Virus record (IMG/VR): IMGVR_UViG_3300006033_000021
DNA: 64,000 nucleotides
Direction: 5' to 3' (one strand)
From: an uncultured virus (IMG/VR IMGVR_UViG_3300006033_000021)
Taxonomy: Duplodnaviria > Heunggongvirae > Uroviricota > Caudoviricetes
In this document: positions 1-64,000 of the stretch, piece after piece
Layout: each line of letters opens with the position of its first letter
How positions within the stretch are numbered: position 1 is the first letter of the stretch
Program-made: the position numbers and the translations under genes
The notes under the pieces: model-generated
The model's input: only the letters and a program-made list of their open reading frames with translations
What the model was told of the DNA's origin: nothing
The model's database searches: none

Positions 1-5
1 AATAG

Positions 6-356
6 ATGGCAAGCTTAAGCGATTTCTTAGTTGATGTTATTATAGTTTCTTTGGAAGAGCATGATTTTCAGTATATCATGACTCCTTCTGATATAGAGCT
101 TGTTGAAGCTTTTGCTGCCGATAATGATTTGTTTGTCTTAGATTTGAAAAACATAGGTTCATATGGCGTTTATGTGATGTATTCGGGTGATCCTTTCTCT
201 TTCTTAGGGCTTGCTATTCCCGAACACGATCAGGACGCATTGGAAGCTTGGGAATCTTATCCTAAAATTACTATTGAGGCTCAGATTTCGATTCCCAAAC
301 TTATTGAAGATCTAGCTTCAAAGATTAAGGTAATGCAAGATGAGCATACTGAGTAA
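6..356 (+). CDS. hypothetical protein
   Basis: 116-aa ORF overlapping the start of the next gene; no motif recognised. Confidence 0.6.
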   Translation: MASLSDFLVDVIIVSLEEHDFQYIMTPSDIELVEAFAADNDLFVLDLKNIGSYGVYVMYSGDPFSFLGLAIPEHDQDALEAWESYPKITIEAQISIPKLIEDLASKIKVMQDEHTE

Positions 357-972
357 CTCGTATCATTTGTCTCTAAATCCTAAGCCCCCAGTTTCTATTG
401 CGATTTGTGGTACAGCATGTGCTGGTAAAGATGCCTTAGCCGATGCCTTGAGAAACGTTTTATCCAATAGGTGCGGTAAAGTAGACGAATTCGCTAGGTT
501 GTATATTGAAAAGCATGGTCCCTTAGAGACAGCTTTTCAGCAGCATATGATTGTGGGGCAACAACAAAGTCTTGAAGCCTCTTCCCTTAACACCTATGAG
601 GTTACTATTACTTCATCTCCATTGTTTCTAGGAATGTTCTATACTCAGGCATTGCTCCCCCGCCCCCTAACTTCGGCCTATTTAGATCTTGTGGCTGAAC
701 ACTATAAGATAGCCGTAAAGTCTTTATTTTCATATACCTATATCATTTTGTGTGATCCGATTGATGAATATGATCGAGATGGGGTAAGGTATCAATCCCC
801 TAATGAGCGAACTCTTATACATGATGGGCTGAAGAATCTTCTGCAAACTTATCGAGTAGATTTTCTGGAGTTACCATCAGTATCACTATCAGATAGGATT
901 AAGTTAGTCCTTGATTGGTTACCTGTGATGCGTATGGGAGATGATCATGAAGAACAAGTCAGTGAAGGATAG
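340..972 (+). CDS. NadR/AAA_28-like P-loop nucleoside/nucleotide kinase
   Basis: IAICGTACAGKD P-loop variant followed by DEFARLYIE; C-terminal YDRDGVR and SDRI pattern typical of NadR-type kinase domains. Confidence 0.6.
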   Translation: MSILSNSYHLSLNPKPPVSIAICGTACAGKDALADALRNVLSNRCGKVDEFARLYIEKHGPLETAFQQHMIVGQQQSLEASSLNTYEVTITSSPLFLGMFYTQALLPRPLTSAYLDLVAEHYKIAVKSLFSYTYIILCDPIDEYDRDGVRYQSPNERTLIHDGLKNLLQTYRVDFLELPSVSLSDRIKLVLDWLPVMRMGDDHEEQVSEG

Positions 973-1123
973 ACCTATTGCATGGAAGGTTCGTCGTCAA
1001 CAACAGTTGGAGCAGCTAAAACAAGACTCTCCAGTGGATGAGGATATTGAGGCTGCTGCTCGGGTTGATGCTGAGTTAGATAAACAAGCAATGGTTGCCA
1101 ACTTAAGAAAAGTAATGAGGTAG
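941..1123 (+). CDS. small hypothetical protein
   Basis: GGGAG RBS before ATG; tightly packed between neighbours. Confidence 0.55.
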   Translation: MIMKNKSVKDRPIAWKVRRQQQLEQLKQDSPVDEDIEAAARVDAELDKQAMVANLRKVMR

Positions 1124-1128
1124 ATGGT

Positions 1129-1632
1129 ATGTCGTTTGCATCCGACCACGGGGAACTTCCCGATGGTGTATTAGAAACCAGTATCTTTGATGCCTTGATG
1201 TCTAAGGGGCCGGATAATAATCAGCACGTTATTCAAATCAAACGGGCCAATGAAATTCTACCTAAGACACCGGGGGATGTTGTTAATCAATTAACTGCCA
1301 AGCTTTCTAGTACTGGCGATTTATTGATGAACTTAGAGGCTCAAAGTATTTCTGATAAGATTATGATAAATCTGCTTCAGTCACTCCATACAGAGTTGAA
1401 GTCTGTATGCATATGGTTGGTAAATAAGCATATTTCGTCAGAAGATAAGATTCAGAATATCATCAATGAGATTATTGGTCTTGGCTATGCAATGCATGAC
1501 GGTAGGATCGACAAAGATCTTAACGATGATCGTGTCGTTGAAAAGCAACTTGAGAAATTAGATAAGGATATGGGTGCTCCCAAGGGGTTGCGTCCGCGAG
1601 GTAACTACGAATTGCTTAGTGGTGAGGATTAG
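1129..1632 (+). CDS. hypothetical protein
   Basis: 167-aa ORF with GAGG RBS, operon-like packing. Confidence 0.65.
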   Translation: MSFASDHGELPDGVLETSIFDALMSKGPDNNQHVIQIKRANEILPKTPGDVVNQLTAKLSSTGDLLMNLEAQSISDKIMINLLQSLHTELKSVCIWLVNKHISSEDKIQNIINEIIGLGYAMHDGRIDKDLNDDRVVEKQLEKLDKDMGAPKGLRPRGNYELLSGED

Positions 1633-1654
1633 TGGTGAGGATTAGTTGTGAATA
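1616..1654 (+). repeat. 13-bp tandem direct repeat at a gene junction
   Basis: TTAGTGGTGAGGA twice (1616-1641) plus degenerate TTAGTTGTGAATA. Confidence 0.85.
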
Positions 1655-2088
1655 GACAAGACATTTTGGATAGATTATCTCCATCTAATCTATTTAAGAA
1701 CTCACCAGAGGCTTATCGAAAAAGCGTAGAACGCTATATTCCTGAATATTGTAACATAGATTATGTGGTGTTCCTATATAAGACCAACAACCTATGGAGT
1801 AGCCCTTTAGCTCTGATTAGAGAAGATGGTACATTCTATATGATGGGATGTGGTTATTGTCTGGGGCCGAATCATATTTACAATGAGGCAGAAACCAAGT
1901 TAGCTATCGCGGGTGCGCAAGCCCCTTATATCACATCTAAAACCAATGTCTTTGATGGTTTAGTTACAGGTGAGGAACTCGGCATCTTTTTATGCCCGCA
2001 TTGCAATAATGTGATCGATAAGTACGCCAAGCATGTACCTGAGTTATTAGCGATGAGGAGAGAGATTCATGCGCGAAAATATGAATGA
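1648..2088 (+). CDS. hypothetical protein with two CxxC motifs (possible Zn-binding)
   Basis: CGYC and CPHC; GTG start with GAGG RBS supplied by the repeat. Confidence 0.6.
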   Translation: MNRQDILDRLSPSNLFKNSPEAYRKSVERYIPEYCNIDYVVFLYKTNNLWSSPLALIREDGTFYMMGCGYCLGPNHIYNEAETKLAIAGAQAPYITSKTNVFDGLVTGEELGIFLCPHCNNVIDKYAKHVPELLAMRREIHARKYE

Positions 2089-2401
2089 TTGGGATTGCAT
2101 ATCGGTTGTCGCACAGGATACTAAAGCTGAGGGTAGCGAAGAGCGGGAAAAGCTACGCTTAAGGATTAGAGAGGTCCTTAAGATTGTCAAAGAGGGCGAT
2201 AAGCGCCATGATTTCTTGCTCTCTCTCTCGGGTCGTATTAAGACCAAAGACCTGACTGATCCGCAGATGAACTACTTCTTGTCGATAGAGAAAGATGTTA
2301 TTGGCAAGCATATGTATCATAATGATTGCCCCGATTTGTTGGGGGGCAATTTGTGGTATACTGGCCTGAATATCCTTGAGCGTAGTGAATGTTTGTTTTA
2401 A
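2069..2401 (+). CDS. hypothetical protein
   Basis: 110-aa ORF overlapping upstream gene end. Confidence 0.55.
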   Translation: MRENMNDWDCISVVAQDTKAEGSEEREKLRLRIREVLKIVKEGDKRHDFLLSLSGRIKTKDLTDPQMNYFLSIEKDVIGKHMYHNDCPDLLGGNLWYTGLNILERSECLF

Positions 2402-3909
2402 GGTGTGGGCGTAGCCGTTGCCGCAGGTGTTCTTCGGTTTCTTCTAGTTATAGCAGAAAGAGCGGTTGCTAGTCCTTGTCCGGTTACTAGAGCTAGTAGC
2501 AGTGACTTGTCAATTTCTTCAGCACTCTTCATTGTAATGGCAATTAACGCATCCTTAAGGATTTCTACCAATGCATTATTGGTGCCACCTTTTCGGTCGC
2601 TCTTTTGTTGAAGGAATGTTCCTGCTTCGGCAATCATCACGTTGTATTCATCAATGGCATCTTGAGAATCTAAAGTGATACCAGGGTGGTCTTTCCTTAG
2701 TTGTGCTTTATATGCGTTGAGGCCAAACATAAACAATTCCCTAAGTGCTTTTAGGCCATAGGGATTTTGCCATGGAGTATTAACATTCATATAGGGTCGG
2801 CCCGCTAAGAGGTTGGCATTAGATAGTGGTGCCTGATTCGTACCCATATATGGCATTTGATATAGATCTTCTTCAGATATTCGATCTTTTGTACCAACGA
2901 GTAAGCCATTGACGATTCTCGGAAGCGCTTCTTCGGCTGTCTTTCTGATATCGGCTTCTGTCGCCACTCTGTAGGTACCATCGGCATTTTGTACAGCCAA
3001 TCCTTTCTCAGTACCAGTAATTCCAAGTGCTTTTGCTTCGGCGGCGTTCTTGAACTCTTTGTATTGAGTAGTGAAAGGACTACTAATGTCAGAAAACTTG
3101 CCGGTTGATCCAGGCGGTAATTGAATTTGTCTATCAAGTGTTAGTAGCTCATTGAAGTTTCCGCTCTTGAAGGCATTTATCCAGCTCTGTAGCTGTTTAT
3201 CATAGAACTCTTGACCAAGTGCTACAACCTTGCCGGGTTCGTCAAGCATCGTTCGGGGGACAGGTAATGTCTCGCCTTCGGTTTGGTGGAATTGCTTGGG
3301 TATAATGGCTTGTTCTTGCTCGGGCGATATTTCGTATTCCGTCCCGATCTGATCCAAGGGGCTAAGTCCAGTTTGCTTACTAATGTATTCACTACGTATG
3401 CCTTTGGTGTCCGCTAATGATGGATTTACCCAATTTGCGGCATTCATTTCCGATGTTGCTAATTTCTTGATTTCAAGGCTAGCCTTATATAGCGACTGCC
3501 AATAAGCTTGAATTGAGTTGTAAAGTTCGGAATTACCTCCGCTTACCTCTCCTCCTGCGAGGGCTTGGTTGATCAGGGCAGGAATTCTTTGCTCCATTAA
3601 CTGTAATGAACGCATGGCCTCAATTTGTTTGCGCTTGTCTATTCCCATGGTTTTGGGATTGTTGACATTTGGCATTTTAACATTTTGCAAGCCCTGTAAT
3701 CTAGATTCTGGTGTATTGTTGAATCGGGTGCTATTCTCAAATCCAAGCTTTTTGCCTTGTAGCCAAGAAGGTACATTAGGATTCTTGACAGGCGCACCAG
3801 CGGGTGCGACTTGGGCATAAATAGCTCGCAATAGACATTGATCCGCCTCAGCAAAGTTCCCTTGCTGATCATGTCTTCGTGATTGCGCTAGTAATTCGTT
3901 GATATTCAT
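2398..3909 (-). CDS. putative virion-associated protein, unknown function
   Basis: 503 aa; N-terminal RHDQQGNFAEAD..RAIYAQ motif shared with other late-class ORFs; AGGA-N16-TAGAA upstream. Confidence 0.7.
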   Translation of the reverse strand: MNINELLAQSRRHDQQGNFAEADQCLLRAIYAQVAPAGAPVKNPNVPSWLQGKKLGFENSTRFNNTPESRLQGLQNVKMPNVNNPKTMGIDKRKQIEAMRSLQLMEQRIPALINQALAGGEVSGGNSELYNSIQAYWQSLYKASLEIKKLATSEMNAANWVNPSLADTKGIRSEYISKQTGLSPLDQIGTEYEISPEQEQAIIPKQFHQTEGETLPVPRTMLDEPGKVVALGQEFYDKQLQSWINAFKSGNFNELLTLDRQIQLPPGSTGKFSDISSPFTTQYKEFKNAAEAKALGITGTEKGLAVQNADGTYRVATEADIRKTAEEALPRIVNGLLVGTKDRISEEDLYQMPYMGTNQAPLSNANLLAGRPYMNVNTPWQNPYGLKALRELFMFGLNAYKAQLRKDHPGITLDSQDAIDEYNVMIAEAGTFLQQKSDRKGGTNNALVEILKDALIAITMKSAEEIDKSLLLALVTGQGLATALSAITRRNRRTPAATATPTP

Positions 3910-3930
3910 AGGGCTTACTCAGTAAATAGG

Positions 3931-3955
3931 TTCTAGCATTGGCTTAGAACATCCT
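3931..3955 (-). promoter_or_regulatory. class II (putative late) promoter AGGA-N16-TAGAA
   Basis: recurrent motif at the same spacing upstream of at least 11 genes or gene positions. Confidence 0.6.
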
Positions 3956-3983
3956 TGCGATATAACATAGATGGAGGTCGGCT

Positions 3984-4817
3984 ATGCTGTCAATAAGTAT
4001 TCCTCAGGGCTATGGGGAAAATCCTAGTGATCAGATATTTGAAGATGTCTTAACTCATCTTCGAGAGATCTATCTACATAACAATGATATCGCTTACGAG
4101 TTAGAACTTGACTTGGCGCAAAAGATGTTTGGTCGTATTTTCGCGGCGACCACGCGCGATCTCAAAGATGCTGCTATTATTGACCTTTGTACCTATTTGT
4201 CAATGACCTTGATGAATAAGACATCAGTGGGTTTTAATGGTTTGGTAGATGCTCACCAAAAAGTTGCCAATAAACCACAAGAAAAAGTCGCCCTACCCAA
4301 ACAATCGCAGGCTCAGGCCGCTGCTGCTCAGATTAAGCATGAGTTATCAATAGAGGTTGATAATATCAAACAATTCATTGAAGAGAAGAACTTTCCGGTC
4401 TTGATAGATATCTCATTTGATAATGTGGTATCAAATCTCCAGGTAATTACTGTCGGCCCCTTCTATTACCAAAGAGCAGATACTCTACCAATAGAATCTG
4501 AATTTGAGAAGAATTATCAGAAGACTCAACATGGTTACTTATATCTTAGAATTCCAATCAATAGCAAGCCTGATTACGAACAGTTAAGCAACTACCTCGA
4601 TCCTCAAGAAGTTCCTGATCCGTTCGTGGCTAATGCCAATGATTTTAGTGCTGTATCCAAGATTAACGATTTATCAACAGCAATGCAAGCCCCTTTGAAT
4701 GATCTACAGCCTGTGAGTAATATGGGGATCATGGCAAGGTTTGGCACGGCCTCGGCAGCACCCCCTAGATACAATACGTTCGGCACAGGGCCTGACAACC
4801 TGCACAGCTTCGTCTAG
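3984..4817 (+). CDS. hypothetical protein
   Basis: 277 aa, GGAGG RBS. Confidence 0.7.
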   Translation: MLSISIPQGYGENPSDQIFEDVLTHLREIYLHNNDIAYELELDLAQKMFGRIFAATTRDLKDAAIIDLCTYLSMTLMNKTSVGFNGLVDAHQKVANKPQEKVALPKQSQAQAAAAQIKHELSIEVDNIKQFIEEKNFPVLIDISFDNVVSNLQVITVGPFYYQRADTLPIESEFEKNYQKTQHGYLYLRIPINSKPDYEQLSNYLDPQEVPDPFVANANDFSAVSKINDLSTAMQAPLNDLQPVSNMGIMARFGTASAAPPRYNTFGTGPDNLHSFV

Positions 4818-4822
4818 TCGCC

Positions 4823-4851
4823 TTGATGCATTCTCCTCGTTGTGCTATAAT
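4823..4851 (+). promoter_or_regulatory. sigma70-type promoter
   Basis: TTGATG-17-TATAAT with extended -10 TG. Confidence 0.7.
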
Positions 4852-4880
4852 AAATAGGATGACCTTTGAAGGAGTCGCTG

Positions 4881-5942
4881 ATGCACAGACCCATACTACC
4901 ACAGGCGGATGATGAGCGCACGTTATTAGAGCGCTATAATACCATCTTTGAGGGAACCCGTTACGAGATGGACACAGAAGAAGCACTTAAGGGTAGCTTC
5001 GTCTGGAATGATCCGGCATTTAAGGAAGATAGGTTCATTGACGTAGAGTCCGTTTGGGCTCCCGTTTTGAGGCTTTTAGATGAACATCGCCGGATGGTCG
5101 GGTTTATGCTGCTACTGAGGACTAGTCCTCGCCATCATGCCGCCCCATCTTCTAGTACAGGTCGGTACCATCCGCCTGAGGATAATGGTGCTGCTGGTCA
5201 AATGATTCATGAAATCAAGGGTGTTGCTCAAGGCTTGATTCTCTGCGATGTTTTAGGGTATGCTAAGGGCTCTGAAGATTATGATCGATTAATCCTCGGT
5301 CTATCTTTACATGACCACGCCAAGAATGGCATTCCTAGTACTTTTGCCTTAGAGGAACTTCCCGATAATCTTAAGCATCGCCACAACGAGGATACTCGTA
5401 CATCACATACGGTGAATACCCATGATGTTGATATGGCTATGCTGCTGGCTCATGAAGCACCTAGAGTGATTGCCGTAGTGGCTCAGGGCGATGAAGAGCT
5501 TGAGGCATCTTTGCTTGAGGATTTTAAGCAAGTAACAAGATGTGTTTCTTGGCATTCGGGGCCATGGCGCTCAGATCGTCCTACTCTAACAGGTGGTAAA
5601 GTTACTCATTGTATCAAGTGTAAGACGGAGCTTCCCGATAATAATGCTAAGTATCGCCGATGTCCTAGTTGTGGGCAAAGTAATGCGCAATATGGTCGTG
5701 CTACAGGTGAAGAGATAGCATATGCTCAATTGTCGGTGGTTAATGACGCAGGTTACTTACAGGGCTACACTCATATGGCGGACTATATCGTCAGTCGGTA
5801 CTCCGCGGACGGTGTATGGACAATGAGTGAAGACGACTTTGCAACGCTGCGAATTGTGCTACCGCAATTGGTGGAGAGAGAGCATTTTGTGAGGGAATTC
5901 AAAGATGCTCTTATGGTACTCAAGAAGCACCTAGAGGACTAG
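4881..5942 (+). CDS. HD-domain phosphohydrolase with inserted Zn-ribbon
   Basis: APSSSTGRYHP, LHDHAKNG, WHSGPW, HMADY; CIKC...CPSC insertion; ATG 4881 has AAGGAG RBS. Confidence 0.75.
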   Translation: MHRPILPQADDERTLLERYNTIFEGTRYEMDTEEALKGSFVWNDPAFKEDRFIDVESVWAPVLRLLDEHRRMVGFMLLLRTSPRHHAAPSSSTGRYHPPEDNGAAGQMIHEIKGVAQGLILCDVLGYAKGSEDYDRLILGLSLHDHAKNGIPSTFALEELPDNLKHRHNEDTRTSHTVNTHDVDMAMLLAHEAPRVIAVVAQGDEELEASLLEDFKQVTRCVSWHSGPWRSDRPTLTGGKVTHCIKCKTELPDNNAKYRRCPSCGQSNAQYGRATGEEIAYAQLSVVNDAGYLQGYTHMADYIVSRYSADGVWTMSEDDFATLRIVLPQLVEREHFVREFKDALMVLKKHLED

Positions 5943-6401
5943 ATCAAAACTTAGTGCTTTTCTCAATGAATCTCGCATGGCCTTTGGGACATCTTTGAAT
6001 AGTGGCGTATAGGAATCTATTCGTTTTGTCTCAGAGGCTATGGAGATAGCTTTAGTAATCTTATCGGGTACGTTGTTTAATGAATAGCTACCGACAACAT
6101 ATCCATGATCTAATGGTACTTCACGATCAATCTTATCATGGTTGATAATGGTGACTTTGTTTTTAAGGGCATCGAGGGCGGGAATCGGGACTTTTGAAGT
6201 GTGACAAAGCACCCATACCATGTCCGCTGAGTCTATGCTTTTTGAGAGTTCGGGCGACGTATAGCTAATCTTCCTAACCTTTTGATTGGGTAGTAACTCC
6301 GATACGATCTGGTTCGGAACTTTACAATCGGCGTTATTGTTGTGTATTAGTAACACATCGATTCCTGGATTCATATCTCTTAGCCTCACATGGGATCCCA
6401 T
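5931..6401 (-). CDS. hypothetical protein (class II promoter)
   Basis: 156-aa ORF; AGGA-N16-AAGAA at 6410-6434 on minus strand. Confidence 0.6.
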   Translation of the reverse strand: MGSHVRLRDMNPGIDVLLIHNNNADCKVPNQIVSELLPNQKVRKISYTSPELSKSIDSADMVWVLCHTSKVPIPALDALKNKVTIINHDKIDREVPLDHGYVVGSYSLNNVPDKITKAISIASETKRIDSYTPLFKDVPKAMRDSLRKALSFDLVL

Positions 6402-6461
6402 TTGGCAATTTCTTTAGTGTAGATGTGAGATCCTTGTAAACTATCGCAAAGAAGAGGAAAT

Positions 6462-7268
6462 ATGGAAGCAATTATCATCGATCTTTCTAATTTGTACTAT
6501 CGAGCATACTATGCTGCTCCAAAGAATCTATCTCATAACGGAATTCCTACTGGTGTGACATATCTATTATACAAGATGCTCTATAAGCTGTATGAAAAGA
6601 ACCCACATCCAATGCTGGTTACCCTTGAAGGCGGCAGGACTAGCCGTAATGATATCTACGATGGATATAAGGCGAATCGTTCGCGAATTGATGATGAAGT
6701 ATTCGAGATCTGCTGGAAAGATACGCTAACATTAATCGAATTATCAGGCATTCCAATTTGGAAAATCGAAGGATTTGAGGCTGATGATTTGATGGCATCT
6801 TATGCTAAGCAAAGAGATTGTGTCATATACACCAAGGATTGCGATCTCTATGGGGCAATGCGCGATGGCGTTCGGGTCCTTCAGCCTATAACTGGTGGGG
6901 TAACAATGTATACCCATGAGGATTTTAAGGCTGAGCATGGCTTTCATCCTCAGTACTGGTATATTTACAAAGCTCTAGTTGGCGATAAGTCGGATAACAT
7001 CCCCGGTATCCCACAGTTTGGTGCCAAGGCAGCGGAGAGGGCAGTTATAAAGTTCAGGGATGACTTTGAGCAGATGAAGCGCCGGGGCTCGGGTAAGCCA
7101 TATGATAATTTGAGGGCGAATTGGTCTGACTTCTTGCGCAATCTTCAACTATGCAGTCTCAACGAGTCGGCTCCGATCACGCTTGAACCCGCTCATCCAG
7201 ACTGGACTAAGACGCACGAATGGCTAACTAAAGAGCGGGGATTCTCTATGGAGATGGATCTGGCATAG
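6462..7268 (+). CDS. 5'-3' exonuclease / flap endonuclease (Pol I N-terminal, T4 RNase H-like)
   Basis: IIDLSNLYYRAYY, YKANR, GFEADD, TKDCD, LVGDKSDNIPGIPQFGAK (H3TH). Confidence 0.92.
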   Translation: MEAIIIDLSNLYYRAYYAAPKNLSHNGIPTGVTYLLYKMLYKLYEKNPHPMLVTLEGGRTSRNDIYDGYKANRSRIDDEVFEICWKDTLTLIELSGIPIWKIEGFEADDLMASYAKQRDCVIYTKDCDLYGAMRDGVRVLQPITGGVTMYTHEDFKAEHGFHPQYWYIYKALVGDKSDNIPGIPQFGAKAAERAVIKFRDDFEQMKRRGSGKPYDNLRANWSDFLRNLQLCSLNESAPITLEPAHPDWTKTHEWLTKERGFSMEMDLA

Positions 7269-7974
7269 TTGGTACAAGATACTTACTTAGATCAATGGGA
7301 CGCATCTTTCTGAGCGTATCTAGGCCCATACTGAGTAGTTGTTCTATTCTATAGTTTTTGACTTGGCTGAAAAAGTCAGATAGTTTTCTTGTCAATGGAT
7401 GGGTTAGTCCGTAGTCTAGACAAGAGTACGCCATGCCATTAAGCTTAATCGTGTATTCAAGTATTGGCAATCCTTCTCTTACAATGGAAGGTACATACAA
7501 CATCTCTACCGGCAATAGAGATTGAATTTCTTCTTCTAGTCTTGTGTATAGTTCTTCGCCAATATCCATATCAGGAATGACGTTGACTACAGTGTAGGGG
7601 AGATGGCTTTCCTTGATATTTTCAAAGTAGCACAGGTATTGCTCTTGTTGCGGGGCAAGTCTACCCCAGTATTGATAGGGACGATTAACGCAGAAGGCAT
7701 GGACTGTAATTTCAAGTCGTTCTTGTGAGCAACTGATAGGCCATTCGTGAAACTCTTGTGAGAGCGCAGGAATGAGGATGCCATTCTCTTCGACGAAGAT
7801 TGGTTGCTCTTCTTGTTGTTCATGGAACATTAGAACTTCACGCAGTAGAAACTTATCATTGTTACTAGAGTATCTTAGATTGGTTTGCTCTAGTATCTCA
7901 TCAGGATCTAGCCATTTGCTGTCATGGAATAGATCGATGAGCTTCTGCTTTTGTTTGTTGCGCAACAGGTCCAT
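7246..7974 (-). CDS. hypothetical protein
   Basis: 242-aa ORF following 7991-8545 on the same strand. Confidence 0.65.
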   Translation of the reverse strand: MDLLRNKQKQKLIDLFHDSKWLDPDEILEQTNLRYSSNNDKFLLREVLMFHEQQEEQPIFVEENGILIPALSQEFHEWPISCSQERLEITVHAFCVNRPYQYWGRLAPQQEQYLCYFENIKESHLPYTVVNVIPDMDIGEELYTRLEEEIQSLLPVEMLYVPSIVREGLPILEYTIKLNGMAYSCLDYGLTHPLTRKLSDFFSQVKNYRIEQLLSMGLDTLRKMRPIDLSKYLVPTMPDPSP

Positions 7975-7990
7975 GAAAATATCATATCGA

Positions 7991-8545
7991 CTATCTGCGT
8001 CTACCCTTTGGTATATTCCCTAGATTTTCAAGTACAAGAGAAGTCAATGTAGAGACTAAGGTTTCAATTGCCTTATTACCTCTTTCTCTATATTTTGTAA
8101 ATGGCTCCTGAGTGATTGCTGGGCCGATAGGAAGTGGTTTTTGATCTACGCTTTCGCCACGACTTCTTCTTACGGTATCGTTAATGCCTTCTTCGGTAAA
8201 TTGATTGTACATCCCAAGGTTGGTGTCGGTTCGTTGCTCCAAATCCCCTGTAATGCCTGCTTTCATTTTTCCAAGTTGATCTTTTACTGATTCAAAATCA
8301 CCTTCTTGTAGTGCTTTTAGGATTGCTGGGCTGACATATTTCTGTGTCACAAGCGCGGAGAGCATTTTCATCATTGCTCTTTGATCATCCGCATTAATTT
8401 CAGCAGTCTTTTGCATCGGAAGCATTGTGTTGGTCTCGCTCATATATCTGAAGATAGCATCATCCATCAAGCTGGCAGATCGGGTGAAACCGGCTTGATC
8501 GGTGATTTCTGCTATTTCTAAAGCACTTTTCAGTATATGATCCAT
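7991..8545 (-). CDS. putative virion-associated protein
   Basis: start MDHILK with GGAG RBS; N-terminal AEITDQAGFTRSASLMD...KTA motif. Confidence 0.65.
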   Translation of the reverse strand: MDHILKSALEIAEITDQAGFTRSASLMDDAIFRYMSETNTMLPMQKTAEINADDQRAMMKMLSALVTQKYVSPAILKALQEGDFESVKDQLGKMKAGITGDLEQRTDTNLGMYNQFTEEGINDTVRRSRGESVDQKPLPIGPAITQEPFTKYRERGNKAIETLVSTLTSLVLENLGNIPKGRRR

Positions 8546-8578
8546 GGTACTCTCCATTGTCAATAGTACAGCATTGGT

Positions 8579-8603
8579 AGGTGTAACCCCTACTTAAGTA
8601 GAA
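8579..8603 (+). promoter_or_regulatory. class II promoter AGGT-N16-TAGAA
   Basis: matches recurrent motif; lies in a divergent intergenic region. Confidence 0.55.
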
Positions 8604-8624
8604 AAAGACAAGGAGGAGACTTTT

Positions 8625-9185
8625 ATGGATAACCTGTTGAGATATGCTAAGCTATTGGATGCAGAGGGTGATTTTCAAACATCAGATTTGTGTCATGCTG
8701 CTGCTTTGTCTATTCAGATCTTAGCTGCATTCACAGATAATTCTGGCTATCGTCAAGCAGCACATACTGTTAAGCCTTTGGGAATTCAGGATGCCCTAAA
8801 ACAAGGTGGTCCGGCCCTTGAAGCATATATGGAAGCCCTTGGTTTGGGTGAAATGGCAGGTCTTGATCAACTAGTTAAGGATAATCCACTTGAGATTCTA
8901 CAGGATATTAACAAAGAAAGAGATGTATCTCCAGGCAAACTAATTGGCGCAACTGAAATCCGCCCCACTATGGTTGGAAGTACCCTTGAAGACGGTAAAG
9001 TTAAAACTACAGGCATGGAACCTAATAGAATGTTTGATAGGCTTCAAAAGAATTACCAAAAGATGACTGCTACTGCTCTTCTAACAAGGCTATTGTCAGG
9101 ATTGAGTCGAGGTTTCACAGGTAAATTAAGCGCTGACCAGAATGATGCTCTCAACCAACTACGGAAGCTATTGGGGTATAACTAG
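8625..9185 (+). CDS. putative virion-associated protein
   Basis: AAGGAGG RBS; N-terminal RYAKLLDAEGDFQTSD motif. Confidence 0.7.
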   Translation: MDNLLRYAKLLDAEGDFQTSDLCHAAALSIQILAAFTDNSGYRQAAHTVKPLGIQDALKQGGPALEAYMEALGLGEMAGLDQLVKDNPLEILQDINKERDVSPGKLIGATEIRPTMVGSTLEDGKVKTTGMEPNRMFDRLQKNYQKMTATALLTRLLSGLSRGFTGKLSADQNDALNQLRKLLGYN

Positions 9186-9189
9186 TTCT

Positions 9190-9531
9190 ATGAGAGCAAT
9201 GGAACCTGACTGGGAAAAGATCTTCGCTGAGGTTGACTGGCATGAGTTTGAACACAATGGTTCAAAGTACAGGGCCGGTCAGTACGTCATGGACGGTAAG
9301 CCATCAGTCGCGTGTCAAAAGTATGTGGGTGAGGCATCCCCGCATCCTAGCGGATGGATTGGTTATCGCCTTCATTCAAAGAATTACCCAAATGAGTTAT
9401 GGCCTGACGATGCTGTAATTGGTAAGGTTCTCAAAGATGGTCAACCACGCAAAGAACCCGTCGCCCAAGCTACTAAGCCTGCTCGACCAAATTATCATCG
9501 TGCTTCAAAGCCGCTTCAAAGCCGCTTTTAG
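9190..9531 (+). CDS. hypothetical protein
   Basis: ORF directly after the upstream stop; start 9190 or 9199. Confidence 0.6.
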   Translation: MRAMEPDWEKIFAEVDWHEFEHNGSKYRAGQYVMDGKPSVACQKYVGEASPHPSGWIGYRLHSKNYPNELWPDDAVIGKVLKDGQPRKEPVAQATKPARPNYHRASKPLQSRF

Positions 9532-9680
9532 AAGCAGGAGTTCTTGGTAAGCATACAGTACATAGGGTGATAATGAGAGCATACAATACCGTTGGTGTTC
9601 TCAGAACGAGGAATAACAGGGACAGCGTTACCTCTACGCTCCGTCACAGTTACTTTCTCACCGGGGCGGTACGTGACCAT
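9528..9680 (-). CDS. small 50-aa Cys/His-containing protein (not in ORF track)
   Basis: MVTYRPGEKVTVTERRGNAVPVIPRSENTNGIVCSHYHPMYCMLTKNSCF*, GAGGTG RBS, fills the gap downstream of 9709-11091. Confidence 0.55.
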   Translation of the reverse strand: MVTYRPGEKVTVTERRGNAVPVIPRSENTNGIVCSHYHPMYCMLTKNSCF

Positions 9681-9708
9681 GCGCAGCAGACACCTCAGCA
9701 AAGCGTCT

Positions 9709-11091
9709 CTATCCGCCCTCCCCCTCTTCGGGAACGCTTGCGGGTGTAATTCCTCTTAATGCATCCTGTGCATCTCGCACATCTTGTAGCGTTCTATACA
9801 AAGGGCCTAACTCAGCACTTAGCTTCGCAGCTAGTTGCTCCACGTATAATCCTTGTTTTTCCCCGGCAGCCAAAATGTCCATGCATTTCTGTGATAGGGC
9901 TGCAATTCGTACACGATAATTAGAGTAGGAGGTTTTGAACTGGTCGATGATTGCTTGTTGTTTTTCTTTTGGTATTTTATTGATGTTCTCAACGATAATC
10001 TCATAGCCACGATCTAATCCCATAGTGATAGACATAAAGTTAACGTCTTGCCTCATCTCTTGTCCAAGAATTTGAATCTGATTCAATAGCTCAATAGCTG
10101 CACTATCTAAATCTTCAGCCGTTATCTTTGAATATGTCTCAGCAACTTGCGGCGTCAATTTACTCATGGTCCTATATTGGTTACCATAGGTTTTTGATTC
10201 ATTGAGCAACCAATCTTCTACAATTCCGCTTACATTATTTCCTTTATCATCAACTAATGTATTGGTCTTAACAGCTTCAATGGCTTTAGGGACTCCAAAT
10301 TGTTCTTGGTAGTCAAGAAAGACCTGTATTGCCGGAGCCTTGTTCGTGAGGTAGTCTCTTGATTCTTTATCAACTTTCTTAGCTCGCGCACGAGCATCCA
10401 TTGTTTCCGTGACAGCTTTGAAGGCTTCGCTGCCAATATTTCCTGCTGCCGCTGCCGCACTATTGATAGCAAAAGAGCCGCCCGGCCCACCACCAGCATA
10501 TGCTGAAATAGCTGAAGCAGAAGCTGCTCCAACGAATCCTATTGCTTTTAACCAGTACTCAATTTGGTGATTTCTAACATGATAGCCTTGTGATCGGAAG
10601 TGATTTTCTAGATAAGGCCCTAAATAGTCCTCAATGAGATTATTGAAGATTACACCAAGTGCTGCATAATTGAAAAGTCCTGATCCGAACCCTTTAACAC
10701 CCGTCGTGCCTATCATCGCATCTCTTCTAAGGAGTCCCTTTTTGACAAGCAATGCAAATCCTGGAGTAGCGACTAGGTTAAATAAGGCGTCCTTCAGCAA
10801 CTCCAACTTCCCTACAAAAGAGATAGCGCTACCCGCTGTACCAAGTTTAGCAAGTATAGGACCGAGTTGTTTAGTAAGCCATCCACCTAATTCCATATAG
10901 AATTCAGCAGTGAGGGTTTTATCTAGTACGCCAACAACTTTATTGGCCTTATCAGATGGTTTGCTCTCAACAGGCGCAGATTCTTCAGCATTAGGTAAGT
11001 CCACTTGAGTCATAGCTGCAAATTCGGGATGCGCTGTATTGATCCCGTCTTGTACTTGTGCTATTCTTAGTTGTAGGTCTCGTAGATTCAT
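9709..11091 (-). CDS. putative virion/ejection protein with Gly/Ala-rich hydrophobic segments
   Basis: 460 aa; starts MNLRDLQLRIAQ; AIGFVGAASASAISAYAGGG segment. Confidence 0.7.
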   Translation of the reverse strand: MNLRDLQLRIAQVQDGINTAHPEFAAMTQVDLPNAEESAPVESKPSDKANKVVGVLDKTLTAEFYMELGGWLTKQLGPILAKLGTAGSAISFVGKLELLKDALFNLVATPGFALLVKKGLLRRDAMIGTTGVKGFGSGLFNYAALGVIFNNLIEDYLGPYLENHFRSQGYHVRNHQIEYWLKAIGFVGAASASAISAYAGGGPGGSFAINSAAAAAGNIGSEAFKAVTETMDARARAKKVDKESRDYLTNKAPAIQVFLDYQEQFGVPKAIEAVKTNTLVDDKGNNVSGIVEDWLLNESKTYGNQYRTMSKLTPQVAETYSKITAEDLDSAAIELLNQIQILGQEMRQDVNFMSITMGLDRGYEIIVENINKIPKEKQQAIIDQFKTSYSNYRVRIAALSQKCMDILAAGEKQGLYVEQLAAKLSAELGPLYRTLQDVRDAQDALRGITPASVPEEGEGG

Positions 11092-11094
11092 AGA

Positions 11095-12450
11095 TTATAC
11101 CATCTTAGCATATACGGATTTGGGAAGAACACCAAATTCACCATATTTGTTCTCGACTAAGATCCAGTCGCTGGCATCACATTCATTTAACTTTTTGAAC
11201 TCAAAATCAACCCCACTAACTCTAACTATTCGATTGTTATGAGAGCTTCCGGTCGGGGACAAGAGCTTACTTAGATCTGGGGCAGAACCTTCCGTGGCTG
11301 ATTCCTCGGGGGCTGTAATTCCTTTTTGAACAGCAGTTGATAGAAGGTTGAGAATAAGTGGAGCAGATTCTTGAATGAGTTCACTATATTGGGCTTTATC
11401 CTCAGGAGATAGATTTAATCGCTCATCATCAAGTAGGCCCGTTAAGAACGTTTCTACTTTATCGCGAGTGCCTTTGTTGAGAATTGCTCCACCGGCTGCG
11501 CCCACAGCCGCAGCGCCAGCTATACCTTTCGCATATTCGCTAGGATTTGTGACTATTTGGGGGAGATGTTGGCCTGCATAGCCAATACCGCCGCCGATTG
11601 CTCCAATCTTTCCGGCGGTTTCTCTATCAGTTTGTTTTCCTGCTAAGTAAGTTCCTGCCAATGGTGCGCCCCAACCTATTCCGTTGGCTGCCAAATATGC
11701 TATCACATTCCTTCTATTGAAGACCTTCCCCGTCATTCTCTCGAACCATGGGGCTTGGGTCCTCAATATCTCAAAGATATCATCTTGCGCTTTGGCTAGT
11801 AACTCGGGGGCCGGATTGGTTCCTAAGCTATTGACGATTCTCCTAATGGCATCCTGTTGTCCCCCACCTATATTGAATACCTTTTTCAAGGATCCAACAA
11901 GTGGATCGACAGTTTGTGGAGACATCAATGTTGATAGCTCTCTATCTAATAGAGCCGGTTTATTACGCCCCATTAATCTATCTAGAATATTCCGCTTAGG
12001 TGAAAATTGTAGACCCTTGGTCGCCGCTTCCCCCTCTTTGGCTACGTTCTCTACAATTTCCCCAGTTGGCATTCGTTTTAAGCGAATACCTGAATCTAGG
12101 GCTTTCTGAATCTCTCGGTTCGTTTTGAATACTCTTGGATGGATTCGACCAAGCCCCTCAGCCGCTTTTGCAACATCTTCAGTAACTTTGGGCGCTAATT
12201 CCCCAAGGGCTCTTTCGGGAGCTTCTTTCAGGAGCCCTTTTAGTCCCTCCCATAACTTAGGTGCTTTTTCTATTCCTTTTTCTATGAAACCTCCAATACC
12301 ACTCTCTTTGTTAAGTGCGGCATTCCTTTCAAGGGTATTGATAGCAATAATGGCAGCTTCTTCGCATAGTTGCTGCATTTCGGGTGAATCTTCGAAATAC
12401 TCGGCTGTTTCAAGTGCATTGATGGCGACCCTGATAAGTTGTTTATCCAT
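11095..12450 (-). CDS. putative virion/ejection protein with glycine-zipper-like segments
   Basis: start MDKQLIRVA with GGGAG RBS; GAIGGGIG and GAAAVGAAGG segments; AGGA-N15-GAGAA upstream (12481-12504). Confidence 0.7.
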   Translation of the reverse strand: MDKQLIRVAINALETAEYFEDSPEMQQLCEEAAIIAINTLERNAALNKESGIGGFIEKGIEKAPKLWEGLKGLLKEAPERALGELAPKVTEDVAKAAEGLGRIHPRVFKTNREIQKALDSGIRLKRMPTGEIVENVAKEGEAATKGLQFSPKRNILDRLMGRNKPALLDRELSTLMSPQTVDPLVGSLKKVFNIGGGQQDAIRRIVNSLGTNPAPELLAKAQDDIFEILRTQAPWFERMTGKVFNRRNVIAYLAANGIGWGAPLAGTYLAGKQTDRETAGKIGAIGGGIGYAGQHLPQIVTNPSEYAKGIAGAAAVGAAGGAILNKGTRDKVETFLTGLLDDERLNLSPEDKAQYSELIQESAPLILNLLSTAVQKGITAPEESATEGSAPDLSKLLSPTGSSHNNRIVRVSGVDFEFKKLNECDASDWILVENKYGEFGVLPKSVYAKMV

Positions 12451-12507
12451 GTAGAACTCCCAGATGATATCATATACTAATTCTCGGAAGGGGTATATAG
12501 TCCTGCG

Positions 12508-12536
12508 TTGAAGGGATGCGCTTTGCGCGCTATACT
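12508..12536 (+). promoter_or_regulatory. sigma70-type promoter
   Basis: TTGAAG-17-TATACT, back-to-back with a class II promoter on the other strand. Confidence 0.65.
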
Positions 12537-12553
12537 TTCCTTGGGAGGTCGTT

Positions 12554-13117
12554 ATGGAGCCATTCTCGATACGCACCTATACGGGCCGATGCTTTAGGCT
12601 GGATGACGTAGACCCTGAGTCAGTGGATATCGTTGATATATCACACGCCTTGGGGAATTTGTGTCGTTTCGCGGGGCATTCATCTAGATTCTATAGCATT
12701 GCACAACATAGCTGCGCAACGGCGGCAATAGCTCCCCTGTATGGGGTGACCATTGGTCGTCAACTTCAGCAACTGTGCCTTTTGCATGATGCCTCAGAAG
12801 CTTATTGTTCAGATATTGTTAGTCCATTGAAGCCAATGATCGATGGCTATAAGGCTTTAGAGAAATCTATTCAAGATGCGATTTGGAAGAGATTCGGGTG
12901 TGATATAGATGATGAGTTGATGTTGAAAGTCAAAGAAATAGATCGTAAGGTTCTGGAATACGAATCATCTGTTTTATTACCAAAATCCGATACTTATTTC
13001 GGAGCAAATCTATTGACCTCAACTCTTAGTGCGGTGATTGATCAATATTGGTCTCCTGATAAAGCTAAAAGCATGATGATGGAGCAATACCTGAAGCTAT
13101 TTGCCCATCGACTCTAA
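12554..13117 (+). CDS. YfdR/YfbR-like HD 5'-deoxynucleotidase
   Basis: DISHALGNLCRFAGH, YSIAQHS, LLHDASEAYCSDIVSPLK. Confidence 0.88.
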   Translation: MEPFSIRTYTGRCFRLDDVDPESVDIVDISHALGNLCRFAGHSSRFYSIAQHSCATAAIAPLYGVTIGRQLQQLCLLHDASEAYCSDIVSPLKPMIDGYKALEKSIQDAIWKRFGCDIDDELMLKVKEIDRKVLEYESSVLLPKSDTYFGANLLTSTLSAVIDQYWSPDKAKSMMMEQYLKLFAHRL

Positions 13118-13122
13118 AAGGG

Positions 13123-13151
13123 TTGACATCCCCGGCGCGATGTGCTACTAT
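13123..13151 (+). promoter_or_regulatory. sigma70-type promoter
   Basis: TTGACA-17-TACTAT with extended -10 TG. Confidence 0.75.
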
Positions 13152-13210
13152 AAGGATAGCCGAGGAACGATTTGCCCCAGGCTACACGTCATTGTTTAGG
13201 GAGTTTAGAT

Positions 13211-15232
13211 ATGAACGATATGCAAAAAGATATCGCAGCAGCCATGAAGGCCATTGGTGAGCGTATTGCCTTGGCAGATGAAGCGTATTATGGTCAAGAT
13301 CGACCTAATATGGTGGATACAGAGTACGACACTTTGCGCCAAACGCTGAAGGACCTGGAAGATCAATATCCTGAGCTAGTGCAGGCTAATTCGCCTACTC
13401 ATCGAATTGGCTCGGCTAGGTCTTCTTCTTCGCGTGAAGAGCGTGAGCATGTCGTTCCTATGTATTCGTTGGATAATGCGATGAATCCAACGGCAACACA
13501 AGATTTCCTTAAGGGATTGGGTGCTGATTTCTGGAAGAGCCCCAAGATGTCAGCAGAACCAAAGATTGATGGCCTGAGTCTCAATCTGTACTATGTTAAT
13601 GGATTGCTAGTATCTGCTACGACTAGAGGTGATGGTGTTATCGGTGAAGATGTTACCGAGAATGCCAAGACGATTCGCGACATCCCCTTGTCTCTCACTT
13701 ATCTCCATACTGCTGAATCTGCATTGGGTGATGACATTATAGAAATTCGTGGCGAAGTCTATATGTCTAAGGCTACTTTTGCTCGTCTTAATGAGGAACG
13801 AAAGCAAAAGAACGAAGAGCCTTTTGCGAATTGCCGTAATGCAGCCGCAGGTTCTTTGCGCCAATTGGATAGTCGGATTACTGCGAATCGCTCATTGAGT
13901 TTCTTCGCTTATGATATCGGAGCACAGGAGGGGATTGAGATCTTCTCTCAGGCTGATCTGGTAGATTGGTTGCGCACCGCAGGATTTAAGGTCGCACCCG
14001 AAACTACACAAGTCTACTCCATTGAAGAGGCACTTGAATATTGCCGTAATATGGAAGCTAATCGTAGCGACATGAGTTACGATATTGACGGCGCAGTTCT
14101 CAAGGTTGACGATTTTAATGTCCGCAAGAACTTGGGCTGGTCGTCGCGCGCTCCTAAGTGGGCAATTGCTGTGAAGTTCAAGCCCGAAGAAGTCACTACC
14201 ATTGTTTTGAGTATTGATACTCAGGTTGGTAGGACGGGTAACATTACTCCTGTGGCTAATCTTCAGCCCGTGAGTGTTGCCGGATCGACTATTTCTCGTG
14301 CAACTCTTCACAACAAGGATGAAGTTGAGCGCCTTGGTATCAACATTGGTGATACTGTAGCTATTTACAAGGCGGGTGATGTCATCCCCAAGATTGATAG
14401 GGTGGTTGCTCACGTTCCGCATAAGACAGGCACATTCCAGATGCCTACTCATTGTCCTGTTTGTGGAACGGAATTGCAGCAACGCTCCACAGGGGATGCA
14501 ACCATTATTTTCTGCCCCAATACAGAAGAATGTCCTGCCCAGGGCTTGGCTCGTTTGAAGCACTTCGTTAGTCGTGGCGCAATGGATATTGATGGTCTTG
14601 GCGTCAAGGTTCTTGAGCAAATGCTTGATGAGCAACTTGTGACCGATCCTTCTGATTTGTATAAGTTGGACCGTTTGCAACTTATGCCATTGGATAGGAT
14701 GGGGACGCGCAAGGCAGATAATATCATTCAGGCTATTAAGGCGAGTATGCGACCGCCATTGGGTAAGTTCATTAATGCCCTTGGTATGTACCATGTTGGT
14801 GATACGGCTTCTGAGCAGTTGGCAAATCACTTTAAGACCATTGAAGCTTTCTTGGCTGCGCGTAGCTTTACTAGTCTTGATGGCATTGGGGATACTATCG
14901 CGAATTCCATCATGGAATTCGTCGCAGATCCTAATAATCTCGCTGTCAAGTTGATGGCTCGTGGGGTTGTGCCTGAACCCGTTGTTGCTAAGCAAGTTGT
15001 CACCAATTCTCCATTCTCGGGTAAGGTAGTGGTCTTTACTGGTGGATTGGATAATTACACCCGTAGCGAGGCAGGGGATCTTGTTAAGGCGCGTGGTGGA
15101 GAGATCGGTTCTAGTATTAGTAAGAAGACCGATATCGTGATTGTCGGGACTGATGCGGGTTCTAAGCTCAAGAAGGCACAGGATCTTGGCTTGACGATCT
15201 ACAATGAATCTGAATTCATGGCAATGCTCTAA
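13211..15232 (+). CDS. ligA: NAD-dependent DNA ligase
   Basis: EPKIDG adenylation motif, TRGDG, EIRGE, RNAAAGSLRQ, CPVC Zn finger, HhH, C-terminal BRCT (VVFTG...GSKLKKA). Confidence 0.97.
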   Translation: MNDMQKDIAAAMKAIGERIALADEAYYGQDRPNMVDTEYDTLRQTLKDLEDQYPELVQANSPTHRIGSARSSSSREEREHVVPMYSLDNAMNPTATQDFLKGLGADFWKSPKMSAEPKIDGLSLNLYYVNGLLVSATTRGDGVIGEDVTENAKTIRDIPLSLTYLHTAESALGDDIIEIRGEVYMSKATFARLNEERKQKNEEPFANCRNAAAGSLRQLDSRITANRSLSFFAYDIGAQEGIEIFSQADLVDWLRTAGFKVAPETTQVYSIEEALEYCRNMEANRSDMSYDIDGAVLKVDDFNVRKNLGWSSRAPKWAIAVKFKPEEVTTIVLSIDTQVGRTGNITPVANLQPVSVAGSTISRATLHNKDEVERLGINIGDTVAIYKAGDVIPKIDRVVAHVPHKTGTFQMPTHCPVCGTELQQRSTGDATIIFCPNTEECPAQGLARLKHFVSRGAMDIDGLGVKVLEQMLDEQLVTDPSDLYKLDRLQLMPLDRMGTRKADNIIQAIKASMRPPLGKFINALGMYHVGDTASEQLANHFKTIEAFLAARSFTSLDGIGDTIANSIMEFVADPNNLAVKLMARGVVPEPVVAKQVVTNSPFSGKVVVFTGGLDNYTRSEAGDLVKARGGEIGSSISKKTDIVIVGTDAGSKLKKAQDLGLTIYNESEFMAML

Positions 15233-15248
15233 GAGTAAAGGAATAACT

Positions 15249-15557
15249 ATGTTGAATGTAACTGACGCAAATTATGATAACGAAGTCGTTAATAGTAAAG
15301 GTGTAGTGCTTGTAGACTTTTGGGCTCCGTGGTGTGGTCCGTGCCGCACGATGGAATCTACAATGGAACAGTTGGCTGAAAAAGGCGTAACTATCCTTAA
15401 GGTCAATATTGATAAAGAAGATGGTTTAGCAACCCGTAACCAAGTTATGAGTATTCCATCCTTCCTTTGGTTTAAGGACGGTGTAGAAGTAGATCGTAGT
15501 GTTGGTTTGCAATCAATTGAAGTCTTAACCGCAACATACGAAAGACTGTCGAGGTAG
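15249..15557 (+). CDS. trxA: thioredoxin
   Basis: VDFWAPWCGPC; AAAGGA RBS. Confidence 0.95.
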   Translation: MLNVTDANYDNEVVNSKGVVLVDFWAPWCGPCRTMESTMEQLAEKGVTILKVNIDKEDGLATRNQVMSIPSFLWFKDGVEVDRSVGLQSIEVLTATYERLSR

Positions 15558-15559
15558 TA

Positions 15560-16252
15560 ATGGCTGAGCAGGTCCTAGTCGTTATGAGCGACAGCTTTTC
15601 AAATTATAGCCTTGATATCAACTATAATGATGGTGTCTTTTTTCCTGAGTCGGGAACTGAAGATGCCGGGCTGATTGATGATTTCTTTGCTATGATGACA
15701 AAAGAACATTCGTTCATTCCACGTCATGACGCTGAAGAAGACGAGAGTTATAAGCAAATCATTCCATATGTGCTTGTTCGTATCAAGGGGACCAATAGGT
15801 ACTTTGTTTATAGGCGATTGTCTACTTCAGGTGAAAGTCGTTTGCACGGCAAGATCTCTATTGGGGTTGGTGGTCATATTAATGACACTGATTTCGATGG
15901 AGAAACCGCCAGGACTTTACTGGATATTGCAGCAACCCGAGAGATTTTGGAAGAGACAAATCTTCAAGTCATAGGGTATACGTCTGCTGATATTATGGAG
16001 AATTTGCGCCCTGTTGGTTTGATTCAACTTGCCAAGACTCCGGTAGATCGTGTGCATTTGGGTGTGCTTTATATCCTGGAGTTAGATGAGAAGAATCAAG
16101 ATGCATTTGACATCAATGAGTCCTGCCTAGAGAAGATTGGCTGGTATACGCCAAACGACCTACGCCACATGCAGACCACTGGGGAGAATTTAGAAGGGTG
16201 GACCGACGCGGTGATGATGGCTCTGTTACTAACCAGTCGGCAGGGCGTATAA
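15560..16252 (+). CDS. NUDIX-family phosphoesterase (COG4112-like)
   Basis: AEEDESYKQIIPY, ESRLHGKISIGVGGHIN, REILEE, RVHLG. Confidence 0.85.
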   Translation: MAEQVLVVMSDSFSNYSLDINYNDGVFFPESGTEDAGLIDDFFAMMTKEHSFIPRHDAEEDESYKQIIPYVLVRIKGTNRYFVYRRLSTSGESRLHGKISIGVGGHINDTDFDGETARTLLDIAATREILEETNLQVIGYTSADIMENLRPVGLIQLAKTPVDRVHLGVLYILELDEKNQDAFDINESCLEKIGWYTPNDLRHMQTTGENLEGWTDAVMMALLLTSRQGV

Positions 16253-16262
16253 GATTCTCTAA

Positions 16263-16360
16263 GGGGCCTTGTAGCCGGGCTCGTTATCGGCTATAACAAG
16301 ATCGGTGGATGGTATCCTGCTGTAAGCGGCGGCGGGCACTACCATTCACCGATCTTTTCT
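16263..16360 (+). other. structured intergenic RNA element: H-type pseudoknot plus long hairpin/terminator
   Basis: GGGCC/GGCTC and TTGTAGCCG/CGGCTATAA interleaved; 17-bp stem 16298-16314/16340-16356 followed by T-rich run. Confidence 0.55.
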
Positions 16361-16373
16361 TTAGGAGGCTCTC

Positions 16374-16805
16374 ATGGCGGATGCTTATGTAATGATCGGG
16401 ATTGATCCTGGCCCTTATTTGACAACACGGGTGGTCACTCACGTTACCAAATACAACGAAGACACAGGCGCTCCATATAAAAAGGAAGTTGTCGAAGAGA
16501 TGCTTAGAATTGGAACCTGGAAGGCTAGCGCAGAGCACTTGGCGACAATTCAAGAAGATGGTTTGAGTTGTTTTCTGTGCGAGGAGCTAGAGGAAGTGAT
16601 TGGTCTAGAGGCATTTTGGGTTGACTATAAAACTAATGGCGAATATTCGTATGACGAAGAAGTTCCCAGCTTGATTGGTCTTACTTTAAGTAAGGCTGTC
16701 TATAATCTAGAGCAGATTACTGCCGTGTATGATAAGGTGAAAACTATTCTGATGGGATTGGGTATCGAAGAAGATCCCAAGTTATACCATTGGGTTACTT
16801 ATTAG
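16374..16805 (+). CDS. hypothetical protein, paralog of the next gene
   Basis: AGGAGG RBS; TKYNEDTGAPY..IGTWK..GIEEDPKLY. Confidence 0.7.
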   Translation: MADAYVMIGIDPGPYLTTRVVTHVTKYNEDTGAPYKKEVVEEMLRIGTWKASAEHLATIQEDGLSCFLCEELEEVIGLEAFWVDYKTNGEYSYDEEVPSLIGLTLSKAVYNLEQITAVYDKVKTILMGLGIEEDPKLYHWVTY

Positions 16806-16813
16806 GGGAATAA

Positions 16814-17218
16814 ATGATGTTTGTAGGCATATATGCTGAAAATCATATTCGAGTTGAGGATAAAGAAGAAAGCGTCACTAGATATAGAAATCTAACAGGT
16901 GAACCATATATCACTAAGATAAAATATCAAGATATTCAGATTGGTTCTTGGAAGCCAACACTCGAAAACGATCTACTATTCCTCAAAAAGCATAAGGCTA
17001 CTGATTATTTTAGGGGGTCTTATTTTCAGGAACAAACTGGCCTTGAATGTCCTATGGCGTATTTGAGTGTTCCATGGGGCCTTGGTGTGAGGGTGAAAGA
17101 GGGGGCGGATCTTGCAGCAATTACCGAGGCTTTTCTTAACGTTTCAGAACGATTAAAGGCTATCGGTATTACAGAAGAGCCGCTCATGTATGATGTAGAC
17201 AGTGATTATTATGACTAA
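16814..17218 (+). CDS. hypothetical protein, paralog of the previous gene
   Basis: TRYRNLTGEPY..IGSWK..GITEEPLMY. Confidence 0.7.
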   Translation: MMFVGIYAENHIRVEDKEESVTRYRNLTGEPYITKIKYQDIQIGSWKPTLENDLLFLKKHKATDYFRGSYFQEQTGLECPMAYLSVPWGLGVRVKEGADLAAITEAFLNVSERLKAIGITEEPLMYDVDSDYYD

Positions 17219-17510
17219 CCTTAGCTTTAATGGTCTAACACTTAACTTCGTGAATTACAACGAGAACGATGACGATCTCCAAAGTGAACTTCAAGACTTC
17301 TTCCTTGGGCTTAAGCAACTAAAGGCCGACGAGCTTAGCGAGTTGATGTATCTGGAAGATGATCCTACAGATCCTAGACTTAACACTAAGGTCGAACGTC
17401 TCAGAGAAGAAATGAAAATCCTAGAGATGTTACATCGATCAGTTGAGATTGATGTAATCCAAGATAGTGAGGAAACTCTTGGCGAAGTTATTCCCCTTAG
17501 GAGACAATAG
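17211..17510 (+). CDS. acidic hypothetical protein
   Basis: ORF overlapping upstream stop. Confidence 0.6.
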   Translation: MTNLSFNGLTLNFVNYNENDDDLQSELQDFFLGLKQLKADELSELMYLEDDPTDPRLNTKVERLREEMKILEMLHRSVEIDVIQDSEETLGEVIPLRRQ

Positions 17511-18092
17511 GTGGTAGATCTCAATATTCTGGATAGTTACGATTGGATCGATGAATCAAGCTTAGAAGATTGTCTTTTGAAGAGTATTGCTGTGGCGGGG
17601 CATAATGCAACCTCTACTACCAAGGCCGTTAATAGGTTCTTAACTACAGGATCCGAAAAGTGGGGAATAGGTTATTATCCATTCGAGATCATTCTGGAAT
17701 ATGCCGAAAAAGGTGGTCTAGAACAAGCATTGCAAACGGCTGGAGTTGGGTGCTATACTAGAGTTGCGCGAGCGTATACAGATGTAGCTAACGCAGGTAT
17801 GAACCTTAGAACTTGCTCTTTTGAGGATCTTGAAGCGATATACGGTATTGGCCCAAAGACGGCTAGAATGTTTGTACTATATACTCGCTCTGACGTTCGT
17901 TGTGCTGTATTGGATGTCCATGTGCTTCGATATCTGAAAGATTGTGGATATGAGGTTCCAGCAGCAACACCTACAGGTCGGAAGTATGCAGTTTTGGAAG
18001 CGGCTTTTTTGGAGCAATTTGATAAAAGTGAGTTTCCCACAATAAGAGACTTTGATTTTCATATCTGGGAACAATATTCAGGTCGTAAGTAG
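17511..18092 (+). CDS. HhH-superfamily DNA glycosylase/lyase-like protein
   Basis: LEAIYGIGPKTARMF (HhH with Lys) and AVLDVHVLRYL (Asp). Confidence 0.75.
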   Translation: MVDLNILDSYDWIDESSLEDCLLKSIAVAGHNATSTTKAVNRFLTTGSEKWGIGYYPFEIILEYAEKGGLEQALQTAGVGCYTRVARAYTDVANAGMNLRTCSFEDLEAIYGIGPKTARMFVLYTRSDVRCAVLDVHVLRYLKDCGYEVPAATPTGRKYAVLEAAFLEQFDKSEFPTIRDFDFHIWEQYSGRK

Positions 18093-18138
18093 GATAGTAG
18101 GAAATCAGTATGAATAATAGCATCATCATAGCAATGGG

Positions 18139-18414
18139 ATGCTGACCATAGACATCCCAAAAGGAGTAGGGATGTTTGGCGATGGAGATCAGATTTCAAA
18201 ACAAGACATAGCTAAGATGCTCAATAAGAACTTAGCTGACATGAGTGATGATGATATTATCGATGCATTTGAAGAGATGCATGGTATAGAGATCTACTAT
18301 ATAGGTGATGATACCTTCGCCTTCGCCCAAGACGATGTTAGCTTGGAAAATGTTGATTGGGATAGCCAAGATGATATCTGGGGTGATGGCGATACGAGTT
18401 ATGATACAGTGTAG
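18139..18414 (+). CDS. very acidic hypothetical protein
   Basis: ORF; start may be the ATG at about 18172 after AAGGAG; AGGA-N15-ATGAA at 18091-18114. Confidence 0.55.
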   Translation: MLTIDIPKGVGMFGDGDQISKQDIAKMLNKNLADMSDDDIIDAFEEMHGIEIYYIGDDTFAFAQDDVSLENVDWDSQDDIWGDGDTSYDTV

Positions 18415-18422
18415 GAAAATAG

Positions 18423-19286
18423 ATGCTAGTAATCAATTCTTTCTTCCGTACAGGTAGTACGGCTCTCTCGTGGGCAATTACATCTGCTTATCGAGATAGG
18501 GGAAAGATTCTTGTGGAGCCCCTGCTGCATCCTCAGAATCCAAATGATGAGATTGAGGCGTTACGAAAAAGGACTCAATTCAATAACGCCAATAAATCAA
18601 TTGATGATTTAGCTGATCTTTGTGATTATTTTGATTCATTATTGGTGGAAGGGTGTCTTGGCTACAAAGAAATGGGTATGGCCTATTTGGCTCCTGTAGT
18701 TGAGGCTTCTTGTCTTGGCTCTATCTTTACTTGTAGAGATTTATGGCCTTGTATAACATCTCAGATTCAACGCAATTTTCATCTATGGGACTGGGAGTCA
18801 CACTTCCCTGGTCTGCTTTGTATGGAATTTCAGGATGGGATGCAATACCTCATTAAGAAGTGTGATGATCTATTCCCCTCCCCATACCATCTCATGGTTA
18901 GGGCTTGGCTATTCCATACATACTACGCTATTTACTATAGGAATGAGAACTATACCAAATTAGTGTGGATTGAAGATTTAGATGATACTGTTGCCGAGGT
19001 TGCTGATTACATTAGGGATATACTCGGTCCCGAAACATGCGGTAGTTTAGAAGAGCATATTCTTCATCCGCAGGGTTGGTATCCTGAATTATCAGAAGGG
19101 ATTGAGTATTGGTGGAAGCCAAAAGAGGTGAGGGACTTTAATCCACAATTTATGAATTCAGATTTAGATGATAGTATGCTTGAGTTTATTACTAGCTGTC
19201 AATCAAATATGGAATTGTATACCAATCCAATCTTATCGGAAATTCTAGGACATCTAGGGAGCAATAAATGGAACGAGTCGCATTGA
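18423..19286 (+). CDS. putative sulfotransferase
   Basis: N-terminal FFRTGSTAL (5'-PSB loop), GYKE, CRDLWPCITS (3'-PB RD..S motif). Confidence 0.65.
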   Translation: MLVINSFFRTGSTALSWAITSAYRDRGKILVEPLLHPQNPNDEIEALRKRTQFNNANKSIDDLADLCDYFDSLLVEGCLGYKEMGMAYLAPVVEASCLGSIFTCRDLWPCITSQIQRNFHLWDWESHFPGLLCMEFQDGMQYLIKKCDDLFPSPYHLMVRAWLFHTYYAIYYRNENYTKLVWIEDLDDTVAEVADYIRDILGPETCGSLEEHILHPQGWYPELSEGIEYWWKPKEVRDFNPQFMNSDLDDSMLEFITSCQSNMELYTNPILSEILGHLGSNKWNESH

Positions 19287-20089
19287 AGCCTTTTCTAAAA
19301 TGGGTTGGTGGTAAGGGGCGGATGCTATCAAAGTATGCGCCGTTGCTACCCGATATGACACAAGTTAGAAGGTATGTGGAGCCAATGGTGGGTGGGGCTG
19401 CGATGCTCTTTTCGCTACAACATCCTGAAAATATCATATGTGACTATAATGAAGAATTGATAGATACTTATAGGGTCGTAAAGCATCGAGTCGATGAATT
19501 GATCGATATCCTATCAGGGTACGTATATGATAGGGACTTCTTTCATGAGATCCGTTCGTGGAATGTCTTGGAACTTGATGATGTAACCAAGGCTGCGCGT
19601 ATGATCTATCTCAATAAAACATGCTATAATGGCCTGTATCGCGTCAATAAGAGTGGGCAGTTTAATGCTCCATTCGGCACATATAAGAACCCCAAGATTT
19701 ATTGTAAGGATAACCTTAGGAATGTCTCACAATTCTTAAAGACTACGGAAATTCTGAGTGGTGACTTCACAGTTCCTGCTGCATTGATAGGTGAGAATGA
19801 TTTTGTGTATATTGATCCGCCATATATTCCATTGAATGCAACTAGTAACTTTACATCATATACGGCAAAAGGCTTTTCTATCCAGGAGCAAATAAGGTTG
19901 GGGGCGTTTACGGCTCAACTCATTGCTCAAGGTGCCAAAGTAATGTTATCTAATAGCGACACAGTATTATCGCGTGAGATATTTGGACACATGCAAGCAC
20001 ACGAGGTATTGTCGGGTCGATCTATCAATAGTAATCCTAATCGTCGTGGTAATGTTCATGAGTTAGTATTTACTAGTTATGAGGTGTAA
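19268..20089 (+). CDS. dam: Dam-family DNA adenine methyltransferase
   Basis: KPFLKWVGGK, YVEPMVGGAA, YLNKTCYNGLYRVNKSGQFNAPFG, YIDPPY. Confidence 0.93.
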   Translation: MERVALKPFLKWVGGKGRMLSKYAPLLPDMTQVRRYVEPMVGGAAMLFSLQHPENIICDYNEELIDTYRVVKHRVDELIDILSGYVYDRDFFHEIRSWNVLELDDVTKAARMIYLNKTCYNGLYRVNKSGQFNAPFGTYKNPKIYCKDNLRNVSQFLKTTEILSGDFTVPAALIGENDFVYIDPPYIPLNATSNFTSYTAKGFSIQEQIRLGAFTAQLIAQGAKVMLSNSDTVLSREIFGHMQAHEVLSGRSINSNPNRRGNVHELVFTSYEV

Positions 20090-20351
20090 AGTGTTTAATC
20101 TTAGTGATAAGGAAAAGAAGATCGCCAAAAAGAGCGCCGTTGTGTCTGTTGTGGGTTTGATCATAACGCTAATTACCGTGTTGTGTAAGAACTATTTGCT
20201 TAAACAAGCATATAGTGGAATTCTATTTGTGTCTTTGAGCCTTGTGTTATTTGGTGTGATACACATAGTCGTTTATTGTATTGGTAATTCAGTAATTAAC
20301 AATGCATTTGAACGATTTTTTAATACTCAATCACAGGAAGAAGATTCGTAA
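20079..20351 (+). CDS. small membrane protein with two hydrophobic helices
   Basis: AVVSVVGLIITLITVL and ILFVSLSLVLFGVIHIVVYCI. Confidence 0.55.
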   Translation: MRCKVFNLSDKEKKIAKKSAVVSVVGLIITLITVLCKNYLLKQAYSGILFVSLSLVLFGVIHIVVYCIGNSVINNAFERFFNTQSQEEDS

Positions 20352-20384
20352 TCCTAGAAATCTCATACAAGGTAGGTAACCGCT

Positions 20385-20591
20385 ATGAATAAGTATGTAG
20401 AGCAGGCTATTCAGGCAGGTGTTTATGCAACGGTTGATGCTGTTTGGCAGACCGTCAAAGAAGCTAGGGACGAGCGTAAACGGCGTAAAGAAGAAGAAAA
20501 ACGCCGCAAAGATAATGAGAATCAAGATGCAGCATCTCCTAAGAAACAGGATGATGAGTATCGTCAACTTGAGTTCAATCCAAAGGATTAG
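20385..20591 (+). CDS. small charged hypothetical protein
   Basis: 68 aa, AGGT RBS. Confidence 0.55.
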   Translation: MNKYVEQAIQAGVYATVDAVWQTVKEARDERKRRKEEEKRRKDNENQDAASPKKQDDEYRQLEFNPKD

Positions 20592-20593
20592 CC

Positions 20594-20704
20594 ATGGCGG
20601 GATGTTGTAGAGATTTCTTTATAACTACTGGATGTGGTTGTATGTGTGTTGGTGTTATTGTATGTATGGGGCTTGGATTTATGATGGGCTTCATTTTACG
20701 ATAG
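20594..20704 (+). CDS. 36-aa Cys-rich hydrophobic peptide (not in ORF track)
   Basis: MAGCCRDFFITTGCGCMCVGVIVCMGLGFMMGFILR*, AAGGA RBS, starts 2 nt after upstream stop. Confidence 0.45.
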   Translation: MAGCCRDFFITTGCGCMCVGVIVCMGLGFMMGFILR

Positions 20705-20752
20705 CATATCTAAGATAATTCGATAGCCTCAGGGGTCGAATTATCCTGAGAC

Positions 20753-20782
20753 TTGACACGGGGCTGGGCGGCGTGCTACCAT
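20753..20782 (+). promoter_or_regulatory. sigma70-type promoter
   Basis: TTGACA-18-TACCAT with extended -10 TG. Confidence 0.7.
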
Positions 20783-20803
20783 AAGGGTAGAGGAGACCAA
20801 CCC

Positions 20804-22654
20804 ATGTCCGATACGATGACCGCTCCGAGCGGGCCGATTGCTGCGATTAGCGTTACGCCTGATATTTGCCGTACTTTTGGTGAGCGAATGTACAGTTCGC
20901 CTATGGAGACGATCTGGACTCGCGAAACCTTCCAGAATAGTCGTGATGCTCGCGCACGCAATATCCACTTTTCCAGTAAGACGGTTCGTGGTAGTGAGCT
21001 TAGGCGCGAATTGCCTAATGGAGATGCCACTACTCTTAAGGATTCTGAACACTATTATGTGATGGAATGCGCTGACGATGGTACTGGTATGAGTGCCAAG
21101 CAGTTCGTCGAGGCTTTTCTGAAGATTGGTGGTTCCGACAAGAGTGATAGCGGCGATGATCCGATTGGCGGCTTTGGTATTGCTATGCTGGTTATTCTTG
21201 CCGGGGATCATTGGCAGGTAATCAGCAAGCGCCAAGGACAAGAAGAGATTTATTGCGACAGTACGATGATGGGCCGGTCGATTAGTATCGGTGAAACCAA
21301 CTATCTGGCAGGTCAGAAGTCTGGTACCATTGTTCGCTTGTATCGCAGTAAGTATGTTAGTACCAGGAACATGAAGAAGGTTCTGGAGCTTTCTCGCTTG
21401 ACGGGATTGACCGTAACCTTGAATGGGGAAATGCCTCAGGCTGTACGTATTGGTCGGGTGATCTCGCAATTCAAGTTCGGTGATATTACTGCCAATAAGA
21501 GTGATGATCGCTATCCGGGTTTTCATGTTCGGGTTGGTGGTATCTTTCAGTTCTCGCATAGCCTGTACGGTGTGACGCAGGTTTGTTGCTTTGGTGACTT
21601 CGAGGTCGATAAGATCCCGTCTGTCAAAATGGATGAGTATCCTTTCGATTCGAGTCGTGAAAGTTTGAAGTGGAATTATCGTAGTGATGTTGAAGCGGAG
21701 ATTCACCGTCTCATTACGGATACCACCTCTGCTCTAAAGGAGCACGAACCTGATCTCTTCGTTGAAGTATTTAGTGATCGAGAAATGAATGAACTGGCTG
21801 CCTATTTTGGTGAAGCCACGGCTATTCAGGATGTTGATGATTATCAGCAAACCCAACCCATCGGTGGCTATAATCATGTGACCGGCAATCCTGTTATTGT
21901 TGGCGGCATTCCTATCTCTGTTACTGATCCTACTCTTGTCTCTAGTAGTAATAGTGTTAGTGCTGGTAATACTACAGGATTGCATAATCCATCTACTGAA
22001 GGTGCTTCGACTCCCTATGTTGCGCCTCCTGGTGTGGTCTTCGTTCAAAATTCATATGCAGATAATTGTGATGAAGTAACGTTTGCCCTTAAGAATCTCG
22101 GAGTGGAGTTCGCAACCGACAATGTTACCGATTCCTCTGAAATTGAATGTAAGCGACAAGAGGCAGGACAGAGCGTTAGTAAGCGCGTTAGTGTGAGGCG
22201 ACAGTTTAGTGTCGGTGGCGTTGCAGACCAGCAAGAGGCTTCCCCGCTAAACTTCCCCTTCGTGACCTTTAGGTCGAAGGAGTCACAGAAGGCTCAGCGA
22301 CCCGAAACAGTTCGTGCTAATCGTCGGGTTTTGCGCATGATGCGCATGATGTTGGACTTCCTCGGATACAAGGATGTTGGTGTAGGGTTCTTGTGTGCTG
22401 ATAAGAGTGTTGATGGTATGTATCACACTATCGGTAATGTTGGTATTATCGCATATCGACCCCGAGCCATCAATGTCTCTGACCGACGCGAATTCTTTAT
22501 TCGCGTCGTGACCCTGTTGGCACATGAACTGACTCATCACGAGGGATATATGGCGCATGATCAGTCTTTCCTGATGGCCTATGAAGGTCGGCTGGAAGAT
22601 ATGTTGATTGCGAAGTATGGTATGCTCTGGTCCATTTTCTGCAATATGGACTAA
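20804..22654 (+). CDS. GHKL (Hsp90/MORC-like) ATPase with C-terminal HExxH zincin domain
   Basis: RETFQNSRDA, ADDGTGMS, IGGFGIA, SGT; C-terminal LAHELTHH...H. Confidence 0.8.
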   Translation: MSDTMTAPSGPIAAISVTPDICRTFGERMYSSPMETIWTRETFQNSRDARARNIHFSSKTVRGSELRRELPNGDATTLKDSEHYYVMECADDGTGMSAKQFVEAFLKIGGSDKSDSGDDPIGGFGIAMLVILAGDHWQVISKRQGQEEIYCDSTMMGRSISIGETNYLAGQKSGTIVRLYRSKYVSTRNMKKVLELSRLTGLTVTLNGEMPQAVRIGRVISQFKFGDITANKSDDRYPGFHVRVGGIFQFSHSLYGVTQVCCFGDFEVDKIPSVKMDEYPFDSSRESLKWNYRSDVEAEIHRLITDTTSALKEHEPDLFVEVFSDREMNELAAYFGEATAIQDVDDYQQTQPIGGYNHVTGNPVIVGGIPISVTDPTLVSSSNSVSAGNTTGLHNPSTEGASTPYVAPPGVVFVQNSYADNCDEVTFALKNLGVEFATDNVTDSSEIECKRQEAGQSVSKRVSVRRQFSVGGVADQQEASPLNFPFVTFRSKESQKAQRPETVRANRRVLRMMRMMLDFLGYKDVGVGFLCADKSVDGMYHTIGNVGIIAYRPRAINVSDRREFFIRVVTLLAHELTHHEGYMAHDQSFLMAYEGRLEDMLIAKYGMLWSIFCNMD

Positions 22655-22660
22655 TACGGC

Positions 22661-22717
22661 TTGCTAAGCCTCTTGTGAACGGCTATACTATAAGTAGTCA
22701 TTCACAGGAGGCTTAGC
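22661..22717 (+). promoter_or_regulatory. RBS-sequestering hairpin containing an internal promoter
   Basis: 17-bp stem 22663-22679/22701-22717 (one G.U) covers AGGAGG; TTGCTA-17-TATACT at 22661-22689. Confidence 0.7.
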
Positions 22718-22719
22718 CT

Positions 22720-23715
22720 ATGCCAAGAATCAAAGCACATGCGACACAAGATAATGTGATGCTAGAGAGTGAGGTTGCCTCCCTTTTAGCCGAGGGAACA
22801 AGCTTCAATTACAAAGACAAATTATGGATTGTGAAGTTATCGGGTAAACCTGTTTCCGTGGGGGGATCTACTCAGCCCAAAACAGACGTTTACGTGCAGG
22901 CTCAGTCCGGTGACGATACTCAAGAGTTCAAGATCTCAATTAAAAAACGGGGCGCAACTTCAGGTAATGCCTCATTTATAGAAACTAAGATAAAACCAGA
23001 TATAGCTGCTGCTATCTTTGAAGCAGATGGCGTAAAGTGGCAACAAAACCTCATTAACTACCTCAGCGAACACGATGTATTGACTAACCTCAATAATCGT
23101 CCTCTATTAGATCTAGAAAACAACAAGGCAATCATCGGCTGGCGTCTAGATATCGTCATTAATGCTGATGGGTTGCTTTGCACAAAACCCCTTAAACTAT
23201 CCTCTGATATCCGTAAGGCATTGCTCTCAGGCGCATACCGTCCCGCTGATCAGCAAGACGGTATGGTTAATGGCGTTATTATTCCTAAGGCTGCCATAGC
23301 TAGTCATTTGTTATCAGGTAGGCCGGGTCTATTCTCGTCTGCTCAATCCATATTCGACGCAATTCATGAAATTGATGATGATATCTTTGACTTTCATGCC
23401 AAATTGTCGGGGCATAACTATATAGGTAAATACTCACAATTATCAAGGAAGATGAATGATCATCGTGCTTTAGTCGTGGCTGTGGATTATTCGGTGGAGC
23501 TTGAGAAGCTTCATCATCGGTTAGTCTATAATCGTGCCTTGTATATGTCTAGTGAAGAATTCGGTCATAAGTTCCACTCATGCCTTGGTCAGTTGGGGAT
23601 GGAATATGGGCGCAAAATAGAGAATGTTTCGGATATTACCCGAGAAATGGTCTTTGATAAGAGCATTATCCGCACATCTAACAACGCCTTGATGGATACG
23701 CCGGTGGTGCTATAA
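22720..23715 (+). CDS. putative PD-(D/E)XK restriction-like endonuclease
   Basis: QPKTDVYV...QEFKISIKK catalytic-type motif. Confidence 0.6.
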   Translation: MPRIKAHATQDNVMLESEVASLLAEGTSFNYKDKLWIVKLSGKPVSVGGSTQPKTDVYVQAQSGDDTQEFKISIKKRGATSGNASFIETKIKPDIAAAIFEADGVKWQQNLINYLSEHDVLTNLNNRPLLDLENNKAIIGWRLDIVINADGLLCTKPLKLSSDIRKALLSGAYRPADQQDGMVNGVIIPKAAIASHLLSGRPGLFSSAQSIFDAIHEIDDDIFDFHAKLSGHNYIGKYSQLSRKMNDHRALVVAVDYSVELEKLHHRLVYNRALYMSSEEFGHKFHSCLGQLGMEYGRKIENVSDITREMVFDKSIIRTSNNALMDTPVVL

Positions 23716-23735
23716 TAAGATCAGGAGCTACAGGT

Positions 23736-23948
23736 ATGGATAGGGTAGAGTGCTTGGGCTGGGCCGGGGGCATATTCGGTCACAAATACGTTAACGTATA
23801 TAATGAGCAGAGAGACGCACCGAATTTTCGTGGTGCGACTAGCATCTCGGGTTACATTAATCCTACTGAATTTTGTGAAACCAAGAAGACTTATGTTCAT
23901 ACTATCTGTCTTAGGTGTGGGCATACCATAAAGGAGTGCCAACAATGA
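23736..23948 (+). CDS. small hypothetical protein with CxxC
   Basis: AGGAG RBS; FGHKY...ICLRCG. Confidence 0.6.
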   Translation: MDRVECLGWAGGIFGHKYVNVYNEQRDAPNFRGATSISGYINPTEFCETKKTYVHTICLRCGHTIKECQQ

Positions 23949-24697
23949 TAAGAAATCCCAAGCAAGAGGGCACAAACCTTTTTGATTGCATTCCTCAATG
24001 CGGTCCATGTAGTATTGGCTGCAATCAATGCTTCTATAATCGCCCAGGGGCATACTATATTCCAATTGATGAGCCAAGCATCCCAACTGTAGAAGAAGTT
24101 GGTGATGGTATTGTTAGAATGAACTGTGGTAATGATAGCAATCTTGAGCGTGAGCTTGTAATTAAGACTGCATCGCAGTACAAGCACGCTTTTTTCAACA
24201 CTTCATTGCCTTTCTTTGACTTTCCGGGGCCTGTTGTTTTTACAGCTAATAGGAATGAGGAAGAGCCTGCCACTCTACCCGAAGATTTCGATCCTGACGC
24301 ACTCAAGAACTTGATGTTCGTTCGTCTCCGTGTTTCCGCCACCAATCTCCCCCATATTGATAAAGCCGTTACGGCTTGGACAAGCGCACATATTCCAGTA
24401 GTATTGACTTTTATGGCATATTACACAGAGAATCCATATAAAGATCCTTCAGCGCTAGGAACTTTGGTAGATGATGAATTGTGGGATGCCTTAGGCGAAA
24501 ATCCCTATGTGTGGAAAGTTAGGCATATCAATTCTTATTGGTGTCCAAAACCACAGTTCATCGAATACGTGATGGGATATTTTGCTGGTGAGCCATTGGT
24601 GTCTTTGTGTGGGGCTGTCAATAGCGGTTATTGCAAAGATTGTCTTAACTGTCAGACGCGATACTATCTTACCGCTAAGCATCTAAGAGGAGAATAG
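23945..24697 (+). CDS. radical-SAM-like Fe-S protein
   Basis: CSIGCNQCF (CxxxCxxC) plus C-terminal C..CKDCLNC; AAGGAG RBS. Confidence 0.6.
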   Translation: MIRNPKQEGTNLFDCIPQCGPCSIGCNQCFYNRPGAYYIPIDEPSIPTVEEVGDGIVRMNCGNDSNLERELVIKTASQYKHAFFNTSLPFFDFPGPVVFTANRNEEEPATLPEDFDPDALKNLMFVRLRVSATNLPHIDKAVTAWTSAHIPVVLTFMAYYTENPYKDPSALGTLVDDELWDALGENPYVWKVRHINSYWCPKPQFIEYVMGYFAGEPLVSLCGAVNSGYCKDCLNCQTRYYLTAKHLRGE

Positions 24698-24699
24698 AT

Positions 24700-24942
24700 A
24701 TGACTGATACTGCTACGACTACCTTTATCGACGATTTGGGTGTTCAGCCCGAAGAATTGAATCGATGGTTCAAATATGAACTAGAAAACAAACCTGTAGT
24801 TAATCTAGCAATGAGCTATGAAGCGCGTGGTTTGTCAGAAAATCAGTGTTTGAGGTTGGCTGTTGTTGGTCTATGCCAACAATTAGACATACACCTAAAG
24901 AAAGAAGAAAATCTGTTGCTTAGATCGGGTATGTTACTATAG
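24700..24942 (+). CDS. hypothetical protein
   Basis: GAGGAG RBS. Confidence 0.6.
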   Translation: MTDTATTTFIDDLGVQPEELNRWFKYELENKPVVNLAMSYEARGLSENQCLRLAVVGLCQQLDIHLKKEENLLLRSGMLL

Positions 24943-24966
24943 ACAAAAAGGGAGTAAAAGAATCGA

Positions 24967-25194
24967 ATGAATAAAACCAATAAACGAATGCTAGTGATAG
25001 CGGGGCCGCAATCGCGCAAAGATGGGTACGATCATCTTAGGTTAACTAAGGACGACATGTTTAGATTCCGCAATGAGTGGGAAGCAGCGTTGAAGTCTGA
25101 TAATCCTAAGCAGCCTATCTATCTATTCCAGACAAATGGTGATGAAGTAGCATATCAGGCGTCTGAAATTCATCAGATAGTTATCTTTGATTAG
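24967..25194 (+). CDS. hypothetical protein
   Basis: 75-aa ORF in co-oriented run. Confidence 0.55.
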   Translation: MNKTNKRMLVIAGPQSRKDGYDHLRLTKDDMFRFRNEWEAALKSDNPKQPIYLFQTNGDEVAYQASEIHQIVIFD

Positions 25195-25324
25195 AAGGAA
25201 GATGCAGTGGAAGGGTCGAAAAGTATATATGACCTAAGAGGTGTCTGCAATTGGTCACTCCTTGGATCAATACAATGATCCTTCCCCCCATTTTGAGATA
25301 TAGGCGTTTGCTGCTGCCTGCGCC

Positions 25325-25354
25325 TTGCGCTGCGCCCCCCTGGCGTGCTACCAT
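25325..25354 (+). promoter_or_regulatory. sigma70-type promoter with GC-rich structured leader
   Basis: TTGCGC-18-TACCAT with TG; leader CCCTGG...CCAGGG. Confidence 0.6.
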
Positions 25355-25423
25355 AGAGGTATGGCCCTGGCCCTCGCTGCCCCCGACGGCAACGCTTAGC
25401 CCAGGGGATTGGTAGTGATTAAG

Positions 25424-26032
25424 ATGAGCAAAGTGATAACTGTTGATGATTTTGTGCGGGCGGCGACTATAGTTAATGGTAATGTACAAATGGCCCTAAC
25501 ACAAGCGCAAGAGCGTGATTCCAATCAAACAAATGGAATGCTAGGTGTTAGAAACGCAATTGAACAACGCAATTACGATGGCATTCTGAGTGACTATGAT
25601 CGTGCTTTTCAAACGATTATGCGAGCCCTTGATCTACTGACTCTGATGGCGGATATCGAAGCTACATTGCCAGGATCTGAAGCTTTGGTTAAACAGGCAT
25701 CCAAGCAGATAGTAGACGCTTTTGCGGGCTTCATTGAATTTGATCAAGCAGGCAGGGAAGTCCTTATTGATCTGGTGCGAATGTTTAGTGACGATCCAAT
25801 AAAGCGTCAACAGCAGATTACAGATGTTAAGTATGTGCTTGCTGCTAAGAAGCCTATTGGTGATATCATTGCATTGCTGCAAGTTCTTCGCAATAATGGC
25901 GTAGACAATGCTGTGCAGTTGGCGAACATGCTGAAGACTGCTAATGATGCAATGGCGAAGTCTTTGACTAAGCCAACAGCCAAGAGCGATGCCCGCCGTG
26001 GGTTGTCTCTCTTTAAGTGGGGACGAAAATAA
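25424..26032 (+). CDS. helical hypothetical protein
   Basis: about 200 aa; C-terminal RRGLSLFKWGRK. Confidence 0.65.
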   Translation: MSKVITVDDFVRAATIVNGNVQMALTQAQERDSNQTNGMLGVRNAIEQRNYDGILSDYDRAFQTIMRALDLLTLMADIEATLPGSEALVKQASKQIVDAFAGFIEFDQAGREVLIDLVRMFSDDPIKRQQQITDVKYVLAAKKPIGDIIALLQVLRNNGVDNAVQLANMLKTANDAMAKSLTKPTAKSDARRGLSLFKWGRK

Positions 26033-26301
26033 TGAACTATCCATTACATCAAGAAATTCCTGGGCGCTTAAAGAATGCAGATGGTATAGTCGATTGTGTA
26101 TTACGTGTCACATTCAATTGTCACACCGATCCACCCGATGCTCCTGAAGATCATACAGTTGGCTTCTACCTGAATTTGTCAAAAGTTTACGACTTGCCTG
26201 ATGGACACTATAAATTTAAGAGCGATGATGGTCGTTATGACTTTAGCTTTGGTTTAGTTGATTCTGATGTTATTATGTTCCTCGGAAAAAGTGGTCTTTA
26301 A
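26032..26301 (+). CDS. hypothetical protein
   Basis: TAATG coupling with upstream gene. Confidence 0.6.
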   Translation: MNYPLHQEIPGRLKNADGIVDCVLRVTFNCHTDPPDAPEDHTVGFYLNLSKVYDLPDGHYKFKSDDGRYDFSFGLVDSDVIMFLGKSGL

Positions 26302-26322
26302 TGATTCAGATGGAGGTGGCGT

Positions 26323-26955
26323 ATGGCGCTAATAGGGCTTTCGGGTGTCAAGCGTTCAGGAAAGAATGCTTTTGCAGACGCTTTAACGGAGCTTGGGTAT
26401 GATAGTATAGCCTATGCGGATAAGCTTCGAGAAGTTACGGCTGCTGCTTTTGGTTTTACCAGCGAGCAATTACATGATCTTAAAGAAGTCCCCCTTTCCG
26501 ATCCGCTTAAAATGACCCATGGTGTGGTAGATAAAGCGATCCAGGCCGCGAATATCAAGGTTACTTCGGCGCAGCTTAAAAATATGTATGCCGCCGCCGA
26601 TAAGCTTGGTCCCATTCTTTGCCCAAGACATGCTCTGCAATACATCGCGACTGAAATCTTCAGACAATGCATTGAGCAAGAATTCTGGGTGAATCGACTA
26701 GATGTAAAATCTACAGATACAGTGGTTACTGATTGTAGATTCTTAAATGAACGCCAACACATCAAAGATCTGGGTGGTGTGACCGTTTTGATCAAGCGTA
26801 ATGCAGTGGCGCATAGTGGTGATACTCACATCAGCGAAACCTCCTTGGGCACTGATGAGGAGTATGATTACATTGTGACCAATAACTCTACCTTAGAGGA
26901 ACTGCACCTTAAAGCCAGAAAACTGGCTAACATTCTAAAGCGAATGAAAGGATAG
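26323..26955 (+). CDS. deoxynucleoside monophosphate kinase
   Basis: IGLSGVKRSGK, AYADKLRE, PRHALQYIATEIFR, VVTDCRFLNE, HISE. Confidence 0.9.
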   Translation: MALIGLSGVKRSGKNAFADALTELGYDSIAYADKLREVTAAAFGFTSEQLHDLKEVPLSDPLKMTHGVVDKAIQAANIKVTSAQLKNMYAAADKLGPILCPRHALQYIATEIFRQCIEQEFWVNRLDVKSTDTVVTDCRFLNERQHIKDLGGVTVLIKRNAVAHSGDTHISETSLGTDEEYDYIVTNNSTLEELHLKARKLANILKRMKG

Positions 26956-26957
26956 AG

Positions 26958-27614
26958 ATGGGCACCAAAAACAAGTCTGCGGAGGCCCATAAGATGGATA
27001 TCAAAACAATTCAGAATTTCTTCGAAAGAGATAAGTGGACTGATATAGTTGTTAATGAAGAGATCAATACTGCATATTCTCATTTTGTTACGCCATATGG
27101 TCAATATCACTTGATCGCCCAGTTGAATATGGATGATGATGCCAATAGCATTGATGATGTGATTCTGGTTATCCCTAACTTTTTGAGAACGCCCGTTGGT
27201 GTCTTCTCAAAGAAGGTGATGTATGAACTCTTCCAATTAATGCTATGCATTAACTACCAAGTTGGTGTTGGTGCTTTTGAGCGCACATTGGATGATGGGG
27301 AGGTGCGATATAGCGTTTGTTATGCTTTGGCTGATAATGATGAGGAAAACTTCCGAAGATGGAAGATTAACGTCAAGGCAATCTTGCAGATCTTGAATCA
27401 CTTCTATCCTGCTTTCCAGTATGTTCTTTACGGCAAACATACGGCACAAGAAGCCTTGGATCTATTGGAAAATGGAGAAAGTGACGATGATCATGAGTTC
27501 TGGTTCGATTCTACCTCTGAATTGCCAACCGAGGTTGCGGCTGACGAAGACGGCTGCGAAGTGATCTCTTTGATGCCTGCAATTGAAAAACGGGATGGGA
27601 ATATTCCTGCTTGA
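26958..27614 (+). CDS. YbjN/type III chaperone-like fold protein
   Basis: LMLCINYQVGVGAFERTLDDGEVRY pattern. Confidence 0.55.
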   Translation: MGTKNKSAEAHKMDIKTIQNFFERDKWTDIVVNEEINTAYSHFVTPYGQYHLIAQLNMDDDANSIDDVILVIPNFLRTPVGVFSKKVMYELFQLMLCINYQVGVGAFERTLDDGEVRYSVCYALADNDEENFRRWKINVKAILQILNHFYPAFQYVLYGKHTAQEALDLLENGESDDDHEFWFDSTSELPTEVAADEDGCEVISLMPAIEKRDGNIPA

Positions 27615-27639
27615 CATCCCGACTAGTACGTGCTATAGT
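27611..27639 (+). promoter_or_regulatory. sigma70-type promoter
   Basis: TTGACA-17-TATAGT with TG. Confidence 0.75.
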
Positions 27640-27682
27640 AGAAGAACCCCCTGGTGGGGAAACTTGTCGCTCGGAGAATGAT

Positions 27683-28078
27683 ATGGAACTGAAGAAACTG
27701 ACGAAAATGTTCACCAAGAGTGCTACTACTCCTCCTGCGGAGGTTCGTCGTAATACATCAATCGGTGCTGCAATGATTGACCTGATTGATTTGTATTGCC
27801 GCAAGGAAAAAGTGGACTTTAATGCTGCCCTGAATGCGCTTTTGCGTGTTGGTCTTGATGACTGGGCGGCGAAGCATGGTGGTACAGAGTTCGTCAATCA
27901 GATGCTCAGTGACGTTGAGACCGCCGCCACGGCAGAACCTACCCCCAAGGCCGACGCTCCTCGCGTAGAGGAATTAGAAAGCCCACAGCCGCCTGCTAAG
28001 GCCGACAAGCCCAAGGCTACTAAAACGACTCCTCTGCCCGAGGATGCGCAGCGCGCCATCGAGACAAATACTCCGTAA
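27683..28078 (+). CDS. putative ribbon-helix-helix DNA-binding protein with Pro/Ala/Lys-rich tail
   Basis: RRNTSIGAAMIDLIDLYCRKEKVDFNAALNALLRVGL; GGAG RBS. Confidence 0.55.
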   Translation: MELKKLTKMFTKSATTPPAEVRRNTSIGAAMIDLIDLYCRKEKVDFNAALNALLRVGLDDWAAKHGGTEFVNQMLSDVETAATAEPTPKADAPRVEELESPQPPAKADKPKATKTTPLPEDAQRAIETNTP

Positions 28079-28118
28079 CTGTTTATCTAAACCGTGCAAC
28101 AGATAAACAGATGGGAGT

Positions 28119-29105
28119 GTGATGGTGGCTGATGCAAATCAAAAAGCAATTGCCTCAGTGAATTTTGCGGAACTTATCCATTTCTTCCAAGGGCAAAGTA
28201 AAACCAATCACAATGAGTCTCACAAACAGGAAGTTAGAATAGAACCAAAAGTTCAAAAGTTCAAACCTGTTTGTGAGACTCCAAAGCAATTGGTTGATGA
28301 TGCCGTAGAAGAGGATACCAATCTAGAACTATTCGAAGATTCTCTCGGTGAGAATAAGGGTAGTTTTGAAGACAGGAATCAGGTATATTGCGCAATTATA
28401 CAATCCGATAAGACTTGTAAGATAGAGTACGAAGAGACCTGCACTAAGTTGCAGAAAAACAATGAGGGGCTGGTTAATTATGTGGTTGGCAAATATAAGG
28501 TCGATATTCATAAGCGAAAAGACCTAATTGCTACCAGTAATATGGCATTGGTGCTTGCCGCTCAGGAGTACGATGTAGAGAAAGGTACTCGTTTTATCAC
28601 CTATGCGTACTATAAGATATTAGGCGCGCTCAAAACAGAGATGAGGACGAGTGCTTTGATTCGGGTTCCCGATAGGCATATCGAAGTCTTGGAGGACGAC
28701 GAGGGAGCGGATTATGACTTTACGTGGGACTCTAAAGCAAATAACCAAAAACAATACGAGTTGGAGGTTGCTGTACATAGAGCACGAAGTGGTCATTTAG
28801 CCATCAATTCGAACGACGAACTTGGGTCTGCACAAGAGGATGGCATGACCTATGCAATAGGTGATAATCACTATAGCTTGTCGTCCCATGGTACAGATGT
28901 CGTAGAAGAGGCTATGAATAATGTTATCATTGCTTCGGCTATGAAGTTCCTTAATAGGACAGAACAAGATCTGTTGGTAGATTACTATGTCTGCGGTATG
29001 TCTATGTCTGAGATCGGGCATAAGATGAATCGTAGTCCACAAGCCATTAGCTTGAGACATCAGAAGGTTATCGCAAAACTACAGCAAGTAATGAAGCCCG
29101 AATAG
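28119..29105 (+). CDS. RNA polymerase sigma-70 family sigma factor
   Basis: region 2 LVLAAQEYDVEKGTRFITYAYYKI; region 4 LNRTEQDLLVDYY..MSMSEIGHKMNRSPQAIS. Confidence 0.88.
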   Translation: MMVADANQKAIASVNFAELIHFFQGQSKTNHNESHKQEVRIEPKVQKFKPVCETPKQLVDDAVEEDTNLELFEDSLGENKGSFEDRNQVYCAIIQSDKTCKIEYEETCTKLQKNNEGLVNYVVGKYKVDIHKRKDLIATSNMALVLAAQEYDVEKGTRFITYAYYKILGALKTEMRTSALIRVPDRHIEVLEDDEGADYDFTWDSKANNQKQYELEVAVHRARSGHLAINSNDELGSAQEDGMTYAIGDNHYSLSSHGTDVVEEAMNNVIIASAMKFLNRTEQDLLVDYYVCGMSMSEIGHKMNRSPQAISLRHQKVIAKLQQVMKPE

Positions 29106-29132
29106 TGGGGGTGTTGATGGCCTCCCATGCGC

Positions 29133-29161
29133 TTGCATCGCGTCTAGCCGCGTGCTACCAT
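29133..29161 (+). promoter_or_regulatory. sigma70-type promoter
   Basis: TTGCAT-17-TACCAT with TG. Confidence 0.65.
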
Positions 29162-29207
29162 AGGGGTAGAGGCACCTCCTAGCGGGGTGCCGGGAGGCTC
29201 GCCGACA

Positions 29208-30344
29208 ATGGCGATTTCGAATTGGTTCTCTCGAATTATTGGAAAAGCACCCGAGGTAGTTGTGGAATCGCCTCGGCCCATCACTATTATGGAGGATGAT
29301 TCTTGTAGTAATGCTTACGGACAGCCCAATAGACCCGATAGTCTAGATACTTTCAGTGGACAAGATAAACTCAAGGTCAATGTTGAACGAGACATTCGCG
29401 CTGCCAGGGCATTAGGGCTTGCTTTTGGTCACACACTGATTACAGGCCCTAGTGGTACTGGTAAGACCACTTTGGGTTACATCATTGCGAATGAAATGCG
29501 GGTTAATTGTACGATTATCAACGCATCGCAGATTACTAATACGACTGACTTTAACAATAGCGTCGTGGCCTGCATGTATGATGATGGCCTAGCAGCCTTG
29601 GATAATCCGGCTAGTAGTCGTCCTAGTCCTAAGAAGAAGAACATTCTCATTATTGATGAGGCGCATCTTTTGCCTAAGAAGGTACAAACGGATGCTTATC
29701 ATCTTCTAGAGGATCATGTCTTTAACCATACATACAAGGACCTAGTGATCCAGTTTAATAGTCAGCTTCGTGAAACAGGGAGGGGACCTGGGCAGTTCTT
29801 TACTCTGATTTGTATCACGACGCATACTTCTCGTTTGTTGGAAGCATTTAGGAACCGTCTCAAGAATCAATACGTACTTGATAGATATAGCGATGAATAT
29901 ATCGCGGAGCTTCTAGTTTCACAGGCAAAGGTCTGGGATCTTGAGCTATCTGATGAAGTGGCAGTATTGATTGCTCAGCGGTCTAATGGTATTCCACGCG
30001 AAGCGTTGAATCATCGGCTGCGCCCAATCCGTGATGAGATTGTGGGGTATGGTTTATCCCCTATCATTACTAAAGAACTTGTCGAAAAAGTAATGCGCGC
30101 ACTCCAAGTAGACCATTATGGTTTTACTAGCGAGCATAGACAGGTTTTGAGGGCTGTTGATGAGGGTATGTCCTCATTGGACTCCTTGATGATCACGCTT
30201 GGAATCGATGACGTTGATACTATCAAGTTGGTATATGAAGCAGAACTACGTCGTCAAGGACTTCTTGCTGTTAAACCGGGGAAGGGTCGTTATCTAACTC
30301 CGGCAGGCCAGAAGTATTTGGCGTCTGTGGAAAATTGGAGCTAA
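29208..30344 (+). CDS. ruvB: RuvB-like Holliday junction branch-migration AAA+ ATPase
   Basis: RPDSLDTFSGQDKLK, HTLITGPSGTGKTTL, IIDEAH, RSNGIPREA, C-terminal winged helix GRYLTPAG. Confidence 0.82.
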   Translation: MAISNWFSRIIGKAPEVVVESPRPITIMEDDSCSNAYGQPNRPDSLDTFSGQDKLKVNVERDIRAARALGLAFGHTLITGPSGTGKTTLGYIIANEMRVNCTIINASQITNTTDFNNSVVACMYDDGLAALDNPASSRPSPKKKNILIIDEAHLLPKKVQTDAYHLLEDHVFNHTYKDLVIQFNSQLRETGRGPGQFFTLICITTHTSRLLEAFRNRLKNQYVLDRYSDEYIAELLVSQAKVWDLELSDEVAVLIAQRSNGIPREALNHRLRPIRDEIVGYGLSPIITKELVEKVMRALQVDHYGFTSEHRQVLRAVDEGMSSLDSLMITLGIDDVDTIKLVYEAELRRQGLLAVKPGKGRYLTPAGQKYLASVENWS

Positions 30345-30355
30345 GGAGAATTGTG

Positions 30356-30949
30356 ATGCAATTGCCTAAAACTGACTTTCATGAAGAGTACCCAGGTGAA
30401 TTTGGTCGTGACTCAGCTTTCTTTGACGCTGTGAAAGATAATTACCTTGAACCGTTGTTTGAGATAATGCGAAAAACGATACATAGTACTGAAGAGAGGG
30501 GATGGACTATTGTTAATGGTGAGCCCGAACGCGAAGAGACCGTCCCTGATTTGTTTACAGGATGGTCTTGTGAACTAACCATGGGTGATGGTTACCCTGA
30601 GACGAAGATTTGTCTTTTGCTGCATCAGGATTATAGGGGCTTTGTGCAGTTTTTGGCGAATGTGTATATTAACGATCCTGGCTTGCTAAGCAACGATCTG
30701 TGCTATACTCCTTATTGGCCCGATGAGTTTACTAGTGATTCCTTTGCTATTCCTGATCGAGCCGATATTGAATTCACTCTATTCTCTAATCGTCTTGAGC
30801 AGTATTGGTTGAAGGTCTTGGGTGAATATCAGGATAAGCTAAGTCTGGGTAAAGTGCATCAAGGAATGGGGCCGCTAAACAATCCTAGACTGACAGGTGC
30901 AGACGCGGTGAAGCTTGATATGTGTTTACTTCGTGCGCTTAAGATATAA
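30356..30949 (+). CDS. hypothetical protein
   Basis: AAGGAG RBS. Confidence 0.65.
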   Translation: MQLPKTDFHEEYPGEFGRDSAFFDAVKDNYLEPLFEIMRKTIHSTEERGWTIVNGEPEREETVPDLFTGWSCELTMGDGYPETKICLLLHQDYRGFVQFLANVYINDPGLLSNDLCYTPYWPDEFTSDSFAIPDRADIEFTLFSNRLEQYWLKVLGEYQDKLSLGKVHQGMGPLNNPRLTGADAVKLDMCLLRALKI

Positions 30950-30969
30950 CATCAAAAGAGGTGTGAGTA

Positions 30970-31341
30970 ATGTCAAACGAGACTGATAAGATTCTGAAGG
31001 CACTGGTTGGCGGTGCCACTAATGCTATTGTCGGCGGCGTGGCTAACAAGAAGCCTGTTGAAGCTAATGATTGGAAGGTCATGAAATGTCTTACGAAGGA
31101 TCTTGGTAAGACATTGCGTGCCATGGAGGCATCGGGCTATATTGTTAGGTTTGTCAATCCTTTTGATCAGACTATTTGCGCCGATGAGGGTCTCATTAAG
31201 ACGCATAACTGGTTAGTATTGGGATCTAAGTTTGATCTGCCTCTGGAACTGCTTCAGCAAGCCGAGCAAGAGGCTACGCCAGTGCCGCTAGATCTCACAT
31301 CAATTCTTGCCTCTTCGGAAGATTTTGATGTAGTATCTTAA
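30970..31341 (+). CDS. hypothetical protein
   Basis: GAGGTG RBS. Confidence 0.65.
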   Translation: MSNETDKILKALVGGATNAIVGGVANKKPVEANDWKVMKCLTKDLGKTLRAMEASGYIVRFVNPFDQTICADEGLIKTHNWLVLGSKFDLPLELLQQAEQEATPVPLDLTSILASSEDFDVVS

Positions 31342-31799
31342 TCTTCGCGCGGGATTAGATAGCTACTGTGTAATACGGGGTCGAAAGTGGTTAGGGCATA
31401 TTGTCCTAACCACTTTTCGTATATTAGGGTCTCTATATTAACGCCTGTGGTCTCAGTAAACCATTCGCTTGTGACGCGGAAGATGGTACTGAGTTTATTG
31501 CCGATGAATATCACCCTATAGTCGGGCGCAGGTTGTTGCTTCAGAAGACAATGATAGTATCCAATTCCTTGACCTATAGCTAATGATGTTAAAGTCCCTG
31601 CTTTGAGTTCTACGATACATATCTTGCCATCTTTGTCAACGCCAAATAGATCCATCTTGCCAACTAATTGTCCTCGCCATTTGACGGCACGTTGTCTAGA
31701 AACCCATCTCATACCATCTTCGAGCCGAGAGGCATCTTCAAATAGCCAATCCTCAAGTTCCTGCTCAATCTTGTTTCTTTTGGTAGTTGCCATGCTCAT
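31338..31799 (-). CDS. NucS/EndoMS-like (DUF91) endonuclease domain protein
   Basis: IEQELEDWL, GKMDLFGVDKDGKICIVELK, AIGQGIGY. Confidence 0.75.
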   Translation of the reverse strand: MSMATTKRNKIEQELEDWLFEDASRLEDGMRWVSRQRAVKWRGQLVGKMDLFGVDKDGKICIVELKAGTLTSLAIGQGIGYYHCLLKQQPAPDYRVIFIGNKLSTIFRVTSEWFTETTGVNIETLIYEKWLGQYALTTFDPVLHSSYLIPRED

Positions 31800-31823
31800 T
31801 TTATACCCCGTTCCGAATCGGGC

Positions 31824-31852
31824 TTGACGCATCCGGCGCAGGGTGGTATAAT
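31824..31852 (+). promoter_or_regulatory. sigma70-type promoter
   Basis: TTGACG-17-TATAAT with TG. Confidence 0.75.
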
Positions 31853-31896
31853 AGATCTTAGCAAGCTTGCATAAGCAGGCGCTGAACGGAGGTACT

Positions 31897-32745
31897 ATGA
31901 GGTACGTAAGGTCCAGCGCAAGCAGCTTGGTGGTATTGATGGTAACACTATTGCAGTTCTCTGGTATTTGTTTTGGGAATACAAGCACCCAAATCGAAGC
32001 TAAGCCAGTAGTGACTGTAGTTACCAGGAACCTTGAAAATGAGGCGTTGGCCTCTGCTTTCAGACCGACGCCAATCCAGGGCGCTTACAGGAGTCCGCTC
32101 CTGCGTCCTGACTATCCCTCGTTGTCGCCCATGCCGTTTCTAAGCAACGGCATGACGATCATGGGGGCTGACCCCTACCTGACGCCATTGGCTGCCCCAC
32201 AGGGCATTTTAGCCGCACTGTCGCCGGTAGGGTTGCCTAAGCCGCCTACAAGTCCCAATGTTCCTGCTAAAGTAGCTGAAAAGCCCGTACTGAAGTATCG
32301 AACATTTGTGATTTGCGGACGTACTTACCGGGAAACGTATTGGTCCACAGCCAGCGCCAGTGTATATGGCGAAGATTCTGTAACGGCGTGGTGCAATGGT
32401 CGTCCAGGCAGAGGTAGGTACGAACCTTTAGCAGAGAAGTGGGTTGATCGCGGGAAGGCCGTATATCACTTCACTTGGAAGGGTGTGACAAATTGGCACA
32501 AGTTTTCTTCGTACAAGAATACTGTACCAACTGTTGCGCATCTGCGACATGAGTTCGGAACTTTTGTTCTGTTCAAGTATGGGAAGCGAGAGTGCATCGC
32601 TATGGTCACTGATAGCGGCCCATACATCAAAGGCAGAGCATGGGATCTTAATCCAAAACTCCAACGAGAGTTAGGATTCCCTTATGGGGTTGAGGACGTG
32701 AGTTACACAATTCTCGTCACTGACAAATATCCCATGTATCGCTAG
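31897..32745 (+). CDS. secreted RlpA-like DPBB (lytic transglycosylase-like) protein
   Basis: signal-peptide-like N terminus; ASVYG, TVAH..FGT, VTDSGPYIKGRAWDL. Confidence 0.75.
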   Translation: MRYVRSSASSLVVLMVTLLQFSGICFGNTSTQIEAKPVVTVVTRNLENEALASAFRPTPIQGAYRSPLLRPDYPSLSPMPFLSNGMTIMGADPYLTPLAAPQGILAALSPVGLPKPPTSPNVPAKVAEKPVLKYRTFVICGRTYRETYWSTASASVYGEDSVTAWCNGRPGRGRYEPLAEKWVDRGKAVYHFTWKGVTNWHKFSSYKNTVPTVAHLRHEFGTFVLFKYGKRECIAMVTDSGPYIKGRAWDLNPKLQRELGFPYGVEDVSYTILVTDKYPMYR

Positions 32746-32773
32746 ACGTACTATACCACCATTGCTTGTGCTA

Positions 32774-32811
32774 GAAAGGAGGATGTAGATTTCGGTCTAC
32801 ATCCTCCTTTC
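32774..32811. terminator. 17-bp hairpin with UUCG loop, probable intrinsic terminator
   Basis: GAAAGGAGGATGTAGAT-TTCG-GTCTACATCCTCCTTTC. Confidence 0.75.
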
Positions 32812-32837
32812 GCTATCTTATAAGAAGAGTTAAAATC

Positions 32838-33113
32838 ATGGCAGAAGACTATTTCTATTTTGTTAGTTGCAAATATCGCGATCAAGGTGTTGAGGAATAC
32901 AAGGAAGTGAGATTTAGCGAAATTGCTAAGGCGGGCACATTCTACGCTATAGCAATTAAGATATCAATGGGTAGGGATTGGCGTGAACTCAATAAGAGAA
33001 AACCATTAGAGGTTGACGAGGAGTTATTGGCGCAGGTAGAAGAATTCCTCAATATTCCCGATCCAAATCCTCGAATTGAATTTGGTTCCAAGGGAGCATC
33101 AACTTCTATTTAG
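32838..33113 (+). CDS. hypothetical protein
   Basis: 91-aa ORF. Confidence 0.55.
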   Translation: MAEDYFYFVSCKYRDQGVEEYKEVRFSEIAKAGTFYAIAIKISMGRDWRELNKRKPLEVDEELLAQVEEFLNIPDPNPRIEFGSKGASTSI

Positions 33114-33115
33114 AA
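33091..33115 (+). promoter_or_regulatory. class II promoter AGGG-N16-TAGAA
   Basis: matches recurrent motif, upstream of the cell-wall hydrolase. Confidence 0.6.
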
Positions 33116-33137
33116 TAGTATACCTTAGGGGTGTGCT

Positions 33138-33809
33138 ATGAATCAAAAGTTAGCAACTGCTGCTAGACAAGCTGTATACGCTGGGGATTTTGAGTTAACC
33201 AAGGGTTATTGCTCAAGATTTGTTAGGCAAGTAACTGAGTCAGTTTATGGCGCAAAGTACGCAGATCTTTTTGGGACATCTGCAATTGTTACAGGTAAGA
33301 ATTTCCTAGAAGCAGGAATGACTGCAATAGGCGAGCCACAAGTAGGTGATATCTTCATAAAGATGTCGGGTAGCGGTGGTTTCGGGCATATCGGCATCTA
33401 TGTTGGTGACAATAAAGTCGCCGAGAATAGTTCTACTCGTATTGGTCGGGTACGCGGAGCCTTGGGCTTTAGAAGTTTAGAACAATATGGTGCATATCAG
33501 GTGACGGGTCGCATTCAAGAAGAACAAGTATACAACAAACTCTTCTTCAAGATGTGGACTAATTATGCAGCCATGATGCCTGTTATTGATGGCGTTTCAT
33601 ATGTTAGAGTTAGGACGCTAGGAACACTGCTGAATATTGATGTCGATTGGAATCAAGATGATGCTAGAGTAATATGGGGCGGACATGAAATAGAGACCGC
33701 ACCCAAATTCTTCTACGATGAATCTTACCTACCTTTGCGTACATTGGTAGGCAATGCATATAGTATTGCTGTTGATGACAATAAAGTCTTACTGACGCCT
33801 AAGAATTAA
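33138..33809 (+). CDS. CHAP/NlpC-P60-like cell-wall hydrolase with copper-amine-oxidase-N-like binding domain (candidate endolysin)
   Basis: GYCSRFVRQV (Cys), GDIF..GFGHIGIYVG (His); C-terminal PVIDGVSYVRVRTL..VDWN and YLPLRTL. Confidence 0.7.
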   Translation: MNQKLATAARQAVYAGDFELTKGYCSRFVRQVTESVYGAKYADLFGTSAIVTGKNFLEAGMTAIGEPQVGDIFIKMSGSGGFGHIGIYVGDNKVAENSSTRIGRVRGALGFRSLEQYGAYQVTGRIQEEQVYNKLFFKMWTNYAAMMPVIDGVSYVRVRTLGTLLNIDVDWNQDDARVIWGGHEIETAPKFFYDESYLPLRTLVGNAYSIAVDDNKVLLTPKN

Positions 33810-33823
33810 GATGTCTAATGAAG

Positions 33824-35143
33824 CTAAGCAAAGTACGAAGGTAGATATTGTTTACCTAATTGCGCTTGCTTAGCTTCCAAATCAGCTATCGTGATATTAG
33901 CAGGTGCTGCTTCTTTGTTGTAAACATCCGGTATCTGCTCTAAATTACTGGGTAATGGTAATAATGGTTGTCCAGCCTTGCTTCTCTCTTTGTTTTGATT
34001 GGCTATATCTTGTCTCGCACGCACTAATGCCTGCATATAGTAGATCCATTGATACCAGTCATCTAATTCTTTGACGCGCTGCGCAATCTTGCCATGTTGC
34101 TTTTGATATTGCGCATATTCGAATTCATCACCCATACGGAAGCGTTTTAGCCAATTAGCATCCTTGTGGTTTGCTACATATTCAGCTTTGAGTTGTTTGT
34201 CAATTTGCGCCCTTTCCTTTTGTATGCCTTTATTGATTTCACTCAAAAAGCGGATTCTTTGATATTCCTTGTCCTCGTCGAGTACAGTTTGAATGTTGGG
34301 GTCTGAGGAGTTAGGAGCGACTTTCTTTTGCGCGTCTTCTCGAATAAACATTAGATGTTCTAATTGATTTTCTTCGAGAGAGGCTTTGAGTTTTTCTATT
34401 TCATTGGCAACTTTAGCTAAATGCCCCCATACTTGTACATAGTTGTTGTTGGCATCTTGATTATCAGATAGATCAGTAATACGTTGTCTGACCATATCAA
34501 TTGACGCCATCATTATTTCACCTTGATGGCGTAGATTGCGAACTTTCTCTACAAACTGATCAATTAGCTGTATATATTGGGCGGGGGCTTGATTAGCTAA
34601 GTGATGTTGGGAGATCTGTAGATATTCACTGTAGATATTTCTGCATTCTTGTTGAAAACCAGCTAAATAGTTATTGGATGTATTAATTGGATCTTTCCAT
34701 ATATCTTGTGACACGTCTACTTGAAAAACACCTTTACTTCCCAATGGCCCAACTTCTCCTACGCTTGTGGGGCCTTTTAGTTTATCAGTGACGCCCTTGT
34801 AAGCATTAGGATCATAAACGGTTTTAGTATTAGGATCACCATATTGGTATTTCTGTTGAGGATTGAATGCCGTGAGTTTGGTCTCAGCTATTTGTTGATT
34901 ATAGATATCATTGGAGACTTGTTGCAATAGCGCATTCTCATCAACTTGTCCACCTTGGTTGGCAGTCCATTGGTAGCGCTGCCTCCATAAATCCCGAGGG
35001 CTATATGTCTGTCCTTTTACACTATTGAAACTTTTATCGGCGGGCACAACAGTCCCATCTTTCAAAGTGTATGAGTCGGGACCATTGACCCCATATTGTG
35101 CTTGAGCCATTCGTATTAGCTTAATTGCCGTTGATAGTTCCAT
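33824..35143 (-). CDS. putative virion-associated coiled-coil protein
   Basis: 439 aa, starts MELSTAIKLIRMAQ; AGGG-N16-AAGAA at 35169-35193 (minus). Confidence 0.7.
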   Translation of the reverse strand: MELSTAIKLIRMAQAQYGVNGPDSYTLKDGTVVPADKSFNSVKGQTYSPRDLWRQRYQWTANQGGQVDENALLQQVSNDIYNQQIAETKLTAFNPQQKYQYGDPNTKTVYDPNAYKGVTDKLKGPTSVGEVGPLGSKGVFQVDVSQDIWKDPINTSNNYLAGFQQECRNIYSEYLQISQHHLANQAPAQYIQLIDQFVEKVRNLRHQGEIMMASIDMVRQRITDLSDNQDANNNYVQVWGHLAKVANEIEKLKASLEENQLEHLMFIREDAQKKVAPNSSDPNIQTVLDEDKEYQRIRFLSEINKGIQKERAQIDKQLKAEYVANHKDANWLKRFRMGDEFEYAQYQKQHGKIAQRVKELDDWYQWIYYMQALVRARQDIANQNKERSKAGQPLLPLPSNLEQIPDVYNKEAAPANITIADLEAKQAQLGKQYLPSYFA

Positions 35144-35196
35144 ATCGCCTCTACCTCATTTATTATGGTTCTTGTTATATGGGTGGGTTCCCTAGC

Positions 35197-35225
35197 TTGT
35201 CGCTTGTCACGTCCGGCGCTATAAT
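35197..35225 (+). promoter_or_regulatory. sigma70-type promoter
   Basis: TTGTCG-17-TATAAT. Confidence 0.65.
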
Positions 35226-35244
35226 CCAAATGAGGAGGTTCTTT

Positions 35245-36615
35245 ATGGGACATTCAGTTGGTATCATTGGCGCTGGACCAGCAGCATTGATTATTGCAGA
35301 GCGATTATGTGCTTTTGCAGATGTTACAATCCTCGATGTTGGAGAGTCATTAGAAACTCGGACTAGTATCACTGAGGGTTTTGGGGGTGCGGGGGCTTTC
35401 AGTGATGGTAAGTTCAACCTTGAGCCTAAAATTGGTTCTCGTCTAACCACCATTATGTCAGAACATGAGCTTTCCGACAAAATCAATGAAGTAGATAGGT
35501 TCTTCATTAACTATGGCGCACCTGATGATGCTGACTACATAAAAGAGTCGCTCTTCCCTCGTAGTTTCTTGCGGCAATGTAGAGAAGCTGGTTTTCAATT
35601 GATAGCGGGGGCAACTCGCCATTGGGGTACAGACGTTGGTAGGACAATCGTATCTAATCTCTATGATGTTCTTAAGGATAAAGTGACTATTCACCAAAAT
35701 GTCAGGGTGGATCCTCTCATTCATAGGGAGGGTGGTGTTGAGGTTGTTGCTACATTAGAATCGGGCTCACATAGTTATTTCAATTTTGATGAACTTATTA
35801 TTGCTGTTGGTCGTTCAGGCTCTACTTGGATGAAGGAGTTTTATAACAAGACAGCAATGCCGCATTTTCCAGGAGCCACAGATATAGGTGTTAGGTATGA
35901 GTGTCCATCCGAGGTGTTTGAAGAGTGCTTCCAATGGACGTATGAACCTAAGCTATCAATGATCTCTAGTAGGGGTGAGAAGGTTAGGCTGTTCTGCTCC
36001 TGTTTGGATAATGGTAGAGTGGCTATAGAGAAATACGTTCACAATGATGTTGTTTGTGTGAATGGGCACTCTTATTCAGCCGATTCGGGGATGCCACCCA
36101 CAGGCAATAGTAACTTTGCTATTTTAGTAACTACTCGTTTTACTGCGCCCTATGATGATCCTGATAGTTATTGCCGCAGTATTTGTAAGATCGCTAACAC
36201 CTTAGCGGGATCTGATAGCGGTGTAATCGTGCAGGCATATCGAGACTTTCTAAAAGGACGCAGAAGTTACGACAATCGTATCCAGGAGGCTGGCGTCAGG
36301 CCATCGTGTTTGGAGGCCATACCGGGCGATGTGAGTTGTATTATTCCATATCGTCAAATGGTCGGTATCGTTGAATTCATCGATGCTGCCGAAAAAGTCT
36401 TCCCAGGTGTGTCTTCGGGGTTAATGTATTGCCCTGAGGTGAAGTTCTATAGTAGTGAGGCAGATATAGATCCTGTTAACTTACATTTCAAAGGTGAATC
36501 CAAGATTTACCCAGTGGGGGACTGTAGCGGATGGACGAGAAGTCTAGCTGGTGCGGCAGTTCATGGGTACTTGGTAGCCGACAAAATACTGGAGAAGCTC
36601 TCCATAAAAGGGTGA
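35245..36615 (+). CDS. FAD-dependent oxidoreductase (COG2509-like)
   Basis: IIGAGPAA, GFGGAGAFSDGK, AVGRSG, DIGVRYE, VNGHS, PEVKFYS, GDCSG. Confidence 0.85.
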   Translation: MGHSVGIIGAGPAALIIAERLCAFADVTILDVGESLETRTSITEGFGGAGAFSDGKFNLEPKIGSRLTTIMSEHELSDKINEVDRFFINYGAPDDADYIKESLFPRSFLRQCREAGFQLIAGATRHWGTDVGRTIVSNLYDVLKDKVTIHQNVRVDPLIHREGGVEVVATLESGSHSYFNFDELIIAVGRSGSTWMKEFYNKTAMPHFPGATDIGVRYECPSEVFEECFQWTYEPKLSMISSRGEKVRLFCSCLDNGRVAIEKYVHNDVVCVNGHSYSADSGMPPTGNSNFAILVTTRFTAPYDDPDSYCRSICKIANTLAGSDSGVIVQAYRDFLKGRRSYDNRIQEAGVRPSCLEAIPGDVSCIIPYRQMVGIVEFIDAAEKVFPGVSSGLMYCPEVKFYSSEADIDPVNLHFKGESKIYPVGDCSGWTRSLAGAAVHGYLVADKILEKLSIKG

Positions 36616-36624
36616 TAATAGCGA

Positions 36625-37707
36625 ATGAATGATAATGCGATAATCAAGTTAACCACTAATGCTCAAGAAGCTTTGCAGTTGGTGGCAGATGGATATATCC
36701 CGATTGAAGCAACTTACGGTGAGATAAGTTGTCATAGTAGAGAAGATGAACTATTAACTTTAGATCATCATAATGATTTCTCTGATTTAGAGTGCCCTGC
36801 ATTTAGGGCGCAGGCCGAGATGTTCGGTAAGGGCAATGGCAAGTACGTATTGAGTCATTTAGATAATGACTCAGTTATGACAGTATTAGGTCTTGAGGGT
36901 ATTAAGATTCCCTTAGATCTTATCGAGGCTGTTAAGTTTAATGATACCATGGGACCACACAAGGTTCCCAAGGAGAAGATCTATTCAGCACTGCAAGCTC
37001 GCACTCAGTTGATGAATGAGGTTTGTTGTGATGCTCAGCGGTATATTGATGGTCCCGGAGCTTTAGCCACATTGTGTGATAAGATTTGCGAGATGATAGC
37101 TTGGGAAGATGATCATCCAGAGATACAGAGGTTCATTGCAGTAGATCGTGCCCGGCGTCATAAAGTTCGTAGGTTGTATTCTTTGTGGGCTGATGATATT
37201 CGGATTGCACATACATCATTGGATGAATATCCTATGGATGTATTGTATGAAGTGTCTCCTGTTGTTGTCTTTCATTCCCCGGCGCGGAAGGCATTTACAA
37301 TTGGTTGTATAGATGAAGCTGTGGCAACAAAGCTTTTTGGCGATGGTGGGTTAAAACGAGTCTTCCCAATTCTAGGGGTGGGCTTCGGTGGGCGAGAGTC
37401 AGTAGGCGGCAGCCCTAGAGGTGAAGAACTACATTACGAGATGGTGAGCTACATATGTTCGAAACTTCAGATGATGATCAAGATTAACGATGAAGTATCG
37501 GTTTATCCTGATTATGAAAGTTGTCGTTCATATGAGAATTGGAGTGCTATGTGTAAAAGAGCATATAATCCATCTAACAATAAATCGGAAGAAGTGTGGT
37601 ATCATGGCTTCAAAGTCTTGGATATGGCTTTGGAGCCATCAGGCAATGGTCTGATTGTTAAGACATACACGAGTCATGGTTCATCTTCGCATCTTATGGA
37701 ACAATAA
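36625..37707 (+). CDS. hypothetical protein, possible divergent DHH phosphoesterase
   Basis: TLDHH, SHLDND, GFGGRESVGGSPRG. Confidence 0.5.
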   Translation: MNDNAIIKLTTNAQEALQLVADGYIPIEATYGEISCHSREDELLTLDHHNDFSDLECPAFRAQAEMFGKGNGKYVLSHLDNDSVMTVLGLEGIKIPLDLIEAVKFNDTMGPHKVPKEKIYSALQARTQLMNEVCCDAQRYIDGPGALATLCDKICEMIAWEDDHPEIQRFIAVDRARRHKVRRLYSLWADDIRIAHTSLDEYPMDVLYEVSPVVVFHSPARKAFTIGCIDEAVATKLFGDGGLKRVFPILGVGFGGRESVGGSPRGEELHYEMVSYICSKLQMMIKINDEVSVYPDYESCRSYENWSAMCKRAYNPSNNKSEEVWYHGFKVLDMALEPSGNGLIVKTYTSHGSSSHLMEQ

Positions 37708-37713
37708 ATCGGA

Positions 37714-38142
37714 ATGGAGACTCAAATGACGGGTAAGGGACTGTATAGATTCTCATGTGATTGTGGTCGCATGGGAGATCTGGATGGGCTGTTTGTAGCT
37801 ACTCAAGAGGAAGTTGATGAGGTTATTGGTAAGGAAGTGTATTTCGGCGAAGTCTTAGGGAAGCACTCTGAGATCTTTGGTGTTATAGAGGAGAACGAGA
37901 TTACGCTTCTTACTACCGATCCTTTAATCGTTGGCACTATGGAACAGTATGTAACTTATCGCGGGGCCATTTGTGGTTATAATCCGGTAGCGATATATCG
38001 GGATGCTAATGAAGATTATGATGATACAGATGATGATTGGGAAGATTCAGATGACGAAATAGATTCACAGGAATTAGATGATAACTCAGCAACCGGAGTT
38101 GACATGATTCGGCCTTTTTTGCATGACGATTCGGACGACTAA
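37714..38142 (+). CDS. conserved-looking phage protein with acidic tail
   Basis: DCGRMGDLDGLFVA...YFGEVLGKHSEI. Confidence 0.65.
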   Translation: METQMTGKGLYRFSCDCGRMGDLDGLFVATQEEVDEVIGKEVYFGEVLGKHSEIFGVIEENEITLLTTDPLIVGTMEQYVTYRGAICGYNPVAIYRDANEDYDDTDDDWEDSDDEIDSQELDDNSATGVDMIRPFLHDDSDD

Positions 38143-38161
38143 GGGCGCTGCCGATCCCACC

Positions 38162-38190
38162 TTGACCCCCACCGCGCCGCGTGCTACAAT
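38162..38190 (+). promoter_or_regulatory. sigma70-type promoter
   Basis: TTGACC-17-TACAAT with TG. Confidence 0.75.
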
Positions 38191-38196
38191 ATGAGA

Positions 38197-38352
38197 TAGG
38201 AGCACCGGCTGCCGGTCGCTCCCCCCAGTTTCAGAGGGGTGGTGCCCTCTGAAAACCGAAACAGATCCGAGATGATCTGGGTTGGTTCCTCCATGGTGGT
38301 TAGATGCCACCGGAATGATACGGGCGATAACTCTAGGGTTATCGCCCGTATC
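38197..38352 (+). ncRNA. candidate small structured RNA (about 155 nt)
   Basis: own promoter, four consecutive hairpins and a 15-bp closing terminator stem (38317-38352); no credible ORF. Confidence 0.6.
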
Positions 38353-39060
38353 TTATTTACTTGCCCTTAACTGTTTGAGGTGTTTTTGGATGACATCATA
38401 TTGCTTAAGCCTGATTGCTGTAGCCGGATCGGTTTTGTCTATTGTTCCATCTTGTGGAATAAACGATATGCCGCCAAAGTGAATACAGTCGTCCCATATC
38501 CAATCTCGCTCAATGACTTTGAACCCCAATAAACGAGCCGCCTCACTAACCATGGCTGCTGTGTCATAAAAGTAACATGGACCAAACTTTGTAATGTAGT
38601 TGGTGAATGAGAAGACATTGAGGATTCTCATTAGTTGATCTTTACGGAAAAGTGCGCAAGATGGATCGATTCTTGCCATCCCTGTCGTTACGACGCCATC
38701 CCAATTAACGACTGCCACAGGTGATCTAGGGGTTCTACAAACACAAAAGGCGTCATTATCTTCAAGTTCTTTTACCATCTTATCTATGCAATTCGTGGTG
38801 AATTCTACATCTGAGTCCATAATTAAGATATAGTCTTCTTTGACTTGCTTGCACAAGTGATCTAACATCCTACCATGAGTGGTGTATTCTTCATAGAAGT
38901 AATCGGCAAGGGGTTGTGCATATTCTCGTGCCCCATCTTGACTGAGTGTGACGCCTATATAGAGTGGAAGATTAGGGTGGTATTTACGAGCACTCTCTAT
39001 GCATAGCTGTACTGCATAATTGGCATTACAAATAACCATACACGCGCCAACTGTAGACAT
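38353..39060 (-). CDS. GT-A (family 2-like) glycosyltransferase
   Basis: HGRMLD, YILIMDSDVEF (DxD), YDTA. Confidence 0.8.
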   Translation of the reverse strand: MSTVGACMVICNANYAVQLCIESARKYHPNLPLYIGVTLSQDGAREYAQPLADYFYEEYTTHGRMLDHLCKQVKEDYILIMDSDVEFTTNCIDKMVKELEDNDAFCVCRTPRSPVAVVNWDGVVTTGMARIDPSCALFRKDQLMRILNVFSFTNYITKFGPCYFYDTAAMVSEAARLLGFKVIERDWIWDDCIHFGGISFIPQDGTIDKTDPATAIRLKQYDVIQKHLKQLRASK

Positions 39061-39068
39061 AATACCTC

Positions 39069-39821
39069 CTAGTGTCTTCTTTCTAAGATTATCATTCCGT
39101 CTAAATTATCTGGGTGTTTTAGACGGTTTAGTCTTTTTTTGATGGTTTCGTATGCTCTTAGCCGTTCTTGTGTAGCAGGATCGTCAAGATTAATAGTACC
39201 ATCTTGAGGGATGAAGGATATACTCCCATAGTGCGGGCATACATGATTAATCCAATCCTCTTGCATTATCTTGAGCCCCATTAATCTTGCGACATTGGCT
39301 ACCATCGCGGCTGTATCATACAGATGGTTGTATTTGTCATATAAACTCGAATAGAGGGTAAAAGAAAATACCTCAAGTATTTTTAGTAGTTGGTTTTTGT
39401 TAAAAAGGGCACATGAGGGATCAATTCTCTTTTTCGCTATAAAGGTTTCACCTTCCCATGTCTGGATGGTTTCTTTAACTTCCCAATCGGGCCGACATAT
39501 ACAAAAGGCGTCATTGTCTTCAAGTTCTTTTACCATCTTATCTATACAGCTAGTAGTGAACTCCACATCTGAATCAATAATTAGGATGTAGTCTTCTTCC
39601 ACTTGTTTGCAAAGATGATCCAACATTCGTCCATGTGTTAATCCTTTTGCTTCGTGAAAATACTTAGCATATGGTTGTGCAAATTCTTTGGCTCCATCTT
39701 GACTAAGATTGACACCTATGTACAATGGGATATCAGGATGATATTTTCGCAAACTCTCAATGCATAGTTGTACAGCATAGTTGGCATTGTAGATTACTAG
39801 ACATACACCGACTGTTGGCAT
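39069..39821 (-). CDS. GT-A (family 2-like) glycosyltransferase, tandem paralog
   Basis: HGRMLD, YILIIDSDVEF; closely similar to 38353-39060. Confidence 0.8.
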   Translation of the reverse strand: MPTVGVCLVIYNANYAVQLCIESLRKYHPDIPLYIGVNLSQDGAKEFAQPYAKYFHEAKGLTHGRMLDHLCKQVEEDYILIIDSDVEFTTSCIDKMVKELEDNDAFCICRPDWEVKETIQTWEGETFIAKKRIDPSCALFNKNQLLKILEVFSFTLYSSLYDKYNHLYDTAAMVANVARLMGLKIMQEDWINHVCPHYGSISFIPQDGTINLDDPATQERLRAYETIKKRLNRLKHPDNLDGMIILERRH

Positions 39822-39823
39822 AG

Positions 39824-40408
39824 TTACACCTTAGCGAAATAAGCTAGATATGTATGTAGCTCTGTGATAGTTTCGGGTTTATCCATTAGGAAGTCAGTTA
39901 GCCCTTTTTCAACACCGGGTAATTCATAGTACTTATAATCATCAAATAGTATGATACCTCCTTTATTCATTCGCGGATATACATAGTCTAAGAAATTGAC
40001 TAGTGTTTGATAGTGATCTCCATCAAAGTGAGCAAAAGAGAATCTAACATCATCGGGCATATCTATTGTAGTGTCTGGGAACCAGCCCTCATAGTATCTT
40101 GCGTTAGGGCAATCCCTTAGGAAATTCTTAACAATATCTATCCCGCACGCTAGAATTCCTTCTTGGAAACGTGAACCTTCCTCAAATTCAGAAACAGGCG
40201 GTAGTCCTTTTGCGAATCTATCAAAGAGATGAACAACTTTGTTGGGGAGAGTCTTACATATGACTCGTGCAGTTCCACCGCTATATACTCCAACCTCAAT
40301 AGAATCGCCATCTATATTGGAGCATCTTGCCGCAAGAGTATGTAGGCTACGTAGTTTGTCTATATTATATAGACTTCTTTGAGCCGATTGTTGTAGTATA
40401 TCTTGCAT
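39824..40408 (-). CDS. TylF/MycF-family O-methyltransferase
   Basis: GDSIEVGVYSGGT, HLFDRF.GLP, EGWFPDT, FAHFDGD, GGIILFDDY; AGGA-N16-CCGAA at 40439-40463. Confidence 0.85.
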   Translation of the reverse strand: MQDILQQSAQRSLYNIDKLRSLHTLAARCSNIDGDSIEVGVYSGGTARVICKTLPNKVVHLFDRFAKGLPPVSEFEEGSRFQEGILACGIDIVKNFLRDCPNARYYEGWFPDTTIDMPDDVRFSFAHFDGDHYQTLVNFLDYVYPRMNKGGIILFDDYKYYELPGVEKGLTDFLMDKPETITELHTYLAYFAKV

Positions 40409-40526
40409 TGAACCTCTCCTTGTTTCCTTATATGAATATTCGGCGTCGTTTGGACAATATCCTTGGTGCATGGAGGAAGATCGTTACTAGTGGTAGTATA
40501 ATAGTACTAGTACTAGGAGGTGAGCG

Positions 40527-41477
40527 ATGGAAACGACACAGATTAATTTCAGAATAGCCAAGGATCTTTTAGATACTTTGAGGCAGATGGCTTCCGATAG
40601 AGGTATTGAATATACAGATTTGATAAGAGATATATTGAGTCAGAATGTTACCGTAGATGAACAGATTGACTTTTTTAATTGTAGAGTAGCAACCCCTTAT
40701 TCACCGATAGCTGAAAAGATTTTAGCCACAAAGAGGCTTTCAAAAGCTGAGATTAAGGAGAAAATGATTAATGGTAAGTTGTTTTTTGATAGGCAGATAT
40801 CTGTAAAATCATATGTAATACAATCTAGGGGTTCGGTTCCTGATATGCATATTGAGAAGGAACATATTCCTGTAGATCCAATTACAATATCTGTACATTG
40901 TATGACAAGGGAAGATGATCTTGAGGATGAGATTTATGAAAGAACAGTTGATTCAATAAGAAGACAGGTTGATTTACAGGTATATAAGACATTAATGCTT
41001 GGTTTAGATGAATACCATAAAATAACGATTCGTGCTATCCCCGATGATATCGCTAAACATACTCGTGATGCTTTGTATCTAGGGATATCTATGGTGGAAT
41101 CTCATGAATTTCAAGCAAAAACTGTTTTATGTCATCCATATCAAGCAAGGATACTACATGATATTGTTAGTGAATACAATGAAACTCACGATTCAAAACT
41201 CATACTTCTAAAGAATACTATGTGCCCCAAAAATACAATATTGGTTTTGCCCGATCTGAATTATTTGGGTCGGATGGCTATCTTGTCGGATATTAGTAGA
41301 AATCAGTTGGATGATCCCAAGGATAGAAAGAAGGGCTGGATCTTTTCGATGGATATTGCTTTATTCATCAGCCCTTATGCTGCTGCTATGATTACGGTAT
41401 TGGAACAAGGTGGACCCAAGCACGGTCAGCCACCTATTGCTGCGGAAGATTCGGATCCTTCCTGTTCCACCAAATAG
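40527..41477 (+). CDS. RHH DNA-binding domain fused to a major-capsid-protein-like domain
   Basis: N-term TQINFRIAKDLLDTLRQMASDRGIEYTDLIRDIL; C-term VESHEFQAKTVLCHP...CPKNTILVLPDLNYLGRM...KKGWIF resembling HK97-fold MCPs of large myoviruses. Confidence 0.55.
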   Translation: METTQINFRIAKDLLDTLRQMASDRGIEYTDLIRDILSQNVTVDEQIDFFNCRVATPYSPIAEKILATKRLSKAEIKEKMINGKLFFDRQISVKSYVIQSRGSVPDMHIEKEHIPVDPITISVHCMTREDDLEDEIYERTVDSIRRQVDLQVYKTLMLGLDEYHKITIRAIPDDIAKHTRDALYLGISMVESHEFQAKTVLCHPYQARILHDIVSEYNETHDSKLILLKNTMCPKNTILVLPDLNYLGRMAILSDISRNQLDDPKDRKKGWIFSMDIALFISPYAAAMITVLEQGGPKHGQPPIAAEDSDPSCSTK

Positions 41478-41530
41478 TCACCAGAGGCTGGTGACTATTT
41501 GGAAGGCTTGAAAAGCTCCCAAAATAGGGC

Positions 41531-41559
41531 TTGACAAGCAGGGATGCGCGCTGTACAAT
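41531..41559 (+). promoter_or_regulatory. sigma70-type promoter for tmRNA
   Basis: TTGACA-17-TACAAT followed by a GC-rich leader hairpin. Confidence 0.8.
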
Positions 41560-41612
41560 GAGAAATGTGGACGGGGCGGCAAGCCTGCCGCGTTCCACGA
41601 CCTTGAAAACTA

Positions 41613-42051
41613 GGGGATGAAATGGTCTCGACAGGGAGTGTCGGAGTATTTCAATGCACGCCGGGGATGATGAGTTGGCCCCGTTAACAATCTTATCAAA
41701 CAATGAAATGACGAAGCTAACGTAGTTAGTATTAGTGACTTCCGCGCAGCTAAGGCCGCTAAGGTGGCTAAGGTTTCCGCTCCGGTCGCTTTCGCTCTCG
41801 CTGCCTAAATCGGCGAGACCGTTGGTCTAGGACTGTACCGAACAATAGCCTAGCAATGTTATTCCAAAAGTCGGTGTAGAGATCCACTGAATGACCTTTA
41901 GGTGGCTCGAAATAACTGGTTCTGAATTAGGCAAATGGCCTTGCTCATTGTGCTTCCGAGCCTAATTCAGCATTCAGGGGAACAATGAGACAAGCGTGTA
42001 GAGTTGGGTATAACGTCTCTTTGGACGCGAGTTCGATTCTCGCCATCTCCA
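41613..42051 (+). ncRNA. ssrA: tmRNA
   Basis: acceptor stem GGGGATG/CATCTCC-A with G3.U70; 5' GGTCTCGAC; T-arm GCGAG-TTCGATT-CTCGC; tag ORF 41710-41808 ending FALAA-stop; CCA not encoded. Confidence 0.95.
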
Positions 42052-42209
42052 TTGGTATTCAGGAGTATTAGGACACTGGATACTATCCCCTATTTTCCTA
42101 TCTCGCCTACATATGTAGAAGGAGACACAGGCCCGCTTCCACCATGGAGGCGGGCACTGGTTTTTATGGTGACTCCTGAATTGGAGTCATTCTTGCATTT
42201 AAGGAACCC

Positions 42210-42701
42210 ATGATGAACGAGCCAATTGTAATCATCCCATTTACTGAGGGTTTTATTCCAGTAGATCCGTCTCAATTTACAGATGATACCGCTACTTTTG
42301 TCTCTATAATTGAGGGCGCGTATAATTTGGTGGGTTTGTCCAAGAGAACAGAGATGCGTCTCATTGCGGATAAGAGGGTGTCCGTCCCCTCTGTCCGTGT
42401 TTTTGAGGAACTTTCGAGTTTTCAAAAGACCATGGTTATTGAAATTACGGCTCCTGGTCAGGAGTTTGAACATGATGATGACTATGAGTATCCTTTGCGC
42501 CTTCAGATGCTAGTGAATGGCCTACTGGATGTATATGAGATTTTCTGCTCATATGGTCCTGAGTCAAATATCGATGCAGAGCATAACTTCTCGTGGATGC
42601 AACCTGAAGGTGTCGATGTTGCCTATGAGGATCGACTAAAGCTTGATAGATACGGATATCGTAGATCGATGCAAACTCCGCATCTATGGTACCGTAAGTG
42701 A
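42210..42701 (+). CDS. hypothetical protein
   Basis: AAGGA RBS, 163 aa. Confidence 0.6.
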   Translation: MMNEPIVIIPFTEGFIPVDPSQFTDDTATFVSIIEGAYNLVGLSKRTEMRLIADKRVSVPSVRVFEELSSFQKTMVIEITAPGQEFEHDDDYEYPLRLQMLVNGLLDVYEIFCSYGPESNIDAEHNFSWMQPEGVDVAYEDRLKLDRYGYRRSMQTPHLWYRK

Positions 42702-42715
42702 GTAGTATAATAGAT

Positions 42716-42909
42716 GGTGGGTAGGGCAGTAGTGACAAACTACCTTCAAAAGCGGGTGCCGGGAAGTACGCACTTCTCCGCAGTAGTATCACAGATAATT
42801 GGAGGTCCCCCGCGTGGTTGAGATGCTTAGATTAGCGTGGTAGAACCTAGCTAGTTAGTAAGACATGGTGGTGAGATATGCGTAATCAAAACCATCCCTA
42901 CCCATTGCC
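42716..42909 (+). ncRNA. candidate structured ncRNA (about 190 nt), family not recognised
   Basis: TATAAT at 42706-42711; terminal stem GGTGGGTAGGG/CCCTACCCATT; internal hairpins; downstream terminator. Confidence 0.6.
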
Positions 42910-42932
42910 TACCAGGGGAGAGAATAAGGCAC

Positions 42933-42956
42933 GCGGCCCGCTGAGAAGCGGGCCGC
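42933..42956. terminator. GC-rich hairpin between convergent units
   Basis: GCGGCCCGCT-GAGA-AGCGGGCCGC. Confidence 0.75.
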
Positions 42957-42962
42957 ACTGCT

Positions 42963-43142
42963 TTATTGGGGTTTAGCGTCTTCTAGATCCGCCTTGATTT
43001 GGTCTTCAAGTGTCGGAAGCGTTTGTAGTCTTCCTAATAGATCTAGCACATTTTCTACCGAGAATTCGCTCTTGCTCTTAAGTACATATTTGATTGTACT
43101 CTCAAGTAGGGTTTTGCTAATGGCATATTGAGGTTCGGTCAT
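42963..43142 (-). CDS. small protein downstream of tail-fibre genes
   Basis: AAGGAGG RBS before MTEPQY. Confidence 0.6.
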   Translation of the reverse strand: MTEPQYAISKTLLESTIKYVLKSKSEFSVENVLDLLGRLQTLPTLEDQIKADLEDAKPQ

Positions 43143-43172
43143 AGCTAGCCTCCTTTCCATTAGCTATTATAC

Positions 43173-44216
43173 CTAGTTCAGTGCTGACCAAGTTGCAGGG
43201 TTGCCCGCAGTGATACAGCCATAGAATTTGCTATTTGCTGAGTTATAGACGACTTCAGCTAATGTTCCCGCAGTCGCGGTCATGGGGCCGGCATCATCTA
43301 CTGTGCGTACACTTAATCGACCCGTACAAGTAATTGTGTCGGTGTTAGCATTACCTAATGTAGTGTTACCATTTACTGTGAAATCACTATCAACAATTAG
43401 TTTGTCATCAGTCTTCAAAGTATCATTAGCTGAACGATAAAGATTAGCAGTGTTGGCGTCGGTGCCGAATAGGATCTTAGTGGCAGATCCTAATTCTAAT
43501 TCGTTTCCTACACTGTCGTAGGCTAGGTTGGCACTATCAGTAACTACACCAACAGCAGACGCGAATGGAATTCTTGTGGCGACGAGGGTACCCAATATGA
43601 TGTCTGTACTGGCTCCAGCATCTTGGAATGAATAGATTCTGTTGGCTGCTAGATTGGCTCCCACTTTAATGGTGGCTGTGTTATTATCAACAGTATCAGG
43701 TAATACTAGTTGCTCACCATTTATTGATAAGAATGTACCTGCTGTTGGTGTGAAAGTAGTCAAGGCACCCAGGGCTACATTTCCTGTACCAAGTACTAAT
43801 GAGTGGGCCGGTGCCGGGTCAGCATCATCATATACAGCAAATGTAACATCGGTTACATTGCCTTTAGCTGCTATGGGAGTGTAACTTGGTGATAGGTCAA
43901 TGATGGCGTATAATGTACCTGCGGCACCGGCACAATTACTAAAATCAATAGTAGTAGTTGATGCATTGTTAAAAAACCATGCTTCACCATTATCATCTTC
44001 CATTAAGAGACAGTATGCAGGATAGGTTGTCCCTGTGGTGATATCTCCGATAACCCTAGCGCCCCCGGAAATGAAGCCTTCTGCTCCACCGTACATCTCA
44101 CTTAAAGCTTTAGCAATTGCTATTCTCTGATAGATGCTTTGGTTAATATCTTGTTGTGTCGTAATATCATTTGTGGTTGATAATAGATTCAATCCTGTTC
44201 TGGTACTGAAAGACAT
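43173..44216 (-). CDS. short tail fibre-like protein
   Basis: N-term shared with 48813 and 50588 ORFs; one copy of the NLYRSANDTLKTDD repeat; AGGA-N16-AGGAA at 44241-44265. Confidence 0.7.
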   Translation of the reverse strand: MSFSTRTGLNLLSTTNDITTQQDINQSIYQRIAIAKALSEMYGGAEGFISGGARVIGDITTGTTYPAYCLLMEDDNGEAWFFNNASTTTIDFSNCAGAAGTLYAIIDLSPSYTPIAAKGNVTDVTFAVYDDADPAPAHSLVLGTGNVALGALTTFTPTAGTFLSINGEQLVLPDTVDNNTATIKVGANLAANRIYSFQDAGASTDIILGTLVATRIPFASAVGVVTDSANLAYDSVGNELELGSATKILFGTDANTANLYRSANDTLKTDDKLIVDSDFTVNGNTTLGNANTDTITCTGRLSVRTVDDAGPMTATAGTLAEVVYNSANSKFYGCITAGNPATWSALN

Positions 44217-44265
44217 GTCGTGCTCCTTATGATAACCATATTCCTTAATCTAGTACTCTATTCCT

Positions 44266-44865
44266 TTAGTCGCTATACTCCCCATTACTACCTATTCTGT
44301 CAGTCGTGAAGTGACAATCAACTCCAAGTATACCAAAGTTAGCGGCATTAGTTGCTCCTGGATCAGTTCTGTTTGCGCTAAATGTATCTAGTGGGTTACT
44401 ACCCAATCTTGTAAGTTTCAAGAGCAATATTGAACTATGACTATCAGGGGACGGTGCTGCCATGTTAGCTGCAATATTATCAACTTGGTGTGTCCATATG
44501 GCACCTGCTGGTACAACTATTGTGGCATTACCGCTAGCCCATGATCCAATTTCAGGTATGGCTTGTCCTATTGATACCCAAGCATATTGATAGTAAAAAT
44601 AAACATCGCCACCCGTATTAACACCAGGCATATAGTGTATATGAAGATTAGCTACAGTTCCCAATTTTCTTCTATGAGAGAATTGGGTGATTAACTGAAA
44701 ATAATCGTCTTGATCATGTCGTAACCAGTTTAATATGAAACCCGTAGAATTGAATTCTTCTGTTGAGTATTGCGATGTTCCACTTAGGGAACTTCTATCA
44801 ACACCAAAACTATCATCATGGGAATCGGCGAACCTATCATTAAGTCCTTGTCCTCTACTTGACAT
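44266..44865 (-). CDS. tail-fibre-associated beta-rich protein
   Basis: located in fibre cluster; QFSH..LHIHY motif. Confidence 0.55.
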   Translation of the reverse strand: MSSRGQGLNDRFADSHDDSFGVDRSSLSGTSQYSTEEFNSTGFILNWLRHDQDDYFQLITQFSHRRKLGTVANLHIHYMPGVNTGGDVYFYYQYAWVSIGQAIPEIGSWASGNATIVVPAGAIWTHQVDNIAANMAAPSPDSHSSILLLKLTRLGSNPLDTFSANRTDPGATNAANFGILGVDCHFTTDRIGSNGEYSD

Positions 44866-44874
44866 AATCTACTC

Positions 44875-47800
44875 CTAATTATTGCTTCTGTTGACTTCAT
44901 TCCACTTAGATGTAGTGGCATTGTAAATTAGCGTTAAAGTGTCCCCTACGCCCATTACAAAGTCAATTCCATCTGATAATTCTATGCCGCTATTGGCTAA
45001 ATTGGCAGAATCTCTAATTGTTACCGTATTGACATTATTGCTACCTTCTAGTATAATCATTTGACCATCGCTACCCGCCGCAATATTGGGGGTCGCTGTA
45101 ATACTAATGGGGGCTGCATCGCCTTGAATCCTAATGAGGGTGTTACTTGCGATCATGCCGGCAGTAATACCTGTAGCGGCTGCTATATTTTGAATAGTAG
45201 TTGGGGTGAATACCGTTTTGTTAAGTGAGAATGTGGCGCTTAAGCTACCTATAACAGTAAGATCGCCTGCTACAATTAGACTATCATCAGTTTTAAGTAT
45301 ATTGGTATCATTCCTATATAGGTTAGTGTCCGCACCTATAACTAGTTTTGTTGCACTTCCAAGATTTAGTTCATTATTAGCGGTGCTGAAGATGAAGTTG
45401 GCAGAGTCGGTTAATACTCCATCAGCGCTAACAAGGGGAACTCGGGTAGCCGTCAATGTCTGCGCGACAAGGATGTTAGCTGCTGCGCCAGCATCTTGTA
45501 ATGTATAGGTTCGTGCAGCAGCTAGTGCGGCAACAGAGAAAGTTAGTAGGTCAGATCCACCACCGCTTTCCTGGAGTTTTAGACTACCTAAGACAGTGGC
45601 ATTGGTTGCAACAATTAAACTATCATCGGTCTTTAATGTATCATTGGCTGACCGATATAGATTAACGCTGTTACCATCAGTACCGAATAGTATTTTTGTG
45701 GCTGAGCCTAGATCTAATTCGTTGTTAGCAGTACTGAATACAAAGTTGGTTGAATCGGTGAGTATACCATCTGCACTAACGATTGGTACTCTGGTTGCTG
45801 TTAGCGTTTGTGCGACAAGGATATTGCCCGCTGCGCCTGCATCTTGTAGTGTGTAGGTGCGCGCTGCACCTAATGCGGCAGAATTGATTGTTAGAAGCTC
45901 GACACCACCCCCGGCTTCTTGTATGTTAAGGGAGCCAAGTGTCGTAAGTGCGGTTGCAGCTATTAATGTCCCATCAGTTTTTAGTGTGTTAGCGGCTGAG
46001 CGATATAGATTAGTGTCAACATCAAATAATAGCTTGGTGGCAGCACCTAGTTCTAGTTCATTCCCGACGCTATCGTATACTAGATTGGCTGAATTAGTTA
46101 GCACCCCATCGGCGGATACGTATGGAATTCTGGTAGCAGTTAGTGTTTGTGCAACTAGAATATTTGCAGCGGCTCCAGCATCTTGAAGTGTATAGGTGCG
46201 TGCTGCACCTAATGCGGCAGAGTTAATTGTCAGTAACTCAAGTCCACCAGCTTCTTGAAGTTTTAAGCTACCTAGAACTGTTGCATTAGCGCCGACAATT
46301 AGGTCGTCATCTGTCTTTAATGTATCATTGGCTGATCGATATAGATTGACGCTATTGGCATCTGTACCGAAGAGTATCTTGGTCGCAGATCCAAGCTCTA
46401 GCTCATTACCGACACTATCGAAAACTAGATTCGCAGAGTTGGTTAGTACGCCATCAGAGGATACATATGGAATGTAGGTCGCCGTTAGAGTTTGAGCCAC
46501 CAATAGATTACCGGAAGCACCAGCATCTTGAATAGTGTAGGTCCTTGGCGCAGCGCTTGCGGCTGCAACAATACTGATTAAGTCGGCACCACCGCCTAAT
46601 TCTTGTATCTTCAGTGTACCAAGCGCCGTTAGGTCTACTGCAACAATTAGGCTATCATCGGTTTTAAGTACATGGGCGGAATCCCTATATAGATTAGCAT
46701 CGGTCCCTATGTTAATCTTGGTCGCTGCTCCTAGTTTTAGCTCATTAGCATCAAAGATAAGATTAGCCGAATCAGTTAGGACGCCATCGACGCTAACAAG
46801 AGGAACTCGGGTAGTAGTCAATGTTTGCGCGACAAGGATGTTAGCTGCTGCGCCAGCATCCTGTAGTGTATACGTTCTTGCGGCTACCATCGGAGCAGTT
46901 GATATAGTTAGTAGATCAGTGCCACCACCAACAAGTCCAATTTGTATCTTTAATGAGCCAAGCGTTGTTAGATCGGATGCTACAAGGAACTTGTCATCAG
47001 TTTTTAGTGTGTCATTAGCAGAGCGATACAGGTTGGCATTATTGGCATCTGTGCCAAATAGGATTTTTGTGGCAGATCCAAGCTCTAGTTCATTACCAGC
47101 ACTATCATAGGCTAGGTTCGCAGAGTTGGTTAATACGCCATCGGAAGATACATATGGAATGCGGGTTGCTGTTAATGTTTGCGCTACTAATAGGTTACCA
47201 GAAGCCCCAGCGTCTTGGATGGTATAAGTTCGGGCTGCACCAGATGCCGCAGCATCAATGGTAATGAGTTCGAGTCCGCCCGTTTCTTGAATATTAATGT
47301 TGGTTAGTGTTGTTATCGTATTAGCTACAAAGGCGTCATCAGTTTTCAGGATGTCGGCACCTGAGCGATATAGATTAGTATCAATATCCCATAGAATTTT
47401 AGTTGCGGTACCTAATTCTAGCTCATTACCAACACTATCGAAAACTAGATTCGCAGAGTTAGTCAAAACACCATCAGAGGATACATATGGGATCCTAGTT
47501 GCGGTTAGTGTTTGGGCGACAAGGATGTTAGCTGCTGCGCCTGCATCTTGGATAGTATAGGTGCGCGCTGCTCCCAAAGCAGCAGAGTTAATCGTTAGTA
47601 GGTCAGCCCCACCAGCCTCTTGAAGTTTTAGAGAGCCTAAGACTGATAGGTTAAGTGCTACGATTAAATTATCGTCAGTCTTCAAAGTGTGTGCGGCTGA
47701 TCTATATAGATTGCTATCGGTGCCAATATTGATTTTCGTTGCGGCACCTAATTGTAATTCATCAGAAATTGTATCAAATAGGAAGTTGGCGCTATTCGTC

Positions 47801-48813
47801 AGTGTAGCTGCGTTGGTTGCAAACGCGACTCTTTTATTGCCTAAAGCCCCAACAATAATATTGGCATCACCACCGGCGTCAATAAATGTGTAATTTCTGT
47901 TTCCTGTTAAATCGGCTGAAACCGAGATAGATAAAGTATGGTCAGCAATTAAGTCAGGAAGAGTTACACTAGTCGTTGTAAGTGCTCCACCAAGCTCAAG
48001 ACTATCATCACTTGCTAATACATCGGCGGCCTGTCGATATAGATTGGCATCGGCTCCAAATAGTATTTTTGTGGCACTACCTAATTTGAGTTCGTTTGCG
48101 GCAGCATCATATACAAAATCAGAATCGTCGGTTAGTATTCCGGGCGAAGATACGAATGGGATGCGAGTTGTTGTAAGCTCACCGATTAGAACATCAACAT
48201 CTGCACCCGCATCATTGAAATGATAATCTCTGTTAGCTACCCAATCTGCTGGGATGGAGAATGTCAAATCATGATCGCCACCCGCATCCTGAATATTAAG
48301 GCTAACACCTGTATATAGGAGTTGTCTGAATAAGTCAGCAGCGGCAGCGAAAGCTGTAAAGACGCCACCTGCGACAGTTCCTGTGCCTAGTTTTAATGAG
48401 TTGATTGGTGCAGCATCAATGGTATCATAGGCTATGAAGTTGATGCCATCAATATCTCCTTTAGCCGCCGCCGGAGCACTTGTTGGGCTAAGTTGTATTT
48501 GGGCATATAGGTGCGCATCTGCCGTGGCTACATTGTCAAAATTGATCAATGTATCTACATCAGTATCGAAGACCCAGATTTGATCACTATCATCCTTAAT
48601 GAGCAAACAGGTGGCAGGATAGTAGTTACCAGTCGTTAGATCAACTAGATTGATAGCGCCACCATCGAGTATGCCTTCTTTATTTCCGAAGATTCTATAG
48701 AGAGCCCGAGCAATAGCCATTCTTTGATATATGTCTTGGTTGAAACCAAGCTGATCAACCAGATCATTGGTTTGAGCTACAAGATTCAGGCCAATTCTTG
48801 AACTTAGTGGCAT
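44875..48813 (-). CDS. long tail fibre / receptor-binding protein with nine internal repeats
   Basis: 1312 aa, Ala/Thr/Gly/Asn-rich; nine NLYR-containing units. Confidence 0.8.
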   Translation of the reverse strand: MPLSSRIGLNLVAQTNDLVDQLGFNQDIYQRMAIARALYRIFGNKEGILDGGAINLVDLTTGNYYPATCLLIKDDSDQIWVFDTDVDTLINFDNVATADAHLYAQIQLSPTSAPAAAKGDIDGINFIAYDTIDAAPINSLKLGTGTVAGGVFTAFAAAADLFRQLLYTGVSLNIQDAGGDHDLTFSIPADWVANRDYHFNDAGADVDVLIGELTTTRIPFVSSPGILTDDSDFVYDAAANELKLGSATKILFGADANLYRQAADVLASDDSLELGGALTTTSVTLPDLIADHTLSISVSADLTGNRNYTFIDAGGDANIIVGALGNKRVAFATNAATLTNSANFLFDTISDELQLGAATKINIGTDSNLYRSAAHTLKTDDNLIVALNLSVLGSLKLQEAGGADLLTINSAALGAARTYTIQDAGAAANILVAQTLTATRIPYVSSDGVLTNSANLVFDSVGNELELGTATKILWDIDTNLYRSGADILKTDDAFVANTITTLTNINIQETGGLELITIDAAASGAARTYTIQDAGASGNLLVAQTLTATRIPYVSSDGVLTNSANLAYDSAGNELELGSATKILFGTDANNANLYRSANDTLKTDDKFLVASDLTTLGSLKIQIGLVGGGTDLLTISTAPMVAARTYTLQDAGAAANILVAQTLTTTRVPLVSVDGVLTDSANLIFDANELKLGAATKINIGTDANLYRDSAHVLKTDDSLIVAVDLTALGTLKIQELGGGADLISIVAAASAAPRTYTIQDAGASGNLLVAQTLTATYIPYVSSDGVLTNSANLVFDSVGNELELGSATKILFGTDANSVNLYRSANDTLKTDDDLIVGANATVLGSLKLQEAGGLELLTINSAALGAARTYTLQDAGAAANILVAQTLTATRIPYVSADGVLTNSANLVYDSVGNELELGAATKLLFDVDTNLYRSAANTLKTDGTLIAATALTTLGSLNIQEAGGGVELLTINSAALGAARTYTLQDAGAAGNILVAQTLTATRVPIVSADGILTDSTNFVFSTANNELDLGSATKILFGTDGNSVNLYRSANDTLKTDDSLIVATNATVLGSLKLQESGGGSDLLTFSVAALAAARTYTLQDAGAAANILVAQTLTATRVPLVSADGVLTDSANFIFSTANNELNLGSATKLVIGADTNLYRNDTNILKTDDSLIVAGDLTVIGSLSATFSLNKTVFTPTTIQNIAAATGITAGMIASNTLIRIQGDAAPISITATPNIAAGSDGQMIILEGSNNVNTVTIRDSANLANSGIELSDGIDFVMGVGDTLTLIYNATTSKWNEVNRSNN
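45250..48250 (-). repeat. about nine tandem 333-348-bp coding repeats
   Basis: recurring RTYT(L/I)QDAGA..(L)TATR(I/V)P.VS.DG.LT.SAN...ATKI...NLYRS...LKTDD. Confidence 0.85.
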
Positions 48814-48863
48814 TGCTGTATTTCCCTTATTCGTTCATTAACGCTTTCTTAGAATTCTACCTC

Positions 48864-50588
48864 TTAGTATTTGCTTCGACTTATTTCGTTCCACATATTG
48901 GTGGTACTATTATAGATTAGAGTAATAGTATCACCTGCCTCTAGTTCATAATCAACACCATGGGCCAAATTGAGCCTTGTTCCTACTAGATTAGCTTCGC
49001 TCCTTAGCGTGACAGTTGCTGCACTATTGCTGCCTTCTATAATAACCATTTGACCATCAGCGCCAATAGGGATGGATGGTGTCGCAGTGACAACTACATC
49101 GCCTGCATTTCCTTGTACTCTAATGATTGTGGATGCTTCGATCATAGCGTCAGTGATACCCGTTGCTGCCTCAATATTCTGTATGCTGCTTGCTGCAAAT
49201 GAGGTTTTTGTTGCAATAATTGTTCCTGGTGCGTATACTTGTGACCACGCACTCTCCACTAAACCTGTTGTTTCGCTTTTTCTTACTATAATTCTACCCA
49301 CAAGAACACCATGAGTTTGTATAAGCTGGGGAAGAGTTGCCATTACTGGAGCATTTTCAGTAAGCGCATCCTCAGGCTTTGTATATTGAGCATTACCAAG
49401 GATGTACATCGCGTGAGGGACGCTGCCGATATTCTCATTTGCTCTATAGATCCAGTTTACTACATATTTCCGGTTATCTAATTCGACAAGATTGGTTCCA
49501 TTATCGTAGGAGAGATTATTATATTTGGTAGTAGTCATATTTACTGTTCAGATACCACCAACATGATAGAAAAAACATAATAAGTCAGTTGACGAATCAA
49601 ATTCTTCTATTTGATATCGATGAGCCCCATTCCAGGCGACGCCGGCTGATATTTTCACAACATTGCCTGCGCTTTCGGTTAAGACTAGACCCGACTCCCT
49701 TGCAAATCTAGCAGTTTTAACAAAACGTTGGTGTAGCTTATTAGATAAGCCCAAACCCATTTGATCCCATCCCAGCATAAATAGATAATTACCATTGCGA
49801 TATACTGTTACATATGGTAGAATATTGCTTTCTGTGATTAATTCTACATTGGTAATTACATCAAATATTGGAGAGCCCGAATTATAATTAGCCACTATAT
49901 ATGATGTTTGGGCATTGGGAATAGCATCAAACTCTATTCCAGTAGTTCCGCCTGTCAATACATATCTTTTGGGCTTGCCAATGAAAGTAGTGTTATCATA
50001 TAGGTAAACATTATGATCAACAAGAGTTAAGGTGCCATTCCCATTATCATGGGGTAGAGTAAAATCTTGAAATCCCGCTGAGAAAGCGACAGGTATTTGG
50101 ACGAAGAGGTGAGGGGGTGTTGAAAAGCTAGTAAATAACCCAGCGGCAACAGTTCCTGTTCCAATTTTCATCGCATCAGTTGGTGCGACATCAATGGTAT
50201 CATAGGCGAAGAATTTGACGGAGCTTATATTTCCTTTGGCGGCATTAGGGACGTGAGTGGGATCGATCTCTATAACGGCATAAAGATCAGCGTTAGCAGT
50301 GGCAACATTATCAAAGTTAATGATTTGGGCATCGGTCACATCAAAGAACCATACTTCATCATCGTCATCCAACAATATTAAGCATACCGCAGGATACATA
50401 TTGCCGGCTCCGAGATCGGATAGTGTTGCGGCACCGCCATCGACAATTCCTTGTTGTTGATCGAAAAGGTGATATAGACATCGAGCGAGCGCAATCCGTT
50501 GATAGATATTCTGGTTAAAACCCAACTGATCTACTATATCTTTACTTTGACAAATGAGATTCAATCCCGCCCTAGAGCTTAGTGCCAT
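48864..50588 (-). CDS. tail fibre-like protein interrupted by one in-frame TGA (49548-49550)
   Basis: ORFs 49548-50588 and 48864-49538 are in frame; joined product has the N- and C-terminal domains of the 1312-aa fibre. Confidence 0.7.
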
Positions 50589-50597
50589 GTCAACACC

Positions 50598-52097
50598 TTA
50601 ACCTATCAAGGCGTCACCAACACTGTCTATACCGATATCCCATGCATCTGGTGTTGCCGCGCCTAGTAGACCAGGAGTGACAGGTAGATCTTGTTGCATA
50701 TAAAGACCCCAGAATGTAGGCCATTGGCTCACAGTATTGTTAACTCCGATTCTTACCCAATATCTTTCTATAGCATCCAATGAATCGCTATTGACGGCAG
50801 TGAGATCCGTCTTTTTCCAGTTTCCAGGTTGTGTCCAATAGATAGAACCTGTAACTGCTAGGTTTCTATCGATTTGTGTCGTGCCGCCATAAACTGTGGT
50901 GCATCTATTGGTATTATCAGTAACTGCACCAACTGTCTGCCAAGTATTATCCACCCTTAGGTATTCTACAACGAGGTTAGAAGTCGTGGTTTGTGCTCCG
51001 GTAGCAATGAATTCAGTTGCCGCAGTTAGGTTGCCGCTAAATGTGAGTTCTATCCAATATAGATTGGTCACTCCCGCGCCCGCAAAGGCGTTCACGGCTG
51101 TATCGGCAGTCCAAGCTGCTGGTGCAGCCCAAGTTACAACACCATCTACTGCTAGAGATGCGCCACCATTAGCAGTATTGTCAGTACTAGCTAGCGCCGC
51201 GAAGGCGAGTCCATTCCAGTACTTAGTTGTCATTACAGAGGCAAGAGCATTCGCGGAGTTAATTACGATATTCAAGCCATTGGTCTTTTGTGATAAGCCG
51301 ACATAGATCTTATCTTGTGCTGCAACAAAGGCAGCAAATGCTTGACCTGTACCAGTTAAATCAGCAGTAATATCGGAAAGTACAGCGTTATCAGAGTATA
51401 CGGCTTCTTGTACTGAACCTTGTGCTACGATCATAGCATGATCTAAACTTGCATATAGTCGAGCGAATGGTACTGCCGCCCCAAGATAGATATAGTTGTC
51501 ATTGGCAGATGTATCTGCTAATAATTGAGTAGCATATGCGCGATAAGCATTGCACATTTTCTTAGTGTATTCTGTGAAGTTATTGCCATCATAGGCCCAT
51601 ATGGCTTTTCTTTGAATACCCCATTTCTGTGGAGAAGATAAGACGGATCCACCGTCAGTTGCCTTAACTCTAGCTGTGACTCTTACGGTAAAACCTGTTG
51701 CTTTGTTGAGTGTAACATTTGCTATATAGAAGTGTAGGCACTTGGCGTTTGTCGCATCATAGTATTGAACAGGAGCCGCACCGAGGTTAAGATCAAGCCG
51801 CCAAGTAGGTGAAACACCAAGACCCGAGCTAGCTACATTATTGGCTTCATATAGTGTGAGACGCTCTTTGCCAAGATCGCTTGTGGCTTCTCTATAACCA
51901 GCTCCATCACTCAAAATGCGAAGATCAAGAGTACCTGTTACAGCATTCTCATTCGCTATAACTGTAATATAGGTAATTTCTGCTTTATCAGCAAAATAAG
52001 GTATAGAGAAGTAGATTTCATCGGCGGCGGTCGTCCCAATTGCTTGACTTACGCCTTCGACGATTATCTCTTGCTGAATGTAGCTGTATAGATCCAT
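50598..52097 (-). CDS. virion structural protein (beta-rich)
   Basis: 499 aa; duplicated DNT...G.(V/I).W..P..W and YW(I/V) motifs; heads the fibre operon. Confidence 0.6.
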   Translation of the reverse strand: MDLYSYIQQEIIVEGVSQAIGTTAADEIYFSIPYFADKAEITYITVIANENAVTGTLDLRILSDGAGYREATSDLGKERLTLYEANNVASSGLGVSPTWRLDLNLGAAPVQYYDATNAKCLHFYIANVTLNKATGFTVRVTARVKATDGGSVLSSPQKWGIQRKAIWAYDGNNFTEYTKKMCNAYRAYATQLLADTSANDNYIYLGAAVPFARLYASLDHAMIVAQGSVQEAVYSDNAVLSDITADLTGTGQAFAAFVAAQDKIYVGLSQKTNGLNIVINSANALASVMTTKYWNGLAFAALASTDNTANGGASLAVDGVVTWAAPAAWTADTAVNAFAGAGVTNLYWIELTFSGNLTAATEFIATGAQTTTSNLVVEYLRVDNTWQTVGAVTDNTNRCTTVYGGTTQIDRNLAVTGSIYWTQPGNWKKTDLTAVNSDSLDAIERYWVRIGVNNTVSQWPTFWGLYMQQDLPVTPGLLGAATPDAWDIGIDSVGDALIG

Positions 52098-52162
52098 GGG
52101 TGCTCCTCTTTTTCCTGTTCTACTTGTATTTGTTATTGATCTATCTACTTAGTTCCTGCTAT

Positions 52163-52203
52163 AAAACAAGAACGACACAATCATTCGACTGTGCCGTTCT
52201 TGT
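52163..52203 (-). terminator. intrinsic terminator
   Basis: minus strand ACAAGAACGGCACAGTC-GAAT-GATTGTGTCGTTCTTGT followed by TTT. Confidence 0.75.
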
Positions 52204-52227
52204 CTTGCTTGTTATGAGTAGGAAGAG

Positions 52228-52647
52228 TTATGTCGGGGCGACTTTTACGGTATTTGTAGGTGCTACATTGGATACTGGGGCTACAGGTTCCGCGACTAAT
52301 TTGCCTAACATAGCTAAGTCGTTGACGCTAACCTTGACTCCTGGTAGTGTGTTAATAGAAATAGGCTCAAAATCTAGTGCAACTTCTTCATTGAGCAATC
52401 GATTAAAATCGTCATGAAAATCCTTGCGCTTTGCGTCGGGTACTTCAATCCCGGTCTTACCATTCTCCCCGTATTGTTTGACTAATTCTTGTCTTTTGCG
52501 ATCAATTTCTTGCCAAGCCTCCATGAATGGCTCCACGGTTCGCTTGAAAAGCATCCAGGCAGGTCGAATATCCATGTCGGTACCACAGATCTTGTCGAGA
52601 ACTGACTTCGCGCTCCAAAGTTCGCCAGCTTTAATCATTAGTTTCAT
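52228..52647 (-). CDS. DUF1617-like phage protein
   Basis: KRQELVKQYGE...FNRLLNEEVALDFEPI pattern. Confidence 0.5.
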   Translation of the reverse strand: MKLMIKAGELWSAKSVLDKICGTDMDIRPAWMLFKRTVEPFMEAWQEIDRKRQELVKQYGENGKTGIEVPDAKRKDFHDDFNRLLNEEVALDFEPISINTLPGVKVSVNDLAMLGKLVAEPVAPVSNVAPTNTVKVAPT

Positions 52648-52716
52648 GCGATGTGTCCTTTGATGGGTGTTTTGCCTTACGGCTGATTCTTATTATATGC
52701 CATATCGCTCAATCTA

Positions 52717-54378
52717 TCAAGAGAGTTTTGTTTCAGCCGGTATCCAGCCATATAGCACTGCTTGGTATTGTTTAGCTTGAACGCCGTTGATTTTCTTGGT
52801 CGCTGTACCTTCGGGAATTAAAATAGCATTGGCAGGCAATTTAATCGGGTCTTTACCAAAGATCGGATATAGTAGCGTGCTACCCTCGGGATTAAGGGTG
52901 CCCGCCGGCATCTCAGGCTTATATGATTTGCTAGGGGTGGGTTTCATACTAGATATCCCATCCCCATATTCAGGTAGTACGGGTAGCACAGGAGTTAAAT
53001 CGTTGGCCCATGGTTCTGTTTGCGCTTCTTGAGGATCTACTCCTAAATATGGTGTGGGCTGTTTATCACCTTCATTGGTAATACTATCCTTTATGCGTTT
53101 ATCAATCTGTTCTCGTTCTGCTTGTAGCTTTTCTGCAACAGAGAATTGCTCGCTATTCTTTCGCTTATCGATATCTGCTTGTTGTGCTTCATCGATTAGA
53201 TCCTTAGACTGCGTTGCTGTATTGGGTAGTGCTGCAATCCTTCTTAAGATATTATCGGCATATTCATACTTACCATAATAATCAAGTATCTTAGCGAATT
53301 TCACGAGGCTATCTACTTTAGATTCTTTGTATTGTTGTAGTTTATTATCGATCACAAAACCTGGTATAAAGACCCTAACATATCTTTGATTATTAATGGG
53401 GGCTTTGAAGTAGTCTAGTGGTTCGACCTTAATACCTGTATCTAAACTGAAGGGGCCTTGATTAGTTATCAAGCTTGATGGTGCAGCCAGTGTTTTCAAT
53501 CCCTTAATGTAGCTTGTATCTTGGATTCCCGAGATCCCTAAGTTCTTTCGCTCCTCTAATGGCTGCGTAAAAGCACCCATTGTGCTAGTTGCAGCAGGCA
53601 TAATCGATTGTTGCCAGTTTTGGAATTCTTTTGATTTCTCTAAATTAGTACCTGTCGGTGATAGTAAGGTAAAGTATATTACATTGTCGGTTGCAAATTC
53701 AGATGCCAAGAGTTTAGTTGATGCATCCGTTTTGGTAGCCATAAGGTTAGTAATTACTTTCGATAGTTCACTTCGAATGGCTTCGAGTTTATCTTTTGGA
53801 ATTGTCATTAGGTCATCTGCATATGTGTAAGTCTTAACTTTATTCTTGTCTTCTTTCTCGGATGTTTGAATTACAATCCATCGATCAGTAATACTATAGA
53901 TTGTGGGTAGGGCTGTTTTGAGTATATTTCCAGTAGATAGGTATGCTTTGAGTTGGTCGGCAGGAATTGCTACAGATTTGTAGTTGGCGAATCCAATTCT
54001 AACACCTTGTGGTGCAGATAGTGGAACGCCTGCCTTTGATACTAATGTGAAAGGTCGGCTTTTGGGGAAGAATAGCAGCATGGAGGCCATAGGAAATGCC
54101 ACTTTATCTGTGGCATTGTTGCGGATGACCTTTTTTGCTATGTCTTCATATACCGCTTGAGCAATCATATTTTTGTTGGGAATTTGGCTTGAATCTTCTA
54201 TATATTGTTGTGTTTTTCTGTTTTTGATGCCGATTAAGCCAAATTGGTAATCATAGGTGATGTCATATTCGCCAACTGAGAGTTTGTTGCTCAAATTATC
54301 AACATTTGACAGACGTGTGGCTGCCTTTTGTCTATTGGAAAATATGATGGCTCTATTAGTTGCTACGGGTGTATTCAT
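52717..54378 (-). CDS. putative virion-associated protein
   Basis: 553 aa; internal LVKFAKILDYYGKYEYADNILRRIAA motif; AGGG-N16-GAGAA at 54391-54415. Confidence 0.7.
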   Translation of the reverse strand: MNTPVATNRAIIFSNRQKAATRLSNVDNLSNKLSVGEYDITYDYQFGLIGIKNRKTQQYIEDSSQIPNKNMIAQAVYEDIAKKVIRNNATDKVAFPMASMLLFFPKSRPFTLVSKAGVPLSAPQGVRIGFANYKSVAIPADQLKAYLSTGNILKTALPTIYSITDRWIVIQTSEKEDKNKVKTYTYADDLMTIPKDKLEAIRSELSKVITNLMATKTDASTKLLASEFATDNVIYFTLLSPTGTNLEKSKEFQNWQQSIMPAATSTMGAFTQPLEERKNLGISGIQDTSYIKGLKTLAAPSSLITNQGPFSLDTGIKVEPLDYFKAPINNQRYVRVFIPGFVIDNKLQQYKESKVDSLVKFAKILDYYGKYEYADNILRRIAALPNTATQSKDLIDEAQQADIDKRKNSEQFSVAEKLQAEREQIDKRIKDSITNEGDKQPTPYLGVDPQEAQTEPWANDLTPVLPVLPEYGDGISSMKPTPSKSYKPEMPAGTLNPEGSTLLYPIFGKDPIKLPANAILIPEGTATKKINGVQAKQYQAVLYGWIPAETKLS

Positions 54379-54425
54379 ATCATCTTACCTTTCTCTCAGG
54401 AGACAAGGTTCCCCTACGGGGCCGC

Positions 54426-54454
54426 TTGTGGTTCCTCGCCCGGCGCGCTATAAT
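54426..54454 (+). promoter_or_regulatory. sigma70-type promoter
   Basis: TTGTGG-17-TATAAT with GC-rich spacer. Confidence 0.65.
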
Positions 54455-54473
54455 GACTATAGGAGTCGATCAT

Positions 54474-54863
54474 ATGTCTACCCAGCCCAGCTATGTCGAA
54501 GAGGCATTCATCAATGCCTTCAAGGCAGTCAATTATTGGGATATGCGACTAATACAATTACGAGCCATACAAAAAGAACTCCGATCAAATCAAAGAAATC
54601 AGGATGCTAGCGACACTCTTGCTTGCGCAATCTTGGAAGAAATCAATTATGCATATCGAAGTTTCTTTATGCTCGCAAACTTAGGGGACGATGCCATGAG
54701 GGAAAAGGCTCGGCAAATTGCCTTGGATCGTATTTTGACAGAGGATGATCTAATCATTGCATATCTAAATCCTTTACTCAAATGTCCATCATCGTATGAA
54801 TGTGAAGAGGAAGATCTATTCAGGGCTGAACTTGCGGAAATTCGCGCGAAGCTAAGGAGCTAG
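54474..54863 (+). CDS. hypothetical protein
   Basis: AGGAG RBS before MSTQPS. Confidence 0.65.
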   Translation: MSTQPSYVEEAFINAFKAVNYWDMRLIQLRAIQKELRSNQRNQDASDTLACAILEEINYAYRSFFMLANLGDDAMREKARQIALDRILTEDDLIIAYLNPLLKCPSSYECEEEDLFRAELAEIRAKLRS

Positions 54864-54865
54864 TA

Positions 54866-56122
54866 ATGAAGTATCGACTATTCAATCGAACTGAGAGCCT
54901 ACTCATTGTGCTATGGGGGCTTGGTTTGAGTCTAGGAGTTGCTAAACTTCTGGATTCTGGTGTTAAGGATCAAAAGGTACAAGGCAGTATTCAGTATTGT
55001 GTAGATGTTGATGAGACTCAAGTGAGTTTCAACGCAATCTCTGTCTTGGGGTACGATGCAAAGCTTAATTCTGACGCAGGGCATGGTCTGTATATTGTGG
55101 ATGTGCCCGCGTCGAAAGCTAAGGAATTTAAAGCCAAGCTAGCCAAGCTGCCGCAGATCGAATCAGTTCAAGAGAATAGTCGATTTGTTGTTTTTGGTGT
55201 TCCCAATGATCCAATGTATAAGGATCAGTGGAATTTCAAGATGGTCGATGTAGAGTCTGCATGGAATCAGGATATTACAGGCGAAGATGTTGTAGTGGCT
55301 GTGATTGATACGGGTGTGGCGTTTGAGAAGAAGGGGCGATACCCGCAAGCTAGTGATTTAGTAGGTACACACTATCGGGACGCCAAGGACTTTAGTAACG
55401 ATACTGAGATTGCTTATGACGATCATGGGCATGGTACACATGTCGCAGGTACTATTGCGCAGAAGACCAACAATAATCATGGTGTCGCTGGTCTCGCATA
55501 TGATGCCACTATTATTCCTATCAAGGTGTTAAGCGCTTCAGGTTCAGGAACCTTGGCTGATGTTGCTGATGGTATTTACTATGCCGCTGATAAGGGTGCA
55601 GATGTTATCAATATGAGTCTTGGGTCTTCGCGCGGCGACAAAGCACTAGAAGCAGCTTGTCAGTATGCATTGGAAAAGGGCGTCTTGATTGTTTGTGCCG
55701 CTGGCAATAGTGGTCGCGAAGGCGTTGGATATCCGGCAGCATATCCTTCATGTCTAGCTGTTTCTGCTGTGAGTCCTAATGGTGAAATGACTTTCTATTC
55801 CTCGTGGGGCAGAGAAGTCTTTATCGCTGCGCCGGGTGGTGACACACGTAACTTCGGGAAACTTGGTGGTGTGCTGCAAAATACTGTAGCTGATGGTGTC
55901 GATTCCTTTGAAGCCTGGAATGGTACATCAATGGCTTCACCGCATGTTGCGGGCGCTGCTGCATTGATTATCCAAGCCTATAATGTGAAGCACGGCACAA
56001 AACCATCTGCTGCTAAGGTTCGTGAAATTCTCGCGAATGGCGCTGTTCCCAAGGGGGATCCTAAGAAATTCGGTGCTGGTATTCTGAATATTGCGAAATC
56101 AATAGAAAAGTGCGGTGCATAA
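54866..56122 (+). CDS. S8 subtilisin-like serine protease with signal/TM anchor and prodomain
   Basis: VAVIDTG (Asp), HGTHVAG (His), AAGN (oxyanion), GTSMASPHVAG (Ser). Confidence 0.95.
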   Translation: MKYRLFNRTESLLIVLWGLGLSLGVAKLLDSGVKDQKVQGSIQYCVDVDETQVSFNAISVLGYDAKLNSDAGHGLYIVDVPASKAKEFKAKLAKLPQIESVQENSRFVVFGVPNDPMYKDQWNFKMVDVESAWNQDITGEDVVVAVIDTGVAFEKKGRYPQASDLVGTHYRDAKDFSNDTEIAYDDHGHGTHVAGTIAQKTNNNHGVAGLAYDATIIPIKVLSASGSGTLADVADGIYYAADKGADVINMSLGSSRGDKALEAACQYALEKGVLIVCAAGNSGREGVGYPAAYPSCLAVSAVSPNGEMTFYSSWGREVFIAAPGGDTRNFGKLGGVLQNTVADGVDSFEAWNGTSMASPHVAGAAALIIQAYNVKHGTKPSAAKVREILANGAVPKGDPKKFGAGILNIAKSIEKCGA

Positions 56123-56308
56123 TTGGGTAAGCCACTGGAAGTCTTGCGGACTATGACTACAGTTTCACGGGAAGTCCGCGCCTGGGTATCAGAGTATCGT
56201 AAGCATCGACAAAAAGTCGCTGAAGAGAAGAAGCGTGCCGCTGCCGCTGAAGAAGCAGCTAAGCAGCGCGATCATGTCAGCGATAGTGATTTAGTCGAGG
56301 AGGGTTAA
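56123..56308 (+). CDS. small hypothetical protein
   Basis: fills the gap in the operon; start uncertain. Confidence 0.45.
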   Translation: MGKPLEVLRTMTTVSREVRAWVSEYRKHRQKVAEEKKRAAAAEEAAKQRDHVSDSDLVEEG

Positions 56309-56310
56309 TA

Positions 56311-56766
56311 ATGGACGCTACGCGAATGACACCTGCTGAGCTTAGGGCTTTAGCAGACAAAATAGAAAGAGAAGATGTAGTTATCACTTTGAAAGTTGGC
56401 TATATCAAACATCCTCTATACATCTTTGATGAATCAGTCGCAGATCTAGCGTTCCTTGAATTAACTTCTGAAGAAGATATGTGGCAGAAGCTAATCGATG
56501 GTCGTTACCTACTCAGAATGTATGAGGGTGGGGAGATTTGTCACTATCAGCAAAAAGGTGGTAGGCGATATTGGGAATCCATTCACGGCGAAATTCGTGA
56601 CGCTGATGATGACAAATGGGTTATGGCAAATATCGACAATATTACAGATACCTCAATCTTGGCATCTGATACTGGCGAACTTGAAGCAAGACTGCTTGAA
56701 GCTACGACCAAGCGGCAAGTTAAGCCACTAAATTCGGGTTTCGGTAGTAGAAGAGATCCGAGGTAG
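56311..56766 (+). CDS. hypothetical protein
   Basis: GAGGAGG RBS. Confidence 0.65.
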   Translation: MDATRMTPAELRALADKIEREDVVITLKVGYIKHPLYIFDESVADLAFLELTSEEDMWQKLIDGRYLLRMYEGGEICHYQQKGGRRYWESIHGEIRDADDDKWVMANIDNITDTSILASDTGELEARLLEATTKRQVKPLNSGFGSRRDPR

Positions 56767-56770
56767 GACA

Positions 56771-56986
56771 ATGAAAAAGGCAATTAGAGTCGTTGATGCT
56801 AAATCGGCGCATGGCATGGACAAGAGTTGGAACTTTAACTTAATCACAGGACCTAAGTGGTTTATTGTTTGCGGAGATTGTGAGCAGGAGTTCGTTGCTC
56901 AACTTCCTCTGCGGGATAATCCAACTGTAGTGTGTAAGCATTGCGGTGCCCATAACCGTCTCTCAGTGGTTTTTAAGGGAGTATAA
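56771..56986 (+). CDS. small Zn-ribbon protein
   Basis: CGDC...CKHC. Confidence 0.65.
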   Translation: MKKAIRVVDAKSAHGMDKSWNFNLITGPKWFIVCGDCEQEFVAQLPLRDNPTVVCKHCGAHNRLSVVFKGV

Positions 56987-56987
56987 T

Positions 56988-57317
56988 ATGTCGGATTTCA
57001 TTACGATAGATGTTGAAGGTTGTGCTTTATTTAGAACTGGTCGAGTGAAGTGCAATTTGTACCGTATTGCTGATTTATATGAGAATCAGTTCTCTTCAAC
57101 TCAAGATCCTATGATTCAATTATTGCCCCGAGAAGAAGCGGAATCGATGATACTTCTTTTTGTACCAAAGGGAACTTTAGTAGGATGTTTTGTGGGGGAT
57201 GATTATTTGGGTTGGTTTGATGAGGACGGGCTGATAGAGGGGGCGAATCAGGCGTGGGCAGATGTTTTTCTTGAGGATATTCAGGAATGTGGGGCAGATG
57301 AAGAAGACGACGAATGA
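56988..57317 (+). CDS. hypothetical protein
   Basis: GGGAG RBS; weak resemblance to 56311-56766. Confidence 0.6.
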   Translation: MSDFITIDVEGCALFRTGRVKCNLYRIADLYENQFSSTQDPMIQLLPREEAESMILLFVPKGTLVGCFVGDDYLGWFDEDGLIEGANQAWADVFLEDIQECGADEEDDE

Positions 57318-57967
57318 ACCAAATATCCCAGGCGCACAGCATTGTTGGGCAAAGTCGGGGTCGGCCCGAAACTGACTTCTATCCTACACCTCCAGTAGCA
57401 ACGATTGAGTTATTGCAACGGGAACGATTCGATGGAACGATTTGTGAGCCATGTTGTGGCACTGGGGCGATTAGTGAGATCCTAAAAGAGAAGAGACCTT
57501 TTAGTGATATCTACTCCTACGATCTTAACGATTATGGCTATGGCGAAACGGGAGTGGACTTCCTAGAGGCTAATCGTCTGTGGGATAACATTATTACCAA
57601 TCCGCCATATTCTTTAGCTAGTGAGTTCGTTCAACAAGCCTTGGATCGGACGACAGGCAAAGTTGCTATGTTGCTAAAGACTGTCTTCCTTGAAGGGGTG
57701 TCAAGATATGGCCTTTTCAAAAGCACACCGCTTAAGACGGTATACGTCTTTAGTGGTAGATTGACTCTATATAGGAATGGAGAGAAACTAACCAATCAGG
57801 GTATGATTTCGTATTCTTGGTTTGTCTGGGATCACAACTATAATGGTTTACCAAATCTAGACTGGATCCTATTAGATAAGAATGTCCAGAATTCTGCCAC
57901 TGAACAAGTAAAAGCAATGAAGGCTTCTGAATTGCTTCTTCCACTATGCCAAGGGAGTCTCAAATGA
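57314..57967 (+). CDS. phage-type N6-adenine DNA methyltransferase
   Basis: DFYPTP, EPCCGTGAI (motif I), ITNPPY (motif IV), YSWFVW. Confidence 0.88.
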   Translation: MNQISQAHSIVGQSRGRPETDFYPTPPVATIELLQRERFDGTICEPCCGTGAISEILKEKRPFSDIYSYDLNDYGYGETGVDFLEANRLWDNIITNPPYSLASEFVQQALDRTTGKVAMLLKTVFLEGVSRYGLFKSTPLKTVYVFSGRLTLYRNGEKLTNQGMISYSWFVWDHNYNGLPNLDWILLDKNVQNSATEQVKAMKASELLLPLCQGSLK

Positions 57968-58530
57968 AAGTCAAAGATCTAAGAGCAAGCTTGAATGTGT
58001 TTGACCGTGATGCTCTATGTTGCGCGACCTCAAAACGATTTGATACCGTATATGGTGTAGAAGCAATCTTTTATGGAGGTATCCCCAAGGATGATCCGTC
58101 AACCATATTAGAATACGAGAAGATTGGCGATATGAGCCAAGTTACTCCTGTTTTAACAATTATGGTTGATAGTCCGCTATATGTTGACTCCCTGAAAGAC
58201 AAGAGTACTTTATCAGATTATTGGTCGGTTGGCGAAGTTCTTGATTTTCTTACCTTCATTAATGACGATCTGGAAGTCCGTATCTTGGAATTAGAAGTTG
58301 GTGAACTTGCCAATCAATTTGATGAGTATCTGTATTGCGTAAAGGATGTTGTGGCTGCTTGGTGCTTACCATATGTCGGCGAGAATATAGCGACGGAGCA
58401 TCATTGGCTAACACCTGATATAGATATGGATGTGGTTGAGAAATATGTTGAGGATAATCATAACGCCATAACCTCCGAGGATGTTTTGGAAGACCATATT
58501 GTGGATTGTGCTTTGATTCAAAGCGCTTGA
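57964..58530 (+). CDS. acidic hypothetical protein
   Basis: ATGA overlap with upstream stop; GGGAG RBS. Confidence 0.6.
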   Translation: MKVKDLRASLNVFDRDALCCATSKRFDTVYGVEAIFYGGIPKDDPSTILEYEKIGDMSQVTPVLTIMVDSPLYVDSLKDKSTLSDYWSVGEVLDFLTFINDDLEVRILELEVGELANQFDEYLYCVKDVVAAWCLPYVGENIATEHHWLTPDIDMDVVEKYVEDNHNAITSEDVLEDHIVDCALIQSA

Positions 58531-58555
58531 CACCTACCGCTCGTTGTGGTACGAT
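58527..58555 (+). promoter_or_regulatory. sigma70-type promoter
   Basis: TTGACA-17-TACGAT with TG. Confidence 0.7.
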
Positions 58556-58580
58556 AGTGGTATAGGCAAGGAGTAATTGG

Positions 58581-59198
58581 ATGTGGTCCTCCGATATCAC
58601 TAAGGCATTTGACTATGCGATGTATAATCATCGCACACAAACACGCAAAGCCATGGGGTCGGTTCCTTATGGATCCCACCTCATGGCTGTTACTGCTATT
58701 GTTTTAGAATGCGGCGGCACAGAGGCAGAAGCTATTGCTGCATTGCTGCATGATGTCGTTGAAGACACAGATCGTACACTTAACGACATTCAGGTGTTGT
58801 TCGGCGACGAAGTGATGAGTATCGTTGCTCAAGTGAGCGAAGATAAGTCACTCAAATGGGAAGACCGAAAGCGAGCGGCTATTACGCATGTTACCGATAT
58901 GACCGATTCGGGTCTTTTGGTAAAATGTGCAGATGTGTTACATAACACTGGTACCTTGCTTTCTGATTTTGATAGTATCAACTGGTCTTTCTTTAAGAAG
59001 GGTAAGCATGTTACTCTTCACAAGTATAGTTCGGTACTCAAGGCGTTGGTTAATGAGGTGGCGCAGAGGCAGAACTTCGCGCCCGTCATAAGGGAGCGCT
59101 TGGATAAGACCTATGCTAATTTCCAGGAATTGGTGTTGACGCATTGTTGCGAATCAGATCCTCGAAAAGTCTACGATTGGTTTAAGGGAGAAGAATGA
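58581..59198 (+). CDS. stand-alone RelA/SpoT-type HD hydrolase (small alarmone hydrolase/MESH1-like)
   Basis: HRTQTRK..PYGSHL, AALLHDVVEDT, FGDEV, VKCADVLHN. Confidence 0.85.
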   Translation: MWSSDITKAFDYAMYNHRTQTRKAMGSVPYGSHLMAVTAIVLECGGTEAEAIAALLHDVVEDTDRTLNDIQVLFGDEVMSIVAQVSEDKSLKWEDRKRAAITHVTDMTDSGLLVKCADVLHNTGTLLSDFDSINWSFFKKGKHVTLHKYSSVLKALVNEVAQRQNFAPVIRERLDKTYANFQELVLTHCCESDPRKVYDWFKGEE

Positions 59199-59770
59199 TG
59201 GATTCAATAACTGTACAGGCTATGTTGGTAGAGTTTGCGAAGACCTTTGATGCTGAACAGATTCGTTACGCTGTCATGCAGGATACGAATCGACAAATTG
59301 GTGGGGAATTTGTAGGTTTTTCTAATGAGGGACTCTTATATCAGGGCCTTTATAGTTATGATATTGACGTAATTACATGGCGGGAATTTGACGATATAAA
59401 GGATTGTGCCCCAGCTATTTATGAAGAGTTCCAAACCAAGCTGCAAGAGAAGATTCAGCTAAAAGCGGAGCATGAAAACCTGTTGACTTATCTTAGAGAG
59501 CGCGTTCGTATGTTTGATAGAGATATCTCGTCTCATATAAGCGCAATCAAGGCTCTTTCTGCCTCTCAACAGGCAAGTCCGTTGTTTAAGGACTGGAAGA
59601 GTTTAATCGATGATCGTCAGCAACGACTTAATCATGCAACGCTTGGTAAGTCGCTTTTGGAAGAAGCGCTGAAGAATCTGCGAGCCGTTTTTCTTGAGGA
59701 TTTGCCCTCAGTAAAGCGTAATCTTGAAATTCTGCAAGCATTGAGGGATGACCCTCGTATGATTCCTTGA
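59195..59770 (+). CDS. hypothetical coiled-coil protein
   Basis: ATGA overlap. Confidence 0.6.
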   Translation: MMDSITVQAMLVEFAKTFDAEQIRYAVMQDTNRQIGGEFVGFSNEGLLYQGLYSYDIDVITWREFDDIKDCAPAIYEEFQTKLQEKIQLKAEHENLLTYLRERVRMFDRDISSHISAIKALSASQQASPLFKDWKSLIDDRQQRLNHATLGKSLLEEALKNLRAVFLEDLPSVKRNLEILQALRDDPRMIP

Positions 59771-59777
59771 GGAGAAA

Positions 59778-60224
59778 ATGATGTGTTTGAGTGATTGGTT
59801 ACAGTTAATTGAACGGGTTTCAGAGAAGTGGCAGAAGAATTACATCGAGGATTGCATGATTGCTCAACCAAAGCAATCATGGACCCGTCAGTATGGCAGG
59901 GCCATAACACCCTATACCGAAAATTGCTTGATTTATAAGCAGTGGGTTATAGGCGGGATTACTGGGTGTGGATGGAGCGATAAAGACCAAGGCTATCCCA
60001 GAGATCCTGATCCTGAACCGAATAATGATTTGCTGGATGCTATCTTAACAGAGGTAGCACCCGACATCAAGTATCTTCAGTATCGTAAGATTGAAGCACT
60101 GGAAAAGCAGTCATATTACGAAGAACAATCAGGATACTACGGTAATCGTAATAGGTATGCTGTTAAGACGATTGCCTTGAAAGATCTGTATGCGGCTCTA
60201 GTCGATATGGGATATCTTCAATAG
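59778..60224 (+). CDS. hypothetical protein
   Basis: GAGGAG RBS. Confidence 0.65.
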   Translation: MMCLSDWLQLIERVSEKWQKNYIEDCMIAQPKQSWTRQYGRAITPYTENCLIYKQWVIGGITGCGWSDKDQGYPRDPDPEPNNDLLDAILTEVAPDIKYLQYRKIEALEKQSYYEEQSGYYGNRNRYAVKTIALKDLYAALVDMGYLQ

Positions 60225-60257
60225 GATTCCAGGATTGTCAATGGGTATCAATACCAT

Positions 60258-60719
60258 ATGGACCTATTGAGGATAGTTTTAGCTAACATGCGCACACTTG
60301 AACAAGATCTGTATTCAATTGTGCCTGCTATTGTGGCGAGCGCGCAAGCGGCTTATAATAAGCATGATTTGTTGCCTGAGGATATCGAGGATTTGGCGGG
60401 TGGTGGTATCTGTGATGATATCGCAGAAGCCATCGCAGAAGCCATTAATGAAGCTTTATTTTCGGGTGACTCAGATGTAGACGTTGAAGCTAAAACTGTT
60501 CATCATATGGACGAAAACCATACATTGGTATATGTTCGAAGGATACAGCAAAACGGTGGAGTCGAAGTGGTTATGGTTGATATTCCATACCATATCTATG
60601 AGACACAAAGGGGGTATTATCAGTATGATATTACTCCAAATGTGGTTTTCGAGCCAAATAATGTGCTAATCAATACTATTGATATCTCCTCCGAGGATTT
60701 TGACGCTTTAGACGAGTAG
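60258..60719 (+). CDS. acidic hypothetical protein
   Basis: 153 aa; GGGICDDIA; variant class II motif upstream. Confidence 0.6.
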   Translation: MDLLRIVLANMRTLEQDLYSIVPAIVASAQAAYNKHDLLPEDIEDLAGGGICDDIAEAIAEAINEALFSGDSDVDVEAKTVHHMDENHTLVYVRRIQQNGGVEVVMVDIPYHIYETQRGYYQYDITPNVVFEPNNVLINTIDISSEDFDALDE

Positions 60720-60743
60720 TATAATAGAGCTAGGAGAATAAGA

Positions 60744-61073
60744 ATGCGCAGATATTAGGACCAACACTTCTACGTACTGGTAAGGGATGACCTTCCCATT
60801 CCTCAACAAGCTGTTCAGGCAATTCACGCCGCTCACGAAGCAGCTTTACACTTAGTCGAACCTCCCCCTAAGATTGCATCATTGGTACTATGTTCTGTGC
60901 CAGATGAAGATGCTTTACTTCGGGCTGAGCATGTCCTTAATATGAAGGGCGTGCGTAGCATTGTCTTTTATGAACCCGATATGGGTAATATCCCTACTGC
61001 TCTGGCTACAGAGTATGTGACGGGTTCCACTCGTAAGTTGTTTAGTAAATATCCACTATGGGGAAAGGAGTAA
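60744..61073 (+). CDS. PTH2-like peptidyl-tRNA hydrolase with in-frame UAG at codon 5
   Basis: AGGAG-ATG CGC AGA TAT TAG GAC...; reading on gives FYVLVRDDL..QQAVQAIHAA...FYEPDMGNIPTALA, a PTH2-family pattern. Confidence 0.75.
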
Positions 61074-61076
61074 ACC

Positions 61077-61118
61077 ATGTTGTAGGGCACGGTAGAACGC
61101 GCGCCTCCCATTGGCTAA
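61077..61118 (+). other. leader minigene ML(UAG)GTVERAPPIG*
   Basis: AAGGAG RBS overlapping the PTH2 stop; RAPP follows an in-frame UAG. Confidence 0.55.
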
Positions 61119-61158
61119 CTAAATCGGTATGTTGCCCTTTTGCCAATGGAGAGATACA

Positions 61159-61527
61159 ATGTTAACTGAATATATCATCGACCGTTTAACCAAGATTCGT
61201 CAGCGTATCAAGGCTTGTGCTTACTATGTGACTAACCAGGAGCATTGCAAGCCTGAAGATTATGATGAGATCATTAAGACAATCAGCCCATATAGCCGTA
61301 GTTGTGAATACTATATGACTGCCTTGTTGAATCTACACCATAAGATTCGTGGTCATACTGAAAGTTATCACGACTATAAGCCAGCTAAGGATGGTTCTCA
61401 TGATGGGCGACAAAACTATGTGAGTAGCCTTCAGTATGCGCTCATGAAAGAACTCGACATTACCAAGGAGATGCTCGATATGATCGCTGCAAATGTCGAG
61501 GAATATCAAGCGCAGAAAGTTGCGTAA
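61159..61527 (+). CDS. hypothetical protein downstream of PTH2 with occludable RBS
   Basis: GGAGAG RBS (61148-61153) pairs with 61105-61115. Confidence 0.65.
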   Translation: MLTEYIIDRLTKIRQRIKACAYYVTNQEHCKPEDYDEIIKTISPYSRSCEYYMTALLNLHHKIRGHTESYHDYKPAKDGSHDGRQNYVSSLQYALMKELDITKEMLDMIAANVEEYQAQKVA

Positions 61528-61538
61528 TATTGCGCAAT

Positions 61539-61571
61539 GGGGCGGTGGGGGGGATGATTCTCCACCGCCCC
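61539..61571 (+). terminator. GC-rich hairpin closing the PTH2 unit
   Basis: GGGGCGGTGGGG...CTCCACCGCCCC; no strong U-tract. Confidence 0.5.
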
Positions 61572-61618
61572 GAATACAGGAATTTTGAACCATAAGGCCG
61601 AATGAGATATTGGAGGCT

Positions 61619-62029
61619 ATGATGCGATACTTACTAAAGTGCTTGACAGTTATAGTGCTATTGGCTACTCCTCTTTTTGGGCAATCGCTCAATGATCCTA
61701 ATGTAACAGCTACAGCTAAAGGGCAATGTGTTGTTATTCCTCTTAGATATGCAGATGCACCAGCGTTGGCAATGCTATTCGCCAATTCTCAGTGTCAGGG
61801 GATGCCATTGAGATATCAGATGTTAATGATGATGTCTGGTGGTTTTGGTAATCAGGGCGGCATGGGCGGCGGCAATCAAAATCGCTACGGTGGCGGTATG
61901 GGTGGCTGGGGCAACCAGGGTGGCGGTATGGGCTACGGTGGCGGTATGGGCGGTTTTGGTAACCAGGGTGGCTACGGTGGTGGTCCGCGCGGCTATCAAG
62001 GCGGCTTTGGTCGTAACCGGAGAAATTAG
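61619..62029 (+). CDS. secreted protein with secretin N-domain-like motif and Gly-rich low-complexity tail
   Basis: signal peptide; VIPLRYADAPALA; repeated GGMGG(F/W)GNQGG. Confidence 0.6.
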   Translation: MMRYLLKCLTVIVLLATPLFGQSLNDPNVTATAKGQCVVIPLRYADAPALAMLFANSQCQGMPLRYQMLMMMSGGFGNQGGMGGGNQNRYGGGMGGWGNQGGGMGYGGGMGGFGNQGGYGGGPRGYQGGFGRNRRN

Positions 62030-62232
62030 TGAGCGACCAACCCACAATACTTACTGATGAAAAAGGTAAGATAGTAACTTTATCCGAGTTGATGCGAGGA
62101 ACTGTATATGAGCACGCCTGTAAGCGAGGTGTTACTCATACAATTGACACCAATAGTAGATCGAAACTTCTGCGTGATCCAGTGGCGGGTATCCACTATC
62201 CTAAGTCCAAACCTCATAGGGGCTCAACCTAG
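62029..62232 (+). CDS. small hypothetical protein
   Basis: GTG start overlapping upstream stop. Confidence 0.5.
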   Translation: MSDQPTILTDEKGKIVTLSELMRGTVYEHACKRGVTHTIDTNSRSKLLRDPVAGIHYPKSKPHRGST

Positions 62233-62307
62233 CTCCTAGAGCGGGCTATACGCCTCATCCTTGAAATGAAAAATGGGTACTTTTCATTTCAAGCCAAGGA
62301 GATAAGA

Positions 62308-62610
62308 ATGAGTAGGGATCGTTCTTGGCGGCGCTCTCAAACCGAGCGGGTAATTCAACGACGCGGTAAATGCGTACAGATGTGGGGCTTCGACGAAGAC
62401 CACCTCTGGGTTTCTCAACCCCACCGCTTGAGTAAGTATAATCTCGTCTGCGACTGTTGGATGTGCAATCATAAACATCAACGTCGCCATGCTGTTTCAG
62501 TAACAATGGGGCGAACATTGGTTCCATATGAAGCTGAAGATATTCTTGAAGTCCCATCGAATCTGCGGCGGTGTCTTAAGCTTCCGCATCCTGTTCAAAA
62601 TGTGTGGTAA
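62308..62610 (+). CDS. basic hypothetical protein with CxCxxC
   Basis: AAGGAG RBS; CDCWMC. Confidence 0.6.
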   Translation: MSRDRSWRRSQTERVIQRRGKCVQMWGFDEDHLWVSQPHRLSKYNLVCDCWMCNHKHQRRHAVSVTMGRTLVPYEAEDILEVPSNLRRCLKLPHPVQNVW

Positions 62611-62652
62611 GATTGGGTCATAGGTGCTATAACTCCTATATAGGAGTTTCAA

Positions 62653-63540
62653 ATGGCATTTACGACAATCACACCGGGGACACTACCCGTCGTCAACGTG
62701 AGTGGGGATACATTGCCCGAAGTATGGGAGGCAGCACTAGTTGCTGTATGGGACCATGGGGCGGCTATTCCCACTCAATACGACAAGCCCGGTGATCCAC
62801 CTAGCAAAGATGCTACAGCCATCTTAACTATCCACCATCCTCTACAAGAGCCCCGTATTCACCTCGCATTCCCAGGCGGTATAGCGGATCTAGAGATCTA
62901 TCGCCAAGAAGTCGTAGATGGTATTCACGATCATTGGATTGATCCCAAAGCCGGCAAGTGGGAGTATACCTATCACGAGCGATTGTTTGATTACAAGGTT
63001 TTGGTAAAGCAAGATGCTGGGACGGTTTTTGAATGCCGGCCTATAAAGCATATCAATCAGATCCAATACGTAATTGACGCTTTAGTAGAAGCCCCTCATA
63101 CACGCAGAGCCCAAGCTATTACTTGGAAACCGTGGGAGGATTGTGGTATTAGCGATCCCGCATGTCTCCAGTCATTATGGTTCCGTATATTTGATGATGA
63201 ATTGGTAATGAATGTTAGAATGAGATCTAATGATCTATTTAAGGCTACATTCATGAATCTTTATGCCTTTATAGATTTGCAAAGATTGGTGGCTGAAAAA
63301 GTATCAGAAAAGCTTGGTAGAGAAATCCGTGTTGGTCAGGTTAATCACCAAGTTGATTCTATGCATATCTACGGGTCTTATTATCAAGAGGTTGAGCGTT
63401 TCCTTGACACAATGAAGAATAAAACCTTCAGTCAGAGGACTTGGAATGCTTGTGATTACGCTGATGTCTTTGAAGAGGCTAAGGCTGATATCAAAAAGTC
63501 TCTAGAAGAAGAAAAGCGCACAGGCAGAAAAGGAGTCTAG
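62653..63540 (+). CDS. thyA: thymidylate synthase (ThyA fold)
   Basis: YTYHERL, TRRAQAITW, DPACLQ (catalytic Cys), RMRSND, Asn in FMNLYA, SMHIY. Confidence 0.85.
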   Translation: MAFTTITPGTLPVVNVSGDTLPEVWEAALVAVWDHGAAIPTQYDKPGDPPSKDATAILTIHHPLQEPRIHLAFPGGIADLEIYRQEVVDGIHDHWIDPKAGKWEYTYHERLFDYKVLVKQDAGTVFECRPIKHINQIQYVIDALVEAPHTRRAQAITWKPWEDCGISDPACLQSLWFRIFDDELVMNVRMRSNDLFKATFMNLYAFIDLQRLVAEKVSEKLGREIRVGQVNHQVDSMHIYGSYYQEVERFLDTMKNKTFSQRTWNACDYADVFEEAKADIKKSLEEEKRTGRKGV

Positions 63541-63541
63541 A

Positions 63542-63943
63542 ATGGGTAACTGGTTTGAAATGTGTGGAATAGAAGATTGGACAGATTTAGATAAGGAATT
63601 CCCATCTTCTCCTGTGGTTCTAACTATTGATGAGGCTAAAGATGAGGATCGCTCATTTCCATTGATTTCAGCCGTTAAATTCAATGATGATGGAATGTAT
63701 TTGATTTGGGTTGATAATTCTGTGTCATTAATAGAGTGGTCAACCTATAAAGACAACAGATATTATTTGGCTGATTTCTGTAATATGCATACGCCGAATT
63801 GGTTCGATGCGGCCCAGTCATTATTGGCCTCGGCGGGACTTACACCTAATGCTATGGGTGCGGCCTTTGCAATGACAGAAGATTGTCTAAGTAAAAGCCT
63901 GATGGAAGAAAACCCTACAGACAGAAAAGGCGTACAAGTGTAG
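63542..63943 (+). CDS. hypothetical protein
   Basis: AAGGAG RBS; class II motif AGGA-N16-AAGAA follows at 63942-63966. Confidence 0.6.
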   Translation: MGNWFEMCGIEDWTDLDKEFPSSPVVLTIDEAKDEDRSFPLISAVKFNDDGMYLIWVDNSVSLIEWSTYKDNRYYLADFCNMHTPNWFDAAQSLLASAGLTPNAMGAAFAMTEDCLSKSLMEENPTDRKGVQV

Positions 63944-64000
63944 GAAAGATTCACTTACAACAAGAAAGTTAGAGGGTAATAGGGATATTCGGAGGTTGAA

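Follow-up and report, generated by a model that had tools for sequence, protein, structure and literature searches.

The open reading frame (ORF) at 40527..41477 (plus strand) of the 64-kb stretch of DNA analysed here, hereafter the window, starts with ATG, comprises 316 aa and joins an N-terminal ribbon-helix-helix (RHH) domain to a capsid-protein-like domain of the HK97 fold. On balance, and with moderate confidence, we explain it best as an accessory paralogue of the phage-G-type HK97-fold major capsid protein (MCP), in which the N-terminal segment is replaced by the RHH domain and which represses its own gene. Most likely, this RHH-MCP regulates its own expression rather than being the main builder of the shell. 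An initial annotation of the same DNA had proposed a repurposed capsid paralogue with a DNA-binding domain. This proposal gains from an RHH clade within the phage-G-type MCP family, from extra copies in two related IMG/VR records (G004 and G006) and from operator-like repeats, while the status as a paralogue in this phage itself rests on the relatives, since the window has no canonical MCP. Its example of a capsid-assembly sensor or regulator agrees with the data.

Organization of the gene

Both the ORF and the TATAAT hexamer upstream of it are located where they had been annotated, and the peptides quoted for the protein are found in its translation. As read from the sequence, the gene appears as a self-contained cassette, i.e. 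a candidate promoter, operator-like repeats, a strong ribosome-binding site, the ORF and a hairpin at the stop codon (Table 1). Most homologues in the alignment lack an equivalent of the C-terminal tail. The hairpin has a folding energy of -23.8 kcal/mol (z -6.2), with none of 200 shuffled sequences being equally stable; no T-run was present on its 3' side and a terminator scan gave no call. It may act as a terminator or as a transcript-stabilising element.

Table 1. Features of the RHH-MCP gene and its immediate surroundings (window coordinates)
Feature	Position	Strand	Evidence
Operator-like repeats	40485..40516		Repeat search and palindrome search
-10 hexamer TATAAT, within motif GTGGTAGTATA	40497..40502	+	Sequence; -35 region weak
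Ribosome-binding site AGGAGG	40515..40520	+	Sequence; ATG 6 nt downstream
RHH domain, residues ~1-42	40527..40652	+	Pfam, PHROG, AF2 helices
Flexible linker, residues ~43-52	40653..40682	+	Mean pLDDT 52 (residues 41-50)
HK97-fold capsid-protein-like domain, phage-G gp27 type, residues ~53-295	40683..41411	+	Profiles, AF2, Foldseek, VIA-align
Low-confidence C-terminal tail, residues ~296-316, and stop codon	41412..41477	+	Last blocks pLDDT 53-73
Perfect hairpin, 15-bp stem, across the stop codon	41470..41502	+	RNA fold

The N-terminal RHH domain

The assignment of the first ~40 aa to an RHH domain is supported by Pfam and PHROG matches as well as by the helices of the AF2 model. The Pfam family CopG_antitoxin (PF12441) matched residues 3-39 with an E value of 4.3e-6 and 27.8 bits, i.e. 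0.2 bits under its curated cut-off of 28, and RHH_1 matched weakly (E 0.071; 13.5 bits, cut-off 20.5), while the matching Arc-like repressor families of PHROG ranged from E 4.6e-4 (residues 7-42) to 0.12. In the AF2 model, helices span residues 12-25 and 29-40, with a pLDDT of 96 over residues 11-30; residues 3-10 are extended in the monomer and carry no strand assignment. The strand sequence T-Q-I-N-F-R-I alternates between polar and hydrophobic residues as an RHH strand should, in line with the RHH layout of an N-terminal strand with such alternation followed by two helices. Q5, N7 and R9 are likely to be the DNA-facing residues of the strand, and the underlying Q-x-N-x-R pattern is common to the aligned RHH-MCP homologues G004par, G006par (the copies in G004 and G006), P0011, P0014 and P0017.

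Arc/Mnt/CopG-type repressors resemble this domain in profile matches, in the strand-helix-helix layout and in having short repeats on their own promoter, which are typical of RHH operators. These repressors, however, are stand-alone proteins of 45-90 residues, whereas here the RHH domain heads a protein of 316 residues.

The capsid-like domain

For the rest of the protein, an HK97-fold MCP had been proposed, and sequence profiles, Foldseek and VIA-align all returned such a match. The C-terminal part matched phrog_2522 ‘major head protein’ (E 1.8e-7) and PDB chain 6wkk_A ‘Gp27 major capsid protein’ (E 4.2e-9; residues 86-281 of the query against 60-270 of the chain), and a profile built from canonical IMG/VR MCPs matched the ORF with an E value of 3.9e-21. 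In a tblastn search of 50,697 phage records, the sole match was gp27 of Bacillus phage G (E 4e-7, 21.5 % identity). The AF2 model from a 33-row alignment reached a mean pLDDT of 90.8, that from the single sequence was unusable (pLDDT 35). Foldseek ranked HK97 capsids top for the alignment-based model (E 3e-12), and VIA-align superposed residues 53-293 of the model on HK97 gp5 (1ohg_A; Z 17.2, rmsd 3.2 A, 215 residues). According to the model, the domain is a complete HK97 fold. Its closest known relative is the MCP of Bacillus phage G.

All five nearly invariant residues of the family, i.e. Y58, L66, D149, H193 and G248, are kept in the window protein, which by identity is as close to canonical MCPs (30 %) as to other RHH copies (18-28 %); both points weigh against an accessory paralogue. 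With regard to the phrog_2522 family, it shares homology and fold and lacks the canonical N-terminal segment: this segment, which precedes a Y-x-x-(V/I)-G-R motif, is conserved in all 24 canonical IMG/VR ORFs, and in the window protein the RHH domain occupies its place.

Phage G gp27 (PDB 6WKK; phrog_2522) is thus alike in capsid-domain sequence homology and HK97 fold; in contrast to the window protein, it has no RHH domain, its role as the shell protein is proven, its presence in virions being described in the phage G paper (PMC12484599), and its gene adjoins that of a decoration protein in the head module, whereas the window gene stands alone. The fold is shared with HK97 gp5 and further shell proteins of this type, among them encapsulins (Z ~15-16). 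The matched structures are only 6-16 % identical to the window protein and, judged by their titles, none carries an N-terminal RHH domain; the fold alone is no functional evidence.

Recurrence of the fusion and relationship to canonical MCPs

The fusion recurs in other genomes, where the initial annotation had advised looking for it. Searched exhaustively with HMMER, 1.84 billion representatives yielded 32 relatives of the window protein, 31 of which matched phrog_2522 and nine of which have an RHH-like N-terminus according to the alignment; among the 33 members scanned with Pfam, only a few gave RHH-clan matches at E<=0.1.

For phylogenetic analysis, 43 rows restricted to the capsid domain were used. 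The starred split of this tree (97/89) separates 11 RHH rows together with P0002 and P0013 from the 30 other rows, and P0002 is the sister of the window protein (95/82). Since both P0002 and P0013 come from contigs of ~1 kb, they are possibly truncated at the N-terminus. A single clade of all RHH rows including P0017 was not rejected (AU p 0.126), and long branches may draw fast-evolving rows together in such a tree. The position of the window protein among verified second copies would argue against a shell-forming role.

These verified second copies are found in G004, which encodes a canonical MCP and, 1.6 kb apart, a 317-aa RHH-MCP (L031:1459-2412, minus strand), and in G006, where a canonical MCP and a 330-aa RHH-MCP (L053:1501-2493, minus strand) are 5 kb apart. 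While the canonical MCPs of the two records are 85.7 % identical (210/245), their RHH copies share 24.3 % (50/206). Both copies have the architecture, the Q-x-N-x-R strand, the operator-like promoter repeats and the tree side in common with the window protein, to which their capsid domains are 18-24 % identical; unlike in the window, a canonical MCP is nearby. Searched over their full length, two of the 62 IMG/VR records with a canonical MCP contained an RHH-MCP, a lower bound because most of these records are fragments, and none of the four relatives at least 98 % complete had a second copy of the MCP family. Considering that the copies in G004 and G006 are extra and diverge fast, and that near-complete relatives have no second copy, the clade is therefore best seen as an accessory, fast-evolving paralogue.

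MCP paralogy is common in this phage group: G028 has a second MCP copy without RHH domain, identical to the relative P0028, and G026 has several diverged MCP copies. Some members of the RHH clade (G004par and P0017) are missing core capsid segments. As RHH-bearing and RHH-less paralogues exist, a ‘major head protein’ match does not identify the shell gene in giant-phage metagenomes.

Viral contigs gave no match with the window protein, alignment A3, P0002 or P0017 and, apart from G006 itself, only canonical MCPs with alignment A7; a candidate RHH-MCP match, L109, was rejected, its ORF being canonical. A search of genome contigs with alignment A2 gave no match, a metagenome search yielded one 3.2-kb contig bearing an RHH-less relative, and a word-indexed protein search returned only the query itself for ORF 40527..41477 and the query plus P0024 for alignment A6. 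When deposited phages were queried by tblastn with G006par, P0004 and the window protein, no RHH-MCP came up; all matches were canonical MCPs, belonging to phage G and to an uncultured phage of 485 kb.

Operator-like repeats and promoter

Two direct repeats, TACTAGTGGTAG (40485-40496) and TACTAGTACTAG (40505-40516), are spaced by 20 bp and stand on either side of the -10 hexamer. They are accompanied by a perfect 14-bp palindrome at 40502-40515, the only occurrence without mismatch in the window, although perfect 14-bp palindromes are not rare as such, since the 64 kb contain four including this one. Five of the nine matches to the repeat pattern at <=1 mismatch fall within 40485-40518, and no convincing further operator copies were found within the window.

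A scan with consensus promoters did not call a full sigma-70 promoter at 40497-40502. The motif GTGSTASNATA, which the -10 region of the RHH-MCP gene shares and which is a pattern picked post hoc once the sites had been seen, occurs seven times in the window vs 0.46 expected, always on the plus strand, and precedes genes such as those for ligase, clamp loader and HD hydrolase. In a likewise post hoc comparison, the -10 region of the RHH-MCP gene resembles those of the DNA-metabolism genes in the window, and is unlike the upstream regions of a minus-strand virion-like block. Among listed sequencing runs, this DNA occurs in a single DNA run, which may be its source, and in no RNA run.

The upstream DNA of G004par holds a 12-bp unit repeated 6.8 times in tandem, placed after an extended -10 element and before the ribosome-binding site; this array is unique within the 183-kb record. 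Upstream of G006par, two related heptamers are found 20 bp apart, downstream of TATAAT. All three RHH-MCP genes with readable upstream DNA have private repeats in the stretch from the -10 element to the ribosome-binding site, in the window the palindrome plus direct repeats, which points to probable autorepression. In the mechanism that we favour, the RHH domain would dimerise, as expected from its family, and the dimer would bind the palindrome and direct repeats at 40485-40516, overlapping the -10 hexamer and the likely transcription start, thereby repressing its own synthesis; this step is consistent with the operator-like repeats that three independent clade genes carry. The capsid-like domain would most plausibly bind capsid proteins or assembly intermediates, in which case capsid assembly may lower the free DNA-binding pool and couple the output of the gene to demand. 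By analogy with the relatives, the main shell protein would be a separate canonical MCP encoded beyond the window.

Similar logic is found in PutA and other RHH-enzyme fusions, which repress their own operon when free of their other function. Such fusions likewise combine an N-terminal RHH domain and a second function with an operator on their own promoter; their partner domain, however, is an enzyme, whereas that of the window protein is a capsid fold with a putative ligand or partner.

Genomic setting

A profile search of 594 six-frame ORFs found no canonical MCP in the 64-kb window and returned only the RHH-MCP itself, the next best match having an E value of 0.27. While the RHH copies of G004 and G006 lie <=5 kb from the canonical MCP, the window shows nothing comparable within 23 kb on one side and 40 kb on the other. 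The initial placement of the gene outside the structural module is only partly correct: a tail-fibre-like minus-strand block begins 1.7 kb downstream of the ORF, and homologues of two genes near the MCP in relatives lie 11-14 kb from it. An S8 protease homologue lies within 15 kb of the ORF, as does a homologue of the gene that comes after the MCP gene in relatives. The latter sits behind an orphan 553-aa ORF (52720-54378, minus strand), for which a role as a hidden MCP gained no support (hhalign probability 0.2 %; likewise a PDB sequence search and the ESM Atlas); the word-indexed protein search returned only this orphan ORF itself.

This setting bears on the possibility that the RHH-MCP is the sole MCP of this phage. 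In that case, the RHH domain would face the inside of the capsid, where N-terminal extensions of HK97-fold proteins are usually located, and would serve in assembly or scaffolding-like dimerisation or anchor the DNA internally. The lack of any other MCP-family gene in the 64 kb fits such a role, and so do the complete, confidently modelled fold with its nearly invariant residues, the strong ribosome-binding site, the tail-fibre-like block, MCP-following-gene homologue and S8 protease homologue within 15 kb, and the normally single-copy state of the family, with one match in each of the four relatives at least 98 % complete. Nevertheless, we consider it unlikely. The protein groups with the RHH clade, in which both members with readable genomes are additional copies that diverge much more quickly than the true MCP; the conserved canonical N-terminal segment is absent, core capsid segments are lost in some members of the clade (see G004par and P0017 above), and operator-like repeats together with a DNA-metabolism-like promoter are unexpected for a late, very highly expressed shell gene. 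Moreover, at least 14 kb of the longest recorded contig with this protein (78,409 bases), and probably much more of the genome, lie beyond the window.

Alternative roles for an accessory copy

The divergence of the RHH copies relative to the true MCPs of the same genome pair (24 % vs 86 % identity) and their patchy, accessory distribution (2/62 records) would also suit an early-made conflict protein, i.e. a decoy for capsid-sensing immunity or a poison of the assembly of co-infecting related phages, with the RHH domain only setting the dose. Both options had also been named in the initial annotation in similar form. The promoter, which resembles those of non-virion genes in the post hoc comparison, and the several diverged MCP-like copies in the relatives G026 and G028 fit this role as well. 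However, relaxed constraint explains the fast evolution equally well, no defence or anti-defence gene was identified next to it by means other than the PADLOC library, and no result bears on any host sensor or competitor. We regard a conflict protein as distinctly improbable.

T4 gp24, the vertex paralogue of the major capsid protein gp23, likewise represents a diverged duplicate of the MCP within one phage; it has no DNA-binding domain, however, and is a conserved structural component, whereas RHH copies are absent from all four relatives at least 98 % complete, i.e. a second MCP copy conserved across related genomes, as expected for a vertex-type protein, was not found. A minor structural protein of this kind (a special vertex or portal-proximal subunit) that co-assembles with the MCP, its RHH domain tethering packaged DNA and autorepression keeping its stoichiometry low, would agree with the complete HK97 fold, the basic and polar strand residues of the RHH domain and operator-like repeats suited to tight dosage control, but is very unlikely, because the absence from those four relatives shows that the RHH-MCP is not a conserved structural requirement and because core segments needed for lattice contacts are lost in some members of the clade.

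Implications

Returning to the autorepressing paralogue, it is tempting to speculate, although we regard this extension as doubtful, that it acts as a transcription switch coupled to capsid assembly: the capsid-fold domain would dock on the phage's own capsomers or procapsids and pull the RHH repressor off the DNA, such that shell assembly would time its own promoter, the divergent methyltransferase/glycosyltransferase operon and possibly sites beyond the window. An assembly checkpoint of such kind is known for flagella; to our knowledge, none is known for phage heads. As part of this speculation, a neighbouring fusion of an RHH domain to Hsp20 in G004 suggests that an RHH domain joined to a client-binding domain may be a general design of these phages for sensing demand.

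Capsid-gene duplicates, such as vertex proteins, and RHH-enzyme fusions repressing their own genes are both already known. Among the titles and abstract openings covered by a literature search, however, no capsid-fold protein with a sequence-specific DNA-binding domain is described, nor is one in the passages of the phage G paper (PMC12484599) reached by a term search. Provided that the capsid-like domain has retained recognition of capsid proteins, the RHH-MCP would represent a direct link between assembly and transcription in giant phages, or else a fast-evolving capsid mimic for conflicts with hosts or competing phages; either, if true, would put the HK97 fold to a new use.

Domain architecture of the window protein

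The initial annotation had described the window gene as a ribbon-helix-helix (RHH) domain fused to a capsid-like domain, i.e. a repurposed capsid paralog. The peptides it quoted are present in the translated ORF (hereafter RHH-MCP, for its similarity to HK97-fold major capsid proteins), and the two-domain observation stands, since the N-terminus is RHH-like and the C-terminal part matches the HK97 fold. Residues 3–39 match CopG_antitoxin with E 4.3e-6 and 27.8 bits, just below the cut-off of 28, as well as PHROG Arc-like repressor families, and in the AF2 model an extended N-terminus is followed by helices at 12–25 and 29–40. The remainder matches phrog_2522 'major head protein' (E 1.8e-7) and the solved capsid protein gp27 of Bacillus phage G (6wkk_A, E 4.2e-9), the latter phage protein being the sole match to the window protein among 50,697 deposited phage records. 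The model reached a pLDDT of 35 from the single sequence and a mean pLDDT of 90.8 once 33 aligned rows of remote homologues were supplied. It contains a complete HK97-type domain behind a low-confidence linker (around 41–52); its best PDB matches by Foldseek are HK97 capsids (E 3e-12), and VIA-align superposed model residues 53–293 on 1ohg_A with Z 17.2 and an rmsd of 3.2 Å over 215 residues.

Full-text literature searches, covering listings and abstract openings, yielded no title or abstract on an RHH-capsid fusion. A multi-omics study of phage G names gp27 as the MCP, found in its particles, and describes a phage tmRNA; a term search of that text gave neither 'Ribbon' nor 'paralog' (PMC12484599).

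Relatives and phylogenetic relationship

A word-indexed search of 5.8 billion proteins returned nothing beyond the window protein, carried by contigs of which the longest measures 78,409 bases. HMMER, run exhaustively against 1.84 billion representatives, gave 32 relatives at E<=1e-3, 31 of which match phrog_2522. The same fusion does occur elsewhere, i.e. in the giant-phage records G004 and G006 and, by alignment, in nine of the 32 relatives (P0004, P0007, P0011, P0012, P0014, P0015, P0017, P0024 and P0033), all of them metagenomic singletons on contigs of 1.2–16.7 kb. Pfam RHH-clan families were matched at E<=0.1 in no more than a few of the 33 proteins scanned (RHH_1 three, CopG_antitoxin two, DUF6364 two, RHH_3 one). 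The window protein, the RHH-MCP copies of G004 and G006, P0011, P0014 and P0017 all show the pattern Q-x-N-x-R on the strand predicted to read DNA.

The phylogeny was estimated from the capsid-domain columns of 43 rows: the window protein, 29 of the 32 HMMER hits (three fragments <220 aa were left out), the G004 and G006 RHH copies, phage G gp27 and 10 of 23 distinct canonical ORFs, i.e. those of the gp27 type without RHH. One split (starred, 97/89) sets 11 RHH rows, together with P0002 and P0013, apart from the remaining 30, and P0002 is the partner of the window protein (95/82). Both P0002 and P0013 are encoded on contigs of about 1 kb, and their N-terminus may be cut off. The degenerate RHH form P0017 has a long branch and lies on the far side of the split. 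A topology in which all RHH rows form one clade was not rejected (AU p 0.126). The tree is unrooted with long branches, and in raw identity the canonical MCPs (30 %) are equally close to the window protein as the other RHH forms (18–28 %). There is good support for placing the window protein within a branch of the phage-G-type MCP family that carries RHH.

Canonical capsid proteins and extra copies

Scans of IMG/VR gave 24 and later 40 loci, mostly on contigs of 100–500 kb. Measured from stop to stop, the canonical ORFs have 288–320 residues; they carry no RHH domain, and their N-terminal segment is strongly conserved. In contrast to the window protein, gp27 is of this type, and its gene adjoins that of the decoration protein. 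When 62 IMG/VR records were searched whole with family profiles, two (G004 and G006) carried an RHH-MCP on top of a canonical MCP. Between these two genomes the canonical proteins are 85.7 % identical (210/245) and the RHH copies 24.3 % (50/206), hence the RHH copy diverged far more. In these two members the RHH branch thus consists of accessory, fast-evolving extra copies, and we infer the same for the window gene. None of four records at least 98 % complete held a second family member.

Extra copies without RHH were found as well: one of 356 aa in G028 (L117), 2 kb from the MCP gene and identical to the HMMER hit P0028, and several diverged MCP-like ORFs in G026 (L118–L121), of 410, 288 and 169 aa, which match the MCP in part. 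G026 also encodes a stand-alone RHH protein of 116 aa, with a strand similar to that of the window protein.

Genomic neighbourhood

Coordinates of features in the window and in related records
Feature	Coordinates	Strand	Remarks
GTGSTASNATA sites	13142, 20773, 25345, 29152, 38181, 40490, 58546	+	
Sigma-70-family factor	28119–29105	+	phage-encoded; regions 2 and 4
TylF-like O-methyltransferase, two paralogous family-2 glycosyltransferases	38353–40471	minus	divergent from RHH-MCP
Repeats TACTAGTGGTAG and TACTAGTACTAG	40485–40496, 40505–40516		around the -10 hexamer, 20 bp apart
TATAAT hexamer	40497–40502	+	upstream of RHH-MCP
Palindrome TAGTACTAGTACTA, perfect	40502–40515		between -10 element and ribosome-binding site
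AGGAGG ribosome-binding site	40515–40520	+	ATG 6 nt further on
RHH-MCP ORF	40527–41477	+	316 residues
Hairpin, perfect 15-bp stem	41470–41502	+	across RHH-MCP stop codon; -23.8 kcal/mol, z -6.2
tmRNA promoter	41531–41559		TTGACA-17-TACAAT, near-consensus
tmRNA (RF00023)	41613–42054	+	116 bits (gathering score 47), E 1.5e-46
Terminator-like hairpins	42131–42155, 42168–42191		after tmRNA
Large ORFs	43173–52097	minus	347, 199, 1312, 224, 346, 499 aa
phrog_1401 homologue	52231–52647	minus	about 140 aa; directly downstream of MCP in relatives
Orphan ORF	52720–54378	minus	553 aa; upstream of phrog_1401 homologue
S8 subtilase-like protease homologue	54866–56122	+	about 4.5 kb downstream of MCP in relatives
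G004 canonical MCP	70118–70921		
G004 RHH-MCP	L031:1459–2412	minus	317 aa; about 1.6 kb from canonical MCP
G006 canonical MCP	15121–15978		
G006 RHH-MCP	L053:1501–2493	minus	330 aa; about 5 kb from canonical MCP

With TATAAT and AGGAGG upstream and a hairpin at its stop codon, the RHH-MCP gene is a self-contained cassette, lying between the divergent methyltransferase/glycosyltransferase cluster and a downstream tmRNA gene with its own promoter. The tmRNA, identified with Rfam, was not reported by ARAGORN. In the block of large ORFs beyond it, the 224-aa product exceeds the Pfam cut-off for a phage depolymerase C-terminal domain, which the 1312-aa product matches weakly; the block probably encodes tail fibres or receptor-binding proteins.

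Among 594 six-frame ORFs, the RHH-MCP ORF is the only one in the window to match the MCP family. Of profiles built from 32 gene clusters surrounding canonical MCP genes, three match the window, the MCP profile hitting the RHH-MCP ORF. The other two hit homologues of the phrog_1401 and subtilase-like neighbours, which lie more than 10 kb away; the subtilase-like protein is a candidate head-maturation protease for these giant phages. The position that the MCP has in relatives is taken by the orphan ORF, which showed no similarity to MCPs or anything else in family, PDB, Atlas and homologue comparisons.

Promoter repeats and possible function

The autorepressing RHH proteins Arc, Mnt, CopG and omega have repeats on their own promoters, and likewise three independent RHH-MCP genes carry private repeats at theirs. 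The palindrome TAGTACTAGTACTA occurs once in the window, and the 64 kb contain four perfect palindromes of 14 bp in all, itself included; by hand arithmetic from this rate, the chance of one in the 55-bp spacer is roughly 0.003. Upstream of the G004 copy, a 12-bp unit repeated 6.8 times in tandem, an array found nowhere else in the 183-kb record, fills the space from an extended -10 element to the ribosome-binding site, and upstream of the G006 copy TATAAT is directly followed by two related heptamers 20 bp apart. This promoter anatomy suggests that the RHH-MCP protein would repress its own gene at a candidate operator. For the methyltransferase, a start at the second Met (around 40408), behind a putative ribosome-binding site GGAGAGG, is more likely by reading of the sequence. 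In that case the two genes would share about 118 bp of intergenic DNA, and the candidate operator could act on that operon too.

At its -10 region, the RHH-MCP gene also fits the motif GTGSTASNATA, found seven times in the window against 0.46 expected and always on the plus strand, an enrichment that is descriptive only, as the pattern was chosen after the sites were seen. Genes downstream include ligase, clamp-loader and HD-hydrolase, and the motif probably marks a promoter class of early or middle genes. The sigma-70-family factor that the phage encodes implies that some genes have a promoter class of their own. Several of the sites have TTGAC-type -35 elements.

As to function, we favour a capsid-like domain that would bind capsid proteins or intermediates of assembly, making the availability of the repressor depend on assembly. 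Alternatively, the protein is possibly a decoy or poison, a minor structural protein, or the sole MCP of this phage.

Convergent with the G004 RHH-MCP gene (L031:812–1408, plus strand) lies a gene for a 198-aa protein whose N-terminus resembles RHH (a weak match to ParG, E 0.013) and is fused to an Hsp20/alpha-crystallin domain (E 6.4e-14), i.e. a second fusion of RHH with a client-binding domain within this phage. At another locus (L109:1599–7085, plus strand), a protein of about 1,800 aa encoded upstream of the canonical MCP gene has an apparent intein-like insertion, judged by eye from the translation.

Follow-up and report, generated by a model that had tools for sequence, protein, structure and literature searches.

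In peptidyl-tRNA hydrolases of the PTH2 type, the lysine of the GK..Q..HA motif and the aspartate of the DAG motif are catalytic, and to our knowledge this family has not been described as having a stop-codon gate or as being paired with a suppressor tRNA. The prfB gene, which encodes RF2, is autoregulated through an in-frame UGA by means of a +1 frameshift and in this way senses the release factor. In the bar minigenes of phage lambda, a strong Shine-Dalgarno (SD) sequence and an ATG are followed by a single sense codon and then a stop, and their biology is that of peptidyl-tRNA drop-off and Pth. The presence of PTH2 in jumbo phages has been noted previously, in a passage that interprets it as ribosome rescue (Iyer et al. 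2021, PMC7824862). For recoded phages, the text of a preprint proposes that in-frame stops delay expression until the suppressor has been made (Borges et al. 2021, 10.1101/2021.08.26.457843); in that text the strings 'hydrolase' and 'pth' have 0 occurrences. A search of article texts gave no printed description of a module of gated gene and suppressor tRNA.

The DNA analysed here, referred to as the window, is a stretch of 64,000 nucleotides from an uncultured virus of the Caudoviricetes, and its features are listed in Table 1. The gene at 60744-61073 is probably a suppressor-dependent gene for a PTH2-fold tRNA-ester hydrolase, the translation of which is gated by an amber codon. It shows an SD-preceded ATG, a short leader, an in-frame stop and a domain of the pattern YVxVRxDL...QQxVQAxHA, with no canonical start in between. 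The first canonical start behind the gate is a TTG at 60882, 41 codons in, and a start at this position would delete the QQxVQAxHA motif, which is invariant in the PTH2-like family. The preliminary description had assumed a double amber gate at this place. Three TAG codons (60222-60224, 60717-60719 and 60756-60758) connect four segments that share one frame, and homologues of the read-through translation cover either residues ~2-150 or residues ~165-313, none of the best 150 crossing the junction. Because the homologues match one segment or the other, it was concluded that each of the first two TAGs truly terminates a gene of its own. The homologues of the first of these genes are 115-165 aa long, cover residues ~2-150 and extend no further, while P0073, P0131 and P0154 align only to residues 165-313, which correspond to the second. 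In the contig of run X2 (depth 2.9), which extends over the gate, the differences listed include one base inserted after 60718, and the 153-aa ORF would thereby fall out of frame with the leader. The TAG at 60756-60758, four codons past the ATG, is the sole one of the three that interrupts a gene, and the design of SD, ATG, short leader and TAG occurs a single time within the window. There is thus one gate, and the other two ambers are ordinary stops.

Table 1. Features of the PTH2-like locus and of other elements in the window
Feature	Position	Strand	Basis or remark
Shine-Dalgarno AGGAGA	60732..60737	+	6 nt 5' of ATG 60744; read from sequence
Leader codons ATG CGC AGA TAT (M R R Y)	60744..60755	+	read from sequence
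Gate: in-frame amber TAG, next base G	60756..60758	+	read from sequence
PTH2-fold domain, 104 aa, plus TAA stop	60759..61073	+	structure prediction, Foldseek, profile search
HD_4 (RelA/SpoT-type) metal-dependent hydrolase gene	58581..59198	+	PF13328, E 1.2e-14
148-aa gene (family widespread but unnamed), TAG a real stop	59778..60224	+	homologue alignment
Separate 153-aa gene, TAG a real stop	60258..60719	+	homologue alignment
Orphan 122-aa ORF	61159..61527	+	coding; no linkage to PTH2
14-bp G+C-rich hairpin	61539..61571	+	-29 kcal/mol, z -3.9
tmRNA gene (RF00023)	41613..42054	+	Rfam, 116 bits vs cut-off 47

Gene callers hide the PTH2-like gene by truncating, splitting or skipping it, both in the window and in two cultured phages, Acinetobacter phage ME3 and Ralstonia phage RsoM2USA; the automatic call in the window is only a 58-aa fragment (P0001). 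Such a fragment, like the GTG codons that some relatives have within the first strand, would suit a gene broken by a nonsense mutation or a sequencing error, or a mis-started gene in which an upstream mini-ORF is followed by re-initiation at a non-canonical codon. An explanation of this kind is highly improbable. The contig of the source run agrees with the window at a depth of 16.4 and has no alternative letters. The same arrangement is seen again in 42 representative loci with 34-58% identity to the PTH2-like protein of the window, the type of stop following the anticodon of the tRNA. The differences from a related strain are mostly synonymous, which also disagrees with a broken gene; those listed for the PTH2-fold domain include six synonymous codon changes and one V>I change, and purifying selection acts on the domain in the window's own lineage. 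No close DNA relatives of the window were present among 50,697 phage records.

The AlphaFold2 model of the frame 60759-61073 (pLDDT 93.8) has the PTH2 alpha/beta fold, and the top 12 Foldseek matches in the PDB were all PTH2/Bit1 chains, with TM values of 0.72-0.81 (3erj_A, 0.81). The family profile matches the PDB peptidyl-tRNA hydrolase 24bt_A (5.7e-5), and PF01981 (PTH2) matches 21 of 24 members of the PTH2-like family at E<=1, the best at 3e-13. For the window protein itself the PF01981 score is 14.7 bits (E 0.036), under the gathering threshold of 23 bits, and a PDB search made directly with its sequence gave nothing significant. The earlier assignment to PTH2 was therefore borne out by the fold, while the sequence stays below the Pfam threshold. 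The alpha/beta fold is common to this protein and to PTH2 (AF2095, 3erj; MJ0051, 2zv3; human Bit1, 1q7s), and the Q..HA and TA..P motifs of PTH2 are also present in the phage family. In contrast to PTH2, the phage family has a loop that is four residues shorter and lacks the conserved GK lysine and DAG aspartate, which are replaced by an invariant glutamine (Q16) and an invariant glutamate (E72) when the family profile is aligned with 24bt, 2zv3 and 1rzw. Because of this replacement, peptidyl-tRNA hydrolase activity cannot be assumed.

The comparison set comprised 98 PTH2-like loci, which were grouped into 76 clusters. The homologue carries an in-frame stop in 44 of the 76 clusters, usually 1-12 codons past an SD-ATG. 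Gate and suppressor tRNA are both present in the fetched DNA of 31 clusters, and the anticodon matches the stop in 30 of them (23 TAG-CUA, 6 TGA-UCA and 1 TAA-UUA). Under a laxer label, all 32 of 32 representative rows match, with a Fisher value of 1.1e-6 that ignores the kinship of the loci. The best tree implies at least five joint changes of gate type and tRNA type; only one independent pair falls on well-supported branches, so that a sign test has no power. The earlier idea that the amber codon before the PTH2 domain is meaningful and reports a failure of termination has held, given that in relatives the stop co-varies with a suppressor tRNA. A suppressor tRNA was found within ~4.6 kb at 17 of the first 17 viral loci (CUA in 15 and UCA in 3, L011 carrying both), and a CUA tRNA at 6 of 6 MAG loci. 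The tRNA lies on the same strand as the PTH2-like gene in 45 of 46 rows, with a median gap of 434 bp. In the cultured Acinetobacter phage vB_AbaM_ME3, the leader and gate read MT-TAG, and a tRNA(CUA) is located ~450 bp upstream. Five related records contain 36 tRNAs, of which 7 are suppressors, and every one of these adjoins the PTH2-like gene. Where a gated gene had no tRNA within 2.5 kb, the suppressor was located further away in both whole records examined (~13 kb in Ralstonia phage RsoM2USA and ~8 kb in LR756511). The fetched DNA of 13 gated clusters, most of them short contigs, contains no suppressor tRNA; four such clusters besides the window span at least 2.8 kb on both sides (L077, L084, L107/L108; under the laxer rule L072, L113 and L118).

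The leader itself appears to be translated, judging by the SD, the codon use and the bias of the next base. In the 42 gated representative loci it has 1-12 codons, which places the in-frame stop at codons 2-13, and its commonest form is 'MT' (16/42). By a simple SD pattern, 37 of these loci have an SD in front of the leader ATG. The leader ends with ACG in 17, and the base 3' of the stop is G in 29, A in 9, C in 4 and T in 0.

The presence of suppressor tRNAs is a mark of recoding in phages (Borges et al. preprint, 10.1101/2021.08.26.457843), and under a genome-wide reassignment of TAG (code 15) the gate would be a plain sense codon. This is extremely improbable for the present phage. In the window and in the five related records, one of which is a complete 191.5-kb genome, 92.5-96.5% of the sequence lies in standard-code ORFs. 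For the window this coverage amounts to 95.8% with code 11 and is no higher, at 94.1%, if TAG is treated as a sense codon, and the five related records behave alike. TAG ends 38 of 90 greedy ORFs in the window and is its commonest stop, and the in-frame stops of the relatives are confined to codons 2-13 instead of being scattered along the gene. The code of the window phage and of the module-bearing relatives is the standard one. With TAG as the commonest stop, an efficient suppressor would lengthen many of the phage's own proteins. Tandem back-up stops past TAG-terminated genes were not enriched, and a search of the window and G001-G005 for further genes gated by a TAG close to the start, which might form a regulon, gave no excess over TGA/TAA controls, with a simple SD pattern that missed the known PTH2-like gene in G003 and G004.

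No tRNA was detected in the 64-kb window, either by ARAGORN or by Rfam (E<=5 along its full length, E<=10 at 60950-61250), and hence the window has no tRNA array. A hand scan of the window for CUA anticodon loops and T-loops returned only the T-arm of the tmRNA. The segment 61083-61135 has a tRNA-like look that was not supported on checking. A partner tRNA is unproven for the window gene because the 64 kb hold no tRNA, cognate suppressor or other, and the best reading is that the partner lies outside the window, is lost or comes from elsewhere.

It is proposed that ribosomes would start at the SD-ATG and reach the UAG at codon 5. Without a suppressor they would terminate there and release a peptide of four residues, whereas in the presence of a charged amber-suppressor tRNA the UAG would be read and translation would run on into the 104-residue domain. 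Through this choice between termination and reading, the protein output would follow suppressor activity. In the relatives, the module has two parts: the gated gene is accompanied, on the same strand and usually less than 1 kb away, by the gene of a cognate suppressor tRNA, with TAG paired with a CUA tRNA, TGA with UCA and TAA with UUA. Since their gate stop matches the nearby suppressor tRNA, synthesis of the protein probably requires this tRNA to be active. The enzyme may act on the ester-linked (peptidyl- or aminoacyl-) form of the suppressor tRNA itself, which we rate at somewhat below an even chance, and such an action would close a feedback loop on suppression. A more specific and tentative version, on balance doubtful, is that of a 'suppression governor', in which the gate gauges suppressor read-through and a proportionate amount of enzyme deacylates the same tRNA, holding suppression at a set level in a phage of standard code that terminates its own genes with that very stop codon. 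If true, this would parallel the autoregulation of RF2 on the side of the tRNA and would have evolved for all three stops.

In 16 clusters, the suppressor tRNA adjoins an ungated PTH2-like gene, and these do not fit simple negative feedback. They would fit a constitutive helper, and with it a feed-forward clean-up, in which a gated but otherwise ordinary peptidyl-tRNA hydrolase recycles peptidyl-tRNAs from read-through, stalled or dropped-off ribosomes and the suppressor is not the substrate. The PTH2 fold, the weak PF01981 matches, the tmRNA in the same window and the view of jumbo-phage PTH2 as ribosome rescue in the passage cited above (Iyer et al. 2021, PMC7824862) are consistent with such a role. 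However, two conserved residues of the PTH2 motifs are replaced, and a tmRNA above the cut-off was found in none of the five related records. Hosts already possess Pth, and clean-up alone leaves the tight adjacency of the tRNA gene, apart from the main tRNA arrays, unexplained. A clean-up role of this kind is rather unlikely.

The preliminary description had gone further and united the HD hydrolase, PTH2, the 122-aa ORF and the tmRNA in a single module, an inducible counter-defence that would detect the failure of termination brought about by host defences. All of these parts exist, on the + strand. The HD_4 gene scores 54.8 bits against PF13328 (cut-off 27.2) and matches phrog_990 (1.8e-24), and its translation contains 'LLHDVVEDT', in line with the HD..ED motif that we take to be the mark of the RelA/SpoT-type HD hydrolase family. 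The tmRNA, placed at 41.6 kb, was confirmed by an Rfam match that covers model positions 1-374, with the T-arm and the CCA-proximal 3' end, and a tag frame ending in ...ALAA TAA can be recognized by eye; ARAGORN misses this gene. The 122-aa ORF is followed by the hairpin as described, and the latter is without a U-tract. HD_4 was even found directly beside the PTH2-like gene and a tRNA in 1 of 17 loci (L013).

The linkage of these parts was not borne out. Beyond the tRNA, no neighbouring protein family occurs in more than 9 of the 98 loci; the annotated neighbours include a macro domain and a SLOG/DprA-like protein (both below the Pfam cut-off), ADP-ribosylglycohydrolase, HNH, Ro60/TROVE, metallophosphoesterase, RlaP and dUTPase. 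HD_4 is present in 2 of the five related records, 10-20 kb from the PTH2-like gene, and is a neighbour of this gene and not a conserved partner. The tmRNA is real, yet it has no linkage to the PTH2-like family, with no match above the cut-off in any of the five related phage records. The 122-aa ORF is an orphan; among 5.8 billion proteins only the ORF itself was found, and it has no relatives in viral contigs or at the first 17 PTH2-like loci and no Pfam or PHROG match. Its Atlas scores are <=0.76, the Atlas's own model has a pLDDT of 0.49, and the differences listed from the related strain include four synonymous and one non-synonymous. With a product that has no relatives, the proposed linkage of this ORF to PTH2 fails as far as it can be tested. 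Nothing was found that ties the locus to anti-phage defence, and what the gate follows is a tRNA encoded by the phage rather than a defence of the host. The counter-defence module, very unlikely overall, is largely refuted by this lack of synteny.

Among the known systems, prfB likewise has an early in-frame stop in a translation-factor gene that senses the reading of that codon. Unlike in prfB, the gate of the window would be read in frame, and the suppressor tRNA would be sensed rather than the release factor. The bar minigenes of lambda resemble the 'MT-stop' leaders of the gated relatives, but the mini-frame of these phages is continued in frame by a protein domain, and the type of its stop goes with the anticodon of a tRNA. 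The module covers amber, opal and ochre alike and would constitute a natural, compact stop-codon switch, the output of which is presumably a tRNA-directed enzyme. It is present in cultured phages and is therefore directly testable, and a suppressor-specific deacylase or recycling factor, if either is true, would be of interest to engineers of genetic-code expansion. The recoded phages, as described in the preprint text of Borges et al., share with the PTH2-like module the phage-encoded CUA/UCA suppressor tRNAs. In contrast to them, the genomes with the module keep the standard code, and a stop of such design is found in one gene only, right behind its start and in a gene that adjoins the tRNA. 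Phage suppressor tRNAs have so far been read as tools of genome-wide code change; their position beside one dependent gene in phages of standard code points to a function other than recoding.

The PTH2-like gene of the window lies in a series of genes at 58.5-61.6 kb, all on the + strand (see the table below). It opens with AGGAGA (60732-60737), followed after six bases by ATG CGC AGA TAT and an in-frame TAG (60756-60758), behind which 104 codons are open up to TAA 61071-61073; the nearest ATG, GTG or TTG downstream of the gate is 41 codons in. Against Pfam PTH2 the product scored 14.7 bits, below the threshold of 23. PF01981 was matched at E<=1 by 21 of 24 aligned family members (best 3e-13), and the family profile found the solved peptidyl-tRNA hydrolase 24bt_A at 5.7e-5. 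The AlphaFold2 model, for which 24 sequences served as input, had a pLDDT of 93.8, and the 12 top-ranking PDB chains in Foldseek were all PTH2/Bit1 (TM 0.72-0.81). The predicted PTH2 fold of the window protein is considered a sound assignment.

Features of the window in and around the PTH2-like gene region
Feature	Position	Strand	Match or remark
tmRNA	41613-42054		Rfam, 116 bits
DNA methyltransferase (flank)	57314-57967		phrog_799, 9e-58, NPPY motif
HD gene	58581-59198	+	PF13328 HD_4 (E 1.2e-14), phrog_990
ORF	59195-59770	+	no family match
ORF, 148 aa	59778-60224	+	no Pfam or PHROG match
ORF, 153 aa	60258-60719	+	no family match
PTH2-like gene	60744-61073	+	
122-aa ORF	61159-61527	+	downstream of PTH2-like frame
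14-bp hairpin	61539-61571		ends gene series; -29 kcal/mol, z -3.9, no U-tract
ORF, 139 aa	61610-62029		signal-peptide-like N-terminus, Gly-rich (GGMGG/GNQGG) repeat tail; no family match
Divergent thymidylate-synthase-like gene (flank)	62653-63540		PF00303, 3.7e-13

A word-indexed search gave 13 candidate relatives, of which nine proteins reached E<=0.001; one is a 58-aa automatic call of the window's own gene, and the remaining eight stand alone and are each about 100 aa long. Scanning of viral contigs yielded 17 loci of the family. Six of these (L001-L004, L006 and L017) copy the window layout, in which a short leader from ATG ends at an in-frame TAG ahead of a conserved YVxVRxDL start; the gate of L005 is TGA rather than TAG, and in L006, L009 and L013 one position in a loop is taken by an internal TAG. 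ARAGORN, whose labels 'Pyl' and 'SeC' reflect the anticodon only, found a suppressor tRNA at all 17 loci, with CUA in 15 and UCA in L005, L010 and L011 (L011 has both). These tRNAs have ordinary D- and T-arms. Scanning of metagenomes gave 120 relatives, the best 80 of which were retained. In a genome collection of 185,579 species only six loci were found, all on MAG contigs and all with a CUA tRNA, the leader ending in TAG in at least four. Locus L160, with an MTGFT-TAG leader and an adjoining tRNA(CUA), comes from a Rubripirellula sp. MAG, in a record whose title gives it as a complete chromosome of 8.26 Mb, and may be a prophage. At L131-L134, a family member that contains an internal in-frame TAA is followed, 530 bp downstream, by an ochre (UUA) suppressor tRNA; ochre suppressors seem to have been rarely reported in phages.

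The 97 loci and the window were grouped into 76 clusters at >=90% identity. Under a strict rule, by which a leader stop was counted only where the sequence up to and including the position 11 codons upstream of the QQ motif held no canonical start and internal stops were always counted, 44 of the 76 clusters are gated. TAG gates occur with CUA in 23 clusters, with UCA or UUA in none, and without any suppressor tRNA in the fetched sequence in 12. For TGA gates the anticodon is UCA in six, CUA in one and UUA in none, one cluster lacking a suppressor tRNA in the sequence fetched; the single TAA-gated cluster has UUA. The sole mismatch is L017, where the match is frameshift-split and an MSGFV-TAG leader is also present. 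Among the 32 ungated clusters, a suppressor tRNA was found in 16 and none in 16. Of the 34 clusters with at least 2 kb available on both sides, gated or not, 24 have a suppressor tRNA (our own count from the cluster list). With a laxer leader rule applied to 74 representative rows, all 32 rows that have a single gate type and a single tRNA type agree (26 TAG-CUA, 6 TGA-UCA), L017, L082 (cut at a contig end) and duplicate cluster members being left out; the Fisher value of 1.1e-6 is not corrected for relatedness. On the best tree (107 columns) gate and tRNA type change five times each, always jointly, and a sign test is powerless with one independent pair on well-supported branches. These counts show, at the level of sequence, a match of stop and anticodon across all three stops.

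The leader looks as if built for translation. An SD sequence precedes its ATG in 37 of 42 gated rows, its length is 1-12 codons, and it reads 'MT' in 16 rows; ACG directly precedes the stop in 17 of the 42, and the base 3' of the stop is G in 29, A in nine, C in four and T in none. The suppressor tRNA closest to the gene shares its strand in 45 of 46 rows and lies upstream in 25 and downstream in 21, with a median gap of 434 bp and 38 rows within 1 kb.

By tblastn, the family was found in eight phage records, representing seven phages. The cultured Acinetobacter phage vB_AbaM_ME3 (L165) carries MT-TAG ahead of the domain and, on that strand and about 450 bp upstream, a tRNA whose annotation gives 'anticodon CTA'; in the deposited record the CDS (ME3_195) begins after the TAG. 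In Ralstonia phage RsoM2USA (L164) the gene, with ML-TAG, is unannotated and the tRNA(CUA) is about 13 kb off. The gated gene is invisible in the public gene tables of both phages. The uncultured 595-kb phage LR756511 has MTH-TAG and a tRNA(CUA) about 8 kb off. In the cultured jumbo phages XacN1 (L163) and Xoo-sp13 (L166) of Xanthomonas and RAS14 (L167) of Stenotrophomonas the domain is ungated and fused behind about 170 extra residues, with no tRNA within 2.5 kb. A gene annotated as glutamyl-tRNA amidotransferase is located about 1.2 kb upstream of the domain in XacN1 and Xoo-sp13, and one annotated as valyl-tRNA synthetase about 1 kb downstream in RAS14.

No tRNA was found in the 64-kb window by ARAGORN, by Rfam at E<=5 or by a search of ours that looked for CUA anticodon loops and for T-loops. 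Given the distant tRNA(CUA) of RsoM2USA and LR756511, a gated gene with no adjoining tRNA, as in the window, fits with a tRNA at another site of the genome. Just 3' of the PTH2-like stop, 61083-61135 looks like a tRNA 5' half (TTGTAG..ACGGTAGAAC..) comparable to the L006 suppressor; a covariance search gave no match there, and the likeness may be due to chance or to a decayed tRNA.

The window and five related phage records (G001-G005) use the standard code. Greedy standard-code ORFs cover 95.8% of the window (64 kb), 96.2% of G001 (98 kb), 94.4% of G002 (116 kb), 93.2% of G003 (191.5 kb, terminal repeats, rated complete), 96.5% of G004 (50 kb) and 92.5% of G005 (100 kb), and TAG as sense brought no gain over TGA and TAA controls in any of the six. 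TAG terminates 55 of 148 ORFs in G002. It is also the commonest stop of the window (38 of 90 greedy ORFs; TAA 35, TGA 17) at a G+C of 43.5%, which is unusual for bacteria-like genomes. Seven of the 36 tRNAs of G001-G005 are suppressors, none of them more than about 3.1 kb from the PTH2-like gene; they are separate from the main tRNA arrays in G001 and G003, and the sole tRNA of G002 is a suppressor. When an SD, an ATG, a short leader and a stop were searched for, the PTH2-like gene alone turned up with TAG in the window and in G002, and elsewhere TAG cases were not in excess of TGA and TAA controls.

The preliminary description had noted two UAG-interrupted frames. The TAGs at 60222-60224 and 60717-60719 share the frame of the PTH2-like gene by coincidence. 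When the read-through translation of 59778-60716 was searched against 1.84 billion representatives, 920 matches were obtained at E<=0.001, and each of the best 150 covers either residues ~2-150 or ~165-313, none crossing the junction. Hence, these are two separate genes with genuine, ordinary TAG stops. Most of the 920 representatives are proteins of 115-165 aa that align to the 148-aa ORF, a member of a large unnamed family; the domain of the 153-aa ORF also occurs within very large proteins (P0021, 1664 aa; P0134, 797 aa). The contig of the source run (depth 16.4) is identical to the window throughout. In a related strain, from a run of another study, a one-base insertion after 60718 would leave the upstream ORF and the leader in different frames (one contig of depth 2.9, possibly an error). 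On contigs of depth below 5, the listed differences of this strain are six synonymous and one Val>Ile in the domain, and four synonymous and one non-synonymous in the 122-aa ORF; their mostly synonymous nature indicates purifying selection on the domain and argues that the frame behind the window TAG is translated.

The HD_4 gene, the PTH2 fold, the 122-aa ORF with its hairpin and the tmRNA were all upheld as features; their proposed union in a multi-gene stress module was not. Among 5.8 billion proteins the 122-aa ORF found only itself, an Atlas search gave no usable match, and no relatives were present in viral contigs or the first 17 PTH2-like loci, so that the suggested linkage of its family to PTH2 found no support. 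A tmRNA above the cut-off was found in none of the five related records; HD_4 occurs in two of them, 10-20 kb from the PTH2-like gene, and adjoins it once, in L013. No protein family adjoins the gene in more than nine of 98 loci. The window's tmRNA was missed by ARAGORN even at lowered thresholds, and its tag frame, read by eye, is unusually long (about 30 codons, ending ...ALAA TAA). Some neighbourhoods (L073, L008, L012, L104, L017 and L120) hold RNA-repair and ADP-ribose-reversal genes, none widely conserved: Ro60/TROVE, RlaP, a macro domain (below the Pfam cut-off), ADP-ribosylglycohydrolase and SLOG/DprA-like (below the cut-off).

The kernel of the earlier proposal, that an amber codon ties PTH2 expression to termination failure, is retained on the basis of the stop-anticodon match in relatives. 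We infer with high confidence that the PTH2-like protein would be made only while the gate is being decoded by its cognate suppressor, and that the protein's output would thus report suppressor activity. More tentatively, and with somewhat less than an even chance, the enzyme might act on an acylated form of that particular tRNA, because the fold is that of a tRNA-acyl ester-cleaving enzyme and the only conserved partner is one tRNA. An enzyme limiting suppression is attractive since many genes of these phages end in the gated stop, although the tRNA is still kept in 16 ungated clusters. A recycling or clean-up factor also fits, in agreement with the ungated forms and with canonical PTH2 chemistry, but the motif residues are altered: in profile alignments with three solved PTH2s, the family's invariant Gln16 and Glu72 stand at the Lys of 'GK' and the Asp of 'DAG', which we take to be catalytically important in Sulfolobus Pth2.

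Literature searches over main texts found no paper describing a link between phage suppressor tRNAs and PTH2 or peptidyl-tRNA hydrolase. In the available part of the preprint of Borges et al. (10.1101/2021.08.26.457843), 'hydrolase' and 'pth' do not occur, and the accessible text of a 2026 jumbo-phage survey brings up suppressor tRNAs for recoding only. Jumbo-phage PTH2 was regarded as a ribosome-rescue factor (Iyer et al. 2021; PMC7824862), the sections at hand containing neither 'suppressor' nor 'stop codon'. The window gate is part of a widespread module, not found described in print, that pairs a suppressor tRNA with a stop-gated hydrolase.

Follow-up and report, generated by a model that had tools for sequence, protein, structure and literature searches.

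A phage gene family of PTH2-fold proteins with an early in-frame stop codon and anticodon-matched suppressor tRNAs

We examined a locus at positions 60744 to 61073 of a 64,000-nt stretch of DNA from an uncultured tailed virus (this whole stretch is called the window below) and found that its reading frame is interrupted by an amber codon at codon 5. The locus is probably a complete and functional member of a gene family, widespread among phages, that encodes PTH2-fold proteins of about 100 amino acids. Judging from the sequence, translation probably starts at ATG 60744 and would need amber suppression to go on into the conserved protein, an arrangement that would tie a hydrolase-like protein to suppressor activity. 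What is new is that, among the relatives of this gene, a suppressor tRNA gene is found beside the gated gene with an anticodon that matches the stop codon.

The gated locus in the window

A preliminary description of this region had reported a TATAAT, an AGGAG, an ATG, a TAG at codon 5 and a frame open to 61073, and the sequence reads as claimed. On the plus strand, an AGGAG Shine-Dalgarno sequence (60732..60736) lies 7 nt 5′ of ATG 60744, and is followed by the leader codons ATG CGC AGA TAT (60744..60755), translated as MRRY, and by the in-frame amber codon TAG (60756..60758), with G as the next base. We call this early in-frame stop the gate. The PTH2-fold coding part of 104 codons comes directly behind it in the same frame (60759..61073), begins with GAC CAA CAC TTC TAC GTA CTG GTA AGG, and closes with a TAA stop at 61071-61073, giving a translation of MRRY, the amber stop, and then DQHFYVLVRDDL... 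as far as LWGKE. The nearest ATG, GTG or TTG 3′ of the gate is TTG 60882, 41 codons on, which agrees with the earlier view that the full fold can be made only through readthrough of the TAG. If translation began at TTG 60882, strand 1 and helix 1 of the predicted structure would be lost, and this region, as modelled, holds the family-invariant residues Q16, Q17, Q20 and H23. The window has 155 open frames that are 80 codons or longer, and among them the combination of a Shine-Dalgarno sequence, a start, a short leader, a stop and a start-free first 15 codons is unique to this locus.

The signals around the gate were also considered. A promoter-like stretch, which is unverified, lies upstream on the plus strand (60700..60725), with TTGACG at 60700-60705, a 14-nt spacer and TATAAT at 60720-60725; TTGACG is the sole −35-like hexamer near the TATAAT, and a consensus promoter scan that required a spacer of 16–18 nt did not report the stretch. 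At the equivalent place in two related loci, between the tRNA and the leader, the hexamers are TTGACT and TAGAAT (L004) and TTGACC and TATAAG (L028), 17 nt apart. RNA structure past the TAG was not indicated, as folding of 60726-60845 was no better than that of shuffled sequence (z 0.60). The upstream ORF is unrelated and ends 24 nt 5′ of ATG 60744, and a spacer of 85 nt lies downstream of the gene. A blastn search of 59700-62100 against the phage collection gave no match.

The gene has one in-frame stop, located at codon 5, and would be dead if the TAG were a nonsense mutation or an assembly error. Four sequencing runs were compared, all of them as contigs, and no RNA run was listed among those that contain the stretch. 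Contigs of run X1 match 60300-61500 with 0 differences at a depth of ~16, and this full-length confirmation comes solely from a run that is possibly the window's own source. In the independent run X2, a 203-nt contig crosses the TAG and ends 8 nt past it, and because differences near contig ends are unlisted it does not confirm the codon independently. X2 does hold a variant of ~97% identity that differs in the gene by 6 synonymous substitutions plus one V>I, indicating that the gene is under selection in the window's lineage. With the position of the stop also kept in 46 of 85 distinct loci whose proteins share 35–59% identity, we regard a dead gene as very improbable. The X2 variant lacks the internal GTG at 60897-60899, which is where the 58-aa protein P0005 begins; P0005 is 100% identical to the tail of the window gene and looks like a truncated gene call.

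The least probable explanation, to which we give hardly any weight, is that the phage decodes TAG as an amino acid at every occurrence (code 15), or that the gene is fused across two TAG codons to the in-frame upstream ORF at 60258-60719. This ORF does end in TAG, shares the frame of the gene, and is separated from it by 12 codons free of TAA and TGA, but a shared stop-free frame is expected by chance in about 1 in 4 cases, and the ORF has no relationship to the N-terminal domain that phage XacN1 carries in its fused form (described below). An extra G behind 60718 in the X2 variant breaks the shared frame, which rules out the double-TAG fusion. Under code 15, TAG would not serve as a terminator and coding cover would rise when it is read as sense. 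When 77 ORFs of 80 aa or more were chosen greedily in the window, 35 ended in TAG, 30 in TAA and 12 in TGA. Genes are packed right behind the TAG stops, and coding cover is 0.910 with the standard code versus 0.896 with TAG as sense. The window therefore uses the standard code, as the preliminary description had held when it argued against global recoding.

Fold and family of the predicted protein

An AlphaFold2 model of the window protein, built from a 9-sequence input, has a mean pLDDT of 91.8 and consists of 4 strands and 3 helices. When the model was compared to the PDB using Foldseek, the top 12 matches were all Pth2/Bit1 chains (E 6e-6 to 3e-4, TM 0.70–0.80), from entries 3erj, 2zv3, 1wn2, 1q7s, 1rlk and 1xty, and the PTH2-like fold proposed earlier is thus upheld by the model. 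The part of PMC11202043 available to us describes the Pth2 fold as a four-stranded sheet with flanking helices, and the predicted structure of the window protein shows this same arrangement.

Sequence profiles place the protein in the same neighbourhood. The Pfam PTH2 profile (PF01981) matches the window protein at 14.7 bits (E 0.036), which is below its gathering cut-off of 23, and phrog_1866, a group of unknown function, matches at E 3e-5. PF01981 is matched at E ≤0.1 by 8 of the 9 aligned family members, with a best value of 2.7e-4, and the C-terminal domain of XacN1 ORF364 passes the Pfam cut-off (25.3 vs 23 bits). A profile search returned 3050 cluster representatives at E ≤0.001, of which 1134 were at ≤1e-10, indicating that the family is large.

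Like the peptidyl-tRNA hydrolase 2 of archaea and eukaryotes, Pth2 (human Bit1/PTRH2; PF01981), the window protein has a small alpha/beta fold, and its R-D-L...Q..HA and T-A-L motifs align with those of Pth2. It differs in having a loop past the acidic residue that is 4 residues shorter, and the phage family has an invariant Gln-Gln in place of the (G)K or KK of Pth2; the family is also phage-borne, linked to suppressor tRNAs and gated by a stop. In a weak HMMER alignment with 24bt_A and 1q7s_A (E 0.07–0.8), the invariant Q16/Q17 are aligned with K-K or G-K, and the Asp of K-D-A-G pairs with E72, which is likewise invariant. We take the Lys and Asp at these aligned Pth2 positions to be catalytic active-site residues, and with Gln where Pth2 holds Lys the chemistry of the phage proteins may differ from that of Pth2. 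If the modelled fold is a guide to activity, the product would hydrolyse esters on the 3′ ends of tRNAs.

The PTH2-like domain also occurs as the C-terminal part of a protein of ~280 aa in phages XacN1, Xoo-sp13 and RAS14. The HD-fused form of XacN1, ORF364, was found through tblastn; a search for fused forms among longer proteins returned none, a result that carries little weight. Two window proteins were tried as counterparts of the N-terminal domain of XacN1 ORF364 and set aside, namely the upstream ORF (no match in BLASTP, E 1.5) and the HD_4 protein at 58581-59198 (no match, E 0.27).

Gate conservation and suppressor tRNAs among relatives

Relatives were collected from metagenomes using an alignment seed and the peptide pattern QQ[AFL][VC]QA[IVC]HA, keeping the best 80 of 129, and from viral contigs using the alignment, which added 17 further relatives; scanning the viral contigs with the single window protein found no relatives. 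Together with the window this gave 98 loci, 85 of them distinct. We counted a locus as gated when a start codon lies 1–12 codons before a stop, the stop lies 2–12 codons before the conserved Tyr, and no ATG, GTG or TTG stands between. Gated loci that are start-free before the first conserved strand make up 46 of the 85 distinct loci, at a protein identity of 35–59%, although these counts are not independent events since they derive from one peptide-pattern seed and the best 80 of 129 matches, with many of the loci related. Conservation in homologs of a ribosome binding site, an ATG, a few codons and a stop had been suggested as a check on the window locus, and the outcome is positive. A leader and stop together with a start codon near the strand, mostly the Val GTG in Y-V-Y-V-L-V-R, were found in 18 loci, and by our reading part of these (e.g., L081 and L134) are ordinary starts. 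Another 18 loci have plain starts, two are cut at the 5′ end, and one has neither a leader nor a start codon ahead of the strand. In L006 and L125 the whole open frame is without any start codon.

The gate codon in the 46 gated loci is TAG in 40 and TGA in 6, and it is never TAA. The base 3′ of the stop is G in 37 loci, A in 6, C in 3 and T in none, and purine-rich columns resembling a Shine-Dalgarno sequence run ahead of the leader start across the 46 loci. Leaders are 1–12 codons long, with the start nearest the stop being 2 codons off in 21 of 46; ATG ACG TAG is the commonest leader, and 27 of the 46 loci have an ACN codon directly ahead of the stop, which in 19 of them is ACG. One sub-clade has a longer leader that ends in Gly-Phe-x-stop in at least 12 loci, and as the pair is kept through three Gly codons (GGA, GGT and GGC) and two Phe codons (TTC and TTT), the leader appears to be translated with selection acting on the peptide. 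On a quick tree that omits 7 short rows and another 2 that are open at the 5′ end, loci with like gates tend to group together (12 changes of gate label versus a shuffled mean of 25.4), and at least two origins are forced for the TGA gates.

A strong Shine-Dalgarno sequence with an ATG and a very short leader is typical of translational coupling, and the leader could accordingly be a regulatory upstream ORF that terminates at the UAG, with re-initiation some codons later at a non-canonical codon (e.g., CTG 60777) and no readthrough. The 18 of 85 loci with a GTG or ATG near the strand would suit such a scheme. However, no start-like codon is conserved after the stop, where the next codon is GTN, GGN, GAN, GCN, ACN, ATN, CTN or AAN, and the Gly-Phe of the leader is kept as amino acids and always in frame with the body. 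Coupling also would not predict that the type of stop tracks the anticodon of a neighbouring tRNA, which it does in 26 of 26 cases as detailed next, and re-initiation therefore seems improbable to us.

Readthrough of the gate by a suppressor tRNA, the reading we prefer, draws on the tRNA genes found around the relatives. Of the 84 distinct related loci, 49 have a tRNA with a stop-reading anticodon next to the gene according to ARAGORN. The related loci hold 106 tRNAs in all, 55 of them suppressors, and where a locus has exactly one tRNA it is a suppressor in 33 of 36 cases. Among 55 tRNA-holding loci, 47 have the suppressor as the tRNA closest to the gene, and in all but one of these 47 it shares the strand of the gene (46 of 47). 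The suppressor often ends 59–112 nt upstream or begins 29–630 nt downstream of the gene. Its anticodon fits the gate in every gated locus with a suppressor tRNA (26/26; CUA with TAG in 23 and UCA with TGA in 3). Put the other way, TAG-gated loci have tRNA(CUA) in 23 of 40 and tRNA(UCA) in none, and TGA-gated loci have tRNA(UCA) in 3 of 6 and tRNA(CUA) in none; when a longer stretch of DNA was read, a UCA tRNA was found for two more TGA cases, L065 and the record of L124. The genome collection yielded six loci, all of them in MAGs, and a TAG gate and tRNA(CUA) are present in 6 of 6. Three of the pairs were read by eye: L004 has a CTA anticodon and then ATG ACC TAG, L028 a TCA anticodon and then ATG GGC GGA TGA, and L122 a CTA anticodon and then ATG CGC CAG TAG. 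L028 and L122 are neighbours on the quick tree with clearly different tRNAs, and tRNA and gate have thus changed together. In a comparison to canonical tRNAs aimed at their amino-acid identity, the suppressors have best matches of 64–81%, spread over many types. Relatives with plain starts often adjoin tRNA(CUA) too (e.g., L059, L060, L061 and L077), and the link between the family and suppressors is thus wider than the gate.

No suppressor tRNA was seen in the DNA read for 17 of the 40 TAG-gated and 3 of the 6 TGA-gated loci, many of which lie on short contigs. Seven of these loci, the window included, have at least 2.5 kb on each side. One of the seven is L124, where a tRNA(UCA) lies 1.5 kb beyond the locus; the other gated relatives with full flanks and no suppressor tRNA in view are L018, L021, L032, L039 and L125, along with L063, whose stretch is that of L062.

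We also looked at the phage genomes XacN1, Xoo-sp13, RAS14, RsoM2USA, ME3 and LR756511, leaving CM1 out, and each of the six has a gated copy (ATG, 1–3 codons, TAG) and at least one tRNA(CUA). XacN1 carries two tRNA(CUA) copies in tandem, ~200 kb from its gated gene, and the other five carry one each. In XacN1, Xoo-sp13 and RAS14, ATG AAG (AAG) TAG stands right ahead of the conserved N-terminus. Stand-alone gated copies are found in RsoM2USA (ATG TTG TAG), ME3 (ATG ACT TAG) and the 595-kb contig LR756511 (ATG ACT CAC TAG). Existing annotation misses or shortens such genes: the RAS14 copy is annotated from a GTG 22 codons past the TAG, with conserved residues in between, and the RsoM2USA copy is unannotated. 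A seventh genome, the complete 191.5-kb viral contig G002 with terminal repeats, has 13 tRNAs, and its sole suppressor (CUA) lies 59 nt upstream of the gated gene, off the main tRNA cluster. A matching suppressor tRNA is thus present in 7 of 7 whole genomes. In G002, TAG closes 35 of 192 ORFs and coding cover hardly changes with TAG as sense, going from 0.907 to 0.923; a scan of this contig for gated genes (62.6% G+C, 1146 open frames) gave many chance candidates. Among the ORFs flanking gated loci, 29 of 130 end in TAG.

The suppressor tRNAs of XacN1 have been noted before. According to the part of PMC5852040 available to us, its authors could identify no target gene for them, and reading through 18 amber stops in silico brought no additional sequence similarity to light. 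That readthrough, as described there, was applied to the ends of annotated genes, and so would have missed ORF364 with its two-codon leader. We propose ORF364 as a candidate target of the XacN1 suppressor tRNAs.

In the window itself, neither ARAGORN nor an Rfam gathering scan of the whole 64 kb found a tRNA gene, and an Rfam E-value scan of 58000-64000 found no degenerate tRNA near the gene. The window does contain a full-length tmRNA at 41613-42054 (Rfam, 116 bits), which ARAGORN missed, and a tmRNA lies near tRNAs in XacN1 and in the related locus L005 as well. The earlier proposal that a suppressor tRNA triggers expression is strongly supported by the relatives, where the adjoining gene has the matching anticodon, and finds no counterpart in the window, whose 64 kb are without a tRNA(CUA). 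One alternative is that no suppressor tRNA is involved here, and that the TAG throttles a potentially harmful enzyme to the low level of natural near-cognate readthrough or is read through more when host RF1 is limiting, as in the RF1 sensing put forward in the preliminary description. The tRNA-free 64 kb would fit this, as would TAG being the commonest stop of the window and the five or six gated relatives with full flanks that have no suppressor tRNA in the DNA read. Against it, all seven complete or near-complete gated genomes have the matching suppressor tRNA, sometimes ~200 kb off, and the genome of the phage extends beyond the window. We find a tRNA-free throttle or RF1 sensor unlikely, and it would apply to the window's phage alone. 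Given the distance of ~200 kb in XacN1, a suppressor tRNA elsewhere in the genome of the window's phage is the most likely case. Against this stands the frequent use of TAG as a terminator in the window, since many of the phage's own proteins would be lengthened by a strong amber suppressor.

Proposed mechanism and relation to known systems

In the mechanism we propose, ribosomes would initiate at ATG 60744 with the help of the AGGAG, make MRRY and reach the UAG, and only with an amber-suppressor tRNA decoding the UAG would the 104 fold-forming codons be translated, so that the amount of protein would follow suppressor activity. In the relatives the tRNA would be the one encoded beside the gene or elsewhere in the phage genome. 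For the window's phage, the rest of its genome is the most likely source, and otherwise the tRNA might come from a co-infecting phage or the host. The most likely role of the enzyme would be clearing peptidyl-tRNA and the stalled-translation products made by suppression, paralleling the phage's own tmRNA. An enzyme of ~100 aa acting at the acceptor end, and paired with diverse CUA and UCA tRNAs, is unlikely to recognize the anticodon, which makes a general clearing activity the most likely one and fits with the co-carried tmRNA. A more elaborate version, which we hold to be unlikely, is that the tRNA and gated gene make up a control circuit, the enzyme being made through suppression alone and in turn stripping the suppressor tRNA of its amino acid or peptide, or curbing it in another way, and thereby setting the level of readthrough in the infected cell, and that in TAG-rich phages the gated gene serves as an alarm and antidote against the suppressor tRNAs of competing phages. 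If true, this feedback circuit would be a tRNA-based counterpart of RF2 autoregulation. The alarm and antidote case refers to phages like that of the window, which is TAG-rich and has no suppressor tRNA in the 64 kb read.

Two well-known systems resemble the gated locus in part. The gene prfB has an early in-frame UGA that requires a +1 frameshift and senses its own product, RF2, and as in prfB the gate is an early in-frame stop whose reading would decide the synthesis of a translation factor. The gated genes differ from prfB in that leader, stop and body share one frame, so that the body needs no frameshift and stays in the zero frame. Their product, with its PTH2 fold, is no release factor, and the stop would be read by an adjoining tRNA. 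The lambda bar minigenes consist of a Shine-Dalgarno sequence, ATG, one codon and a stop, which resembles the family's commonest leader, ATG ACG TAG, unlike the four-codon leader of the window. To our knowledge, the bar minigenes have no in-frame start-less gene behind them and no link to a suppressor tRNA.

In full-text literature searches, no paper was found that describes a PTH2-like gene as the partner of a phage suppressor tRNA or as gated for one. The nearest published idea, going by the available part of Borges et al. (bioRxiv 10.1101/2021.08.26.457843), is the code-change modules and recoded lytic genes of alternatively coded phages. There, a suppressor tRNA licenses phage genes with in-frame TAG or TGA, never TAA, the in-frame stops are spread across many late genes, and the idea is raised that suppressor tRNAs belonging to other phages could be sensed through recoding. 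The gated family is like the phages in that part of the preprint in combining a suppressor tRNA with in-frame TAG or TGA and leaving TAA unused. It is unlike them, as they are described there, in that the gated genomes (the window, G002 and XacN1) use the standard code, the stop is within the first 13 codons of a gene that often adjoins the tRNA, and the predicted product resembles a tRNA-ester hydrolase.

These observations expose a systematic annotation error, as gene callers truncate or miss gated genes. Many jumbo phages with the standard code carry suppressor tRNAs of unknown purpose, and the family described here would give those tRNAs a concrete and conserved target. The pairing would amount to a naturally occurring circuit, with a tRNA gene licensing the translation of an enzyme that, from its predicted fold, would itself be directed at tRNA. 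It is relevant to the way phages cope with the cost of stop suppression and to the evolution of code change.

Fused and unannotated forms of the PTH2-like gene

In three Xanthomonas/Stenotrophomonas jumbo phages, namely XacN1 (L001, ORF364), L002 and RAS14 (L003), the PTH2-like domain makes up the C-terminal end of a protein some 280 amino acids long. The N-terminal part of this fused protein carries an H..HD-like motif (WHDIGKP) and had no Pfam match at E ≤ 0.01, and the genes neighbouring the fused gene include those for a glutamyl-tRNA amidotransferase and a valyl-tRNA synthetase. In Ralstonia phage RsoM2USA (MG752970.1), a gated PTH2-like gene, reading ATG TTG TAG and then an open frame, occupies positions 2372-2710 of locus L154, an unannotated stretch flanked by RsoM2USA_93 and RsoM2USA_92. 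The annotated start in RAS14 (L003) lies 22 codons past the TAG. In both cases the gate, the in-frame stop that follows a short leader, appears to have led to an error of annotation.

Promoter-like hexamers and unusual tRNAs near the module

In two related loci, the stretch from the suppressor tRNA to the leader holds near-consensus promoter hexamers, as TTGACT and TAGAAT (L004, 2447-2475) and as TTGACC and TATAAG (L028, 2445-2473), each pair spaced by 17 nt. Since these hexamers separate the tRNA from the leader, the gated gene may have its own promoter and may not be co-transcribed with the tRNA.

Close to the module, ARAGORN also called tRNA-like genes whose anticodon loops are given as 4-base (cttc, gaaa) or 2-base (L039, 692-765; L047, 682-758; L010, 2004-2081). 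These genes could be artefacts, or else tRNAs akin to frameshift suppressors. Ochre-reading tRNAs with a UUA anticodon are present as well, one in RAS14 (L119, 4029-4103) and one adjoining a plain-start relative, a homolog with an ordinary start codon (L042, 17-90). Despite these two tRNAs, a TAA gate was seen in none of the 46 gated loci.

Surroundings of the gated gene and translation in the window

Downstream of the window's gated gene, the 85-nt spacer contains an inverted repeat on the plus strand (CCATTGGC ... GCCAATGG, 61108-61149) with 8 bp arms and a 26-nt loop, which overlaps the Shine-Dalgarno region of the ORF that follows. By ARAGORN and by Rfam it is not a tRNA. Further along the plus strand, a 139-aa ORF (61610-62029) has a hydrophobic N-terminus and a repetitive tail rich in Gly, Met, Asn and Gln (GGMGGGNQ...); a Pfam search with it gave no match.

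Among 77 ORF stops in the window, TAG is the commonest (35, with 30 TAA and 12 TGA). With the DNA at 43% G+C this is unusual, and it is notable given the amber-gated gene in the same phage. An inter-ORF gap of the window also holds a full-length tmRNA gene (41613-42054, plus strand), which was missed by ARAGORN but matches positions 1-374 of the Rfam model RF00023 at 116 bits (E 1e-44). A tmRNA carried by the phage fits with a theme of translation rescue.
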